Positions 1-64,000 of a stretch of DNA of 64,000 bases are shown here, piece after piece. Under the pieces are notes generated by a model, which worked only from the letters and a program-made list of their open reading frames with translations, ran no database searches and was not told the origin of the DNA. Source of the DNA: a virus (lineage: Duplodnaviria > Caudoviricetes); the IMG/VR virus record IMGVR_UViG_3300027566_000007, positions 1-64,000 of that record. One strand, 5' to 3'. A program made the position numbers and the translations under genes. Each line of letters opens with the position of its first letter. Position 1 is the first letter of the stretch.

Positions 1-159
1 TTATCAGAAGTCCCCTATGGTGCTACTGAAGAATTTAGAACAGGCGGAAAATACCCAGGTTCTCACTCTTACTTAAGATGGGCACTTGATAACAACGGGC
101 CCCAAATAGAAGCCACGATACGGAACGGGATTGAAGCCAGGCTTAAGAGGTATCGCTGA
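1..159 (+). CDS. Partial HK97 gp10-like neck/tail-completion protein (3' end)
   Basis: Open frame ...VPYGATEEFRTGGKYPGSHSYLRWALD...YR* resembles the gp10 EFGT...PFLRPAL motif; TGA overlaps next ATG. Confidence 0.6.
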   Translation, partial: LSEVPYGATEEFRTGGKYPGSHSYLRWALDNNGPQIEATIRNGIEARLKRYR

Positions 160-536
160 TGCTCGGGGCTGCAATCCGTGCTATTCTCCTCGCAAATTCA
201 GCCGTCTCTAACTTAGTTAGTACTCGGATTTTCCCTTTAGTGCTTCCACTGCAATGTACTTTTCCAGCTCTAACTTACTCCTTTCCTTCTGATCCATTTA
301 AAATCGCTATGCGTTCGGCGCGATGTCAAATAAGCTGTTGGGATTCAGATTATACAAACCGAGAACAGTTAAGACAGGTCGTTGAGGACGCTTTAAGATT
401 TTATTCAGGATCAATCCAGGGAGTAACAATTGAGGTAATCTATCCAATTGAATCTTATGATCATTATCTAGACAGTTCAAACGGGTTTTACTTTGCCCCT
501 ATAGATTTCAAAGTAAATTATTATCCACAGAGGTAA
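159..536 (+). CDS. Tail terminator (DUF3168/gp17-like)
   Basis: LVSTRIFPLVLP..FPALTY motif, 125 aa, directly upstream of tail tube gene. Confidence 0.7.
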   Translation: MLGAAIRAILLANSAVSNLVSTRIFPLVLPLQCTFPALTYSFPSDPFKIAMRSARCQISCWDSDYTNREQLRQVVEDALRFYSGSIQGVTIEVIYPIESYDHYLDSSNGFYFAPIDFKVNYYPQR

Positions 537-543
537 ACGATTC

Positions 544-1368
544 ATGGCAAGAGCACAGACAACACCACAGCTACTTAATTCTGTAACGATGGGTAGCGCA
601 AAAATTGAAATGAGAGCTTACGGATCTTCAGGAGCTTATACTGATCTCGGGCTAGCTTCTGGAATTGAATTTACGGAAACAATAACACCGGCTGAAATTA
701 AGCCTGATAATGCTTCTCCAATTACAGTAGACCTTCAGGAGCATTCAGCCACCGTTAAATTTGACCTTCTTGAGCAGGATCTCACAAAGATCTATGCTTT
801 GAGAGGCGGTTCAGGTGGGCTTGACACATATGCAACCCAAGCGGCTGAAGCAGTCACAGTAACAAATGAACCACATACACTAACAGGTACCAAAATGGTA
901 GCTCTTGATTTTGCTAATGGCGATGGTTCAGAGGTTGGCTCAATTGTAGTTACTGATGCTTCGAGTAATGCAGCCGTTAGAAATACGGATTATGTAATTA
1001 CCATCGGGGCAGACGGTAAAACCTATATTGGGAGAGTGGCAGCATCAACCGTGATTTCCACAGGTGAAGGCGTTCTCGTCGACTATTCTTATACTCCGCT
1101 TGCCAACAAATCACTATCAAGTGGTGGGAAGTCCACAATAGGCTATCTTGAAGTTAAACTCACCAACCTGAAAAATATTTCTGGAACTGATAAGGCAAAG
1201 ACAATTACAGTCTACAAAGTCCAGGTTCAAACCGGCCTAGATTACAAATTCCCGGCTGGGGATTCTACGGACCCGCTATCATATCCTGTTGAATTAAAGG
1301 GGTATGATGATGCTACCAGGACAGCAGGCGATCAACTGTATAAGATTGTTGATGAGCAGGGGGTCTAA
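544..1368 (+). CDS. Major tail tube protein with inserted Ig-like domain
   Basis: DLGLASGIEF...TVKFDLLEQDL N-terminus, LDYKF...SYPVELKG C-terminus; central beta-rich insert; synteny. Confidence 0.8.
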   Translation: MARAQTTPQLLNSVTMGSAKIEMRAYGSSGAYTDLGLASGIEFTETITPAEIKPDNASPITVDLQEHSATVKFDLLEQDLTKIYALRGGSGGLDTYATQAAEAVTVTNEPHTLTGTKMVALDFANGDGSEVGSIVVTDASSNAAVRNTDYVITIGADGKTYIGRVAASTVISTGEGVLVDYSYTPLANKSLSSGGKSTIGYLEVKLTNLKNISGTDKAKTITVYKVQVQTGLDYKFPAGDSTDPLSYPVELKGYDDATRTAGDQLYKIVDEQGV

Positions 1369-1370
1369 GC

Positions 1371-1706
1371 GTGGCTGATGATGTTCAGGATGGCATAAAC
1401 ATTATCGCGCCTCCTATGAAAAGAATCAATTTCTTAGGGGAAATTGTAGAGATCGCTTTTGTGCCAGCCCGTATCGATATCGAATTCAATCGTGTAATTG
1501 AAGAGTGTAAGGCTGGAAAATTGGGTGATTATGAGGGGTTAACACAACTATCAAATTTAATTCTAAAACTTTGCAAATCTAACCCCAATATTACTTATGA
1601 CTGGCTTCTCGATAACGCTTCTTTCGATATGATGACGGATTTCTTCAAAGCAGCCAAAGGGGCAAAAAATGAGAAAGAACCGGAGAAGTCGTCTGGAAAA
1701 AACTAA
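1371..1706 (+). CDS. Tail assembly chaperone (gpG-like)
   Basis: Between tail tube and TMP; ends on slippery heptamer. Confidence 0.75.
   Translation: MADDVQDGINIIAPPMKRINFLGEIVEIAFVPARIDIEFNRVIEECKAGKLGDYEGLTQLSNLILKLCKSNPNITYDWLLDNASFDMMTDFFKAAKGAKNEKEPEKSSGKN
1697..1703 (+). other. -1 programmed frameshift slippery site A AAA AAC
   Basis: The -1 frame is open from 1697 (KKLTIGEIFVQVGIMFAW...) into ORF 1739..1996. Confidence 0.8.
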
Positions 1707-1996
1707 CTATTGGTGAAATATTCGTTCAAGTAGGCATTATGTTTGCATGGGCTACACCAGAACACTTACTTGACAAAATGTCTCTTGATCAAATAATTTA
1801 TTATTATAACGTTGGTTGGGACACCGAGCAGACTAAAGCAAAGGTACATTGGGGCACTTATAGATCTTTGATTTCTGAAAGCAATCCAGACACTCAATCA
1901 AAAAAACAATCAAGACCGGACATCGAAGAATTAAGACTCCATCCAGGATACGAAAACGCATACTACGATGAGAAAGGCAAGTTTCATAAGGAGTAA
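1697..1996 (+). CDS. gpT-like frameshift extension of tail chaperone
   Basis: -1 frame relative to 1371..1706; ends 3 nt before TMP start. Confidence 0.7.
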   Translation, partial: KKLTIGEIFVQVGIMFAWATPEHLLDKMSLDQIIYYYNVGWDTEQTKAKVHWGTYRSLISESNPDTQSKKQSRPDIEELRLHPGYENAYYDEKGKFHKE

Positions 1997-1999
1997 AAA

Positions 2000-4900
2000 A
2001 TGTCAGCAGTTGGAGAGCTCACAGTAAATATAGTGGGGGACATGAGTAAGCTTTCCTCTGCTTTCTCAAAAGCGTCATCTGAAGTCGGAAAGTTCGGCAG
2101 CTCAGTTACTGGAATTGGCTCCTCAATGACCTCAAAAGTAGGGAGTGCTCTTTCCACAGTTGGAACCGCTGCCATAGTAACAGGAACGGCTTTAGGTGCT
2201 GGTCTTGTTGCGGGTGGCGCGAAAGCTACCTCAATGTTTGTAGATTTTGAAAAGTCTATAAGTAACGCTGCTTCTGTCACCGGTCTTACGGGACAAGCTT
2301 TCAAAGATGCTAAACAGAATATTTCAGATGTTGCCCAGGAATTAGGACAGAAAACAGCATTCTCGTCTAGTCAAGCAGCCGATGCACTTTATAATCTGGC
2401 TTCTGCTGGCGTTGATGTTTCTGCTATCACATCTGATAAACTTATTCCTGTTCTGAGCCTGGCATCAGGCACTCAATACGATCTAGCAGACACTACCGCG
2501 ATTGTAACAAGTACACTTTCTCAATTCGGGTTACAGTTTGAGTCCGCTGGTCGTGTTTCAGATGTTTTTGCAAAGTCAGCCGCATTGAGTCAAGCCAGTA
2601 TGGACAAGCTGAAATACTCAATGGCACAGGTCGGAACTATTGCAAGTTCAGCCGGTCTATCCTTGGAAGATACTACCGCCGCCCTCTCTAAAATGTACGA
2701 TGCCGGCATGGATGGTTCAAGCGCAGGAACAGGCCTAAAAGGAGTTATAGCCTCATTGATGGCCCCCACATCCAATGCCACTGATGTTTTTAAGAGTATG
2801 GGGTTAACCCTCGCGGATATCAGCCCTGCATCGAATAAATTTTCAGACATTATTGAAAAATTGAAAGAACACGGATTAGACAGTACAAAAGCTTTTCAGT
2901 TGTTTGGACGAGAAGGAGCTCCCGCTATTATGGCTCTTGTTAATCAGTCAGACGGCCTTAAAACGATGACTGAGCAACTGAAGGAGGCAGGTGGGGCCGC
3001 TCAAACGATGGCAGATCAACAGCTTGATACACTGTCCGGAAGTCTTGACAGTCTGTCTGGTTCAATTGAAAATGTATGGATTAACGTAGGACAGGCACTG
3101 GCTCCAAGCATCCGATCAGTAGCCGATGGTCTTACGGCTGCAATTCCAGGCATTCAAACGTTCGTTGTAGGTGCGGTGGAAAGTTTTGTAGGTTTTGTAG
3201 GCGGGCTTAAAGACTCAATTTCATCACTGTCAACAATTGGAAGTACAGTTCTAGACATTTTTAAGACTATTTTTGAATCAGTTTTTGGCTCAGTTTCCAG
3301 TATTGAAGGCTCGTTATCTGGTGTCATAAATGGAATTATGAGTCGGATAGCTGGTATAGTCACTGAAGCTGCACCATTCATTGAAAATGCTGTTATCGGC
3401 ATTGTTGGGTTTTTTAGAGATCTTGTAACAGCACTTCAGCCCACATTTACTAATTTAACATCGATAGCAATTGGTATAATTACACTATTTAGTAATTTAT
3501 TCTCTGGACTTGCTGGTACAGACTCAACAAAAGCGGCTACTGTTATTGCAAATGTGGTAAATACGATCTCATCTGTTTTAGCGCGTTTAGTTTCCGTAGC
3601 TACTACTGCATTTTATCAGATATTGCCAACACTGCAAACCGTATTTACGACAATTGTATCTACAGTTCAGGGTATTTTATCCACTATATCAGGAGTGGTT
3701 AACTCTTACCTCCCAACATTTACACTTATAGGTAAATTAATTACTGATACATTTTCCAAAATTCCAACAATAATAAATGATGTAAATACAAAACTAGCCC
3801 CCACCTGGAATAATTTAGGGATAATATTTGATGCAGGCAGCAGATTAATAACAAGTGCAATACAGCCTTTGATACCTGCTTTTACTTCGCTATTCAATTC
3901 ATTAAGTAATTCAACTTCGATAGATTCAATTAGTACTACAATTGCAAACGTTTTTAATACTATTTCTGGATCAATTGCTAATTTTATGATATCATTAGCT
4001 GAGAATGGCGGGATATCTGGAGCAATCGAAAGCGCTTTTAATATCGATTTGGGTAAAACATTCGATACGATTAAAACGATTTTTGAAACTGGTAAAAATA
4101 TAATAACCGGATTCATAAGTGAGTTATCACCGTCATGGGATAATCTGAAATCTAGCTTTGATTCAATAAAAACGATAATTGAAGAAGTTGCACCATCGTT
4201 TACTTCGTTCTTTGACACTCTCGGAGGATCGAGTGGCAATACAGCGGTTTCAGTTACATCACTATTAGCAGGTGTAATTAATACTCTAACAGGGGCGATA
4301 GCAGGATTTCTTAAATGGCTTGCTGATAACCCTAAAGTTGTAGAGTTTGGCCTAGCTCTTGCCGGTGTAGCGGTTGCAGCGTCAGGGCTTGTTATAGGGT
4401 TAGCTAGCGTTATTTCAGTATTAACCCCTATATTCGCTGCGATATCATCAGGGATCGCGTTTGTATCGGGGTTAAGCCTGTCCTGGGCTTCATTGGGGAC
4501 TGTTGTTAGTGTTATAGGTACGTCGTTGTTCCCCACGTTAGCGGCTGCCATCGGGACAGTGGGTGGTGTGGTGCTCCCTGCTCTTAGTACTGCGCTTGGG
4601 GTTGTCTCTGGCGTGATTGGCGTAATCGCCTATACGGTAATACCAATTTTAGTAGAAGCTTTCGGTTTGCTGATCTCTCCTGTAGGTTTAGTCATCGGTG
4701 CAATTGCACTTCTTTATGTTGCCTGGACTAAAAATTGGTTTGATATTCAGGGCAAAACAAGAGAAGCCGTAGACTTTATAAAAGAAAAATGGAATCAGTT
4801 CACTACTGAACTTGGTAGATTGCCGGGTGTAGCATCTACAGCACTCGGTACTCTTAAAACTACATTCAGTACAGCATTTAATAATATTATTGTTGATATT

Positions 4901-6166
4901 CAGAATTGGATAACTCGACAGCAAGAACGCTATGCATACGCAATTGTTCAGTTGAACAGCTTTAAAGCGCAGGTAATCCAGAGATGGAATGAAATTAAAG
5001 CTAGTGTACTTATAAAGCTGAATGAAACCGTTGCAGATATTCAAAACTGGATATCTAGACAACAAGCGAAATATTCACAAGCAGTAACCCAATTAAACAG
5101 TTTCAAAGCTCAAATAACTCTAAAATGGTTAGAAATTAAGTCAAATGTTTTGACTAAATTTAATGAGTTAATTGTAGATATCCAAAATTGGATATCCAGG
5201 CAACAAGCAAAATTCACACAATCTATTACCTCACTCAATGCGTTTAGGTCACAATTAATACTCAAATGGACTGAAATAAAATCAGGAGTGTTAGCAAAGT
5301 TTAATGAGTTAGTGGCAGATGCTCAAAACTGGGTTAACCGACAAAAAGAAAAATTTAATCTAGCTGTCTCTTCTGTAACTGATTTAAAGTCTAAAATAAT
5401 TTCAGCTTTTCAGGACATGCTTTCCAGCATCCGCTCTAAAATATCTGATATAGTTAGTGCAGTTTCAGAATTACCTTCAAAAATTAGGAGCACGGCTACA
5501 GACTGGTATAATGCAGGAAAGAACTTAGTTCAAAACTTGATCGATGGAATTGCTGACAAAATAACCGCATTGAAAAACAAAGTTAGTGAAATGACGTCAC
5601 TCGTCGCCAGCTATCTTCCAATGAATAGCCCGTCACTCAAAGGGGCACTTTCTAAACTCCCAAAGTGGAATGATGTTATTTCATCCCCTTTATCAAGTTC
5701 TCTATCCACGGCAGCGAAATCAGCTAAAAATGCAGGCTCATCCATCATAAGTTCCATTTCAAGTGGAATAAAAAACGCTGCAAGCTCAGTATATAATGCG
5801 GCATCTTCAACTCTGAAAAAAGTAAGTAATCTATTTCCACATTCTCCCGCGAAAGAAGGCCCCTTCAAGACTCTGCCCAATTGGGACGCAGTGTTTCTTG
5901 ATCCGCTAACGGAGTCAATATACAAAATAAATACCCTTTCATCACCGCTATCAAGTGCCCTTAGCAACATTCGAAACCCCGTTGATGCAAACATTAGCAG
6001 CGGGCTTAATACAATTTCTAATGTTACAACTTCAAACAGTTACACTTACGGAGGAGACACTCTCAGCCTCGGCGGTGTAACATTAGCAAATAACCTGGAT
6101 GTTAATGCTCTCTTCGATGCTTGGGAAAAGCGGATGGCAAACAAAAGGAGGGCCAGGGGAATATGA
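2000..6166 (+). CDS. Tape measure protein (TP901/PhageMin_Tail-type core)
   Basis: 1388 aa, Ala/Ser-rich; ELGQKTAFSSSQAADALYNLASAG and GMDGSSAGTGLK motifs; hydrophobic segment; HSPAKEGP C-terminal motif. Confidence 0.93.
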   Translation: MSAVGELTVNIVGDMSKLSSAFSKASSEVGKFGSSVTGIGSSMTSKVGSALSTVGTAAIVTGTALGAGLVAGGAKATSMFVDFEKSISNAASVTGLTGQAFKDAKQNISDVAQELGQKTAFSSSQAADALYNLASAGVDVSAITSDKLIPVLSLASGTQYDLADTTAIVTSTLSQFGLQFESAGRVSDVFAKSAALSQASMDKLKYSMAQVGTIASSAGLSLEDTTAALSKMYDAGMDGSSAGTGLKGVIASLMAPTSNATDVFKSMGLTLADISPASNKFSDIIEKLKEHGLDSTKAFQLFGREGAPAIMALVNQSDGLKTMTEQLKEAGGAAQTMADQQLDTLSGSLDSLSGSIENVWINVGQALAPSIRSVADGLTAAIPGIQTFVVGAVESFVGFVGGLKDSISSLSTIGSTVLDIFKTIFESVFGSVSSIEGSLSGVINGIMSRIAGIVTEAAPFIENAVIGIVGFFRDLVTALQPTFTNLTSIAIGIITLFSNLFSGLAGTDSTKAATVIANVVNTISSVLARLVSVATTAFYQILPTLQTVFTTIVSTVQGILSTISGVVNSYLPTFTLIGKLITDTFSKIPTIINDVNTKLAPTWNNLGIIFDAGSRLITSAIQPLIPAFTSLFNSLSNSTSIDSISTTIANVFNTISGSIANFMISLAENGGISGAIESAFNIDLGKTFDTIKTIFETGKNIITGFISELSPSWDNLKSSFDSIKTIIEEVAPSFTSFFDTLGGSSGNTAVSVTSLLAGVINTLTGAIAGFLKWLADNPKVVEFGLALAGVAVAASGLVIGLASVISVLTPIFAAISSGIAFVSGLSLSWASLGTVVSVIGTSLFPTLAAAIGTVGGVVLPALSTALGVVSGVIGVIAYTVIPILVEAFGLLISPVGLVIGAIALLYVAWTKNWFDIQGKTREAVDFIKEKWNQFTTELGRLPGVASTALGTLKTTFSTAFNNIIVDIQNWITRQQERYAYAIVQLNSFKAQVIQRWNEIKASVLIKLNETVADIQNWISRQQAKYSQAVTQLNSFKAQITLKWLEIKSNVLTKFNELIVDIQNWISRQQAKFTQSITSLNAFRSQLILKWTEIKSGVLAKFNELVADAQNWVNRQKEKFNLAVSSVTDLKSKIISAFQDMLSSIRSKISDIVSAVSELPSKIRSTATDWYNAGKNLVQNLIDGIADKITALKNKVSEMTSLVASYLPMNSPSLKGALSKLPKWNDVISSPLSSSLSTAAKSAKNAGSSIISSISSGIKNAASSVYNAASSTLKKVSNLFPHSPAKEGPFKTLPNWDAVFLDPLTESIYKINTLSSPLSSALSNIRNPVDANISSGLNTISNVTTSNSYTYGGDTLSLGGVTLANNLDVNALFDAWEKRMANKRRARGI
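4895..5458 (+). repeat. Four tandem 141-nt (47-aa) repeats within TMP
   Basis: D(I/A)QNW units start at 4895, 5036, 5177, 5318 (exact 141-nt period). Confidence 0.9.
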
Positions 6167-6867
6167 TAGTAACATTCATGGGCTTGACTGTCTCAGCCTA
6201 TCAAAATGATAAGTACTCGTATGGAATATCCTCAAAAGAGTCTAGGCAGTATTCAGGAGCTATCTACGCTTCGATATCTCCCGTAAGTACCACTTTCCCC
6301 AGGTCTTTTGACTGCTATGTAACTGACAAAACAGAATTTGAAACCCTCGCGACAAAAATAGGTGTATTCGGGACTCTGATTATTGACGGTACAAGTTACA
6401 CCAACTGTTATATTTCCGATTTTAGCGATATTTACGAGATTGTTAGAGGTTCTGGGAAATACACCTATCATATACAATTTTCTCAAGCTGTTACAGACGC
6501 TCAATCTGATCAGGTTTATGCAAATGAAGAGACTGTTCACATCTACACTGATAAAGCATTGGCAGCCGGAGCTACACTTGATTATATCCCCATCCTTCTA
6601 AGAGGACTGGCTTACGTTAACGTTTCCGTCGAAAATAAAGGTTCAAGTGAAAACCTCAGAGTTGAACTTTACGGAGCTCATACTTTAAACGGTGATGAAA
6701 ACTATGCACTGTTCTTAGCTGTTCTTGATAATACCACCGCTGGAAAATCAAGTGGTGGGAATATAACCGGACCTCCAAATTACGCATTTTTACATTTTGA
6801 AAATTGGGATTTAGAACATTCTACATCAATCGACTTCACAATTTCAAAAGTTGCTACACGGAGATGA
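6163..6867 (+). CDS. Distal tail (Dit)-like protein
   Basis: First gene after TMP, ATGA overlap at 6163; beta-rich. Confidence 0.55.
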   Translation: MIVTFMGLTVSAYQNDKYSYGISSKESRQYSGAIYASISPVSTTFPRSFDCYVTDKTEFETLATKIGVFGTLIIDGTSYTNCYISDFSDIYEIVRGSGKYTYHIQFSQAVTDAQSDQVYANEETVHIYTDKALAAGATLDYIPILLRGLAYVNVSVENKGSSENLRVELYGAHTLNGDENYALFLAVLDNTTAGKSSGGNITGPPNYAFLHFENWDLEHSTSIDFTISKVATRR

Positions 6868-6871
6868 TAAA

Positions 6872-7246
6872 ATAATCACAAAAGTAGGTTTAGAATACCT
6901 TGCAAAAAACACATGTGGAATAACCAGTAATGCATTTACATATTTTGCTATAGGAGCGGGGTCCACTGCGGAAAGTGAAAATAACACCGCTTTAGCCTCA
7001 GAAAACACTCTGTACGGAGCTGCAAGAAAACTTGCTACCTGCTCTTTTGTATCACCATCAACGGCAGTATGGGAAGCTACTTTCGCTTTTACCGGTGATG
7101 TAACAGTCCGGGAGTATGGTATTTTTGACGCTGTTACTGGTGGCAATTTGTTAGCCAGAGTTGTACTATCTGAAAATAATTATTTTCACGATACCCAGGC
7201 TGGGTCTTTCCATGTTGAAATCCCATTTGCTAGGGTGGTGACCTAA
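6872..7246 (+). CDS. Tail-collar/fibre N-terminal (DUF3751-like) protein; start ATA 6872 or TTG 6851
   Basis: ITKVGLEYLAK...YFAIGAG...TAL.SE...VREYGIFD...GNLLARVV pattern; no in-frame ATG. Confidence 0.6.
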   Translation: MITKVGLEYLAKNTCGITSNAFTYFAIGAGSTAESENNTALASENTLYGAARKLATCSFVSPSTAVWEATFAFTGDVTVREYGIFDAVTGGNLLARVVLSENNYFHDTQAGSFHVEIPFARVVT

Positions 7247-7632
7247 TGGCACTGACAAAACCAGCTACATTACTTTTTGACAATATAACTCTTGTAGGTA
7301 GAGAATATTCCGACGCAAGTGCGGGGGTTGATCTAACTACAGCCGTGGATTTTGCGATTGGATACCGGCTAACATTCAATGCAAGTTCGGCCATAGGCGT
7401 GACAGTATTTATGTTTAGTGATCCCTCAGGCAGTGATATTAATTTCACAGCCGCAGCATCCGATAACCCCGCTGATCAGTGCCCAATAAGTGGGGGTGGA
7501 ACTTCGCAGGGTAAGACAGTTGCAAGCACTTATAGGATGGATCACTCTGGAAAATATGTTAAGTTCCGAGTATATAATCACGATAGTGTAAGTGTTACGA
7601 ATTTTTCACTCTGGGCAATTCCACAAAAATAA
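7246..7632 (+). CDS. Hypothetical virion protein
   Basis: 128 aa, beta-rich, inside tail operon. Confidence 0.5.
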   Translation: MALTKPATLLFDNITLVGREYSDASAGVDLTTAVDFAIGYRLTFNASSAIGVTVFMFSDPSGSDINFTAAASDNPADQCPISGGGTSQGKTVASTYRMDHSGKYVKFRVYNHDSVSVTNFSLWAIPQK

Positions 7633-7641
7633 GGTGTTTTA

Positions 7642-10065
7642 ATGTTATCTTATGTGCAGTGGAAAAAAACATATGAAATTAACATTGAAAACCCCTCGGA
7701 TACTGAAGGTTTTCAAGGAACCTTTGTTTTATATTATATCAGAGGGATGAATAAAGACTTCTCTGATGTAAGATTTTCCACTGTAAAGAAAAAACCTATC
7801 CCTTATGTTATCGAAAATGTATCTATTTTTAATAGTTGTCGTGTCTGGCTTTCCCTCCCAGCAGGCGAAACTAAAATATTAATGTATATTGGGAACGGAG
7901 CAGCGACTTCAGATAGCAGTCCGGCAGATGTATTTGACTACTATATAAAATTTGAGAAGACTGATAATTCCGCGTGGACCCTAGAATCTGGTTCACTGAA
8001 AATAGATAATGGAGTCCTGTTATTAAACAACTCGTCAAAATCTACTATACTGACATCTAAAACTTCTTATCCGGTTAACACGTTTGTCGAAATCAGAGCT
8101 CATCATACCGCAGGAAATGACTTTAAAGCAGGATTTGCAACCACTTCACCGGCAAAGGCAGCCGCCTGGGCGGGATCGTCAGATTACAATAAAAATGATC
8201 TGATGTTAACTATTAACTCAGGAATTACCGACTACACAAATGACGGTGTAGACCGCAGCGGAAACACGTTTTATACATATGGGGTCTTACACCTCGCAGC
8301 CGGAGATAAATTTTATATCAATTATGTGCTAAGAGGCACAGCTACAACCGCTTTACCTGGAAATGTTAGTTTACCTATTCAGCTTTTTTCAGAGAATGCT
8401 GAATCACTATATGTAGATTGGGTTCGAATTAGAAAATATTCAGCAACTGACCCAATCATAACAGTAGGAAGACGGTATCTGCAACAGACAGTTGCGTACA
8501 TTTTTAACGAAAGTTATTATTCTCATACGGATACTATAGCCGTTTTTTTATCACACTCTTTGCATAAACATTTTTATGATGTTTTGCCGGTTGGTGTAAA
8601 ACTTGAAACTTTTCTTGGGGAACCTGAAAAGTTTACAGCGTCTGAAACAGTGTCAGTTTCTATGACAACTGACCCAATAATACGATACGAAGAACTTGGA
8701 GATTATAGCCTTGATACCTGCGATATCTCGCGTTCGACATCCGAGGTATATACTCAATTATCAGCCGACTTTTTCAATGAAATTGTACCGCCTGAAGGCA
8801 CGACTATAAAACATATCGTTAGAGACTCGAAATATATTCAACATATGCTCTTTTCAGGGCAAGTTATCACGAAAAACCCCAAATTATCCCATTTAGAAAA
8901 CGCTGTCAGTATTGAAGCAGCCGATCTTTCAAGGAATCTGTCTATCCAACCTATTCCCTGGAATTATCAGGTAATTTCGTTAGACGAAACCCATGTCAAT
9001 TTTAGTCAGTGGATAGTTGAACTATTGGATTCTACGCATACAGGTGTTATCCAGGGTAATATTATTGACACTAACAAGCCCGATAAGCAATTTGTGTTCA
9101 AGCCCGATACTACCCGGTGGGAGGCTATTCAGGAAATTGCTGATTATATGGGATGCATTCCCTATATTAAACTTCTTGAAAAATATGATGTTTCAACTGA
9201 CAGGATTCTCGTATACTCTGCACTATATGTTGTTCCCGTAAAAGATATCGACCAAAAGTATGGTGGTTTCGACCTTCCAACGCCCCTAGTACTTACCTGG
9301 CCTGATAATACCATTAATGACAATCCAACTGTTCCAGGTTCTCAGGATACTCAATATAATTGCGTGATGATCCATGGAGTCTTATCTAATACCCAGGCAA
9401 CGGTTGTTGCTGTCGCCTGTACTCCTGAAGTAGCTAACGGGACAGCCTGGGCAAATACCTATACACTTGAAGATAACGCTATCTATGAGAAAAGCAGTAC
9501 AGCCGAAGCTGAAGCTATAAAATGGCTGCTATATTTCAATACTCAGAAATCATCAGTCCAGCTCAAGTTTTTAGATCGATATGATATCGAACTGTACCAA
9601 AGAATTAGATTTGGAACTGGGTTTTCAAAGTTGCTTAGGGACCTTACAGACAGGCAGCAATTATCTTATGTCGTTGCTTATGATCCAAGAGACGAAGCTA
9701 ATTCTAAGCACAATGTGGATGTATCGGGAGTACCTTCTCCGTCGTGGCTTCGAGTATCAGAAGTTAAGTATCACTCTGGAAATAATGATAATTACTGTGA
9801 TGTCAAGCTCATTACTGACTATATCTATTCTTCTATTGACTCGGTGGTACAGTCTCCTTATGATCAATATATTGCTCCTGGATACTATAAACCAACAACA
9901 GACGACAGTATTTCAAGTACACAGTCAATTGTTGAGAGCACGCTCTCTAAGAAACAAGCAGACTATGTGACAGGAACCCTGTTATCAGCAGACCCAGATA
10001 CTAAGATGGGGACAATTAAAACAAATTCAGGCAAAATTCTGAAGGTGTCGTTACCGTGGTTATAA
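7642..10065 (+). CDS. Tail tip/baseplate hub protein with N-terminal DUF2341 and lectin-like domain
   Basis: WKKTYEINI...MNKDFSDVRF...VWLSLPAGE...YIGNGAATS...VFDYY (DUF2341-like); TRWEAIQEIADYMGC hub-like motif. Confidence 0.65.
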   Translation: MLSYVQWKKTYEINIENPSDTEGFQGTFVLYYIRGMNKDFSDVRFSTVKKKPIPYVIENVSIFNSCRVWLSLPAGETKILMYIGNGAATSDSSPADVFDYYIKFEKTDNSAWTLESGSLKIDNGVLLLNNSSKSTILTSKTSYPVNTFVEIRAHHTAGNDFKAGFATTSPAKAAAWAGSSDYNKNDLMLTINSGITDYTNDGVDRSGNTFYTYGVLHLAAGDKFYINYVLRGTATTALPGNVSLPIQLFSENAESLYVDWVRIRKYSATDPIITVGRRYLQQTVAYIFNESYYSHTDTIAVFLSHSLHKHFYDVLPVGVKLETFLGEPEKFTASETVSVSMTTDPIIRYEELGDYSLDTCDISRSTSEVYTQLSADFFNEIVPPEGTTIKHIVRDSKYIQHMLFSGQVITKNPKLSHLENAVSIEAADLSRNLSIQPIPWNYQVISLDETHVNFSQWIVELLDSTHTGVIQGNIIDTNKPDKQFVFKPDTTRWEAIQEIADYMGCIPYIKLLEKYDVSTDRILVYSALYVVPVKDIDQKYGGFDLPTPLVLTWPDNTINDNPTVPGSQDTQYNCVMIHGVLSNTQATVVAVACTPEVANGTAWANTYTLEDNAIYEKSSTAEAEAIKWLLYFNTQKSSVQLKFLDRYDIELYQRIRFGTGFSKLLRDLTDRQQLSYVVAYDPRDEANSKHNVDVSGVPSPSWLRVSEVKYHSGNNDNYCDVKLITDYIYSSIDSVVQSPYDQYIAPGYYKPTTDDSISSTQSIVESTLSKKQADYVTGTLLSADPDTKMGTIKTNSGKILKVSLPWL

Positions 10066-11633
10066 AATATATTGCCGGTGACGGTACAGGCGATTATGAT
10101 GCAGACGGATCAGGCGATCAAGCCACGATAAACAGGGCGTTGTCCTGGGCGGCTGATAATCCGGGGAACGAAGTACATTTGGTTGGTCCTTACACGTATG
10201 ACATAGGATCTACGGTTCTGATTGGCTCTGATACAAAATTCACAGGCGATTCTACCGCGGTCCTTCGACTCAACAATTCATGTACCTGGAATGTAGGCGT
10301 ACCCATTGTTGGACAGATCGGTGGAACTGGAACAGTTTCAAAAAATATCGAAATTTCGGGTTTTTCGATTGATGGTAACGAAAGCCACTTATACGGGGTC
10401 AATGGGCATATTCGCGGGGAAGGCTACTATAATATGATCCACATCCAGGGCCAGAAAGCAAAGCGCGCTACTAATATCAAAATACATCATATGAAAATGT
10501 ATAACGGTATGGGAGACGGCCCACGCCTTGTATTTTGTGACGATCCTCATGTATATAACTGTGATCTGCAAAACCTCATGCACTGTTCGGTATTTTGTAT
10601 TGAGTGCAACGGGGCCTTAACATTTTCAAACACGATTAAGGCTATTTCATGCTCTGGCGTTCGTTACGATCATTGCAGAAATGGAGCCATCTACAGTAAC
10701 AATATTGCAGATTTCACCGGGACAACAAATGCCCCGAAATTTGGAGAGTACGGCGTCCAGATAGGGTTACAGCCCCCTAAGTACGGACACACTACCCTTG
10801 TAGATAATATCGTAATTCGGGATAATACAATTAACGTTAGCGGTTCAGGAGTACAGTTAGAGGACTACCTAAAATCAGCTGGTTCAACGTCTCAAAAAGT
10901 GACAATCACAAACAATCTCATTAAAGGAGGACAGTACAACGGCGCTGCTTATTTTGCGGGAGTCGTTATCTATTCTTGGGGTAACGGTCTAACAATTTCC
11001 AGAAATACTATCGATGGGTCAGGAAGAGCCGGTATTCTCGGGTATAATGCAATTAATTCAAGCTCAAAAGTGTTTGTTACTTATAATAATATAATTAATA
11101 CTGTAAAACTCGGCGGTGACGGTGGTTATGGAATATGGAACAGAGCTTCGGGCCTGAAAATCTCCGCGTCGAATAACTATCTGTCCGGAAATGTTGCAGG
11201 AAAATATAAGGGAATTACACCTCTTTCAGAGTCTAGTGTCTACCTTGATTATGCAGTTCCGGGAAGCACACCGGAAACACCAGATGAACCTGACGAACCG
11301 GAAGAGCCAGATACTCCAGACGAGCCAGACGTCCCACCTGAAGACCCGCCAGACAATCCAGTAAACCCTGTTGACCCAGATGAACCCTATGTCCCTATAG
11401 AACCAATTGACCCTAATCCGCCTGCTGTAGGCTGTACAGGAATCGCTATTTTATCAGGTGGAAAATATGTGTTTTTACCTTATAAAATTCTAGAAATTGG
11501 GGATGATATGCTCTTAGTTCCTACTGATAACGGGTATATCCCGCTGAAGCTTGCAAATGAAACCGAAAAAGGTTCAAACATTACGATGATCCAGGATAAC
11601 AAAGGCAACTATTACGCAATTGAGGGAGTATAA
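10056..11633 (+). CDS. Right-handed beta-helix (disaggregatase-related) tail protein with Pro/Asp/Glu linker
   Basis: YIAGDGTGDYDADGSGDQATINRAL...GPYTYDIGSTVLIGSDTKFTGDSTAVLRL recalls Methanosarcina disaggregatase-related proteins; PbH1-type N/I repeats; PDEP linker. Confidence 0.7.
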   Translation: MVIKYIAGDGTGDYDADGSGDQATINRALSWAADNPGNEVHLVGPYTYDIGSTVLIGSDTKFTGDSTAVLRLNNSCTWNVGVPIVGQIGGTGTVSKNIEISGFSIDGNESHLYGVNGHIRGEGYYNMIHIQGQKAKRATNIKIHHMKMYNGMGDGPRLVFCDDPHVYNCDLQNLMHCSVFCIECNGALTFSNTIKAISCSGVRYDHCRNGAIYSNNIADFTGTTNAPKFGEYGVQIGLQPPKYGHTTLVDNIVIRDNTINVSGSGVQLEDYLKSAGSTSQKVTITNNLIKGGQYNGAAYFAGVVIYSWGNGLTISRNTIDGSGRAGILGYNAINSSSKVFVTYNNIINTVKLGGDGGYGIWNRASGLKISASNNYLSGNVAGKYKGITPLSESSVYLDYAVPGSTPETPDEPDEPEEPDTPDEPDVPPEDPPDNPVNPVDPDEPYVPIEPIDPNPPAVGCTGIAILSGGKYVFLPYKILEIGDDMLLVPTDNGYIPLKLANETEKGSNITMIQDNKGNYYAIEGV

Positions 11634-11915
11634 ATGCTTGCAGAATCGTCAATTTACCCGGCTGAAATCCGACTAGAAAAAGTATCGGCAGGGATTGCTA
11701 CAATCCGCGTTCGTTGGGATATCCAAGGCGTGTTGATTGATGAAAAACTTTCGTACAGGTATGAAGAGGCCATAATAACTAAGGAACTACCTGCTTCGTA
11801 TGTTACAGATAGTCAGACAGTACATATCTCAACCCGGCAAGATGTTGAAAATTACCTTGAAGTAGTCAAAGACGAGATCATTTCACAGGCTAAAATGTCA
11901 ATATTCGAGGTATAA
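11634..11915 (+). CDS. Small tail-associated protein
   Basis: 93 aa in tail operon. Confidence 0.45.
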   Translation: MLAESSIYPAEIRLEKVSAGIATIRVRWDIQGVLIDEKLSYRYEEAIITKELPASYVTDSQTVHISTRQDVENYLEVVKDEIISQAKMSIFEV

Positions 11916-11916
11916 C

Positions 11917-12186
11917 ATGAGACTAAAATTACTTACCCCCGATGTTTCCGAGGACGGGAAGCTCATATTTCCGTTTGTCGATCAGGACGACGTAACCCAG
12001 ACAGTAATACTGATTGAAAAAGTCGTATCGGCTGAATATTTAGAGGCTGATATCCTAACAGCAAAAACCGCAGCAATTGAAGAGGCGCGAACTATGGCAA
12101 CAGCGAACGAAGCAAACCGAACTGCAAGAGAACGGGCCATAGCCGCCATAACCGAAGCTGGGTTAGGAGAAGAAGAAATTATATGA
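11917..12186 (+). CDS. Small tail-associated protein
   Basis: 89 aa in tail operon, ATGA overlap with next gene. Confidence 0.45.
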   Translation: MRLKLLTPDVSEDGKLIFPFVDQDDVTQTVILIEKVVSAEYLEADILTAKTAAIEEARTMATANEANRTARERAIAAITEAGLGEEEII

Positions 12187-14804
12187 ATGATCCTGACCTA
12201 CCTTTTGAGCCTCTGGTATTCGAGGGCGACACATACACATTTTCAAATTTTACAAACTTAGTTTTATTTACGGATGAGCCTGACGCTCTTCTTAATTTCA
12301 ATCAATTTCTTGGAAATGTCCATAGGTGTACATTTTCAGAAACCCCATGCGGAGGCGCGAAGAATGTACGCTTTTTAGACATGTTTCCAGGATCTATCTC
12401 AATTGAAGTAGGGAAAGACTGTTATCTAAAATCATCAGGTGGTCATGTAGGGAAAGTTCTTTCGGCTGGTCAACTTGCGGAAAGTCAGGAAATAATTACT
12501 TCGGATAGTGACGGGATAGCTTATAGGCTTGCAAATGGTGAAGTTTACCAGATGCAGAATGGAGATGTTTATTTAGTAACGCCTCCAAAAACTATAGTAA
12601 GTAAGTTTTCAATATTTAATCCTTCCTCAGAGTGGGCACTGTGTATATTATCAATCAGATGCCCAGATCACTCGTCGATAAAATTGTACAACCTTGATAC
12701 AAAGAACTATGAAATGCTCTCTGCTTTGAATATAAAGCAAACATCAGGCACAGTAAACTCTTTTTCATTTAATAGAATGCTCAGACCTCACTCAATTGAA
12801 AATCTACAACTAATGATAGGGTATGACGATCTGTCTTGGACTTACGAGTTTGGATCTGGTGGGGATCAAGCAAACGGACTATGGAACTTAAAAACATTCT
12901 TAGCTTTTTATGATCCTACAACAAAGGATGTTTACTATTTATTGTTTACGAAAGTCCCTGACGGTCTTACATGCTCAATAGATGAAGCAGGCAATGTTAC
13001 AGAGCTTATTATCCCTCGGTCCAATCACACTGTCTACTTTGGAAAAATGAAATATGCTCTGATAAATCAGACGGTAGATGGCGTACCTACCTGCTTTATA
13101 CCCTCAGAACGTGGCTCTCTTGCTGAGTTTCTGAAACGGTATTTTGCAGTAGTAGATATTCAGTCCGAAATTGACCTAAAAACTTATGTTGTACCTGCAA
13201 TATCGGATGATAAAATTCTACCGTCTACTGTTCTTCCGACTACTCGCTTATCAAATTTGATATCTTGCCAGGTGTGTCCGAATGAGTATAGGTCTGAAAG
13301 TTTTGTATTAAGATCTGACAAGGATGTAACACTCACTATTGAAGCATCTGATCTTGTTTCAGGTGAAAATACAATATCAGCAAGCGCCATAAATATAAGA
13401 TATGTCGATTGCTGGTATCAGGCAGGGTGTGATGCCAAAAGCACACACAAAGCCGGAAAGTTTCTAACTCCTGAACTCTTGACTTATGATCCTGAGCTTG
13501 TCAGGACAAACTGTGATGAGTGGGAAACCTGGAACCTTTCGAACCCGTATGCAAAAAATGAGTTGAAGCTCCAAGACGGTTCTTATATTGATATTACCAC
13601 ACCGACCAATAGTACTTCTGGGACATATCAACCCACAATTGAAGAGCGTCCCGTTTATGATGCTGAAACACTTCAACCGCTGCACCTTAAAAAAGATTTG
13701 AACCGGCAAATATGGCTAACTATTTTGGTACCAGATGGTTCGGAGCCGGGGATATATCGAAGTACAATATCGATAAAAGCCGGCAGAACTACTCTAAAAA
13801 CAATAATGCTTTCTGTAGAAGTTCTTGACATTGAGTTGTTGGACTCTGAAAACGATAGTATTTATTACAGAGGAAAAATTACTTCAACCGGTGCTGCTAC
13901 TGTTTCTTCTGAAACAAAGTCGGAAGCTCAATTTTTAGCGGACCATATTAACATGGTCCGGCACGGCATAAAAAACCCTCAGTTGATGACCCAGACGGCT
14001 GCTATACTCCCGACTTCCCTTGCTATCAGGGCTCAATGTGGAATCAGCAACGCTGACCTGTTTTATAATGGATACCCTAATATAAATGCATCACTCGCGG
14101 GAATAGAATCTTGGAATGATACCTGCGTAGCTAATGGGGTTACCCAACTGTATATTTACGGAGTTGACGAAAGTGATATGTCTTCGCTGACTTCGAAAAT
14201 GACTGACATACACAATTTAGGCGTGAAAATATATTGTTCTCAGAGTCCGGCTAACGCGCTTGCTATAAAAGATTATTTAGATGTTGCGATTGGAAGCGGT
14301 TCGTTCACTGCCGACCAGATTTTGGAATTCAAGTCAACGGGGCATGATATATACTCATATGGAAACCCGCAAACGGTCCCAGAGTATGCACTAACATTTA
14401 GAAGAAATTACGGTTTATATCTTTGGCAGCTTGGATATAAAGGGGCATTTCCTTATGCTTGGCAGCATAGCTTCTGGGATATTTGGAATGATTTCGACGA
14501 TAATTATTCAGGTCAAGAGTTTTACAGAGATCACTGTTTCACGTATCCGGCTGCCGACAAACCCATAGATACTATACAGTATGAAGGGTTTGCAGCCGGA
14601 ATTATAGACAGACGATATATGGCAACTCTTCAGGATGCCGTTGCTACGGCGAAAACTGCGTATATCAACACTACAACAATTGATAATTGGCTAAATGCTT
14701 TGCTACTTACAGACCTCTCAACGGTAGATCTTGATGATGTGAGAGGGCAGATGATTGATTATATCCTACTGTTAAAAAGTTTATTAATAACACTTCCGGT
14801 GTGA
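12183..14804 (+). CDS. Tail-associated glycoside hydrolase, GH123/DUF4091-like
   Basis: PNEYRSESFVLR...SDL...I.IRYV; RQIWLTILVPDGSEPGIYRSTISI; YIYGVDES (adjacent DE); GLYLWQLGYKGAFPYAW; DTIQYEGFAAGIIDRRY. Confidence 0.65.
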   Translation: MNDPDLPFEPLVFEGDTYTFSNFTNLVLFTDEPDALLNFNQFLGNVHRCTFSETPCGGAKNVRFLDMFPGSISIEVGKDCYLKSSGGHVGKVLSAGQLAESQEIITSDSDGIAYRLANGEVYQMQNGDVYLVTPPKTIVSKFSIFNPSSEWALCILSIRCPDHSSIKLYNLDTKNYEMLSALNIKQTSGTVNSFSFNRMLRPHSIENLQLMIGYDDLSWTYEFGSGGDQANGLWNLKTFLAFYDPTTKDVYYLLFTKVPDGLTCSIDEAGNVTELIIPRSNHTVYFGKMKYALINQTVDGVPTCFIPSERGSLAEFLKRYFAVVDIQSEIDLKTYVVPAISDDKILPSTVLPTTRLSNLISCQVCPNEYRSESFVLRSDKDVTLTIEASDLVSGENTISASAINIRYVDCWYQAGCDAKSTHKAGKFLTPELLTYDPELVRTNCDEWETWNLSNPYAKNELKLQDGSYIDITTPTNSTSGTYQPTIEERPVYDAETLQPLHLKKDLNRQIWLTILVPDGSEPGIYRSTISIKAGRTTLKTIMLSVEVLDIELLDSENDSIYYRGKITSTGAATVSSETKSEAQFLADHINMVRHGIKNPQLMTQTAAILPTSLAIRAQCGISNADLFYNGYPNINASLAGIESWNDTCVANGVTQLYIYGVDESDMSSLTSKMTDIHNLGVKIYCSQSPANALAIKDYLDVAIGSGSFTADQILEFKSTGHDIYSYGNPQTVPEYALTFRRNYGLYLWQLGYKGAFPYAWQHSFWDIWNDFDDNYSGQEFYRDHCFTYPAADKPIDTIQYEGFAAGIIDRRYMATLQDAVATAKTAYINTTTIDNWLNALLLTDLSTVDLDDVRGQMIDYILLLKSLLITLPV

Positions 14805-14808
14805 TACC

Positions 14809-16305
14809 ATGGTAACTTATTTTGAGGGAAACGTCCCAGACGGTCCGACTATGAACGCTTATATGGACACGCTGAAATTCATTACAAACACAATTTATAC
14901 ACCTATTGGATTCAGGATCGATACACAGTCATCCAGCCAGGCAGTTCAAATAGTGGACGTTAACGGAAATTCGTATACACCACCAACCGGCTTTTTTAAC
15001 TCTCATCCTCTTTGGGCTGGAATGTGGGCAGCATTTTATAACAGGAGCACCGGAACCTTTTCAACTGGAAATACTAATATAGGGAGTCCTAAAGTATTTA
15101 CAGGCGCCGACGGTGATGTTTTTGTAAGGATTCCTGGGGCTAATTATAGATACCGGTTTGTTGATAATAGATATCATGAGCACATTGTAGCACCGCTTTC
15201 AGTACAGTTTCAGGGGAGTGCACCGCATCCATTTACGGTTATGCGTGGGGGAACGGTTAGACCTTTTGTGTACCACAGTGCTTACGAAGCATCTTTGTTG
15301 ATTGACGACACTGGAAACTATAAGCTTCAGTCTGTTTCGGGCGTTCAGCCGGTCACCGGGGCTGCAATTTCAAAATTGCAGTTTACAAGTGGTGGAACTA
15401 ACGCTATACAAATTGATGAAGTGATAACCGGTGCTACGAGCGGCGCTTATGGTACAGTAATAGGCATTCAGAAGAGTTCTGGAACCTGGGCAGGGGGGGA
15501 TGCAGCAGGTTATCTTTTTCTAAAACAGATAACTGGTACTTTCCAGGCGGAAAATCTAAATGGATCTGTCGCAGGCACTAATTGCGCAACGGCGGCGGGT
15601 GCTTCCTCTGCTTTGTCATTTACAGTAACAAATGCAGAAACTTATGCTGCAAACAAAGGTTCTAAATTTGGTGTTATCGATATCTACCTTAAAGCTTATC
15701 TTGATTTGTTGCAGGTAATTGAAGCTGGGACCTTAGATGTGCCTTCTGTGTTTGGAATGGGTATAGTAGACTTACCAGTCGGCACAGGTTTTGCCGGGAA
15801 AGTCACCGGCTCAGATAATATCGATAGTCTTCTCGATTCACAGGGAACCGGACATGGGGACGGTATTGACGGGCAGGTAGCAATCTCATGGAGAAATATA
15901 AGAAACAGATACGGTAACACATATAAACACCTGTTAGGTTTTAATGTGTTTACAGATAAGGCTTTCCGAGTGACTAAAAGGGATGGTACTGGTACTCTTG
16001 CTGAAATTATGGCAGATGGGTCTTATGAGGTTGGTGAGGGTATTGTACCAACAACTGATGGATACACGAAAACGGTGTGGCCTGGAGAAATAGGCGGTCC
16101 GCTTTTCGTGACAAAAACTAATAATGGTTCGAGTACGGAAACTTTTGGAGATGGGTGGTTTGGGCCGTCGAGTGCTAATAATTCTATTTTTTATGGGGGT
16201 GCTTGGAGATCTGTATATCAGGCAGGGCCTTTTATGATGTCGGCTTCAAGCGCGGCCGGGGCTTATAGTGCATCATTGGGTACGCATTTTGTTTATTATC
16301 CATAA
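14809..16305 (+). CDS. Tail fibre/receptor-binding protein with C-terminal C-type-lectin (Mtd/FGE-like) fold
   Basis: DVFVRIP, FVYHSAYEAS, WRNIRNRYGN; ends FYGGAW....AGPF...LGTH; last tail gene. Confidence 0.65.
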   Translation: MVTYFEGNVPDGPTMNAYMDTLKFITNTIYTPIGFRIDTQSSSQAVQIVDVNGNSYTPPTGFFNSHPLWAGMWAAFYNRSTGTFSTGNTNIGSPKVFTGADGDVFVRIPGANYRYRFVDNRYHEHIVAPLSVQFQGSAPHPFTVMRGGTVRPFVYHSAYEASLLIDDTGNYKLQSVSGVQPVTGAAISKLQFTSGGTNAIQIDEVITGATSGAYGTVIGIQKSSGTWAGGDAAGYLFLKQITGTFQAENLNGSVAGTNCATAAGASSALSFTVTNAETYAANKGSKFGVIDIYLKAYLDLLQVIEAGTLDVPSVFGMGIVDLPVGTGFAGKVTGSDNIDSLLDSQGTGHGDGIDGQVAISWRNIRNRYGNTYKHLLGFNVFTDKAFRVTKRDGTGTLAEIMADGSYEVGEGIVPTTDGYTKTVWPGEIGGPLFVTKTNNGSSTETFGDGWFGPSSANNSIFYGGAWRSVYQAGPFMMSASSAAGAYSASLGTHFVYYP

Positions 16306-16324
16306 GAAAAAAGGAGGTGATATA

Positions 16325-16363
16325 ATGGCATGTGGTGGAAATGGAAAGAAACCGAAGAAATGA
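16325..16363 (+). CDS. 12-aa basic micropeptide MACGGNGKKPKK
   Basis: Perfect RBS AAGGAGGTGAT at 16311-16321 before ATG. Confidence 0.4.
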   Translation: MACGGNGKKPKK

Positions 16364-19300
16364 TTAAAATGTAAAATATTTATCTTTTAAAATTTTCATT
16401 TTTTTCTTTGCATAAGGTATGTTTTTATATTTTTTATCAAATATTATATTTGGTGGCTCATTATCAAAAATTGTTTGATATTTTAAAGTTCCGTCTATGT
16501 ATAATACAAGTTCTCCGGTTTTTATTTTCCCGTTTGTGTATTTTGTTATATAGTGTTCACGACTTATAATTTCCATACCAACCTCGTTTATTATATTAGG
16601 TTGTGTTCAAATCGCTATACAGACGGCAGTGTTTGAAACAGTTCACTGTCTTCTTTTTTATATTTTTCATTATTATTTATTGCATCAACAACAGGTTTAA
16701 TAACGCTGTATAGTGCATTGCCAATTGATAAAATCATATTTTTTAAGTTTTCAGCGAATGTCTTAAACGCTCTTATAGCTGACCTCCATATATACTCTGG
16801 GTCACTTCTCATTTTTTTAAGTTTTAAGAGTTCAATTTCAAGCTCTTCAGGGCCACGTTTTGGAGCTTTTGAGATAAGTCTTTTATTCAATCTCATCATT
16901 TTCATCCTCGTCTTCATCGACATCATTTGGATCAAAATACTCAGTGTGTATTAATACACTTGGCTCACCATAATTAACTACCTTTGGATATACTTTTATG
17001 ATTGGGGCCAACACATACCCACTTTCTGTTACAGCATATACTTTAAGATCTGGGTCTTGTTTTTTGAGTTCCTCGATGAGTTCTTTTACTATCATTTTTA
17101 TGCCTCGTTTATTAAGATTTAATCCAACTCGATACTTTCAACATAGTCCTTCCATGCCAAGACAACCGCGTTGTATGTTTTTTGATCGTCGACTTTTAAC
17201 AAACTCTCCGGTATTTCACATTTAAAATTCATTTCTTTTTCGTAGTATTTAGGGAGTAGGCTGAATTCACCACTTACTACTTTTTTATAAAATTCTATGA
17301 AAGACCATGCTTTATTATATTTCATATATTCTCCTCAACACTTTACCCACTTCAGAACCTCTCTTGCCTGCTTCCCTTAAAGGTTCATCTGTTAATATGA
17401 TTCCTTGTTTAGAAAGTGATCTAACTGTCTTCATATCAAAAATCATTGCCTGAATTTGAGTCAATTGTATCAACCTCTTGTTGGTTTTTCCGCGTAAAAT
17501 GACTGTGAATTCTGAAATATTATTTTGGGATCAGCATCTATGACTAAAGCTTCTGTTTTTATATTCCTCCATCCATCTTCTTTTAATATCATTATGGCTT
17601 TTTCATACTGATCGTTATTATCTGTTGAGAATGATATGCTGTTTTTAAACTCTTTAACGTTTTTAATACCTATGTCGTTTAGTCGTTTAGATATCATTTA
17701 TTCCCTCGTTTCTTATTATGTTTTATCAGCTTCCTATTAACCTTATTAACCTGCTTAGTAATCTTGTTTACTGCCGGAGCAAGTACTTTATCAGCCATCG
17801 TCAATTCTCGTTTCTTAGAGTCTGCCTGAGCATCTGTACTGAAATCAGCTTCCTTGAGCATTTGATTATATACTTCAAGCTCTTTTAAATAATCTTCATC
17901 TGTTTTTGCAGCCTCAAGTTTTTTAAGTTGGCTGTTTAGAGCTTTTCCTGCTTCTTCTGTTGTTATTCCTCCAAAATTACTTATTTCATCCATGTCCTAA
18001 ACCTCTTGTTTATTTTTTCAGCACAAAATTTATACAGATCTGCCTATCTGGGTCTTCTGAATAGTCGCCTTCTGGTGTAATACAGGGAGCTCTTTCAAAA
18101 AAATCACAGTCTTTGCAGGTTTTGCCTTCAAAATAGTTGACCGCGTTGAGTACGGTAATTACTTTTAATTTCATATAATCATGAGTACGCTCATTAGCGT
18201 CGCTCCATTTGAAGGAGGGACCAGGTAAACCAAACTCTTTTTGAATAGATAACATGAGTTCTTCGTAGAGTATCTTAGCAACCGGTTCTATTGTATTGGG
18301 GTAGTCTTTTGCATCAGACATCATATTTCCTCCGGAAATCTGCAAACATAGGAGTGTACGGCATTCCTACTCGATCCATTTCGTCTTTTCTCCTGTCAAG
18401 CTCCGGGCAGGCTTCTTTCATCTCGTTATATGACGAAAATTTCTGCCCAGGATAAAGGTCTTGATCAGGGATGTACTCAGGAATTAATAAGGGTTCTGAA
18501 ATTTCTGCAGACATTTAAACCACCTCACTCATTACAATTTTCTTGTTGTTGTCTTGCTTCCCTCCGTGAGTCAAGGAGGTCAAAGATTCTTTCATTCGTG
18601 GCTGTTTCAAGCAGGTTATTATAATCTGATTCAAGATCCATTTAACATCCCTGCTGTTCGTCAACGTACTTCAACCAGTCGTATTGCTCACTGATAAACT
18701 CTTCATCGCCCACTGTAGCAAGTTCTATTCCTTGCCATCCAAGAGCTTTTAGGCTTAGAGCATCTTCTTTACGGAGTGGGAATATTAGACCAGTCGGCGT
18801 TCTGTGAACGTAAAACTGTTGAAGTAGTATCATTTTGTGAAGTAGTTCAGACATGATTTAAGCTCCTTGGCTTTTCCTTTTCCCTGGATACAAGCATTTT
18901 TCAGGGTATATTCTGCCTATACAGCCCGCGCAAGACGGACGTGTGAAACAGTCAGAAGGAGTTTCGCAGATATCGACGGTAATCATTTAGACCACCCTTA
19001 CCCGAATTTTCCCCTTTCTTTGCCGGATAAATAACAGAGCAGCACGTTCTACGATAATGAGATATTTGGATTTCATCAAAACACTTCCTTAGTATATACA
19101 ACCCCAAGCCGCTCAAGTTTTGAACAGAATCCAGCTGCTTTATCTGAATCTCGGAAGGTTAGAACGTCCATGCCTCCACGAGTTGAAATGAGAATGAAAG
19201 GAATCATTTTTTTACCTCTTCGGTATGTAACTCCATCCTTGCAAACCAAACTATAACGTCTGTATTGCCCAATTTCTCTGCAAATCCCTTACTAACGGCC

Positions 19301-19943
19301 CCGGTTAAATGTGATTTTCCAACTTCAATTAAGGGAACAAGATTTTTGATAAGTTCTATGAACTCAGAAGGTTCTATCCCGTACTTATAATCTAGTTCTA
19401 GCCATACAAGTTCGTCATCGGTTTGATTACTCATATTAAGTATATGGGCCGCGAGATCACAGCAATCTTCATCTGACATTTCAATTTTATTAGATTGGGC
19501 CATTTCAATCATCCTCTGGTGTCTCAGTCTTGCGGTTAGTCTTTCGTCTTGCATTTCTGGCATTTACTACCCGGATTGGCTGTTTCGATTTTATCATTAT
19601 TTTCACTCCATTACGAACAAAAAAATAAAAATTAGGCTTTCTGCCTGTCCTCATTAAACCACTGTGTAAAATCTGCATTAGTAACCGTTCTTTTTGCCAC
19701 TCTTTCGCAGTGTGAACACGTCCAGGTTTCTTCTATTCCTTGTGAGATCTTAACAATATTTACCAAGCTCATTGAGCTCTCAGTCTTGCAGGCCGAACAG
19801 GTACATCTTTTTTTCATGATTGATTCGATGTAACTTTTTACATAGTTCCTGTAAGCCTCGTTTCGGGCTTGTCTTATTCTTTCAAGCCTGTCAGCTTCAG
19901 CATTGAAGATGTATTGAGTACATTCTGAAAGACCGTTTGACAT
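16364..19943 (-). other. Leftward block of about a dozen small hypothetical ORFs
   Basis: Closely packed minus-strand ORFs (e.g. 16615..16935, 16883..17095, 17470..17697, 17694..17993, 18010..18345, 18642..18854, 19204..19563, 19632..19943). Confidence 0.7.
19204..19563 (-). CDS. Hypothetical protein, paralog of 31835..32239
   Basis: Shared LAAH.LNM.N...VW..L...GI...F..L...L.PLI..G...KGFA..LG. Confidence 0.65.
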   Translation of the reverse strand: MPEMQDERLTARLRHQRMIEMAQSNKIEMSDEDCCDLAAHILNMSNQTDDELVWLELDYKYGIEPSEFIELIKNLVPLIEVGKSHLTGAVSKGFAEKLGNTDVIVWFARMELHTEEVKK

Positions 19944-20056
19944 TTTGTTGCGCTCCGTTTAACTTAGTATATAGTAATAGCACTTTATACTATATATACT
20001 TAATCTACTTGGTATACTAGATAAACTTTAAATACGATGAATACTCTTTTTAAGAC

Positions 20057-20212
20057 ATGGCAGAAAAGCAAATAAAAAAACAGAATCCAACTCAGAAAGT
20101 ATCGCCTGAAAATTTAGAGCGTGTTGCGAATATAGGTAAATATGGAGAGTCTTTCGATGATGTATTAAGCAGACTTATAAAATATTGGGAGACTGGAAAG
20201 AAGGAGGAATAA
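20057..20212 (+). CDS. Small RHH/antitoxin-like DNA-binding protein (51 aa)
   Basis: QKVSPENLERVANIGKYGESFDDVLSRLI; resembles 48522..48704. Confidence 0.55.
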   Translation: MAEKQIKKQNPTQKVSPENLERVANIGKYGESFDDVLSRLIKYWETGKKEE

Positions 20213-20413
20213 ACAATGTATGCAGACATGATGCAAGAGTTAATAATCCGTGCCGGAAAATGTGCCGAACCAATGAAATAAATGGCTAAAGCGGCGAATA
20301 GTATCAGTATACCCCAGGAATTGTTAGATACTATGAAACTAAAATAAAATTATTGAAAAATAAGTAAGTTAAAATAATCAATCATCGTTAAAAACTAAAA
20401 AAGAGGAATTGAC

Positions 20414-20824
20414 ATGAAAACAGTATACAAAATATTAATTGCAGTCGTAGCAATTTTTTTGTTGCTTGGCTGTGTTGGAAGTAACACAAACAACAGCGAG
20501 AATACTAAAGCAGACACCCCACCCGAAACAACAAAGTCTACTCCAGCTGAAACGCAAGAAGTCCTAACGGTAACTGAAAATACCCTCACAAAAGACCAGT
20601 ATGGATATTACTATGTGCAAGGTACAGCCGTTGCGAATAAAGATCTCGGATACGCTGAAATTGACGCTCAGTTCACAGACGCAGACGGGGCAGTCGTCGG
20701 AAGCTTCTTGACTAACACACAAAATCTGAAAAAAGGACAGACATGGAAGTTTAAGATAATTGGCCCTGTCGATAGTACCGTAGTTGTGACAGGAGCAAAC
20801 ATTACAAAGGTTTCAGGGTTTTGA
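20414..20824 (+). CDS. Lipoprotein with FxLYD-type Ig-like domain
   Basis: Signal peptide + LLGC lipobox; YYVQGTAVAN...YAEIDAQFTDADGAVVG...NL..GQTWKF. Confidence 0.75.
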   Translation: MKTVYKILIAVVAIFLLLGCVGSNTNNSENTKADTPPETTKSTPAETQEVLTVTENTLTKDQYGYYYVQGTAVANKDLGYAEIDAQFTDADGAVVGSFLTNTQNLKKGQTWKFKIIGPVDSTVVVTGANITKVSGF

Positions 20825-20983
20825 GGGGCTGTATAAAGCCCTATATTCAACTTTTTTTAATTGGTTAATACATTTACATTAACTTTTTTCAAAACTCTTC
20901 TTATAGTCGCTGTTAAATTTTGATTTTCGTTTTTACCTTCTCGCTCAGATAAAAATAATCAGAGGTATCCGAGCGAGGAAAAT

Positions 20984-28107: not shown

Positions 28108-28275
28108 ATGAGCGATTTTGAAGACGGTGCTGAGATGGTGCGGGATTTGAGTCTCGCAGATGAAACGAGTCTCCGAGAAGAACCTGAGAAAAAAGGGAAA
28201 AGTTGTACTTTTTGCGGGCAGCTGTTTAAATCAAGTGACGATAATCCGTTTTGTCCAGATTGCCGGGAGATTTGA
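28108..28275 (+). CDS. Small Zn-finger protein (55 aa)
   Basis: CTFCG...FCPDC; RBS GAAGGTG. Confidence 0.6.
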   Translation: MSDFEDGAEMVRDLSLADETSLREEPEKKGKSCTFCGQLFKSSDDNPFCPDCREI

Positions 28276-28277
28276 GG

Positions 28278-28718
28278 ATGGCAGGAGAATCTAAAACCCT
28301 TACAGATTTTGACCTGGAACAGATGAAAAAGGCGTTTCAGGAAGCTGGTAAGAACTGCGTTGTCATGCCTTCACAGCCCGAAACCGAGGTTAAAAAGTAC
28401 GCTGAAGAACATGATAGTATAGCAGTCCTTGAAAGCCGTATTCTTGATATAGAAGAATGGATCGACGGCCTAGAATCAAGAAAGCGATCTCTGGAAAATG
28501 TCCTTAGATGGGGCATTGAGGAAAAAGCCTCAGACAAGGCTTCTGGACTCACAAATGAGACTAAACGAAAGATCGCTTATGAGATGGCTGCTGAGGACAA
28601 TGATGAGCTTCAGACGCTGTATGGCGAGATCCGGATATTCAGGCGAGAAGTTAGGGAGCTCCAGATTGAGCTTGATAATGAGAGAAGAGGATTTCAGTTG
28701 TTAATCATGGAGGTTTAA
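28278..28718 (+). CDS. Coiled-coil hypothetical protein
   Basis: Heptad-rich E/R/L sequence; RBS GAGG. Confidence 0.55.
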   Translation: MAGESKTLTDFDLEQMKKAFQEAGKNCVVMPSQPETEVKKYAEEHDSIAVLESRILDIEEWIDGLESRKRSLENVLRWGIEEKASDKASGLTNETKRKIAYEMAAEDNDELQTLYGEIRIFRREVRELQIELDNERRGFQLLIMEV

Positions 28719-28721
28719 GGC

Positions 28722-29951
28722 ATGACTGACAGCCCCGCTATTCTTGAACAAAAAATGAAAATACTCATGGGCCTCCGTGGGTATTCGATCATAAAAATTG
28801 AGGAAAAACAGGCTCTCTGGAAAATAAACTCCGAAAATGCAGTCACAGTAGATGTGTCTTTCCCTGCTGAATTGTGGGAAGTGAAACATAAGGGCAAAGT
28901 AGTCAACGACTGGAAAAAAGACCCAACTCTCCCCGCAAATACCCGAGATATGATTCAGACGCTCGATGATGAGTTTCAGGCAGCCTGGAACGAAGCTGTA
29001 GACAATGGATGGATAATCGAAACTGAGCAGCCCGTTAAAGTTCCTGAGAAAATAGAGCCTGAAACGGTTCAGTCTGAAACCCCTAAAATTGACCCTGAAA
29101 TAGAAGAAAAGAACAGGCTTGAAAGAGAAGAAAACGAAAGACGGCTCGCGATGGCTGAAGAAGCAAAGAGAATGGAAGATTCTCAAAACGCACATCTGAA
29201 ACAAGTGCCTCAAAAACAAACAGCTGAAAAATCAGAAGAGTTTACAGACCGCCCTACTGAATATGTAGAGGCTCCAGCTCCTAAAACAGGAGAAGTCAAC
29301 CTTTTTGAAGTCTTGAACAAGATATGTAAAAATGACCTTATGCAGATTTTTGGACCCACTGGCACGGGAAAGACAAGCCTTTGTACTAAACTGGCCCTTG
29401 ATTCGAAATTAAAAGGAAAATCGGTTCTATACATCGACACTGAGCACAATATGAATGATGACCAGATAGCAGCGATGCAGAAAGCTGGGATAAAATACGA
29501 GTTTATAAAGAAGTTCCCAAAACTCTGTGACTATGTAAAAAGACTGCCTTCACTCTCTAAGTATAATGTTGTGGTCATTGATAGTATAGGAGCTCCTGCG
29601 CTAGCTGCTTTTTGCAGATCAGATATGAGAGGAAAAGGCGATGTATTACAAAAATTAATTTGGATGTCGGACGACCTTAAAGAATATGCCACTGACAATA
29701 ACTCCCTGGTAGTAGCCACCAATCAGCCTGAATCATCTATGAACAAGGGAGAGAATGACATCCTGGAACCTTTTGGAGAAAAATCCAGATATTATTATAA
29801 AGAGATCCTTAAAACCAACTATGCTGCGCATGGTCGAAAGACGGGAAAAACTACACTGGTTTTGAGAGCTCATCGATCCAGATTTATGGGGATCGATACA
29901 AATGTTTGTACTATGGAAGTAACTGACAAAGGTGTAAAGGTGATCCAATGA
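28722..29951 (+). CDS. RadB/Sak4-like RecA-fold ATPase with N-terminal extension
   Basis: GPTGTGKT, LYIDTE, VVIDSIG, VVATNQ. Confidence 0.8.
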   Translation: MTDSPAILEQKMKILMGLRGYSIIKIEEKQALWKINSENAVTVDVSFPAELWEVKHKGKVVNDWKKDPTLPANTRDMIQTLDDEFQAAWNEAVDNGWIIETEQPVKVPEKIEPETVQSETPKIDPEIEEKNRLEREENERRLAMAEEAKRMEDSQNAHLKQVPQKQTAEKSEEFTDRPTEYVEAPAPKTGEVNLFEVLNKICKNDLMQIFGPTGTGKTSLCTKLALDSKLKGKSVLYIDTEHNMNDDQIAAMQKAGIKYEFIKKFPKLCDYVKRLPSLSKYNVVVIDSIGAPALAAFCRSDMRGKGDVLQKLIWMSDDLKEYATDNNSLVVATNQPESSMNKGENDILEPFGEKSRYYYKEILKTNYAAHGRKTGKTTLVLRAHRSRFMGIDTNVCTMEVTDKGVKVIQ

Positions 29952-30151
29952 CCTCATCCACTACAAATAATTATAAACTGATAGGGTTTTTCCCGGCACT
30001 GACCCTCATCTTTGTAATTGCCAAGATTTTTGGATATCTCACGTGGTCTTGGTTGTGGGTTTTATCACCTATGATTTTTGAAATAGCTTTATCAATTTTA
30101 CTTATAGCCATAATATTAATTATCGCTTTAGTAGGAGTGGTTCTGAAATGA
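29948..30151 (+). CDS. Small membrane protein
   Basis: LTLIFVIAKIFGYLTWSWLWVLSP hydrophobic pattern. Confidence 0.6.
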   Translation: MTSSTTNNYKLIGFFPALTLIFVIAKIFGYLTWSWLWVLSPMIFEIALSILLIAIILIIALVGVVLK

Positions 30152-30541
30152 TTAACACAGTCTCTATTTGTGAAACGTGCTCAAAAAATCCATGTAAATG
30201 GATGTCCGGAACAGTTGAAGAATGCCCAGGCTACCGCGAAAAGGAGGAAGTGCAGGATGAATGAAGACGAGTATGGGAAAGCAATTACCGAGTTAGCCAA
30301 AATAAATTATCAACGCACGACCACCACGCTTGAAAAACACGAATATGTAAATATCGAGGTAAAGGGCTGTACTTTGGGGGAATGTAAGAAATGTTTTGAT
30401 AATATCAAAAAAGAGGTGGATGAATGTCCCTCCAACTAACCCCCGAACAGGCCAAGAGATGGGAAGATATCAAAACCGGGAAATGGCACGATTATCCATT
30501 TGGAACGTCGCGTTCCAATACAAAAAAGGCGGTGAATAGAA

Positions 30542-31285
30542 GTGAGTGAGATTCCAGCGAAACCAAGCACCACCCAGGAAGGCCAGAACAACACTCAATC
30601 AGGAATAATGACCCTTCCTGATATCAACTTTTCTATAAACTGTCAGGTCAACGTCAATATTGATCCTGAAACGAAAACCCTGTTGATGACAGCTCTAAGG
30701 CTGCTGGAAGGTCAGAACCAAGTACTTGATAGATCGTATTCAGGGCAGAATATTAACTCAACGATCCAGCCTGAAGCCTTTGTGAACCTTATAGATGATG
30801 AGCCTCTGGAATTAAGTGTAAACATCCCTGAAGAGCTTACAGTGCCCCGGAACGAAAAGCCATTTGGTACTATAATACCTGCAAACCATAAGAAATGGAA
30901 TTATGTACCAAAATATAAAGATTTTAGCTGGACCCCAAACGGCAACGATATAATTCTTAGATATGCCCACATAACCCACGATATAGACAGGAAAACAGTG
31001 AATTATCTCCTCAAGTTCACGGGTTCAAAAAGAACCAAGGAAATTGAGAAAGTAGTGGGCTCCAAAACAAGTAAAAAGATATCGGCGATAAATATCTTTT
31101 GCAGGTCAATTGATGAGGGCATCATAAAATTCCCGGATGATCCCGAAAAAAACTTAGTGGAAACCTTTTCTCAATATCAAGCCGAAGAAGACCCGGACGC
31201 GGTATTTAGGCCAATGGTGACCCCATACTTTAGTACAGCCCCTGACTCAGAGCATGGGAAAGTCGAAGGCACTTTGGAGGGCTGA
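30542..31285 (+). CDS. Hypothetical protein
   Basis: 247-aa ORF in early operon. Confidence 0.5.
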   Translation: MSEIPAKPSTTQEGQNNTQSGIMTLPDINFSINCQVNVNIDPETKTLLMTALRLLEGQNQVLDRSYSGQNINSTIQPEAFVNLIDDEPLELSVNIPEELTVPRNEKPFGTIIPANHKKWNYVPKYKDFSWTPNGNDIILRYAHITHDIDRKTVNYLLKFTGSKRTKEIEKVVGSKTSKKISAINIFCRSIDEGIIKFPDDPEKNLVETFSQYQAEEDPDAVFRPMVTPYFSTAPDSEHGKVEGTLEG

Positions 31286-31454
31286 ACATGATGTGTACTT
31301 GTTCGAGATGTGGAGCCACTCTTAAAGACAACACGCCGGCAAATTGTATAATTATTGACGGTGGAAAAATAATCTGCTGGGACTGTGCTTTGAGTGCCTG
31401 CGAAAAAATCATAGAAAATAAAGGCAAGATAAAAGCTTCTAAGAGGTCTGCTAC

Positions 31455-31835
31455 ATGAATGCAGACCTTATAGACCGGAATACCACAGCCCATAGAAACG
31501 GCAAATTCTGCGAAGAGTATGCAAGAGAAGTAATACCTGGGCTTGAGTGGGTAAATGGAATCTATGATGCTCTTCTCAATGGCGTCCCGCTTGATGTGAA
31601 AAGTTGCCAGGCTTGGTATGAAAGGCCAAATCGTCCGACTTCGCCCAGGAAGGCCGGTATGGTAACTTTGTATCCTGAGCAGGACACAGAATTAAAAGCT
31701 AAGCATGGTATGTATTTTTGCATAGTACATTTTGGGGAGCTCGTAGTTAAATCTTTTTTTGTGCCTGCTGAGAAGGTCCCTGAGAGAAAGCAGATTTCAT
31801 GGACCACTTTACAAAAGCTCGCGGTGGCGGTTTGA
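31455..31835 (+). CDS. PD-(D/E)XK-like nuclease
   Basis: GKFCEEYA...YDALLNGVPLDVKSC. Confidence 0.55.
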   Translation: MNADLIDRNTTAHRNGKFCEEYAREVIPGLEWVNGIYDALLNGVPLDVKSCQAWYERPNRPTSPRKAGMVTLYPEQDTELKAKHGMYFCIVHFGELVVKSFFVPAEKVPERKQISWTTLQKLAVAV

Positions 31836-32239
31836 TGACAGATGAACTTGAATGTATAGAGCTTGCCGCTCATCTTCTTAATATGGAAAACAAGTACGAA
31901 GATTGGGAAGAGGTATGGGACGCACTTTATGACCTTCACGGAATTGATGAAGATGGGTTCTGCTGGCTTGTTAACAGGCTTCTTCCACTTATAAAAATAG
32001 GAGGAATGCTACCAAATGAACCCATGTACAAAGGGTTTGCAAAGCATTTGGGTGGGGACCTTGGATTATATCTGGCAAAAACCGATTTTGGTATGACCAG
32101 AAGTGAATATATTGAGCGCATTGCTTACGGTTGGGCTTATGAAAAGATAAAGGATTGTGAAACTGGTTTTGAAGTTACCATTACAAAAGATGGAAAAGAG
32201 CCGATATTACTCACCGTCTGTAAATCGGAGGTGAGATGA
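31835..32239 (+). CDS. Hypothetical protein, paralog of 19204..19563
   Basis: Shared N-terminal ~65-aa motif. Confidence 0.6.
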   Translation: MTDELECIELAAHLLNMENKYEDWEEVWDALYDLHGIDEDGFCWLVNRLLPLIKIGGMLPNEPMYKGFAKHLGGDLGLYLAKTDFGMTRSEYIERIAYGWAYEKIKDCETGFEVTITKDGKEPILLTVCKSEVR

Positions 32240-32614
32240 TGACTGACGAATGCCAATATAAAAAAACATGCCCGAATGCTCAGGATGTTTTTGCCTGCAA
32301 TGATTCTTTAGAGTGCGAATATTGCGGGATTTTTAAGCAAAACGAGAGGTTAAAGGGGGCTCTTTAATTGCCCTCTGTAGTATTAAACACCTGTTTAGAG
32401 TGCAAAAAAACATTTGAAGCAGGCGGCCAGGCTAAATTCTGTTCATCATACTGTCGATGGAGCCACAATCAGAAAAATAGCTCCAGGACAAGAGAAATCC
32501 AGGCTGAGAAAAAAAGGATTGAAGAGACACAGCGGAGCTTTAGAATTCTTTCTTTTTTTGAGGATGTGATATTATGATACCTGCCTGTATAATTATTTTT
32601 GCGGAGTAGCAACT

Positions 32615-32887
32615 ATGCGTATTAGTCAATTCGTAGAAGAGATATCTTTAAAAGGGATCTGGCCGAAAAATCCCGCTCTTTATATAAGATTTTTAAAAGC
32701 TATTCCAGGCGAGCGTCGAAATATAAGCATTTTATCCGTGGAGAGTGGGACATCCTCACAATATGGATGCAAAATAGTTAGAAATTTAGAAAAAGCAGGA
32801 TATGTTAAGCGGGTTTTTGGTGGGCAGGCACGCTATGTTATTTTGACTGAAGAAGGGGAAAACGTTGTAAGGGGGTTTAGAGAGTGA
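32615..32887 (+). CDS. Winged-helix (MarR-like) DNA-binding protein
   Basis: IVRNLEKAGYVKR...YVILTEEG. Confidence 0.7.
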   Translation: MRISQFVEEISLKGIWPKNPALYIRFLKAIPGERRNISILSVESGTSSQYGCKIVRNLEKAGYVKRVFGGQARYVILTEEGENVVRGFRE

Positions 32888-32888
32888 G

Positions 32889-33104
32889 TTATTCTTTTTT
32901 TACCGGTCTAAATAGATATACGTTCCCATATTGTATTTTTTCAAAAACCCCTGTATCTACGAGTGAAACGAGTTCCCTGGTAGCATGTCGAGTACTAAAA
33001 CCCATTTGTTCAGCAAAGCAGACAGCCGGAAGAAACGGGTATCTTTTACAAGTGTTGTACGCTTTTACTGCGCCTTTTTCTGTGAATCGCTTTTCCTGTG
33101 GCAT
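32889..33104 (-). CDS. Small winged-helix protein
   Basis: FAEQMGFSTRHATRELVSLVDTGVF. Confidence 0.55.
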   Translation of the reverse strand: MPQEKRFTEKGAVKAYNTCKRYPFLPAVCFAEQMGFSTRHATRELVSLVDTGVFEKIQYGNVYLFRPVKKE

Positions 33105-33323
33105 ATATCAATCTATTAAAATGACACGCCCATTGTATATAAACTTTATGAAACGTGTTTGTAGATTCTTGAAGCGTGTTTCTAGAAGCATAAAATATAT
33201 ATGCAATGTAGTACTTCTAACTTATAGAGGTGATAACAAATGTGTCTAAAAAATAGTTATCAATTTTCCCTAATAAGAATAAGTGAGGGATTCTAACTGA
33301 ATACTGTATTAGAAGGACTTACT

Positions 33324-33917
33324 GTGACCGAGAGAATTGAAGAGTTTCGAAGGCTGTTACAATATCCCGAGGTCCAGGAAGACCTTAAAGAACTCGTTAG
33401 AAATACCCTCGTAGAAAGTAACGTGTTTACACGACTTAATCTTATCGAATCAAATCTAGGAGCTGATGAGTTTCACTGCATCGGGCGGGATCTCAACTAC
33501 GAAGCTGGTATTTCTGAATATGAAGATGAGAGGGAACCTAGAAAACCTCTCCCTGAGCAGATTGCCGCGATTTATGCTGCAATAGATAGCAAGGAAACTG
33601 TTGTAGAAACTACCATCTTAGGCGGGAACAAGACTGAAACCAGAGCTCGGTTACTATTTGAGAAGTTGAAGGTTGTACCTTATACAAATGGTAAACGCTT
33701 CATGAAAGGCCCTGACGTTGCTAAATGGCTATTGGGAACTGAAATTAACACGGAGCTTAGGACTACAAAATCCGGAGCCAGACAAGCAGCAAAGGACGTT
33801 ATGGAAAAATGCGCAGAGTTGTTTGCAGGGGAAGTTAAATTTAATCCCGGCATTGTTGGCAAAAAACTGAAGCGGGCGTACAATATCATAGAGTATATTG
33901 AATGTAAGGAGATGTAA
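33324..33917 (+). CDS. Hypothetical DNA-binding/replication-associated protein
   Basis: 197 aa, GTG start; followed directly by repeat cluster. Confidence 0.45.
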   Translation: MTERIEEFRRLLQYPEVQEDLKELVRNTLVESNVFTRLNLIESNLGADEFHCIGRDLNYEAGISEYEDEREPRKPLPEQIAAIYAAIDSKETVVETTILGGNKTETRARLLFEKLKVVPYTNGKRFMKGPDVAKWLLGTEINTELRTTKSGARQAAKDVMEKCAELFAGEVKFNPGIVGKKLKRAYNIIEYIECKEM

Positions 33918-34206
33918 GCGCTAGCTTACAAAAGATGTAAGCGCTTGTAAGCACTTACTGACATCTTAACACTTAATTATGATAAGAAACATAGGATCTG
34001 AGTGAAAATGTGATAAAAAATATGGAGTTATTGGGGAAAAGGTAATAAACTTTTCTAAATTTCGAAAAAACCTCTATAAGTATTATAGAGAGAATAACAC
34101 GAATAGAGGATAATGTCTTACAATTTCATGTTTTAAGATTGGTAAGAAGACGTATCTTGTAAGTTAATTTTCTGGAACTTGTAAGTAAGCGCTGACAGAG
34201 CTTACA
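33903..34206. repeat. TGTAAG/CTTACA repeat cluster (candidate origin or operator)
   Basis: TGTAAG at 33903, 33913, 33936, 33946, 34158, 34180; CTTACA at 33925, 34116, 34201; palindrome GTAAGC-GCTA-GCTTAC. Confidence 0.6.
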
Positions 34207-34401
34207 AGAATTAACATACTAAAAATTTTGGTGATAATATGGCATCTTTTGTTTTTAAATGTATATGTGATGGAAAACACAAAAAAGATGACATCTGCCA
34301 TTATTGGAGTAAACATTCATTAAAATGTATATGTGAAGGTTATCACGATGATGCAAGATGTAAATTTTGGGCACAAATATACACTTTTAAAAGGTGATTT
34401 A

Positions 34402-35337
34402 ATGGAACTTAAATCTATAGAAACGGTGTATAATAATTACCGTTTTCGCTCAAGACTCGAAGCTAGGTGGGCTGTATATTTTGATACCATGGGAATAATG
34501 TATGAGTATGAGAAAGAAGGTTATGATCTTGGATTTGTAGGTAAATATCTCCCTGATTTTTGGTTACCTCAAGTTAATATGTGGGCAGAAGTAAAACCGC
34601 AAGAGTTCACAACCGAAGAAAAAAACAAAGCTATTAAACTTGCTATAGTAACCGGATACCCTGTTATAAAACTAATCGGGTTACCTGATTATGTAACTTA
34701 TAAAGCTTACCTACCCTCTTTGCATGAAACTGATTTTCTATTGTCAAATTACCATGGATACCTCGTTAGCGAGCATAGATTCTATTCAGGCACTGAGTTT
34801 TTCGGAAAACCTAAAAATGTAATGCAAAATGGAGTTTATGAGCTTGACGGAGAATCTATTAAAAAAGGAATCATTGCTTCAAAATCTGTAAGGTTTGAGT
34901 TTGATGAAAAACAGGAATGTAAAACTTTTGTAAAAGTAGATCCTGAATTAGAAAGAACAATTAAAGAGCTTAAAAGGAAACAACTTGAAAAATATCATTT
35001 AAGGCAAGCCGAACTAAAAAGGAAACAGGACGAAGAATCTAATAAAACATTCTGTGGTTCAAAAAACATTGGAACAGAAAATAAGTATGATTCTGAAGGA
35101 AAATTAAGCAACAGGTTTATTATTCGTTCTGTAATGGAAAAAGAATTCCAAATATGTTTAGAATCAATTCGATTTATAAGAAACTCTTCAAACCCTGAAA
35201 AAACACTTGAATATATTTTGAGTATTGTAACAGATGATACGGTTATCATAGATACACGTACCATGGATTTGTCTGGATTTAACGAATTCGTGTCTCAGTC
35301 TATCTCGCAGAACAAGAGCACCCATGGAGGTAATTAA
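34402..35337 (+). CDS. PD-(D/E)XK phage nuclease with C-terminal extension
   Basis: FRSRLEARWAVYFD...YEYEKEGY...YLPDFWL...AEVKP; RBS AGGTGAT. Confidence 0.75.
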   Translation: MELKSIETVYNNYRFRSRLEARWAVYFDTMGIMYEYEKEGYDLGFVGKYLPDFWLPQVNMWAEVKPQEFTTEEKNKAIKLAIVTGYPVIKLIGLPDYVTYKAYLPSLHETDFLLSNYHGYLVSEHRFYSGTEFFGKPKNVMQNGVYELDGESIKKGIIASKSVRFEFDEKQECKTFVKVDPELERTIKELKRKQLEKYHLRQAELKRKQDEESNKTFCGSKNIGTENKYDSEGKLSNRFIIRSVMEKEFQICLESIRFIRNSSNPEKTLEYILSIVTDDTVIIDTRTMDLSGFNEFVSQSISQNKSTHGGN

Positions 35338-35810
35338 ATGCCTCCCTCTGACCCACATAAAAGCATTTTCCGAACACTCTTTGATCTAGATCCAATCACA
35401 GACGACATCAACAGAATAATGGTTGAAGCTCAGCCATGCCAAACCGATCCACTTGATAATCCTGAGTGGAAGAGGTGGTCAAGATGAGACCTAAATCAAA
35501 TACTTCATGCCTAAACTTTCAAATGGAGTATCCAAGCCTAGAAGCTTATCACTTTCCAGCAGGCACTAAACACAATTCTCCATGTATGGATTCATTTTGG
35601 AGAAGTCAACCGATTAGACAAGGAAAAAAGAAGGAGTAATGGGTATGCTACAAAAAGACCACATAACCTACAATATCTCACAATCTGAAAAATATCCAAG
35701 TCGCATTCTAAATATTAACAAATGGATAGCCGAAACGAAGGAAATCATAAACTATCAAAAGAAGTTAGTAACCATCAAAAAAGAAACTGAAAAAGCATAT
35801 TTGATATCTT

Positions 35811-36323
35811 TTGATATTCCTGCTGAAAATGAATTCTGGATACCAAAAAGCCAGGCTGAAATTCAAAAAACAGTCAATGGTGATGTTTTCAGATTTTAAG
35901 AAGAAAGGGGGAATAATCATATCATCTCAAGAACTACAAGTCCTATCAGACTGGCTGACTGAAAACATAAAACTAAGTGAAGATAAACTTCACAACATTG
36001 AAAACAAACTCTCTTCGAATAAAAACAAACGAAAAATGGCCTATCTAGAAGGCCGGGTAAACACACTTACTGAAGTAAACGAACTGGTAAAATTCGCTCA
36101 ACTTGCAGAGGACACAAAGCCTGTATATAGAGAACCATTAGTCACAAACAAAGACACATCAAGATCCTTTGCTCTATCTGAAGATCCGCGTTCAAATGTA
36201 AAAAATTGCATAGTTTGTGGAAACCCGCTATCTCCTCATGATTTTGCATATGATAAGCTTTGCTCTGCCAGGTGTAGAGAGATTCATCGTGATCGTATAG
36301 AGCGTTCAACAGTGAGACAATAA
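35811..36323 (+). CDS. Hypothetical protein with C-terminal Zn finger
   Basis: CIVCG...LCSARC. Confidence 0.5.
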   Translation: MIFLLKMNSGYQKARLKFKKQSMVMFSDFKKKGGIIISSQELQVLSDWLTENIKLSEDKLHNIENKLSSNKNKRKMAYLEGRVNTLTEVNELVKFAQLAEDTKPVYREPLVTNKDTSRSFALSEDPRSNVKNCIVCGNPLSPHDFAYDKLCSARCREIHRDRIERSTVRQ

Positions 36324-36335
36324 TAAGAGGTCTGA

Positions 36336-36563
36336 ATGATAGAGCTTCTTATCCCAATTCCTAATCTTTACGCAGCCTATACCCTTTCAGAAAATAATGC
36401 TTATAAAACTAATTTAATTTACTCAGTTGGATATCTGCCTTTCATCGCTTATAACTTACACATCAATGAATTTTGGCAGGCAGGGTACTTTCTGGTTAAT
36501 TGGGTACTTGCAGTAAAAGGAGTTTATAAAGTTAAAAGGACAAAGGTGAAACAATGTCAATAG
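36336..36563 (+). CDS. Small membrane protein
   Basis: Hydrophobic 75 aa. Confidence 0.45.
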   Translation: MIELLIPIPNLYAAYTLSENNAYKTNLIYSVGYLPFIAYNLHINEFWQAGYFLVNWVLAVKGVYKVKRTKVKQCQ

Positions 36564-36717
36564 TAACCATCAATGAAATTGGACACATCTATTCAGGTAT
36601 GGGACTTTCTGAGAAAGCAAGGATTTATAAACAGTTCGCGTTTTGCAGATTGGCGGCTGTGTAAATAATCTTTTTTGATTTTCTTTTATTTAAATACTAA
36701 ACAATGGTAGAGTAAAT

Positions 36718-37248
36718 ATGCCAGCCCAAAAGAAAAGAAAATTAAAGAAACCAAAACAGGTAAATAAAAGTAAAGAATTTACCTGGTCAACAAAACGCAA
36801 AGAAGCGGCGTTATTACTATCAACCGGCTTGAAAACACAGAAAGAAGTCTGTGAGGAAATTCACATCACTGAAAAAACGATGTGTGAATGGAAGAAGTTT
36901 CCGGCCTTTTTAGAGAAAATTGACGAGCTCACTATCAAAAATGAGAATTTCACACGAGCAGGGCTGTTAAAAGAGTGTCTTAAAGGACTTTCTATAAAAA
37001 CTGATCACATATGTGAAGACAGATCAACCCATCTTGATTATGTAAAACTGATTGCGGATTTACAGGGGCACACTAAACAGAAAGTAGAGCTTGATGCAAA
37101 TTTAAAACATTCGAATGAACAAGACCCTGAAGAAATGACTGATGAAGAATTGAGGCAATCGATTAGAGATGATATCACAAAACTTATCACTGCAGGATAT
37201 GTCCAGACAAGAACTACTAAAGATATATCAGCAAGTGAAGAAAACTAA
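36718..37248 (+). CDS. terS: Terminase small subunit (HTH)
   Basis: AALLLSTG...EVCEEIHITEKTMCEWKK HTH; directly upstream of TerL. Confidence 0.75.
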   Translation: MPAQKKRKLKKPKQVNKSKEFTWSTKRKEAALLLSTGLKTQKEVCEEIHITEKTMCEWKKFPAFLEKIDELTIKNENFTRAGLLKECLKGLSIKTDHICEDRSTHLDYVKLIADLQGHTKQKVELDANLKHSNEQDPEEMTDEELRQSIRDDITKLITAGYVQTRTTKDISASEEN

Positions 37249-38761
37249 AAAAAAAGCAAGAGCTGCATCAAAAAAGCTTGCTAAATCAAACTTCCTAAAT
37301 TTCACTCGTTATACCATGGAAGATTTCCGGGAGAGCTGGCACCATAGAAAAATGGCCTCACTTCTTGAAGAATTCGTAAATAAAGAAATAACCAGACTAA
37401 TTATTGACGTTCCTCCAAGACATACCAAATCTGAATTTGTTTCTCGCCGGCTTCCTCCTTATATCTTTGGGCGATTCCCAGATGCTAAAATTATTTCCTG
37501 TTCTTATGGGGCTGACCTGGCTTCTCAAATGAATGGCGACGCACAGGCAATTATGGACGAACATTCTTATCATGAAGTTTTTCCAAATACTTTTTTAAAT
37601 AGTTCAAATGTCAGAACAGTCGCAGGATCTTATAAAAGAAACTCAGATATCTTTGAAATTGTAGGTAGAAAGGGTGTTTATAAATGTGCCGGAGTTGGGG
37701 GCGCAATTACCGGTTATGGTATGGATTACGGCATAATCGATGATTATTTTAAAAATAGAGAAGAAGCCGAGAGCCCCGTATTTAGGGAGAAGCTCTGGAA
37801 ATGGTATATGAGTACCTTCAGATCAAGGAGGCAGAAAAACGCAGCTATCCTTATTACAGCTACTCGATGGCATGAAGACGACCTGGTTGGACGACTATTA
37901 AATCTCGCTGAACAAAATCCAAAGGCGGATCAATGGGAAGTTTTTTCATTACCAGCATTAACTGATGAAGAGCCTATAGCTGAGTATGATGAAAGAACAG
38001 GGCCCAATCAGGCTTTATGGCCAGATGAATTTTCAGTAGACGACCTGCTAAGTACTAAAGCTTCTTTAACTACTTATGAATGGCTTTCACTCTATCAACA
38101 AAGACCGTCTGCAGCAGCAGGCAACCTTGTAAAGAAAGAAGACTTTAAATACTGTACTCTTGAAAACGGAGTTCTTACTCTATTCACTGACAAGGCAGCA
38201 GGCTCTAAAAAACTATTCATGCTTAACCAGTGCAAGGTATTTCAAACATGTGATCCTGCAGCCTCAGAGAAAAAAACAGCTAATGATTTCGTTTTAGCCA
38301 CGTGGGCACAGACTCCAAATAACGACCTTGCTTTAATAGATATCTTAAAAACTAATTTAGAAACCCCTAAACACGTTCCTCTTTTTAAACAACAGTATGT
38401 AAAACACCACCCTCAGCAACAATGGATTGAAACTGATGGAGTAGGCCGGCCAACATTCCAATTATTAAGAGAAGAAGGGCTCCCAATTGCTGAATTAAAA
38501 ACATCAGGGCACGATAAGTTAATTAGGTTTATACCTGCAGCTACAAGGATTACTGCAGGAGCAGTATATTTCTTAGCCGAAGCGCCTTGGTTAACGGCTT
38601 ATGAAAGCGAGCTTTTAGGATTTCCAAACACCAAACAAAACGGCCAGGTCGATGTTACGTCTTATGCTTGCCAGGTAGTTATAGAACATCCATTTATTGT
38701 TGAGTCTTACGAAACAACCTATGTAGGAGAAGGTGTAAGCTCCGGCGGCTTTTGGATATAA
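37169..38761 (+). CDS. terL: Terminase large subunit
   Basis: PPRHTKSE Walker A, GIIDDY Walker B, TRWHEDDLVG, DPAASE...NDF nuclease; start may be ATG 37199. Confidence 0.95.
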   Translation: MISQNLSLQDMSRQELLKIYQQVKKTKKKARAASKKLAKSNFLNFTRYTMEDFRESWHHRKMASLLEEFVNKEITRLIIDVPPRHTKSEFVSRRLPPYIFGRFPDAKIISCSYGADLASQMNGDAQAIMDEHSYHEVFPNTFLNSSNVRTVAGSYKRNSDIFEIVGRKGVYKCAGVGGAITGYGMDYGIIDDYFKNREEAESPVFREKLWKWYMSTFRSRRQKNAAILITATRWHEDDLVGRLLNLAEQNPKADQWEVFSLPALTDEEPIAEYDERTGPNQALWPDEFSVDDLLSTKASLTTYEWLSLYQQRPSAAAGNLVKKEDFKYCTLENGVLTLFTDKAAGSKKLFMLNQCKVFQTCDPAASEKKTANDFVLATWAQTPNNDLALIDILKTNLETPKHVPLFKQQYVKHHPQQQWIETDGVGRPTFQLLREEGLPIAELKTSGHDKLIRFIPAATRITAGAVYFLAEAPWLTAYESELLGFPNTKQNGQVDVTSYACQVVIEHPFIVESYETTYVGEGVSSGGFWI

Positions 38762-38806
38762 CCTTTTTGATTTTCTTTTATCTCTTTTTCCCAACACTCT
38801 TAATAT

Positions 38807-40633
38807 ATGCAATTCCCGAAAGTATCATCCATCTTCCCTTTCTCCAAAAAACTCTCTTCTGCATCTCCATCAAAAGACACCCAAGCAGCCCCTGTAGGTG
38901 CTGGCGTTTCTCAAGTAGGCGGAGATGAATATTCCCACCAAGAAAAATTTAATAAGTGGATCGAGGAAACCAAACACAAGCTCCCACGCGCCACGCCACT
39001 ATTAAGAGAAGAAGCGTTCAGATCTGATCCATTAATCCAGGGCACTATATACCCATATCTCCGAAACGTCCTTCTGAAAGGCTATACAGTCCAGACAGAA
39101 GATAACAAGCTCTACTCGGAAGCCATTCAGGAAATTACGGCATACCTTGAGCAAATTGATATAATGCAGGTATTCCGGGAGGATTTCAAAGATTTTGCAT
39201 TTCTCACCGGCCATACATACCGCAGGGCTGACCCTGACCTTTCAGGCAATATAATAAGGCTTGAAAAGATCGAGCCGTCCACTGTAGAGGTCTTTAACGA
39301 TCCTTGGGACTCTTCAATAATAGCATATCATCAACACGCAAAAGTAAGAACAACATGGTCTTACCTGGGTGCTACAGAAGAAGTAGACAGTTGGTTTATT
39401 CCCTATGGGTCTGATCTGCAGGACGTAAACGCAACATATATTCAAAACAGGGCTACCGGAAACGACCAGAGAGTTTATGATTTATTTACAAAGTATCAAC
39501 AGAACTATTCAATCTCGAATATTTCTAACCTAAGGATAGCGGCTTCTGAGCGCGTTATTTCAATGCACAACTCGGATAAAACACAGAGGCTTTGCAACCA
39601 ATATGACGATTCCGAACAAGTACCTTGCACTCCCGCGCCAATTGATTCCGTTATCCTGGCTATCTGGCTAAAACGGTTACTTTTATCGAATGCGCCTCAC
39701 CTTATTTACGTCGTGATCAATCCTTTCCTACACGCAAAGACCGGTATTCTGAAAGATACTAAAGATACACTTGGACATACTTCTATTATTTCTTCAACAC
39801 CTCAAAAACCATCTACTGCGCTACAAGCTACAAATCCTGTTATTTATAATGACATGCTTCAAAAATATGAGAACTATGTTAAGGAAAATGAAAAAGCTGC
39901 AAATAAAATTCTCGAAAATGTGAAAAATGGTGGCGTTTTTTTATCGGGACCAGACCTGGAAATAAAACCTATCGAATCTGCCAGAAACGTTTCTTATCAA
40001 TTTATTAAAAGTCTTATCGATCAGCTTAATGAGGAAATAGGTCAAGCTTTTGGTTTTCCTATGTCACTCGTCACAGCGACGGGCACAGAGCTCGCAAGCT
40101 CAAGAAACATCTTGCAGATGTTCAATAGTGTGCATGCAGGTGAGCGTATGGAATATGAAAGCGTCGCAAACAAGCTCATTAAAAAACAGTTTGCTGAACG
40201 AACCTGGCAGGGCACTACAACTAAAAACGGTAAAGAGATCCAGGTAACTTACTCTCTTGAAGATATGCAGGTCAATTTTACCCTAGACACTCCAGACGTT
40301 AAAGACCTGCTTGCAGAAGCTCAGGCTTTGAAGGCAAGAGCCGAGACGCTTGTACAACTCAAAGGTATAGGGGCAGGTAAAGAAGACCTTCAGGCACTTG
40401 GAGAAGAGGCAGGATTCGGTATTCTTGCGTTGAATGGTACGCCAGCACCTCAGGCTGAAGGAGCTCAAGGGGATCAAACTAATGCTATAATACAGGCTAT
40501 AATTTCCGAGGCTTTAAGATCGGCAAGTCCTACAGACCCAAGCGGGTTTAAGGACAAAAAAATAACAGAGAGATTACAAGAAGCTTATAAAACGGCTAAA
40601 GAAACAATCGATAAACTTTTCGAGGAACATTGA
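38807..40633 (+). CDS. Portal protein
   Basis: 608 aa after TerL; RLEKIEPSTV and IGQAFGFPMSLV portal-type motifs. Confidence 0.75.
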   Translation: MQFPKVSSIFPFSKKLSSASPSKDTQAAPVGAGVSQVGGDEYSHQEKFNKWIEETKHKLPRATPLLREEAFRSDPLIQGTIYPYLRNVLLKGYTVQTEDNKLYSEAIQEITAYLEQIDIMQVFREDFKDFAFLTGHTYRRADPDLSGNIIRLEKIEPSTVEVFNDPWDSSIIAYHQHAKVRTTWSYLGATEEVDSWFIPYGSDLQDVNATYIQNRATGNDQRVYDLFTKYQQNYSISNISNLRIAASERVISMHNSDKTQRLCNQYDDSEQVPCTPAPIDSVILAIWLKRLLLSNAPHLIYVVINPFLHAKTGILKDTKDTLGHTSIISSTPQKPSTALQATNPVIYNDMLQKYENYVKENEKAANKILENVKNGGVFLSGPDLEIKPIESARNVSYQFIKSLIDQLNEEIGQAFGFPMSLVTATGTELASSRNILQMFNSVHAGERMEYESVANKLIKKQFAERTWQGTTTKNGKEIQVTYSLEDMQVNFTLDTPDVKDLLAEAQALKARAETLVQLKGIGAGKEDLQALGEEAGFGILALNGTPAPQAEGAQGDQTNAIIQAIISEALRSASPTDPSGFKDKKITERLQEAYKTAKETIDKLFEEH

Positions 40634-40801
40634 ATGTCAGACATCATAGGCTTTCTTTTTGGTGGGTTATGCGGGCTCGTTTTTGGAGTCGCAGTAATGG
40701 TAGAATATCACGAACAGTGCGAAAATTTGAACAGTAACGCACATATAGTCAACGATTTAAATACAAAAAAGATAAAGACAAACCAAGCCAGCGAAGATTA
40801 A
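40634..40801 (+). CDS. Small single-TM protein (55 aa)
   Basis: IIGFLFGGLCGLVFGVAVMV; abuts portal stop. Confidence 0.5.
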   Translation: MSDIIGFLFGGLCGLVFGVAVMVEYHEQCENLNSNAHIVNDLNTKKIKTNQASED

Positions 40802-40933
40802 ATACTCAAATTGCCTCATATTTAAGATGGTAGAAAGGCACTAAAAATGAATTAATTTTTACAGTAAAATTTTAAATTCCTACCGTCAATTTTCAATTAT
40901 ATAGCTTTCTACACATCTATCATTTGTGATAGT

Positions 40934-42482
40934 ATGAAAGCCATTATAAAAAATATTGAACTCGATACAAAATCAGATAAACGCTTTCCAGTTAATTTGT
41001 TGTCTGGATCACTATACCGTGCTAGTGACAGGCTATATTACGTGCATGGTAACCGGCCAATTGGAGACAATTACGCAAAGGAAGTCTTTAACGGATATTA
41101 TAACGTATGGGACGATGAAACATTATCTTATGTAAAACATCCAACTGAATGGACTGAGTTTATTACTCTTCTGTCCGCAGACGACGTGATCAATTTATTT
41201 ATTGAGGAAATCTCAAAATGTTCGGTTATCATAAAGGATGCCGAATTCCTTTTAAAATACCCAATTATCACTACAGGGCACACTAAAGTACACCTGGATA
41301 ATTGTATTGCACACCTGGATAACGACGAAACAGGGTTTATTGAGGTCAATTCAATAGGTGCGTGTACACAAGATCGCCCGGAATTTGATGAATATCTCAA
41401 GATACTGGATTCAATTGCATCGATAGGCAGTACTCTTTCTCGTAGTCGGATAATGTCAGCGACTTATTATAAATATGGTTCTCGATATGGGCAGCCGCAA
41501 ATAAAAAGACACTGGCCTGAAAATACAGAATATCATTTTAAGGTGGACCGGAAAGACAAAATACTTGAGTCCAGCACAGATAAAAGAGGGTATCCTCAAT
41601 CCTGCGGGAAGGAGAATAGAGAAAAGGGAGTAAGTATCATTGTTCATAATGATGTGTTGGAACCTGGTAAGGAGCCTCTTCATCTCAAATATGATGATCG
41701 GATAATTGGAGTAAGTATAGATCAGAATATAATTGTTGTAGACAAGATGAGACAATTGGAGATTGTATGAACGCTAGCTCTATAACCCTTACCGAGTTAA
41801 CAGATAAACATAGAGTAGTATGCTCTGTAATTAATAAAGATCGTGTGTCATTTGAAATATTTAAAAATGTTCCCACACGTGAAAAAATTAAAACAGATAT
41901 GGGTACAATTTATGCTGGATTCACAGACATTTATGGATATTTGTTAATGAGTTCTAATTGTGAAAATAAAAAGTGGTATGGTTTAAACGAAACACCTGAA
42001 TCTAGAGCTTTTATGAATGATTTGATAGACGCTGGATTTATTCAAAAAGCCGAAATTGTAGATATTCAACCCACTGTATCTGAGGAATAATCATGGTAAG
42101 TGTCAAACGCTGCACCCTCCATTCAGAATATATAGACGCAGCCCACAAATTGATAGATTATCTCAGTGGAGAACCACACGTATGCAAAGATAGCGGTACT
42201 ATATGCACACCGAATAATGGCAATGGATACGATATTCCCTATGCGTTCTTCTATCTCAGGTACGACGAAGATCAAGAATGGTACAATGGGGACTGGTGGT
42301 TATTAATCGCTTCGACTGATCTAGATCAACATCAAGTAGGCACAAGGATAATATTAGAAGCAATCAAATTATTAGACATTGATTTACCAGAATTTGATTT
42401 TAATGTGCAGAGGCCAAATGAGAATCATTTTTTTTACTATTTTGATAGGATCGACGTTAGGGAATGTTCAAAAAGTTTATAA
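40934..42482 (+). other. Three hypothetical ORFs (40934..41770, 41767..42090, 42093..42482)
   Basis: Coupled ORFs inserted after portal. Confidence 0.6.
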
Positions 42483-43468
42483 TTAACTTTTTATTTTTTA
42501 ACATTCGATATAAAATGTAAAGCATCCACATGTATGTCTAGATAAAATTTATATAATTATACACCATGATAACACCATTGTAAATTATCCGTATCAGTTT
42601 GACGGGCTGCGCGGATCACAAAAAGATATAAATTAAGATATTTACGTAGATGGAGAGATTTGAACCAACGATACCCGGGACGGTATTTCTTAGAACCATT
42701 ACCCAAATCCTCAGCCTCTACACACAACATTCAAACATGTTGACAACTCAGGAACAATTAAATACTAACCCCGCGATATATGACTGATAATGAAGTGTGG
42801 CCTGGAGTTTATGCGCTCCATTTTCCTCCAGGCTACTCCTCTTCACTTAATACATTACTCTTCTTCTTTTTCTTTCCCAAATGCTTAGAGCCTTAACCTC
42901 GTCCTCATGGTTGAGTCCAAATGCCTTACAGCATTCAACTGCCTGGACTATATCTTCTATGAGGTTTAAACAGCCCCACAGACGGCTTTCTTTTCTGGCT
43001 CCTACCATCTTAATCCCATACCTGAAAACTACCAATTGCTTCATGCATTCTGAACTGTTCTTCAAGCTTACATACTAGGCTATGGGCTTTCTTAGTCATA
43101 CCACTACTTTTTGGAGTGGATGCGAAATAAAAAGACATCGCGTGGATAAGTTCAATTTCGCTGTTTGAAAGTACATAAGTGTTTTCTGGGATTGTTATGT
43201 TTAGTTGTTTCATTTTAGACCACCGCCTGTTCAGGAGTCGCGTAAGCTCCTTTATTGTGTCTTGCAAGCATCTTCTGTATAGCGTCCCAATCGTTAGCAA
43301 TCTGGGTTATTTCCGGGATATCGAGTTTAAGCTCGCTTCTCTGAAGAAGTGAAAAGGCTTCGTCCCAATTGTGGGCAAGTTCGAGAACTTTTTTAATCTG
43401 CTTTGATTTGCTCATTCTTCCTGATCTGTATAACACCATTTTATTTTCCTCCTAACAAGACACTTATT

Positions 43469-43647
43469 TTGTGTCTATACTATAGTACTACATTATAATA
43501 TATAAAACTTTGTGTCATTTATCTAACAAATACACATATGTCCAATTTATACTAATTTGTTTTTTATATCAAAAACACAATATAAATACTATAACAACGG
43601 CACAAAAAACTTATATACTACATCTGCGTATTATAGTATAGACACAA
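43469..43647. promoter_or_regulatory. Divergent promoters with perfect 16-bp inverted repeat TATAGTATAGACACAA
   Basis: Arms at 43469-43484 and 43632-43647, each downstream of a TTATATA box, between divergent genes. Confidence 0.65.
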
Positions 43648-43667
43648 GCAAAAGGTTGTGACAAACT

Positions 43668-44324
43668 ATGGTAGAAAATAATGAAAATACAGATTTTGAA
43701 CTGACTAACAAGAACGTTGATGACTGGGAACAAGCCGAGTTTTGGGAAAAGGACCCGATGCAATCTGAAGATGCATTGTGTGATCTTATTCTATGGGTAG
43801 ATTGGGAAAGCAAGACTGTAACCGTAGAAACTATGATGAGAACAAACTCTACTCCAGGAGAATTATATCACGGGCTTGCGTCGAGTTTTGACCTTCCCGT
43901 TGATACAGATTTTACCCGCTTTGTGAAGTTTTATAATGATCACATAAGACCAAAACTTCAGGAAATTGGAGCTACATATGAGTCAAACTGGAACGGTTCA
44001 AATTGGATTGGATCTCTTGACCGTGAACAGGAAGAAGAACTTTCTGAGTATATAAGAACAAATGTTCCAGAACATGACATGTGCGCTTATTTCAGCCTCA
44101 AAGATCTATATAACGTTGGAGGCAGTCATTCGATAGAGGAAGACCTCGAAGCCGAAGGTATTGACTTACTCACAGCAGATCTAAATAATGACGGTGTTAT
44201 GTCTCTAGCTGTTGAAACTGTTACATATGGGAACGGTACAGACTACAAACTCATAGATGTAGACGTTGAAGACGAGCTAAGGGAGATACAGAAAGAGATT
44301 CAAGAAGAAGCAGAAGAGGAATAA
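43668..44324 (+). CDS. Acidic hypothetical protein
   Basis: 218 aa, D/E-rich. Confidence 0.55.
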   Translation: MVENNENTDFELTNKNVDDWEQAEFWEKDPMQSEDALCDLILWVDWESKTVTVETMMRTNSTPGELYHGLASSFDLPVDTDFTRFVKFYNDHIRPKLQEIGATYESNWNGSNWIGSLDREQEEELSEYIRTNVPEHDMCAYFSLKDLYNVGGSHSIEEDLEAEGIDLLTADLNNDGVMSLAVETVTYGNGTDYKLIDVDVEDELREIQKEIQEEAEEE

Positions 44325-44350
44325 CAACTCCTCTTTTCAGGAAGTGTATT

Positions 44351-44539
44351 ATGAAAGTAGGAGATCGCCAACAGCAAGGAAGGACAGGAGAAGGAAGGAC
44401 CGGCACGAATCAAAGGGAAATATGCCCAGCTTGTAAAGACTATTATCTTAAAACTTATTTTATTTATCAAGATAAAAAATGGATTAAGGCAGGCAAGGTT
44501 TGCCCGAATGAAAATTGTAGTTTTTGCAGGAAAGATTAA
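44351..44539 (+). CDS. Small Zn-ribbon protein
   Basis: CPAC...CPNENC. Confidence 0.5.
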   Translation: MKVGDRQQQGRTGEGRTGTNQREICPACKDYYLKTYFIYQDKKWIKAGKVCPNENCSFCRKD

Positions 44540-44831
44540 GGAGAGATTAAAAATGTTTTATGCATTTTTTACACTTCGTCAACGTGACAACATACAAACT
44601 AAAGAATGGATGGAAGTGTCAAAAGCAGAAGATAAAAGCACCTGTATTAAGATAGCAATGAATAAAGGGGTTATCTTGAATATGATAGAGTTAACTAAAG
44701 ACGAATTTTATGATTTATGTGGGTTATATACTCCAGACGATAAATAATTTAATAAGTAGTTGCTAAAACAGGTTGATTAGAGGTTTAATAATCAATTTTC
44801 CTTTTTTATCTCACATACCTTCTTTTCTATA

Positions 44832-45635
44832 ATGCCTTTCACCATATCAAATTTCAAAAAAACCCTAAAATCCGCTTTTTCTAAACTCGAAAAAGACCAA
44901 TCAGAAGCTTTAGCCGTCGAGATCTCAGCAAACTTTATAGCAGGCCAGACAGCAGCCGAGAAACACAAATCTATTAAATCAGCAGAACCAGAGGACGACG
45001 GCCTAACAGACGAAGAAAAAGCAGAAATAGCAACCCTTACAGCTCTATATCTAGGCTACATCTCTGAATTCAATATCAGAGCACAAACTCAGATACTCAC
45101 CAGGGTCCAGGAGCTTGTCAAGGCAGGCAACAGCCAGGACGAAATACAAAGTTATGTTGATAGTGTCTTTTCAGGCGAAGAGTCTATAGTAATTGATAAT
45201 GTGAGTAAGGAACGTAAAGAAATTTACGTTGATGAAAATCTTAAATTATCCGAAGTTACCAGAACCGTTGAGAATCCATTTTATAGCTCAGTTCTGGCTT
45301 ATGCTTCACTTATTGGGGCGATAGCCTCACACACAGCCTATGAGAAGGGCAAGGAATTGTATAATAAAGCACAGGGTTATAATAAATGGATCTTCTCAGG
45401 CCCCGCCGATGAGCGAGCGAGACCCTGGCACGTTGCTTTGTTGGGTCAGGTGTTTACCTATGGTACGGTACAAAGTAATTATGCTGAACAATGTTTAGGT
45501 GAGCCACGGTGCAGACATAGGAAAGAAGTATGGTATGGGGATTCGAGGGACACGTCCCAGGAAAAATGGGAACAGTTAAAAAGAGATGCTGGTTTATTTT
45601 GGGACGATAAAGCCAAAACCTGGGCTTTGAAATAA
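44832..45635 (+). CDS. Head morphogenesis/minor head protein (SPP1 gp7/Mu F-like)
   Basis: WIFSGPADERARPWHVALLG...EPRCRH. Confidence 0.7.
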   Translation: MPFTISNFKKTLKSAFSKLEKDQSEALAVEISANFIAGQTAAEKHKSIKSAEPEDDGLTDEEKAEIATLTALYLGYISEFNIRAQTQILTRVQELVKAGNSQDEIQSYVDSVFSGEESIVIDNVSKERKEIYVDENLKLSEVTRTVENPFYSSVLAYASLIGAIASHTAYEKGKELYNKAQGYNKWIFSGPADERARPWHVALLGQVFTYGTVQSNYAEQCLGEPRCRHRKEVWYGDSRDTSQEKWEQLKRDAGLFWDDKAKTWALK

Positions 45636-48521
45636 ACCTTGTTATTAAATTTATTTTATCTCCTTAAAATACATCTCAAACAAATCCATCCTATAATGAA
45701 AAATATATGAATCCGGAGGATATACACAATCTAAAGTATCTCCCTCTATATTGATTACTTTACAAACCGTTTTCGCGGTTTTGTGTTTGTAGAGGGAGTT
45801 TACTGAAAGTTCCACATTTCTCAACATCCAATCTCTTTCATCTTATCGTACAACTTAGGACATCTGCCAGTACCACACTCTTCGTAATACAACTTCTCAA
45901 ACTCATCCCAATTATCCACAAGACGACTCCAAACCTCAGAAACGTCTTTCATTTCATAGAAACGTTCTCGAAATTCAGGAACTTGATCAAGAAGTTTCAT
46001 ACATCGTTTGAAGTCGTCAGGATCACTAGGGTGAGAATGATATCTTATTCCATATTGCCTGAAATCAATTCCTGTAAGTTTTGTAGCGATTGAATCCGAG
46101 GATAGGCCGCGTTCACCATTTGCGAGCCATTTAAGGAAAGTTTCACTTACCCTTACTGTATCTACATTTCCCTCAAGTATCTTTATAGCTTCATTCATCT
46201 CATTTTTATAGTTCTCATGCTCGTCATAATCACTTTGAGGCAATCGACTGCTTAAACCTTCCGTAAGCATGAATTCATAGTCTTCGTCAGCAAGTGCTTT
46301 TTTTAGTGCCCGAATTGCTTTATCAAAGTTTGACATTATTTATCACTTCTCTTAAACTTGATTTTATTCCACTATCCTTTCATTTCTCTAGAAAGTTTAT
46401 TATCGTCGCTTTAGCAATTACAAGCTCATCCTTCTCATAAGTATATAATAAGTCAATAATTAATTGAGTTACATCATCCGAGTCGGTGAGATCATAGTCT
46501 ATGTTAGCGTCGGTGATTATTCCATTTATGGCTTCAGAATCCATTTAGTTCAACTCCTCAAAATATCTCATTCACAATCTGTTACCGGTGCAACCATATA
46601 AACACAATCAACATACTCTACAATCAACGGAATATCCTTCCCCCCTCGATACGACAACGGTTCCCCTAAATCATCAAGAGTTTTCAAAGCATACCAATAA
46701 GGATAGGTGAGTCTCATCTCATCGGAATCCATATTTTCAATCGGTTTGAATGGAACTCCTTCAAGTGTGAACCTCTTAATAAGATCTTCAATACTATTCA
46801 CTTTAGCAATCGTGAACATCTCGTTTCGGCGAGCCGCTATTCCATGTTTAGTGCAGTCTATGAATGGTATTACAAAGCTTCTACAATCGTCCTCTTCCAG
46901 GTATTTTTTATATGTTTTCCAGGCAAGCTGACAGTTTCCGCAGGCGAAGTCTTTGTTACAGGTTCTGCCGTCATCTATAGCGGTGCAATGATCGCCAAAT
47001 TCATATCTTCGGTTTGTTGGGGGCCATACCATTTATTTCAACTCCGTCTTAACAAACCAATCCTCATTTATCCACCTGCTTTGATTTCCATCAATTACAA
47101 TGAGTGTATTCCCCTCACAATGGCCTATGTCAGTAACATTCCCACAAACCGGAATATACCATTCATTCCACTCTGGAGAGGTTTTAACATAGTCTCCTAC
47201 TTCGAATCTATCATTATCTGTTGAAGTGTAATGAAGATAGGTTTGCATACCGACAGACCCGATGATGATTCCTAACACTAATATTATTAAATATGTTGAT
47301 TTCATTTTATTCAGTCCCCTTAACATTTCCAAACAACATAACACTCTTTACTTCCAAGATAATCTCTTATTACGTCGAATCTCCGATGTTTATATATTAT
47401 ATAAGGTTCATCCGACTCCTTTTTAAATCTCAATCTTCGGATAATTGATAAGCAATATTCTCCATCTTCTGCAAAGATGTTTATTTTTACAGTGTCCCCT
47501 AACATTCATTTTAACTCCTTTAGTTTTCCCTTCTCTTATATGACCTACACGTCACACCTGAACATCTCTTCTTATCCTTTGCACATTTATTCGGTGTAAC
47601 TGCATGTTTACAATACTCGTCAGTTTTCACCATATTTCAATCTCCATTTTCTTGTTCCAGTTTTTCCACCTGATGTCCAGCGCCATTCAACTTCTTCTAT
47701 TTATTCAATTTCTTTTGATTCATTTAACATCTTTGAAATCTTAAAAAATACTTTACTATAGGCATCCTTGTTACCTTCATAATACAATTTAGCACTATTG
47801 TTTTGCCGTTCTCTCCATTTAATTTCTTCATTTTCAGCGAGGTTTTCTTGTTCAACCAACCACACTTCGAGTTCTTCTAACTTTTTTAAAAGTAAATCAT
47901 ATTCTGACATTTGTTCCGACCTCCCATATTCAACGATCAAACACCGAGATCCTTTTTTTATCTCTTCCAATTACAAATACATCTCCAACTCCTATTGAAC
48001 ACACTTGATGAGGGTGCTCATTGCTTAAATACCACAAATTTGTAATTGCAAGATTGTCATTTTCAATAGGTCCGTTAATCACAAACCATTCCCGGTTAAA
48101 CAGAATGGAATGCGCGGCTTCCAATCCTTTATTAGCCATTTTAAGAAGATTATTTTCAGCTTCTTTTTCTTCAATTAATAACTGGGCCCATTTGGGAAGT
48201 TTTGTTAAATCATGTTCCATATTATTCAAGCTCCTTTCCAGTTAACTAATTATAAAAACGCATCCAAACTCTGTTTATGCCTCAACGGTTTAGGCCGTTC
48301 CTTCTTGTCCTCTGTTATCTGCTTTTCAAACATATCTGAAATCCCTTTTATCATTTCAGAAGATTCAGCCCCTACTTCATAATACTGCATTCCAGAAATT
48401 GAGTTTTTATTAACCATGTACAGGTTACTAATTATGCTTTTTATTTTCTCATCCGAGACATCGCTCCATGTAATGATTACTACACCTTTGCTTCCATCGT
48501 TTGACATGTTATTCAAGCTCC

Positions 48522-48704
48522 TCAGTACTCATTCTTACCCTGAAGTTCCCTTGTGAGATCGCTCGTTGCAGCGTTTAAAGTATCAACCTCGTCCATTAAT
48601 TCATTTAACAGTTTATCCCAGGTTGTGCCTTTCTGCCCATATGTTCTTAGTCGTTCCCTAGTCGATTTCTTAATTGATATCGTGGTCAAATCTTCATCTG
48701 ACAT
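48522..48704 (-). CDS. Small RHH/antitoxin-like DNA-binding protein
   Basis: TTISIKKSTRERLRTYGQKGTTWDKLLNEL. Confidence 0.65.
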   Translation of the reverse strand: MSDEDLTTISIKKSTRERLRTYGQKGTTWDKLLNELMDEVDTLNAATSDLTRELQGKNEY

Positions 48705-50380
48705 AGTATGTTATATGTAATTATATGTATTTATACGTTTCGTATAACAACGTATAACTTAAAACCTATTCCTATAGTATATAATCTTCCACCGGAAACA
48801 CACCATTTCAAAAATAACTCTTAGTAATAAGGCTTTAAAATACTAGTAGCAAATTGATTATTTTTTCACATAAAACGTAAGTAAAAACTTATTATAAGTA
48901 TGTTATCTAAAATGGACTGAAAAATTCGTGTTACTAAGGAAAAAATCAATCAGTTTTTAGCTATATGTTTCTAAAATTTTAATTCTAATAGACTATAGGA
49001 ATAGTCATGTTTCCTTCGATAACCCTATCCTAAAATACAAAAAAATAGTAAGAAACACATAGGTACTTATCAATAAGTTCTACTGATCACGTTTTAAAAA
49101 GAAATTAAAGAAAATGAGTTTATTTTTATAAAAACACGATCAGACATTTTTAATAATCCAACACATCTTCGATGAGTTCATCCAAATCATAATAGTAAAA
49201 TCCCCACATTTCAGCATAGATCCTTGATAAGTCTTCAAAACCACAGGCCAAACTTACTTCACAAAGTTTTTCAATATTTTGGCAGAGGTCAAACCATTCA
49301 AAATTTTCACTAAATTTTTTATATGTCATAGTATTATCTTTCCCTTAAAAATCTCATTTTCTCAACAATACAAGCAACCCACTACGAATAGATAGGCCGT
49401 TCGCGTTCTTCTCTAAGACTCAACCTAACCACCACACGAACTGCATAATATTCCTATTCTCCGCTTCCTTAAGCCGTCTTTCCAGATCTTCTTCTATCTT
49501 TTTTCTCATTGATTCTCTCCCCCATTCATCAGCAAGTTTTAAAAAATAACTTCCGTTTATGATATCAGGTTCAAGTTTGTCCCATGTTTTAAATAAGGAT
49601 TTTAATTCTTCCATATCAAAAGGTTTACTTTCGTCTGAAGTGTATGTCTGAGCATCAGGAAGTTTAATAACTTGATATCCTAAAAAAGCATACCCACTCG
49701 GAACCCATTCTTCTACATGGATAGCAGACACGGTATAATCTATAACAGGCTCAGGAAAGAGCTTCTTATATTCTTCCTTCTTGTCAGGAAGCAGACAAGC
49801 ATATAAATCAGGATTCATTATTATCATCCTTCTTATGTTTCTTATCGTATAACTCTTCCAGCTTACTTCTCAATTTACGATGTCCTTTAATTCGATCATC
49901 CAGCACATTTCCCCATATTGAAACGTGGGGAGGATCTAATTTCCAGGAGAGCGGTTTTTCTTCAGTCATAGTCTCAATCCTGCTCTTAGTTCCCTCATTT
50001 TTTCCTTAAATAAATACACCTGCGCATTTTTATTCTCTCTCGTTCTCCAACACCAAACCCGTATTTTACAATACAATATTTTCAATGTCCATTTTAAACC
50101 ATCTTTTTTATAAACATTTTTATAAAATGTATAAATAGATACATTTTCACCTTTGAATATCACGTTTAAATCACCTCACCTATTATTCACAGGCAGCACT
50201 ATAGGTGTAATAGGCGCATCTATAAACAATCCCAACCAAGGTATAGGATACCATATCTCTCTCACTTCATGATAAGTATGTTCTCTACATAATGAGCTCA
50301 GGAATGGAGCCCTCATACATGTTGCACATTTCAATATTTCGGCGCGATAACCTGCTTGACACCCGGTTACATTAGTCATA

Positions 50381-50794
50381 TTAAAACGCCTTCTCAATTC
50401 TTTTCCAAATCCATTTCGGCAACACTCTCTTAACTCCTGTACTAAGCCAATCAGTAATAATATGTAGATACTGGGGAACTATCAACCCGATAAACCACCA
50501 TCCTGTGAAATATACTCCTAATACCCAGACGACGGCCCAGAATATAGGATTATGCAGCATCCCTCTATGATGAAACAGCATATCAATTATCCAACCGATG
50601 AAACCTAATCGTTTTCTTGATTTCGAATTTGTATCAAGGTCTGGAGTAATATATCGAGTTCCGATTACCCATAAGATTGAGAAATATACTAAATGTTGAA
50701 TTTTCAAATGGATTACTATGGAGGATGTTAATAGAAGGGATATGGCAACTATTAAGGAGATATAATTTAAGACTTCGTGATGTTTTCCGTTCAT
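50381..50794 (-). CDS. DUF2227/YdjM-like membrane metal-binding hydrolase
   Basis: GKHH...PDLD...HRGMLH...HIITD plus TM helices. Confidence 0.7.
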   Translation of the reverse strand: MNGKHHEVLNYISLIVAISLLLTSSIVIHLKIQHLVYFSILWVIGTRYITPDLDTNSKSRKRLGFIGWIIDMLFHHRGMLHNPIFWAVVWVLGVYFTGWWFIGLIVPQYLHIITDWLSTGVKRVLPKWIWKRIEKAF

Positions 50795-52351
50795 GCCATT
50801 TTCTCCCAGGAATCACCATTCCACTCTAACATAAGAATAATCCCTACCATAAACCTCAACATTAATATATCAAAGTCTTCTGGGTTTCCAAAATATTCAT
50901 AAGCTTCATTTCGTTCAATTTTATCATATTCAAAATCATGTTTTCTCATTAAGTAGTCTGCCCAATGACCCATTATATGAAGTATAGCTCGTTTTCGTGT
51001 GCATCTATTATGAATCATGTGGAATTTTATAAGTAGATTTTGAAGTTGTTCCTGACTTGGAACCGGTCTATATTTCCCTTGACTTGGTGTTGCATCTTCA
51101 ATCAATGTTGCAAAAACAATAACACCATTATTCACCATCGTTCCAAATGAGCCGATATGGTAGATTTCCCATTCATCCTCTTGTGCAGGACGATATAAAA
51201 ATGTGTCACCGTCTTTCCATTTCCATCCTTTGAAGAATTCTTCAGGCAGGGCTAAAATCATTTTTATATACTGATCTGACATTTTAAATCACTCTCACTA
51301 TTGTGAACTTCTCACAGAAATCCCCAGAATCAAACAGGGTGCACTCAACTACAAATTCCCCTTTATTCAAGCTGTTTAAATAATGTGTATATGTATCACT
51401 TTCACCATTTGAATTCTTTCCAGTGTATCCGATTTTGTTAAATTCTTCAATCTCACGAGAGTCTAAAAATGGCAATTTGCTAAAATATAATTGTCCTTGG
51501 CATGTTTCGATGTGATATACTTCAATTTGGCTCATTTTTTCCTCCTAATAATCTCTATAACTTCATTTTCAGGATCAAAATCTCGAATAAAACCAACCCC
51601 AACGGCTAACCGTCCTTTTTCTTTCTCATCGACTTTTAACTCTCTATCTATCGTATGTCGTCGGATGAGTTCTTTCTCTGTAATTTTAAATTCAGGCATG
51701 TAACTTTAATTATGCTTTTATACTTTAAATAAGTTTTCCCACTTTGTTTATATTGAAGTGGGTAAACTTAATATAGTTTACTGCCATATAGATATCTAAA
51801 AGTAAGAAGGTAATATCATGAAACTCGATTTTGGAAACATGGATATAAAAGAAGTAGCAGAAACACTAATGACGTTATACAACTTAGATGACTTTCTCGA
51901 AGTTGAACATAAGACAAAAATAATAGTTCCAGATGAAAACACAGCTGGACTACTCAGAGCACGGCTGATATTTGAAGGACTTCCAGGTGAGCTAATGCCT
52001 AAAATTGAAGTGGCAGGTACTCATATACTTGAAACAGTTAAGTAAGGAGTTTGAATCATGGATCAAATAATAAAAGAAGGAATGTATAAACTACTTAATA
52101 CGCAGTTGTCACAGGTAAAAGGACATATTGAATCATTGGAAGATATTATTAATGATAACCTTTCTCAAAAAATAGGAGATGAAGAAGCCATCATAGAGCT
52201 TGATGCATTTGTTAAATTGTTTGATAAAAAAGCATCGTATGTTAAACAAACGATAGGTACTATTATTCAAATAGGGTATAATTCATAAATATATATTAAT
52301 AATCTGGGTGGTTTGGTTCCACCTAATCTTTTTTTAAAAAAAAGTAAGGGG

Positions 52352-53095
52352 TTAGTTACCCCAGAAGTTAAACGTAACATTATTCAAATTTGCGTTCTTG
52401 AAATCAAACCAATACTGCTTAACAGTATCAATAATTCCTTGATTATTAATAGTGCCATTCGAATCTGTCACATTTGTACTAATAGTGGTATTTTCAAGTT
52501 TGTTAGTCTCAACTGAACTATTATCTGATCCAACCATCACGATTTTTTCGTTATCATGAGATTCTTCAGGCACAACGACCACTACAGGCTGTGTACTCTC
52601 ATTGACCTCTACGCTCTCAACTGGTATACCTGTTTCATTCTCGGCTGGCGCATTCCCAAAGTAACTTTGTACAATGCCAAATGAGCATACTCCAGATATC
52701 GCACATTTCCCCTGAGCTGGCTCATACCAATCTGTATAATACATTCTCTTGTCGTTGCCTGTAAAGCTTGTTACTTCTTTCTTCTGCGGTCCAAACCATC
52801 CATAATAAGCTTCATATCCTTTCTTATTAGGAGCTGCTGGATAGAATACATTCAGGTACACCGGAGCATGTTTCGTGAAATTAAGTTGTCTTATATCGCA
52901 GTTCCAGTTGTAGTTTTCAGAGACATATTGACCGATTTCACAGGCAAGCTGGAGAGAATTGTTTTGGCCGCCGAGATCGTAGTTATTCATTACGTCGCTT
53001 ACTTCGTTCGTTTCAGGAGTTACACTCGCAGAGGTTGCGATACTTGAAGTAAACAAAATAAAAATAAAAAAAGATGAAATAACTTTTATATTCAT
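52352..53095 (-). CDS. Secreted hypothetical protein
   Basis: N-terminal signal peptide; T/N/S-rich C-terminus. Confidence 0.6.
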   Translation of the reverse strand: MNIKVISSFFIFILFTSSIATSASVTPETNEVSDVMNNYDLGGQNNSLQLACEIGQYVSENYNWNCDIRQLNFTKHAPVYLNVFYPAAPNKKGYEAYYGWFGPQKKEVTSFTGNDKRMYYTDWYEPAQGKCAISGVCSFGIVQSYFGNAPAENETGIPVESVEVNESTQPVVVVVPEESHDNEKIVMVGSDNSSVETNKLENTTISTNVTDSNGTINNQGIIDTVKQYWFDFKNANLNNVTFNFWGN

Positions 53096-53254
53096 ATTAT
53101 TCCTCCTATTTACATATTCATTACTGAAAAAATAATGTAAGTGAATATAAAAGTTATCGAGGCCGTCCAGAAAACAAGTTTTCCCGCTTCCTTTGCGAAT
53201 AATACCTTTACTTCGGCAGGTGTAAACATAACATCTCCATTATCTGAGATCATT

Positions 53255-53839
53255 TTATACCTCCATATTATCCAGGAAACACTTATCAAGCTCGTTTTGA
53301 ACTTCTTTAAGAGTTACACTGTCTTTAGTTTTTAGATACTCCATGAAAGCTTCCTTTCGTTCTTCTACTGAAAGATTAGATTCCGATTTGATTGATACTT
53401 CTTTACTTTCTGAAACTTCTTCCTTACAGTTTCCATCTCTACACGTTTCCTTATCTGATTCCTCATCTTTTGAGTCTCCAATAGTACCTTTATAACTGTC
53501 CTTTGTTGAATACCCCTTGAGGGTCGAGGGTATAACAATTCCCCCATCTTTCACGTAGATACTTCCATATCCTTTAGGGTTAGTATCAGTATAATAAAGT
53601 GCAATTGCGGCCTTACTTCCAGAGCAACTTGAACATTCAAGAAGATCGGCGTTCCAGCTTTTGTGGTCTGATTTTACCTTTTCAAATATATCAGACGCTG
53701 AAGAGCCTTTCATTTCGGTTACAAAGGTGTTTACTTCTTCTTTAGAAGGTAGTTTATCGTTACTTGTCGCTGTTGCCGTAATAGCAAACAGAGCACATAG
53801 GATGCATATAAAAACAAGTGCTTTGGTTATTGATTTCAT
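53255..53839 (-). CDS. Secreted hypothetical protein (possible distant paralog of 52352..53095)
   Basis: Signal peptide; EV..../WN.D/Y spacing similar. Confidence 0.55.
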   Translation of the reverse strand: MKSITKALVFICILCALFAITATATSNDKLPSKEEVNTFVTEMKGSSASDIFEKVKSDHKSWNADLLECSSCSGSKAAIALYYTDTNPKGYGSIYVKDGGIVIPSTLKGYSTKDSYKGTIGDSKDEESDKETCRDGNCKEEVSESKEVSIKSESNLSVEERKEAFMEYLKTKDSVTLKEVQNELDKCFLDNMEV

Positions 53840-53927
53840 TTAAATTCCTCAGTTTGAATATATTGAAAAATTTCAATTTTCAGGGAATCGTTGTTCATGA
53901 TTTTCAAGTCTGGTTGTTTCATTTATC

Positions 53928-54476
53928 TCAATCATTTTTTCGTTCTCTAATTATCAACTCCCTCTTTTCTTTATCATAATAAGCTTCAAGTAAAGTAGAA
54001 TTATCAAAAGGCAGGATTGAAGAAAAGTCATTATTCATAGTTATTCTACTTATATAATTTCCATGTACAGTATGTACTCTATTATAATTAACTAAAGCTG
54101 TAACTCCGTTATTCGTTTCCATCTGTTCAAAATCATTTTTTAAAATTTTTGGAAAATTAAAATCACTAGTCTTATATTCATTTGGATAAGATGTATTATC
54201 TTCATCAATGTCTGGATTTATAGCCCCATTATCACCTATTATTACCGATTGCTGTGCTAACCACAATAAAGCAGCTTTGTTTATATCTTTCATTTTCTCA
54301 AATTTGTAGCTACTATGCCAAAATTTATTATGTATCTCTTTTGGAATATATAAACAAATACGTTTGTCTGTTGGTAAATTTAGATGATGGTAATGAGAAT
54401 TTTCAAATTTTTGATTTAATACTATTTCCTCACATATCAAAAGATAATCTCCTAATACGTTATTAATTTTATACAA
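53928..54476 (-). CDS. His-rich nuclease-like domain plus AbrB-like C-terminus
   Basis: YHHL...IPKEIH...H...M..IN..A..W motif shared with 62095..62931. Confidence 0.45.
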   Translation of the reverse strand: MYKINNVLGDYLLICEEIVLNQKFENSHYHHLNLPTDKRICLYIPKEIHNKFWHSSYKFEKMKDINKAALLWLAQQSVIIGDNGAINPDIDEDNTSYPNEYKTSDFNFPKILKNDFEQMETNNGVTALVNYNRVHTVHGNYISRITMNNDFSSILPFDNSTLLEAYYDKEKRELIIRERKND

Positions 54477-54646
54477 ATCTCTTTCTTCTCTTTGTCAAAA
54501 CGCACATTCATTGGAACGTCGACTGGTAATCCAAATTTTTGAAAAATCTCAGGTGGAATGTATATATTTCCTGCACCGGGTTTATGTTTGATTGCTCTAA
54601 TGGCAGTGGTAAACAGAATTTCTGTGTCATTTTCTAGATAATTCAT
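54452..54646 (-). CDS. AbrB-like DNA-binding protein
   Basis: NIYIPPEIFQKFGL...VRFDKEKKEICIK. Confidence 0.65.
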   Translation of the reverse strand: MNYLENDTEILFTTAIRAIKHKPGAGNIYIPPEIFQKFGLPVDVPMNVRFDKEKKEICIKLITY

Positions 54647-54689
54647 TGCTTCACCATGATTTTTCTATAGATTACTTAGTATGTTCTTA

Positions 54690-54735
54690 TATATATTTGT
54701 TTGTCTCTAGTCAACTTCAGACAAACAAATATATA
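54690..54735. promoter_or_regulatory. Perfect 17-bp inverted repeat between divergent operons
   Basis: TATATATTTGTTTGTCT-N12-AGACAAACAAATATATA. Confidence 0.75.
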
Positions 54736-55062
54736 CATAGACGACTAATTTACAGTACCTATAAAAAATAAACTGTTAAACAGAGGTAAAATAATGAAAA
54801 TATTTGAAAAGAATAACACAATGACAAGCAAGCCTTGCAAGCCATGTGGTGGAGACGTTGAAAATTACTTTGATGACAATTTCAAGGAAAAAGAGCAGGA
54901 AATCAAAAACGGTAGAAGATAAGGTGAGAAAATGAGCAAACACGAAGATGCACAATATAAAAAATTAAGTCAAAAAATGTCTAACACAGTCAGTGACCGT
55001 GAATATGGCGGGCAGATGAATAAATTAGCAGACCGTGACCTGAAAAATATGAGGCAGAGAAA

Positions 55063-55536
55063 ATGAAAGTAGGAAAAATATTCACATTGTTTTTAGTTTC
55101 AATGCTTTTCCTTTCGATTAGCATTGGAACGGTAATGGCAAGCAGTGATGAAGAAGACAAAGAACTTGTCATAAAAGACGACAGTGGTAATGTTAAAGAA
55201 GATTCCACAGGAAACGCTGGAAAAATTCCCGAAATTGGTAATCTAAGTACACCATCCACGGCTGAAGACATAACAGGCGACCTCGGGATTTTATCAGGAC
55301 TTGGGGATTTTATTATAAAGTACGCAGTTCAAATAACAATTTTTGTTATGGTGTTGGCAGCTGTGATTCTTAATCTTAGGGGCTCGTGGGCTCGTGGTAA
55401 TAACAATCTGGATGACGCAGTTACTGCTCAAAAGAATCAAAAAGGTCTACTCGAAGACGGTATCTATGTAATGGCCGTGCTTTTGTTTATTTTCTGCGTT
55501 TTTGCGCCTTTCGTTAAAAGCTTCATTCAGCAATGA
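55063..55536 (+). CDS. VirB2/TrbC-like pilin candidate
   Basis: Leader peptide plus two hydrophobic helices separated by a short polar loop; first large gene of operon. Confidence 0.5.
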   Translation: MKVGKIFTLFLVSMLFLSISIGTVMASSDEEDKELVIKDDSGNVKEDSTGNAGKIPEIGNLSTPSTAEDITGDLGILSGLGDFIIKYAVQITIFVMVLAAVILNLRGSWARGNNNLDDAVTAQKNQKGLLEDGIYVMAVLLFIFCVFAPFVKSFIQQ

Positions 55537-55546
55537 GGAATGTACA

Positions 55547-55753
55547 ATGGATGAAAGAGCAAGAGAGGACATGATTATAGGGGTCGCTGCCTGCATTGAA
55601 GCCAATCATTGCGCTATCAAACGTGATGACATCTATAAAAAGTTCAAGAATACTAAGCGTGAGGAGTTGAAGTACATAATCGAGATCATGAAGGATCGCA
55701 GGATGCTTCAGTATGATGAAAATAGAGATTTGTACAGACTAATTATCAGATGA
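55547..55753 (+). CDS. Small winged-helix-like protein
   Basis: REELKYIIEIMKDRRMLQYDE. Confidence 0.45.
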   Translation: MDERAREDMIIGVAACIEANHCAIKRDDIYKKFKNTKREELKYIIEIMKDRRMLQYDENRDLYRLIIR

Positions 55754-55921
55754 ATTTGAATGACAAAAGAGGTTATAATATGGCTATAAAACTCGGAAAA
55801 TGGGATATACAGACAATAGAACACGGTGGAGAAATCAAAAAATTCGAACGTGTGAGGCTTGGATCAGTCTGGACTCCTGTATGTAAATCTTCTAAAGAGA
55901 AAACAAAGCGTTCGTGATCAG

Positions 55922-57355
55922 ATGAATGTTTTTCGTCTCTCTGCAATTCTTATTTTTTTACTGGTTTTTGGCTCACAGGTAGCCTATGCAGGAGACGAAC
56001 AGATCACGTTAAGTCCTGATGGATCTCATTCTAATCAAAACCAAATAAACAAAGCTTTTGAGCAGGGTAATGTCTACCTCAAAGCCGGTGTTTATGAGGT
56101 CGATAATACTATTATAATAGGCTCAGATCGTGTTTTAACTGGAGATCCGGACGCTATTATTAGAGTTTATTCTGGATCATCACAATGGTTTACAGGCGCT
56201 ACAGGTGTGATAAGTTGCTCTGGAATCGTTGATAACATCGAAATTTCAAATATCCAAATTGATGGAAATATAGGCAGTCTGCCGAAAAGTTATGCAAATT
56301 CAAGAGCGGATACAGACCACGATTGCGAAAAATTAATAATACTCCGTGGTTCATCAACCCAGTTTGCAAAAAACATCAAGATCCATAACCTTAAACTTTA
56401 TAATTCTTTTTCAGATGGTATTTATATAATTTTTGGCGAGAACATCCAATGTTATGACAATTTCATTAGCAATTGCCAGCATGAAGGTATTTATTACTCT
56501 TGCCTTAAAAATAGTGAGTTTTTCAGAAATAAAATAGCTGGTATATGCAGTGATGCAGCCAGGCTTGACAACTGTGTAAACTGCAAAGTACATGATAATT
56601 ACTTTTTTTCATACAATGGGGAAAGTTACGGCCAATATAAAGGCGGTCAAGCTGGTTTGCAAATTGCTAATGCAGGATCTAGTCACGGTTACGATGCTAG
56701 TAAAAAACCTCAAAAAACGGATAATGTTGAGGTATATAATAACGTGTTTGCAGACCCAGGGAGACAGGCTATCTGGCTGCATAATTATGATGGCAATGTG
56801 TATGTTCACGACAATTCATTTATTGATGCTGCCAGCCTTGAAACGCAGGGAATACCCGTAGGTGATATCTCAGTCGATAATCCTCCATCAGTTGAAACAT
56901 CAGAAAAAGTATTCACCAATATAATTGATTTTTTGAAACGTGATTACATTTTCCAATATCCAGCAGTTAAGCATGATTTTAAAGCCTCTGTGACTGTAAC
57001 AAGTCTCAACAGCTCTATAAAACAGTCTTCAACAGTGAGAGTATCAGGAAAACATCTCAGCGTTATAAAATTTGAGTATAATGGAATTACAACAAAGCAT
57101 TTCATTGAACGTAATATGTGGGTAGGGGAACTGTCTCACATAGGAAATGATCTTTATATCCCGGGAAAAATACAGCCTGAAAAATTACATATCACCGTAT
57201 ACGGCAAAGCTGGTTTTCAGAAAGTTGAAAATGTTAAGATCACTGAGGTTAGCTCTGCCGGAGTCAGTATTAACCCTAACTTTTTTATTTTCATTGCCGT
57301 TTTGGCAATCTGCGGTCTTTCAATAGCAAGAAATTTTAGGAGAATGATTCAATGA
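55922..57355 (+). CDS. Secreted, C-terminally anchored beta-helix (disaggregatase-like) protein
   Basis: Signal peptide MNVFRLSAILIFLLVFGSQVAYA; NQINKAF...IIIGSDRVLTGD..AII; PbH1 repeats; C-terminal TM. Confidence 0.7.
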   Translation: MNVFRLSAILIFLLVFGSQVAYAGDEQITLSPDGSHSNQNQINKAFEQGNVYLKAGVYEVDNTIIIGSDRVLTGDPDAIIRVYSGSSQWFTGATGVISCSGIVDNIEISNIQIDGNIGSLPKSYANSRADTDHDCEKLIILRGSSTQFAKNIKIHNLKLYNSFSDGIYIIFGENIQCYDNFISNCQHEGIYYSCLKNSEFFRNKIAGICSDAARLDNCVNCKVHDNYFFSYNGESYGQYKGGQAGLQIANAGSSHGYDASKKPQKTDNVEVYNNVFADPGRQAIWLHNYDGNVYVHDNSFIDAASLETQGIPVGDISVDNPPSVETSEKVFTNIIDFLKRDYIFQYPAVKHDFKASVTVTSLNSSIKQSSTVRVSGKHLSVIKFEYNGITTKHFIERNMWVGELSHIGNDLYIPGKIQPEKLHITVYGKAGFQKVENVKITEVSSAGVSINPNFFIFIAVLAICGLSIARNFRRMIQ

Positions 57356-58437
57356 TAAAAAGAGCGATAGCACTGACATTTTGTTTATTACTTTTATGTA
57401 GTTATGTAGCGGCTGCTGCTACGAACACTAACTTAACCGACTCAAAACACACCAGTAATGACAGCAAAGACAAACAGGCAACATCCCAAGGAAAGGTTAC
57501 CAGTCTATCAAATTCGACAGAAAACAGTAAAAACAATTCATCGAGCTCAGATTCAAATATCAAATCCGAAGAAGTGGATAATGGTAATTTCTTAACCAAT
57601 GCGGTTTCGTCTGGTATAGCCCTCTTTCTTAAGGGGCTATTCGATGGCATGTATACTGATGTATATGCAGACGGGTATGGCCCAGGAGAAACAGGCACTA
57701 TAACAAACGGCACTGAGTACACAAATTCTACGTATGATGGTATTTATACAGCCATAACAAGCGTCCCACATCCATATGAAGATGATAAAATAGTTAAACT
57801 ATATGGTGGATACCTGAACCTAACACTATTTTGCATCTCAATTTTCGTTTTTGGCGCACTAACCAGCCGAAGTATTGCGCGGATGAAACTTAACAAAAAC
57901 CTAAATTTAACACAGTCGGCTTTCGTTGGTGGAATTGCAACTTGTCTTTTTGCGCTGGTTACAAATATTATCTACGCTGGCATACTGGATACAATCGAAG
58001 TACTTAATAATTTTATAACACTTCCAGCAATGCCAGCACTGGCCCCAGACCCTAGCAATCTGTTATTGTGTATTGTACAGACATTTTGTGATTTGGTATT
58101 GTTTGTATTTTTCATTATCCGGTACTATATCTTATATATTGTCGCGGTTGGTTGCTCAATTATTGCGGTTCTTCTCGTTCCAGAATTCACCAGGGACTTT
58201 TCAGAAAAATGCCTTGAAAAAATAGCTAGAATTCTTGCACTTCAACCAGCCGCCCTTTTCGTGTACGTAGTCTGTGTAATTTCTGCGGATAGTCTACCTG
58301 GTAGCTTAAAAGCATTTGCGCATATCGGGACAACTGTAATGGTTTCCGTGACATGTTGGTATTTCATGTTTGGAAATTTTACACTCTTGAAAAGAGGAAT
58401 ATCATACACAGTTAGGAAAGGAGTTGGAAAAATATGA
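57352..58437 (+). CDS. VirB6/TrbL-like polytopic membrane protein
   Basis: Signal peptide, S/N-rich spacer, about 6 TM helices, FIIRYYILYIVAVGCSIIAVL segment. Confidence 0.6.
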   Translation: MIKRAIALTFCLLLLCSYVAAAATNTNLTDSKHTSNDSKDKQATSQGKVTSLSNSTENSKNNSSSSDSNIKSEEVDNGNFLTNAVSSGIALFLKGLFDGMYTDVYADGYGPGETGTITNGTEYTNSTYDGIYTAITSVPHPYEDDKIVKLYGGYLNLTLFCISIFVFGALTSRSIARMKLNKNLNLTQSAFVGGIATCLFALVTNIIYAGILDTIEVLNNFITLPAMPALAPDPSNLLLCIVQTFCDLVLFVFFIIRYYILYIVAVGCSIIAVLLVPEFTRDFSEKCLEKIARILALQPAALFVYVVCVISADSLPGSLKAFAHIGTTVMVSVTCWYFMFGNFTLLKRGISYTVRKGVGKI

Positions 58438-59342
58438 ACAACGACACACCTTATGGACAGCCTAAAGCGCCGGTAACGATTACAAAAATAAAATCAGACA
58501 GATTCCTAGATTTGACCAATTTACATACCTGGATTATGTTTATCGCTATTGGTCTATGTATGTACTTTTTCAAAATGATTGCTTTGTCTACTTTGGATGC
58601 AGACCGGTTAATGTATGCATCATTACTTCTATTGGTAGTGTTTTTATGGGTAAAATACTTCAGAAACGATGAACTTGTAGAATTTCAGAAAGACCGGTTT
58701 ATATTTTTCATTGCAGACATTAGGGGAAAGCATGTTATTGATGCCTTCTCCGAGCAACTTAAAACACTGATGAAAATTATCTCAATAGCAGCTATTCACG
58801 AAGGTGGTATTATAGAATTCCAGAGCAATCAAAGCGGTTTTATTCACTGGTTAAAAAGACTCTTTAAACTCGAAGTTAGAAAGCCTAATGAATTTGGAGT
58901 ACTTTTTGAAACTTTTCCACCCAGGATATCAGATGAGTATCGAGAAATCCACGAGGCAAAGCAGGAAAAGGTTGTTAACGGTCTTCCTGTGAACACTCTA
59001 TATGAGAGTATAGCCTGCTCTGTTTTGGAGCCAAAGAAACCGGTACTTCAGTATCTTTTAGAGCTTCAAAAAACATCAGGTGGTAAAGCAAACGATCAGC
59101 TTCTTGCAGACATGTATCTGCAGATTAGCCAGGACGAAGACCAGGTCATAAGCTGGAGATATTTTAAGTTCTTAAGTCTTGGTCAACAAAAAAATATTGA
59201 AGCAGCCAGAATACAGTTTGGAGCCGTAGTCCCTGGTTTGCTCCATAGTATGTCAGCAGCATCATTACACCCCACTGTTTTGACAGACGAATGGGACATA
59301 ATCAATGCATACCAAATAATGTTAGGGGAGGTTTCTATATGA
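58434..59342 (+). CDS. VirB3/PrgI-like two-TM protein with cytoplasmic domain
   Basis: Two N-terminal TMs; directly upstream of VirB4-like ATPase. Confidence 0.5.
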   Translation: MNNDTPYGQPKAPVTITKIKSDRFLDLTNLHTWIMFIAIGLCMYFFKMIALSTLDADRLMYASLLLLVVFLWVKYFRNDELVEFQKDRFIFFIADIRGKHVIDAFSEQLKTLMKIISIAAIHEGGIIEFQSNQSGFIHWLKRLFKLEVRKPNEFGVLFETFPPRISDEYREIHEAKQEKVVNGLPVNTLYESIACSVLEPKKPVLQYLLELQKTSGGKANDQLLADMYLQISQDEDQVISWRYFKFLSLGQQKNIEAARIQFGAVVPGLLHSMSAASLHPTVLTDEWDIINAYQIMLGEVSI

Positions 59343-61858
59343 GCCTTTTTAAGAGCCTTAGAAGAAGCTGGAAGAAAGCAGGTGAAAAGGCTGTCGATCT
59401 TTCCTGGAATAGATCTTATGCTAAGAAAATACTGCCATCAAGAATCGAGATCTTCGATACGAACCTGCTTTTTAATCAAAGAACGGTAGTTAGGTGTCTG
59501 GTGTGTGGAACTGAAATGCATTCTGGTGCAGAAGGATACCCTAGGAATTTTTCGAGCCGAACTATGGAAGCAATACAGGCTATAAGCTTCCAGGGTGTCA
59601 AAATTATGATGTCAACTGGCCTGATTCAAATCCCAGGTGGTAGGACGAAAGAGGTGCTGCAAAGAGCTAACTTTGATGCCGAGAAGCAACAGCTTGTTAA
59701 TCAGTTGGAAAAAGCAGGCAGTAAAGATTTAGAATTAATGATGAAGTCAAACGATATAGTACAGAATTATTCAGAAATTTATCATAAAAATCAAAAAACA
59801 TTTCATGCAAGCTTGATAGTGGTTCTAAAAGGTCCACATAATAAGGTTTTCGAGGCAGAGAGTCAGATAATTAATATTATTCGCGGAGAAAGCATTGAAA
59901 TAGACATCCCAACAAGAAAACAAATGGAGATGCTGCAAACCGCTTTACCAGGTCCGGACTCTCATCCTCGTTCGTGGGTGGAAGTGAGAACTTCAGGAGC
60001 TGCAGTATTAACTTCTGCTACGAACCTCAACAGCCGGACAGATAACGAGGGGATGGTGTGGGGAAAAGACCTACTTACAAACAATCAGGTTGTTTTTGAT
60101 CTGGATAACCTGGCATCTAAACATATGGTCGTTTGTGGCCCCACCAGATCAGGGAAAACCTATGCTTTCATGATGCTACTTATGAGGCTTCTGTACCTGC
60201 GAAATGCAAGAGTAATATATACAACACCAAAGGGTGATATTGGCACGAATTACCGGTCTGTAGCTGGCTTCTTTGGGGAAAAAGGATGTGTAGCTGATAT
60301 TGGCCTAAATGGTACTGAGTATCTTAATCCCTTGGATATCCTGGTAGACGAAGAAAGTATCGGGAATTCCCCACAGGCGTATGCTAAAGCTTATGATCTA
60401 AAAAAGGACGTGTTAATTCATGCTCACCGTATCTGGTTAGGTAATGAATTTACTTCGAATATGGAAAGTTATCTTGATGAAAGTATGGATTGGGTTTATG
60501 AGCAAGCAAAGGTCTTCAGGGATGATCCGGCAAGTTTCAAAAATCAAATGCCTGTGTACAACAACATGAGGTATAAATGGGAACTTGACAAGGAAAATAA
60601 AAACTTAGGGACAAAAGCAAAAACAGCAGAGGCTCTTTATAACAAAAGTTATCAGTTTTCAGAAACAGGGCTGTTCAATAGGTACAATAACCAGACAAAA
60701 GGACTCAATTTAAACAAGGATTTCATTATTATTGACATGGCAGGAGTTCCAGAGGCAATTAAGCCATTCATGAGCGTAATAGTTAACGGCACACTTGCAA
60801 CCAGGTTTTCAACAGACGTTGAACGAGAGACTTATCTGGCAGTGGACGAAGGAGCAGTATACCTCAGGGATAAAGAGCTTGCAGGGAACCTTCTCAGGAC
60901 GCTTACACAGGGAGCCTCACATAAATTTTATTTATGGCTGGCTACTCAACAGGCAAGCGATTTCAAGAAGAATAATGTTTCAGAAGAATTCCAGGCCAAC
61001 ACTTTTATCAGTATTGTTTTAGGAAACAACTTAAAGGGCGCAGCCGTTAGGATAGCAAAAGACTATTTTGATCTTACCGACGAAGAGTGCTCAATTCTTG
61101 CAGGCTGCACAGTCGGAGAAGGTCTGCTACTCTTCGGAGATGAACGAGTACCTATCAGGTTTGAATCCACTCCAACTGAAAATAAGATCATCAAAGGTGA
61201 AGGGTATACAGGGGAAAATATTACGCCCGGTGTTGAATTTGCATTTAAGAAAGAATACAAGTGGTTAATAAACGAGCAAAGAATGGTACTTTCTGACTGG
61301 ATTGAAGGTGACCGTGACATATTATTACAACGTGGCTATGAAAAACACAAGGTAGCCAGAGTCAACAAACCAGGAAGGGTAGTAGCATTTTTCCCCAAAG
61401 GTGCGGTAATAAACGACAAAATGAGAATACCGCATATAGGGACCATGTCATTAGATCACTACGCTTCCGTGGTCCAAATTGGAGCACTCATGCAGGATGA
61501 AAAATTTGAGGAAATAACGATAAACCATAATGACGAGGAGGATTTACGCGGGAAAAAGAACGGAATAATACTGGCCATCGAGTACGAGAAAAAAGGATCT
61601 CATACTACTGAACAATTGCTAGAAAAGAAGCGTGCCGCGCTCGAAAAAGGCATGGAAGTAAGGTTTATATGCAGTTCGGAAGACTACCCATTCATTGCGG
61701 GCATCGTAGGAGAAGATTACTGCCTTCAGAGAGGGGCAGCCGTCGCCGAATTCTTACACAATTTCGGCAATCAGAAACCGATAACAGTAGAAACCCTTGT
61801 TTCTGAAACATTGGTGGAACTTACAGAAGAAACAGAGGCTTTAGAAGCCTTAGATTGA
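59339..61858 (+). CDS. virB4: VirB4-like conjugation ATPase with C-terminal nuclease-like domain
   Basis: FDLDN...HMVVCGPTRSGKT, LNPLD, LAVDEG, LATQQASDF, GEGLL; tail H...NH....DL...AIEYE. Confidence 0.8.
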   Translation: MSLFKSLRRSWKKAGEKAVDLSWNRSYAKKILPSRIEIFDTNLLFNQRTVVRCLVCGTEMHSGAEGYPRNFSSRTMEAIQAISFQGVKIMMSTGLIQIPGGRTKEVLQRANFDAEKQQLVNQLEKAGSKDLELMMKSNDIVQNYSEIYHKNQKTFHASLIVVLKGPHNKVFEAESQIINIIRGESIEIDIPTRKQMEMLQTALPGPDSHPRSWVEVRTSGAAVLTSATNLNSRTDNEGMVWGKDLLTNNQVVFDLDNLASKHMVVCGPTRSGKTYAFMMLLMRLLYLRNARVIYTTPKGDIGTNYRSVAGFFGEKGCVADIGLNGTEYLNPLDILVDEESIGNSPQAYAKAYDLKKDVLIHAHRIWLGNEFTSNMESYLDESMDWVYEQAKVFRDDPASFKNQMPVYNNMRYKWELDKENKNLGTKAKTAEALYNKSYQFSETGLFNRYNNQTKGLNLNKDFIIIDMAGVPEAIKPFMSVIVNGTLATRFSTDVERETYLAVDEGAVYLRDKELAGNLLRTLTQGASHKFYLWLATQQASDFKKNNVSEEFQANTFISIVLGNNLKGAAVRIAKDYFDLTDEECSILAGCTVGEGLLLFGDERVPIRFESTPTENKIIKGEGYTGENITPGVEFAFKKEYKWLINEQRMVLSDWIEGDRDILLQRGYEKHKVARVNKPGRVVAFFPKGAVINDKMRIPHIGTMSLDHYASVVQIGALMQDEKFEEITINHNDEEDLRGKKNGIILAIEYEKKGSHTTEQLLEKKRAALEKGMEVRFICSSEDYPFIAGIVGEDYCLQRGAAVAEFLHNFGNQKPITVETLVSETLVELTEETEALEALD

Positions 61859-61957
61859 AACGGTACATAGAGAGACACTCTATGTATTATACTAAAAACT
61901 ATCCACAGCAGGGCATTTTAAATACTATTATGACTATTACTATGTATGGATAGGAAA

Positions 61958-62098
61958 ATGATAAAATGTCCTGCGTGTGGGTATGAATGGATTTACAAAG
62001 GTAAAAAGTTAAAAATGATTGCCGAAGGAAAACGGGTTTATTTAACTTGCCCTACATGCAGGACTAATGTAAAAGTGGAGTCAAAAGAGGTTGAGTGA
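61958..62098 (+). CDS. Small Zn-ribbon protein (46 aa)
   Basis: CPACG...CPTCR. Confidence 0.6.
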   Translation: MIKCPACGYEWIYKGKKLKMIAEGKRVYLTCPTCRTNVKVESKEVE

Positions 62099-62931
62099 TG
62101 GCATCTCGTAGGTTTTTTTCAGATGATGAGCTTCTTAGAGTGTTATCTTCAGTACCTCAACCAACTTCTGCGATTAGTTCTGCTATAAAATGTTCACCCG
62201 ACGCGGCTCGGAAGCGTTTAAGACTGTTACATGACGCGGGTATAATAGAAATGACAGAAATTCCGTTCAATACAAAAATTAGAAAAATATACATGTGGAG
62301 CAAAAAAGAAGCACCTGTCAAAAACAACACACCAGATCATTATCTTATTTGTAAACAATGTAAACGATTAAAACCTATACGTGACTTTTCTACGTTACAT
62401 GGAAAGTATATAACTATGTGTAAGAGCTGCAAGAATGAAAATTATAGGAGAAATTATAAACTTAAACAATTAACAAATGAATTAAAATCAAAAGAGAAAG
62501 AATTGATCAATTTTAGAGAATATTCCACTGGAAATAAAATTGATCTATATATAAAAAAAGCACAAGAGATTGACAAAATAAGTAAACAAATTTTTAGGAT
62601 TAAAAACTGGTACAGAATACGAAACCGAGAACGTATTTATGGGACCAAAGTATCAGGAAAACTCTCAAAAATGAAAGCCAACTCTAAACGTCGATTTTTA
62701 GGGTTTAACCCGATAAATGAATATTTCAAAGGTTCTGAATATCACCATCTTCGATATAATACAAATGGTCAAAAAGATGATGATATTGGTATCTTTATAC
62801 CACGCGATATACATCGTTCCGTGCCACATAACGGCGTAACGGGAATGGGGATGGATGAAATGAATTCAATAGCCATTAAATGGTATAATTCAAATGGTGG
62901 AAACCTGAACTACTCTATACAGACTGTATAG
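62095..62931 (+). CDS. HTH + Zn finger + HNH-like endonuclease
   Basis: N-terminal HTH; CKQC..K...F...CKSC; YHHL...IPRDIH..VPH. Confidence 0.55.
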   Translation: MMASRRFFSDDELLRVLSSVPQPTSAISSAIKCSPDAARKRLRLLHDAGIIEMTEIPFNTKIRKIYMWSKKEAPVKNNTPDHYLICKQCKRLKPIRDFSTLHGKYITMCKSCKNENYRRNYKLKQLTNELKSKEKELINFREYSTGNKIDLYIKKAQEIDKISKQIFRIKNWYRIRNRERIYGTKVSGKLSKMKANSKRRFLGFNPINEYFKGSEYHHLRYNTNGQKDDDIGIFIPRDIHRSVPHNGVTGMGMDEMNSIAIKWYNSNGGNLNYSIQTV

Positions 62932-63246
62932 CTTATTACACCGAAGCTCGGCTAATATCTATACAGTATAACATATTCAAATTTAAAAACTAAAATTTTA
63001 TTTATTATTCCCATACCCCCTTTTAATTAATAAATGAACTCTTAACATAATAGATAATAGATACGTCATACTACTTATTATAAAGATTGATACTAATATT
63101 CTGAGTGCAATTCTAATATTTTCATATTCAGGTGGAATCGGGAGTAAAATTATAAAATGTGTTGAAAAATTGTTTATTATTCCCCATAAATAAATATAAA
63201 AATCCACGATTTTCATTTTCGTTAGCTCCAACCAGGTATTATGTTA

Positions 63247-63708
63247 TTAATCTTCTTTTTCTAACTTCCTCAATGCTCTACTCAACCGTTTTTTAAGTTC
63301 CACGTTATCTCTTTCAAGATTTGTTACATCCCGTTCTCTTAATCTTATTATATCGTTGGCGTGTCCCATGTCTTCAATGAGCCGTTTTGTATTTTCAATC
63401 TCTTCAACTTTTTGATATATCCCACGTTCAAACTCTGAAGCAAACATTTCAAGCATATCAAAAGTATCCATTCTGTTCATCCATGATGGATATTTACTAT
63501 TCTGTTTAGAATGTTCCAGAATGCCCACTGGGAGTCCTGCGGTTTTTAAGACTCGTATTACTATTGATAGTTCTCTATGCGGTTCAGATTTAGTCATCTT
63601 TTCTTTAATTTCTTGCTGACTTTTATAATTTGCATATTTTTGTATTCCTTCAAACATGTTAGCACTTCCCTTTATCCTCTTTTTCCTTCCTCTTCTCCAT
63701 CCTATCAA
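63247..63708 (-). CDS. Hypothetical coiled-coil protein
   Basis: 153-aa ORF. Confidence 0.45.
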   Translation of the reverse strand: MIGWRRGRKKRIKGSANMFEGIQKYANYKSQQEIKEKMTKSEPHRELSIVIRVLKTAGLPVGILEHSKQNSKYPSWMNRMDTFDMLEMFASEFERGIYQKVEEIENTKRLIEDMGHANDIIRLRERDVTNLERDNVELKKRLSRALRKLEKED

Positions 63709-64000
63709 TCCTCTCGGAATATCTCAACATCTTACAAAATTCGATTTCGTCATATTCAGGAGCTGGTAACATGATTATTCACCTTCAATCATCTTTAATT
63801 CTAAAACCGTTATCAATAGAATTTCATATTAATTAATTGCATTTTATTATTATATAATTCAATTCTACCTATCTATCTATACCTATACTTAATCGAATTA
63901 AATATTAAATATATTAAATATTTAATTCCCTTCAATAGTCGTACAGTCTTTTTCACCCATTCAAATTAGATATTATTAAATCCGAGTTTATTAATATTAA

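Follow-up and report, generated by a model that had tools for sequence, protein, structure and literature searches.

In the classification of mobile DNA, viruses are kept apart from conjugative elements, and each class is assigned its own transfer devices. The locus described here raises the question of what a conjugation-type operon is doing among the genes of a tailed virus, and whether it belongs there. The window analyzed comprises 64,000 nucleotides (positions 1 to 64,000) of IMGVR_UViG_3300027566_000007, the 73,340-bp genome (CheckV completeness, 100%) of a head-tail virus of methane-producing archaea (Methanosarcinales), for which Methanosarcina is the likely host. The sequence-only reading had placed the operon in the same element as terminase, portal, and tail genes. 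The terminase was detected (Table 1), as were a tape measure gene (phrog_1272, 1.9e-93) and genes for an integrase, a major head protein, and an adaptor; the portal label of the 608-aa gene was assigned from position and size alone. The final virion gene ahead of an accessory block is a MuF-like gene, which has a 62% identical homologue in G001 and Phage_Mu_F genes at the matching position in L011 and L012.

Table 1. Coordinates of the operon, its flanking elements, and virion genes in the window
Feature	Position	Strand	Evidence or remark
Large terminase, then 608-aa portal-position gene	37169..40633	+	Terminase phrog_38, 1.2e-90
MuF-like head morphogenesis gene	44832..45635	+	Pfam Phage_Mu_F, 6.8e-5
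Divergent 64-aa ORF	54452..54646	-	Homologues adjoin the cassette in L002, L007, L011
Inverted repeat, 22-nt arms, in AT-rich divergent intergenic region	54690..54735	.	Sequence
Small leading ORF, 42 aa	54794-54922	+	
Small leading ORF, 44 aa	54932-55066	+	
Pilin-like protein, 157 aa	55063..55536	+	Signal peptide and two hydrophobic helices (hydropathy)
Conserved soluble protein, 68 aa	55547..55753	+	Homologues of 67-71 aa in G001, L002, L012, L024, L032
Beta-helix enzyme, 476 aa	55925..57355	+	Pfam Beta_helix, 9.6e-8; Pect-lyase_RHGA_epim, 3.1e-5
TrbL/VirB6-like polytopic membrane protein, 361 aa	57352..58437	+	Signal peptide and ~5 transmembrane helices (hydropathy)
Two-transmembrane protein, 302 aa, VirB3/PrgI position	58434..59342	+	Hydropathy; 61% mean column identity in alignment
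VirB4-class ATPase part of 839-aa protein	59339..61210	+	Walker A GPTRSGKT
C-terminal PD-(D/E)xK (restriction-endonuclease-like) domain, fused to the ATPase	61211..61858	+	Model pLDDT 85

The ORFs match the coupled plus-strand operon described earlier at 54794-61858, with 4-nt ATGA overlaps at four junctions (55063/55066, 57352/57355, 58434/58437, and 59339/59342). Its larger genes encode, in order, a pilin-like protein, a 68-aa protein, a membrane-anchored beta-helix protein, a TrbL/VirB6-like polytopic protein, a two-transmembrane protein, and an 839-aa VirB4-class ATPase. Based on homologue lengths, the start of the beta-helix gene was corrected from a TTG at 55859 and that of the ATPase gene from 59291. 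Compared with a 91%-identical relative, these six genes are under purifying selection: dN/dS is 0.05 to 0.15 in the five with estimable dS (∼1 to 2), and for the 68-aa gene, whose product has no family match, dS is saturated and amino acid identity is 78%. The two small leading ORFs are poorly conserved in the same comparison (29 to 41% amino acid identity; dN/dS, 0.4 to 0.9), and their coding status is doubtful; L032 has gene calls similar in size to both. The divergent 64-aa ORF has no Pfam match and is possibly a small DNA-binding regulator, its sequence pattern suggesting an AbrB/SpoVT-like protein. L032 and L003 share an identical, perfect 26+26-nt palindrome in the same place as the inverted repeat, which is a candidate operator or promoter element.

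Does the operon belong to the virus? The sequence-only reading had left room for a chimeric assembly or an independently inserted element. The cassette is present at the same site, between the MuF-like and scaffold/capsid genes, in five diverged tailed-virus contigs (VirB4 identity, 45 to 79%) from JGI, ENA, Logan, and IMG/VR assemblies, which speaks against a chimera and places the same linkage in other viruses. No att-like repeats or second integrase were found flanking the cassette, which argues against an independent insertion. These findings support the view that the operon has long resided in a tailed-virus lineage and is integral to it. Its placement between these genes in all five viruses, on the same strand as the structural genes, would also fit a virion-linked role in assembly, egress, or entry. 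We consider such a role very improbable, because the cassette also occurs in chromosomes and capsid-less elements with no capsid, terminase, or tail genes nearby, related proviruses (terminases 42 to 48% identical) reside in cassette-free genomes, the virus possesses a normal terminase, and the cassette has its own divergent promoter region.

Outside viruses, the cassette was found in five capsid-less elements, which carry D5/DUF5906 primase-helicase, DNA polymerase A, AEP primase, or Cdc6 genes and no second transfer device within the flanks read. It is also embedded among ordinary cellular genes in genomes of Methanosarcinaceae, next to alkaline phosphatase, PsiE, PspA, and Trm1 genes in G146 and lysine-2,3-aminomutase and GNAT genes in G031. 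In total, 4 of the 151 sampled Methanosarcinaceae genomes bear the cassette, none of the four with a related terminase or capsid match. Thus, the cassette is a self-contained module common to mobile elements. We found no paper that describes it, and its occurrence in capsid-less elements and between cellular genes, away from virus genes, is new here.

Type IV secretion has VirB4 as its signature ATPase, and three methods place the cassette ATPase in this class. The best NCBIfam match is conju_CD1110 (2.3e-27; residues 122 to 623 of the 855-aa ORF), whose score of 95.6 bits against a cutoff of 325 indicates a distant member of the VirB4 class and not of the CD1110 family itself. The ATPase also matches the VirB4 structure 4AG5 by sequence (8.8e-7) and pCF10 PrgJ by hhalign (95%; E, 3.2e-8). 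In a Foldseek search, the top four matches are VirB4 (4AG5/4AG6; E, ∼1e-16; TM-score, 0.75 to 0.77 of the target), with DndH-C, TrwK, and HerA ranking behind. A HerA/FtsK-type or packaging ATPase, the outcome that would have spoken against the original assignment, was rejected: HerA_antiphage scores 31.5 and PADLOC HerA models 25 to 31 bits, and Pfam DUF87 and FtsK_SpoIIIE cover only short P-loop stretches.

The final ∼200 residues of the 839-aa protein form a nuclease-like domain. Its closest structures by VIA-align are VC1899 (Z, 9.6), Can2 (9.5), Hjc (8.6), and VRR-NUC (8.2), and its top Foldseek match is Hjc (5.9e-3). H707, H730, E748, E750, and K763 are invariant; D706 and D735 are conserved in at least 90% of 23 homologues and invariant in a 10-sequence domain alignment. 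The domain matches 185 representative clusters, the full-length ones (∼790 to 1260 aa) carrying it at the C terminus and the shorter ones likely being fragments, which leaves no evident free-standing form. The invariant acidic and lysine residues point to DNA handling, as does the observed restriction of the nuclease-like domain to fusions with this ATPase family.

An ATPase paired with a PD-(D/E)xK domain is a frequent combination in defense, and defense genes are often located in prophage accessory hotspots, such as the variable stretch of small genes that separates MuF from scaffold and holds the cassette. The membrane-bound ATPase-nuclease might destroy the incoming DNA of other viruses or conjugating elements. 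PADLOC mad8 (7.6e-18) and HerA models (2e-8) match the ATPase domain, its fold neighbors include the defense ATPases DndH-C, SIR2-HerA, and DUF4297-HerA, and HerA-NurA and HerA-nuclease systems similarly join a same-superfamily ATPase to a nuclease acting on DNA. In the cassette, however, the nuclease is a fused PD-(D/E)xK domain and the ATPase is VirB4-class, coupled to three envelope proteins. VirB4 models outscore mad8 (63 bits) and HerA (31 bits) and also align part of the N-terminal domain, and none of the five partner proteins matches any PADLOC model. We know of no defense system with a TrbL-like channel, a pilin-like protein, or a secreted depolymerase, and an exclusion or defense function appears quite improbable.

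The remaining conjugation-type labels fared unevenly. For the polytopic protein, the VirB6-like label agrees with matches from a single source, the atlas: feature similarity to a TrbL_4 cluster is 0.91 (202 shared), the ten best named matches all fall within the TrbL clan, and the structure aligns with a TrbL_3 cluster at TM-scores of 0.61/0.52 (0.50 to 0.61 across TrbL_3, TraJ, and TrbL clusters). Pfam and NCBIfam gave no match to this protein, and hhalign against PrgH was negative. The VirB3 label of the two-transmembrane protein agrees with its two helices and its position beside the ATPase but not with profile searches, as Pfam PrgI was negative, hhalign against PrgI gave a probability of 0.6%, and no family matched; the protein has a conserved ∼225-aa cytoplasmic domain without a recognized fold. 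Similarly, topology, gene order, and a language-model lead favor the VirB2 label of the pilin-like protein, whereas Pfam T4SS_pilin, TrbC, and Maff2 did not match and a seven-homologue profile gave no PDB match, with no chain of the CedA1/TedC pilins at E values up to 10. Its atlas neighbors (0.89 to 0.90) include clusters with T4SS_pilin or TrbC on 11 to 41% of members, and in the seven-homologue alignment a basic loop, RGSWAR, joins the two hydrophobic helices of the mature part.

The beta-helix protein, with a signal peptide and a C-terminal transmembrane helix (hydropathy), is a candidate enzyme for depolymerizing the cell matrix locally, and its L010 homologues have Disaggr_assoc. Like the pilin-like and polytopic proteins, it is an envelope protein with a signal peptide, and the three make up half of the conserved set of six. 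In bacterial systems, pilus biogenesis requires VirB4. The cassette could accordingly be a surface machine that transfers no DNA and alters lysogen aggregation, either as an adhesive filament or by secreting or anchoring the beta-helix enzyme, a component that is conserved in every cassette clade and one of four such enzymes in the virus genome. This is improbable, since it gives no role to a conserved nuclease-like domain with intact catalytic-type residues, and the archaeal systems derived from type IV secretion that are known to date move DNA (PMC9905601).

If DNA is moved, some familiar parts were not recognized. No coupling protein (VirD4/TraG/TcpA) was found in the 73-kb genome, where canonical Walker A motifs occur in only two ORFs of at least 100 aa. 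One encodes the VirB4-like ATPase and the other a RecA/AAA_24-like product; a canonical motif is absent from the large terminase. Relaxase families gave no Pfam match among the ∼45 ORFs scanned, small ORFs being partly covered. The lack of a separate coupling protein, remarked on earlier for the window, extends to the genome. The fused nuclease-like domain and the upstream palindrome are candidate stand-ins for a relaxase and an origin of transfer.

The nearest bacterial counterpart is the monoderm (MPF_FATA-type) conjugative core (PrgH-PrgI-PrgJ-PrgK of Enterococcus faecalis pCF10; CD1110 VirB4), the best sequence family for the ATPase. The pCF10 order PrgH-PrgI-PrgJ (polytopic, two-transmembrane, VirB4) recurs in the cassette, as do upstream small membrane proteins and an adjacent envelope-degrading enzyme (a wall hydrolase in pCF10). 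Unlike the pCF10 type, the cassette lacks a VirD4-like coupling protein, MobC, and a VirB8-like protein and has no recognized relaxase, its ATPase has an N-terminal domain ∼185 residues shorter than that of PrgJ and gains the C-terminal nuclease-like domain, a beta-helix enzyme replaces the peptidoglycan hydrolase, the two-transmembrane protein has an added 225-aa domain, and the carrier is a tailed virus. Archaeal conjugative plasmids and integrative elements (the Sulfolobus pNOB8 type and thaumarchaeal ICEs [PMC6563490]) have VirB4, VirB6, and VirB3 homologues and no recognizable relaxase. The cassette resembles them in being archaeal, mobile, and of the VirB4/VirB6 type without a recognizable relaxase. 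They differ in having a VirD4/TraG-type second ATPase, which the cassette lacks, and often type IV pilus genes, and in not forming virions.

We favor, at a probability of roughly one-half, the reading that the operon encodes a compact derivative of type IV secretion machinery for contact-dependent DNA transfer, a portable cassette common to Methanosarcinales mobile elements. Transcription would start in an AT-rich promoter region specific to the operon; this region contains the palindrome and faces the small divergent ORF. The membrane-anchored beta-helix enzyme would open the cell matrix locally, the TrbL/VirB6-like protein would serve as the channel, the pilin-like protein would form a short pilus or line the channel, and the two-transmembrane protein would tether a VirB4 hexamer to the membrane. 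The fused nuclease domain would nick or cut DNA that the motor then feeds through, thereby taking the place of a relaxase and a coupling protein. The most likely substrate in the virus would be the element's own DNA, giving a second, particle-free route to neighboring cells. The absence of a coupling protein and the lack of sequence-profile support for the pilin and VirB3 assignments weigh on the other side.

A reversed direction of transport deserves separate consideration. Ced (Sulfolobales, Aeropyrum) and Ted (Thermoproteales) are DNA transfer systems that, in the case of Ced and probably Ted, import rather than export DNA (Beltran et al. 2023, PMC9905601); they are the closest relaxase-less archaeal systems. 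Their minimal makeup (pilin, VirB6-like channel, VirB4-like ATPase, and neither relaxase nor coupling protein) resembles that of the cassette, in which the pilin is a candidate and no relaxase was recognized. The cleavable signal peptide of this candidate has a reported parallel in TedC. The cassette might accordingly bring neighbors' DNA into the carrier cell, as a lysogenic-conversion trait or a source of recombination partners, and a motor-borne nuclease could digest one strand during uptake. CedB (DNA_import_CedB) is the second-best NCBIfam family for the ATPase (3.8e-12), and chromosomal copies exist, standing alone among cellular genes in G146 and G031; copies in genomes without related terminase or capsid matches also fit a host-serving system. 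However, the contexts read are mostly mobile, as opposed to a fixed host locus, and so sparse a distribution in the sampled genomes is unlike that of a domesticated housekeeping system. The CedB match, confined to the P-loop surroundings (residues 247 to 319), scores 45.6 bits against a cutoff of 700, and orthology of the ATPase to CedB/TedB was rejected; even between Ced and Ted, the components show no sequence match to one another (PMC9905601). The cassette further differs in its beta-helix enzyme and in its fused nuclease, where Ted loci have separate HerA/Rad50 neighbors. Import is rather unlikely.

Under the preferred reading of contact-dependent transfer, a virus with a conjugation-derived operon and a motor-nuclease fusion may move DNA between touching cells in addition to releasing particles. 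A conserved, selected operon of this type inside complete tailed viruses blurs the line between viruses and conjugative elements. Virions diffuse poorly in dense cell aggregates, and the virus offers a testable case of possible particle-free spread within them. The fuller proposition, that temperate Methanosarcinales tailed viruses use both virions and a contact-dependent type IV machine, with a nuclease-fused VirB4 motor needing no relaxase or coupling protein, and that the cassette is the common mating device of capsid-less elements, is tentative and on balance doubtful. We know of no conjugation system for the capsid-less elements of Methanosarcinales, an order of key methane producers that also includes the methane-oxidizing ANME-2. 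With the cassette, the order would gain its first candidate for a conjugation-type system, on which genetic tools might possibly be built. The VirB4-nuclease fusion also suggests how archaeal systems without a relaxase or coupling protein might process DNA, a question left open by Beltran et al. 2023 (PMC9905601).

The operon belongs to the virus. A 40-kb IMG/VR contig (G001) carries it at the same place, with identities of 65% for the terminase, 60% for the gene at the portal position, and 79% for VirB4. In three further contigs, from JGI (L012), Logan (L011), and ENA (L007), whose VirB4 proteins are 61%, 46%, and 45% identical, MuF or small minus-strand genes are followed by the cassette, the scaffold and HK97-type capsid genes, the adaptors, and the tail. 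This adjacency recurs in five independent assemblies, so a chimeric assembly is rejected. A recent insertion of an independent element with its own att site or target site duplication is also rejected, because neither the cassette nor the 45.7- to 65.5-kb block is flanked by exact direct repeats, no second integrase was found, and the cassette and the virus core genes show joint divergence in the comparison with G001. The proposal, made from the sequence alone, of a conjugation-type VirB2/VirB6/VirB3/VirB4-like operon within an archaeal tailed virus therefore stands as to its location.

CheckV rated the 73,340-bp record, of which the window covers bases 1 to 64000, as 100% complete. No terminal direct or inverted repeat was found at its ends, and the IMG/VR entry is linear and without end repeats. 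In G001, adaptor genes matching the end of the record continue directly into genes matching its start, and the record is a circular permutation, cut at the head-tail adaptor/tail junction (window 1-2000 plus genome 71300-73340). The operon therefore lies, in map order, between the MuF-like gene and the scaffold and capsid genes. ARAGORN detected no tRNA or tmRNA genes in the window. L011 and L012 also have a DUF2227 gene close to the cassette, like the one in the minus-strand accessory block.

Features of the virus genome around the transfer cassette
Feature	Position	Strand	Remarks
Tail module	0.1-16.3 kb
Tape measure	2000-6166		phrog_1272, 1.9e-93
Beta-helix protein	10056-11633		Tail module
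Disaggregatase-related beta-helix protein	20984-22366		Lysis-position cassette
Tyrosine integrase	23711-24913	-	Only integrase found
Early genes	25-36 kb
Large terminase	37169-38761		phrog_38, 1.2e-90; portal-sized gene next
MuF-like gene	44832-45635
Block of small ORFs	45.8-54.6 kb	-	Precedes operon
DUF2227 metal-binding membrane protein	50381-50794	-	8.3e-12; in accessory block
Inverted repeat, 22-nt arms	54690-54735		Spacer upstream of operon
Beta-helix protein	55925-57355	+	Transfer cassette; start corrected
VirB4-class ATPase	59339-61858	+	Transfer cassette; start corrected
Scaffold-like gene	65617		Outside window
Major head protein	67244-68206		phrog_1650; outside window
Beta-helix fibre, head-proximal	Genome 69091-71277		Outside window
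Head-tail adaptors			Outside window

The reading frames of the operon were borne out except for the starts of the beta-helix and ATPase genes, and four junctions are ATGA overlaps. Hydropathy analysis predicted a signal peptide and a two-helix hairpin in the pilin-like 157-aa protein, a signal peptide and a C-terminal anchor in the beta-helix protein, a signal peptide and approximately five helices in the 361-aa protein, and two helices in the 302-aa (two-TM) protein. Compared with the relative whose ATPase is 91% identical, dN/dS was 0.05 to 0.15 for the core genes with an estimable dS (5/6), and the leading 42- and 44-aa ORFs were hardly conserved. Upstream lies an AT-rich spacer of 147 bp, opposite a divergent 64-aa ORF that accompanies the cassette in other elements too. 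An identical, perfect 52-bp palindrome is present just upstream of the operon in two relatives (L032:4964-5015 and L003:5740-5791) whose cassette proteins differ by 10 to 45%. The window has its own, different inverted repeat at this spot; candidate roles of the element are operator, bidirectional promoter, and transfer origin. Local change is tolerated by the cassette: a YopX-family ORF sits between the two-TM and ATPase genes in one relative (L011:9502-9909), and the two-TM gene of another (L055:8749-9758) was called as two pieces of 190 and 128 aa. Downstream of the ATPase gene (61946-62931), a 50-aa zinc-ribbon ORF is overlapped by 4 nt by the gene for a 278-aa protein with an HTH at its N terminus (HTH_20, 4.7e-4), paired cysteines, and a motif resembling HNH (phrog_2255 HNH endonuclease, 1.1e-5); this gene is not conserved in G001 and therefore probably lies outside the cassette.

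The ATPase was assigned to the VirB4 class rather than to a HerA or packaging type, the alternative that the sequence-only reading had named. Its best NCBIfam family was the VirB4-like CD1110 (2.3e-27, 95.6 bits, residues 122 to 623 against profile positions 262 to 735), ahead of CedB (45.6 bits), TraC, HerA_antiphage (31.5), and VirB4_CagE; every one of these scores lies far under the family cut-off, so the protein represents a distant branch of the class. The sole PDB sequence match was VirB4 of Thermoanaerobacter, which also ranked first in Foldseek (E about 1e-16, TM 0.75 to 0.77 of the target) for a structure model built from 23 homologues (pLDDT 73), followed by DndH-C, R388 TrwK/VirB4, and HerA. 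Profile comparison with PrgJ of pCF10 gave a 95% probability over 424 columns. The PADLOC mad8 model also matched the ATPase domain, at 63 bits, lower than the VirB4-like score. One homologue (P0025, 1219 aa), with 62% identity across 68% of the query, has ∼370 additional residues and a match to Pfam PF05204, a homing-endonuclease family; this suggests an intein inserted in the VirB4-like gene.

The C-terminal extension of the ATPase (residues 625 to 839) was modelled separately from ten homologues (pLDDT 85). PD-(D/E)xK nucleases led the VIA-align results (VC1899 and Can2 nuclease domains, Z 9.5 to 9.6; Hjc, 8.6; VRR-NUC, 8.2), only slightly above the usual background of Z 7 to 8, with CheY-like folds next, from 8.0 downward. 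The Foldseek list was weak, with Hjc resolvases and restriction enzymes at the top. Residues D706-H707-Y708, N729-H730, D735, E748-Y749-E750, and K763 are invariant in the ten sequences, whose identity falls as low as 29%. Among 1.84 billion representatives, 185 clusters contain the domain; it is C-terminal in every full-length match (790 to 1260 aa). The shorter matches probably represent fragments, and the domain was nowhere clearly found on its own. With moderate confidence, we regard the extension as a nuclease that is joined to the motor and probably active.

Among the partner proteins, the 361-aa protein resembles TrbL/VirB6 in the ESM Atlas, in features as well as in its stored model, a likeness that none of the profile methods (Pfam, NCBIfam, and hhalign to PrgH) confirmed. 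Topology and position are as expected for the pilin-like and two-TM proteins, and an Atlas lead exists for the former. Sequence tests of both were blank throughout: Pfam T4SS_pilin, TrbC, PrgI, and Maff2 had no match in the genome, and hhalign of the two-TM alignment to PrgI was negative. Conservation is high in the 225-aa cytoplasmic domain of the two-TM protein; hhalign to the PrgJ N terminus gave no support for that domain being the missing N-terminal part of VirB4. In pCF10, the polytopic PrgH, a PrgI family protein, and a CD1110-family VirB4 are followed by a wall hydrolase, and the polytopic, two-TM, and VirB4 genes of the cassette have the same order. The beta-helix enzyme probably corresponds to the hydrolase.

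The cassette also occurs, intact, among ordinary cellular genes of Methanosarcinaceae, in genomes without a related terminase or capsid match. In a 4.3-Mb genome (G146, C6 3081-10086, L019), the five genes lie between alkaline phosphatase and PsiE, PspA, an ArsR-V4R regulator, DUF2110, and Trm1; only the alkaline phosphatase gene is common to three related complete genomes, so the locus is not syntenic and its insertion borders are not definable. In a second genome (G031, C48, L021) the cassette adjoins lysine-2,3-aminomutase and a GNAT acetyltransferase, and in L052 it lies beside radical-SAM, IS, and toxin-antitoxin genes. Four capsid-less elements (L024, L053, L054, and L055), in which no capsid gene lies within 10 kb, carry it beside D5/DUF5906 primase-helicases, a family A DNA polymerase, an AEP primase, or restriction-modification genes. 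Also in a capsid-less setting, an ATPase form of 1071 aa, 27% identical, adjoins Cdc6 and AbiGi. Among 151 genomes sampled from the family of a Methanosarcina MAG, the ATPase was present in 4, which lacked matches to Terminase_6N and Linocin_M18, and a related terminase in 5 different ones. In a FastTree phylogeny of 66 ATPases with the root placed on the 1071-aa group, nonviral members branch deepest, and viral, capsid-less, and chromosomal contexts intermingle in the two main clades, the known contexts being too few to fix a direction. The cassette is, then, a self-contained module exchanged among mobile elements of these archaea. DNA transfer is favored by the VirB4 and TrbL ancestry, by the nuclease on the motor, and by the cassette being the sole visible transfer device in the capsid-less elements. 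Our leading reading, at a probability of slightly under one half (∼0.48), is that the cassette exports the DNA of its carrier; we infer its assembly, substrate, and direction alike. DNA import in the manner of Ced is unlikely, a pilus or surface role and a part in exclusion or defence are more so, and a function in the virion is very improbable.

The host is likely a member of the Methanosarcinales, as judged from the source names of family members (Methanosarcina sp., Methanosarcinales archaeon, and ANME-2 cluster archaeon), the Disaggr_assoc domain encoded by the virus, and a 67% DNA match of the integrase gene to two genomes of the sampled family. The four beta-helix proteins, each in a different module, are consistent with a host enclosed by a matrix of polysaccharide. 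Of the sequencing runs listed, only a groundwater metagenome, probably the source run, covers the sequence in full, and none is an RNA data set. The GenBank phage collection yielded a single weak protein match, to an unannotated record of 6.8 kb, and nothing close at the DNA level. The genome of MetMV (67.8 kb, 42.7% GC), the published tailed virus of Methanosarcina, differs from this one, and its paper, in the text consulted, names no conjugation genes. No description of the cassette turned up in the literature searched on VirB4 in Methanosarcina, in archaeal tailed viruses, or in hybrids of viruses and conjugative elements; among published systems, Ced/Ted (PMC9905601) and the conjugative elements of the thaumarchaeal and Sulfolobus types (PMC6563490) come closest.
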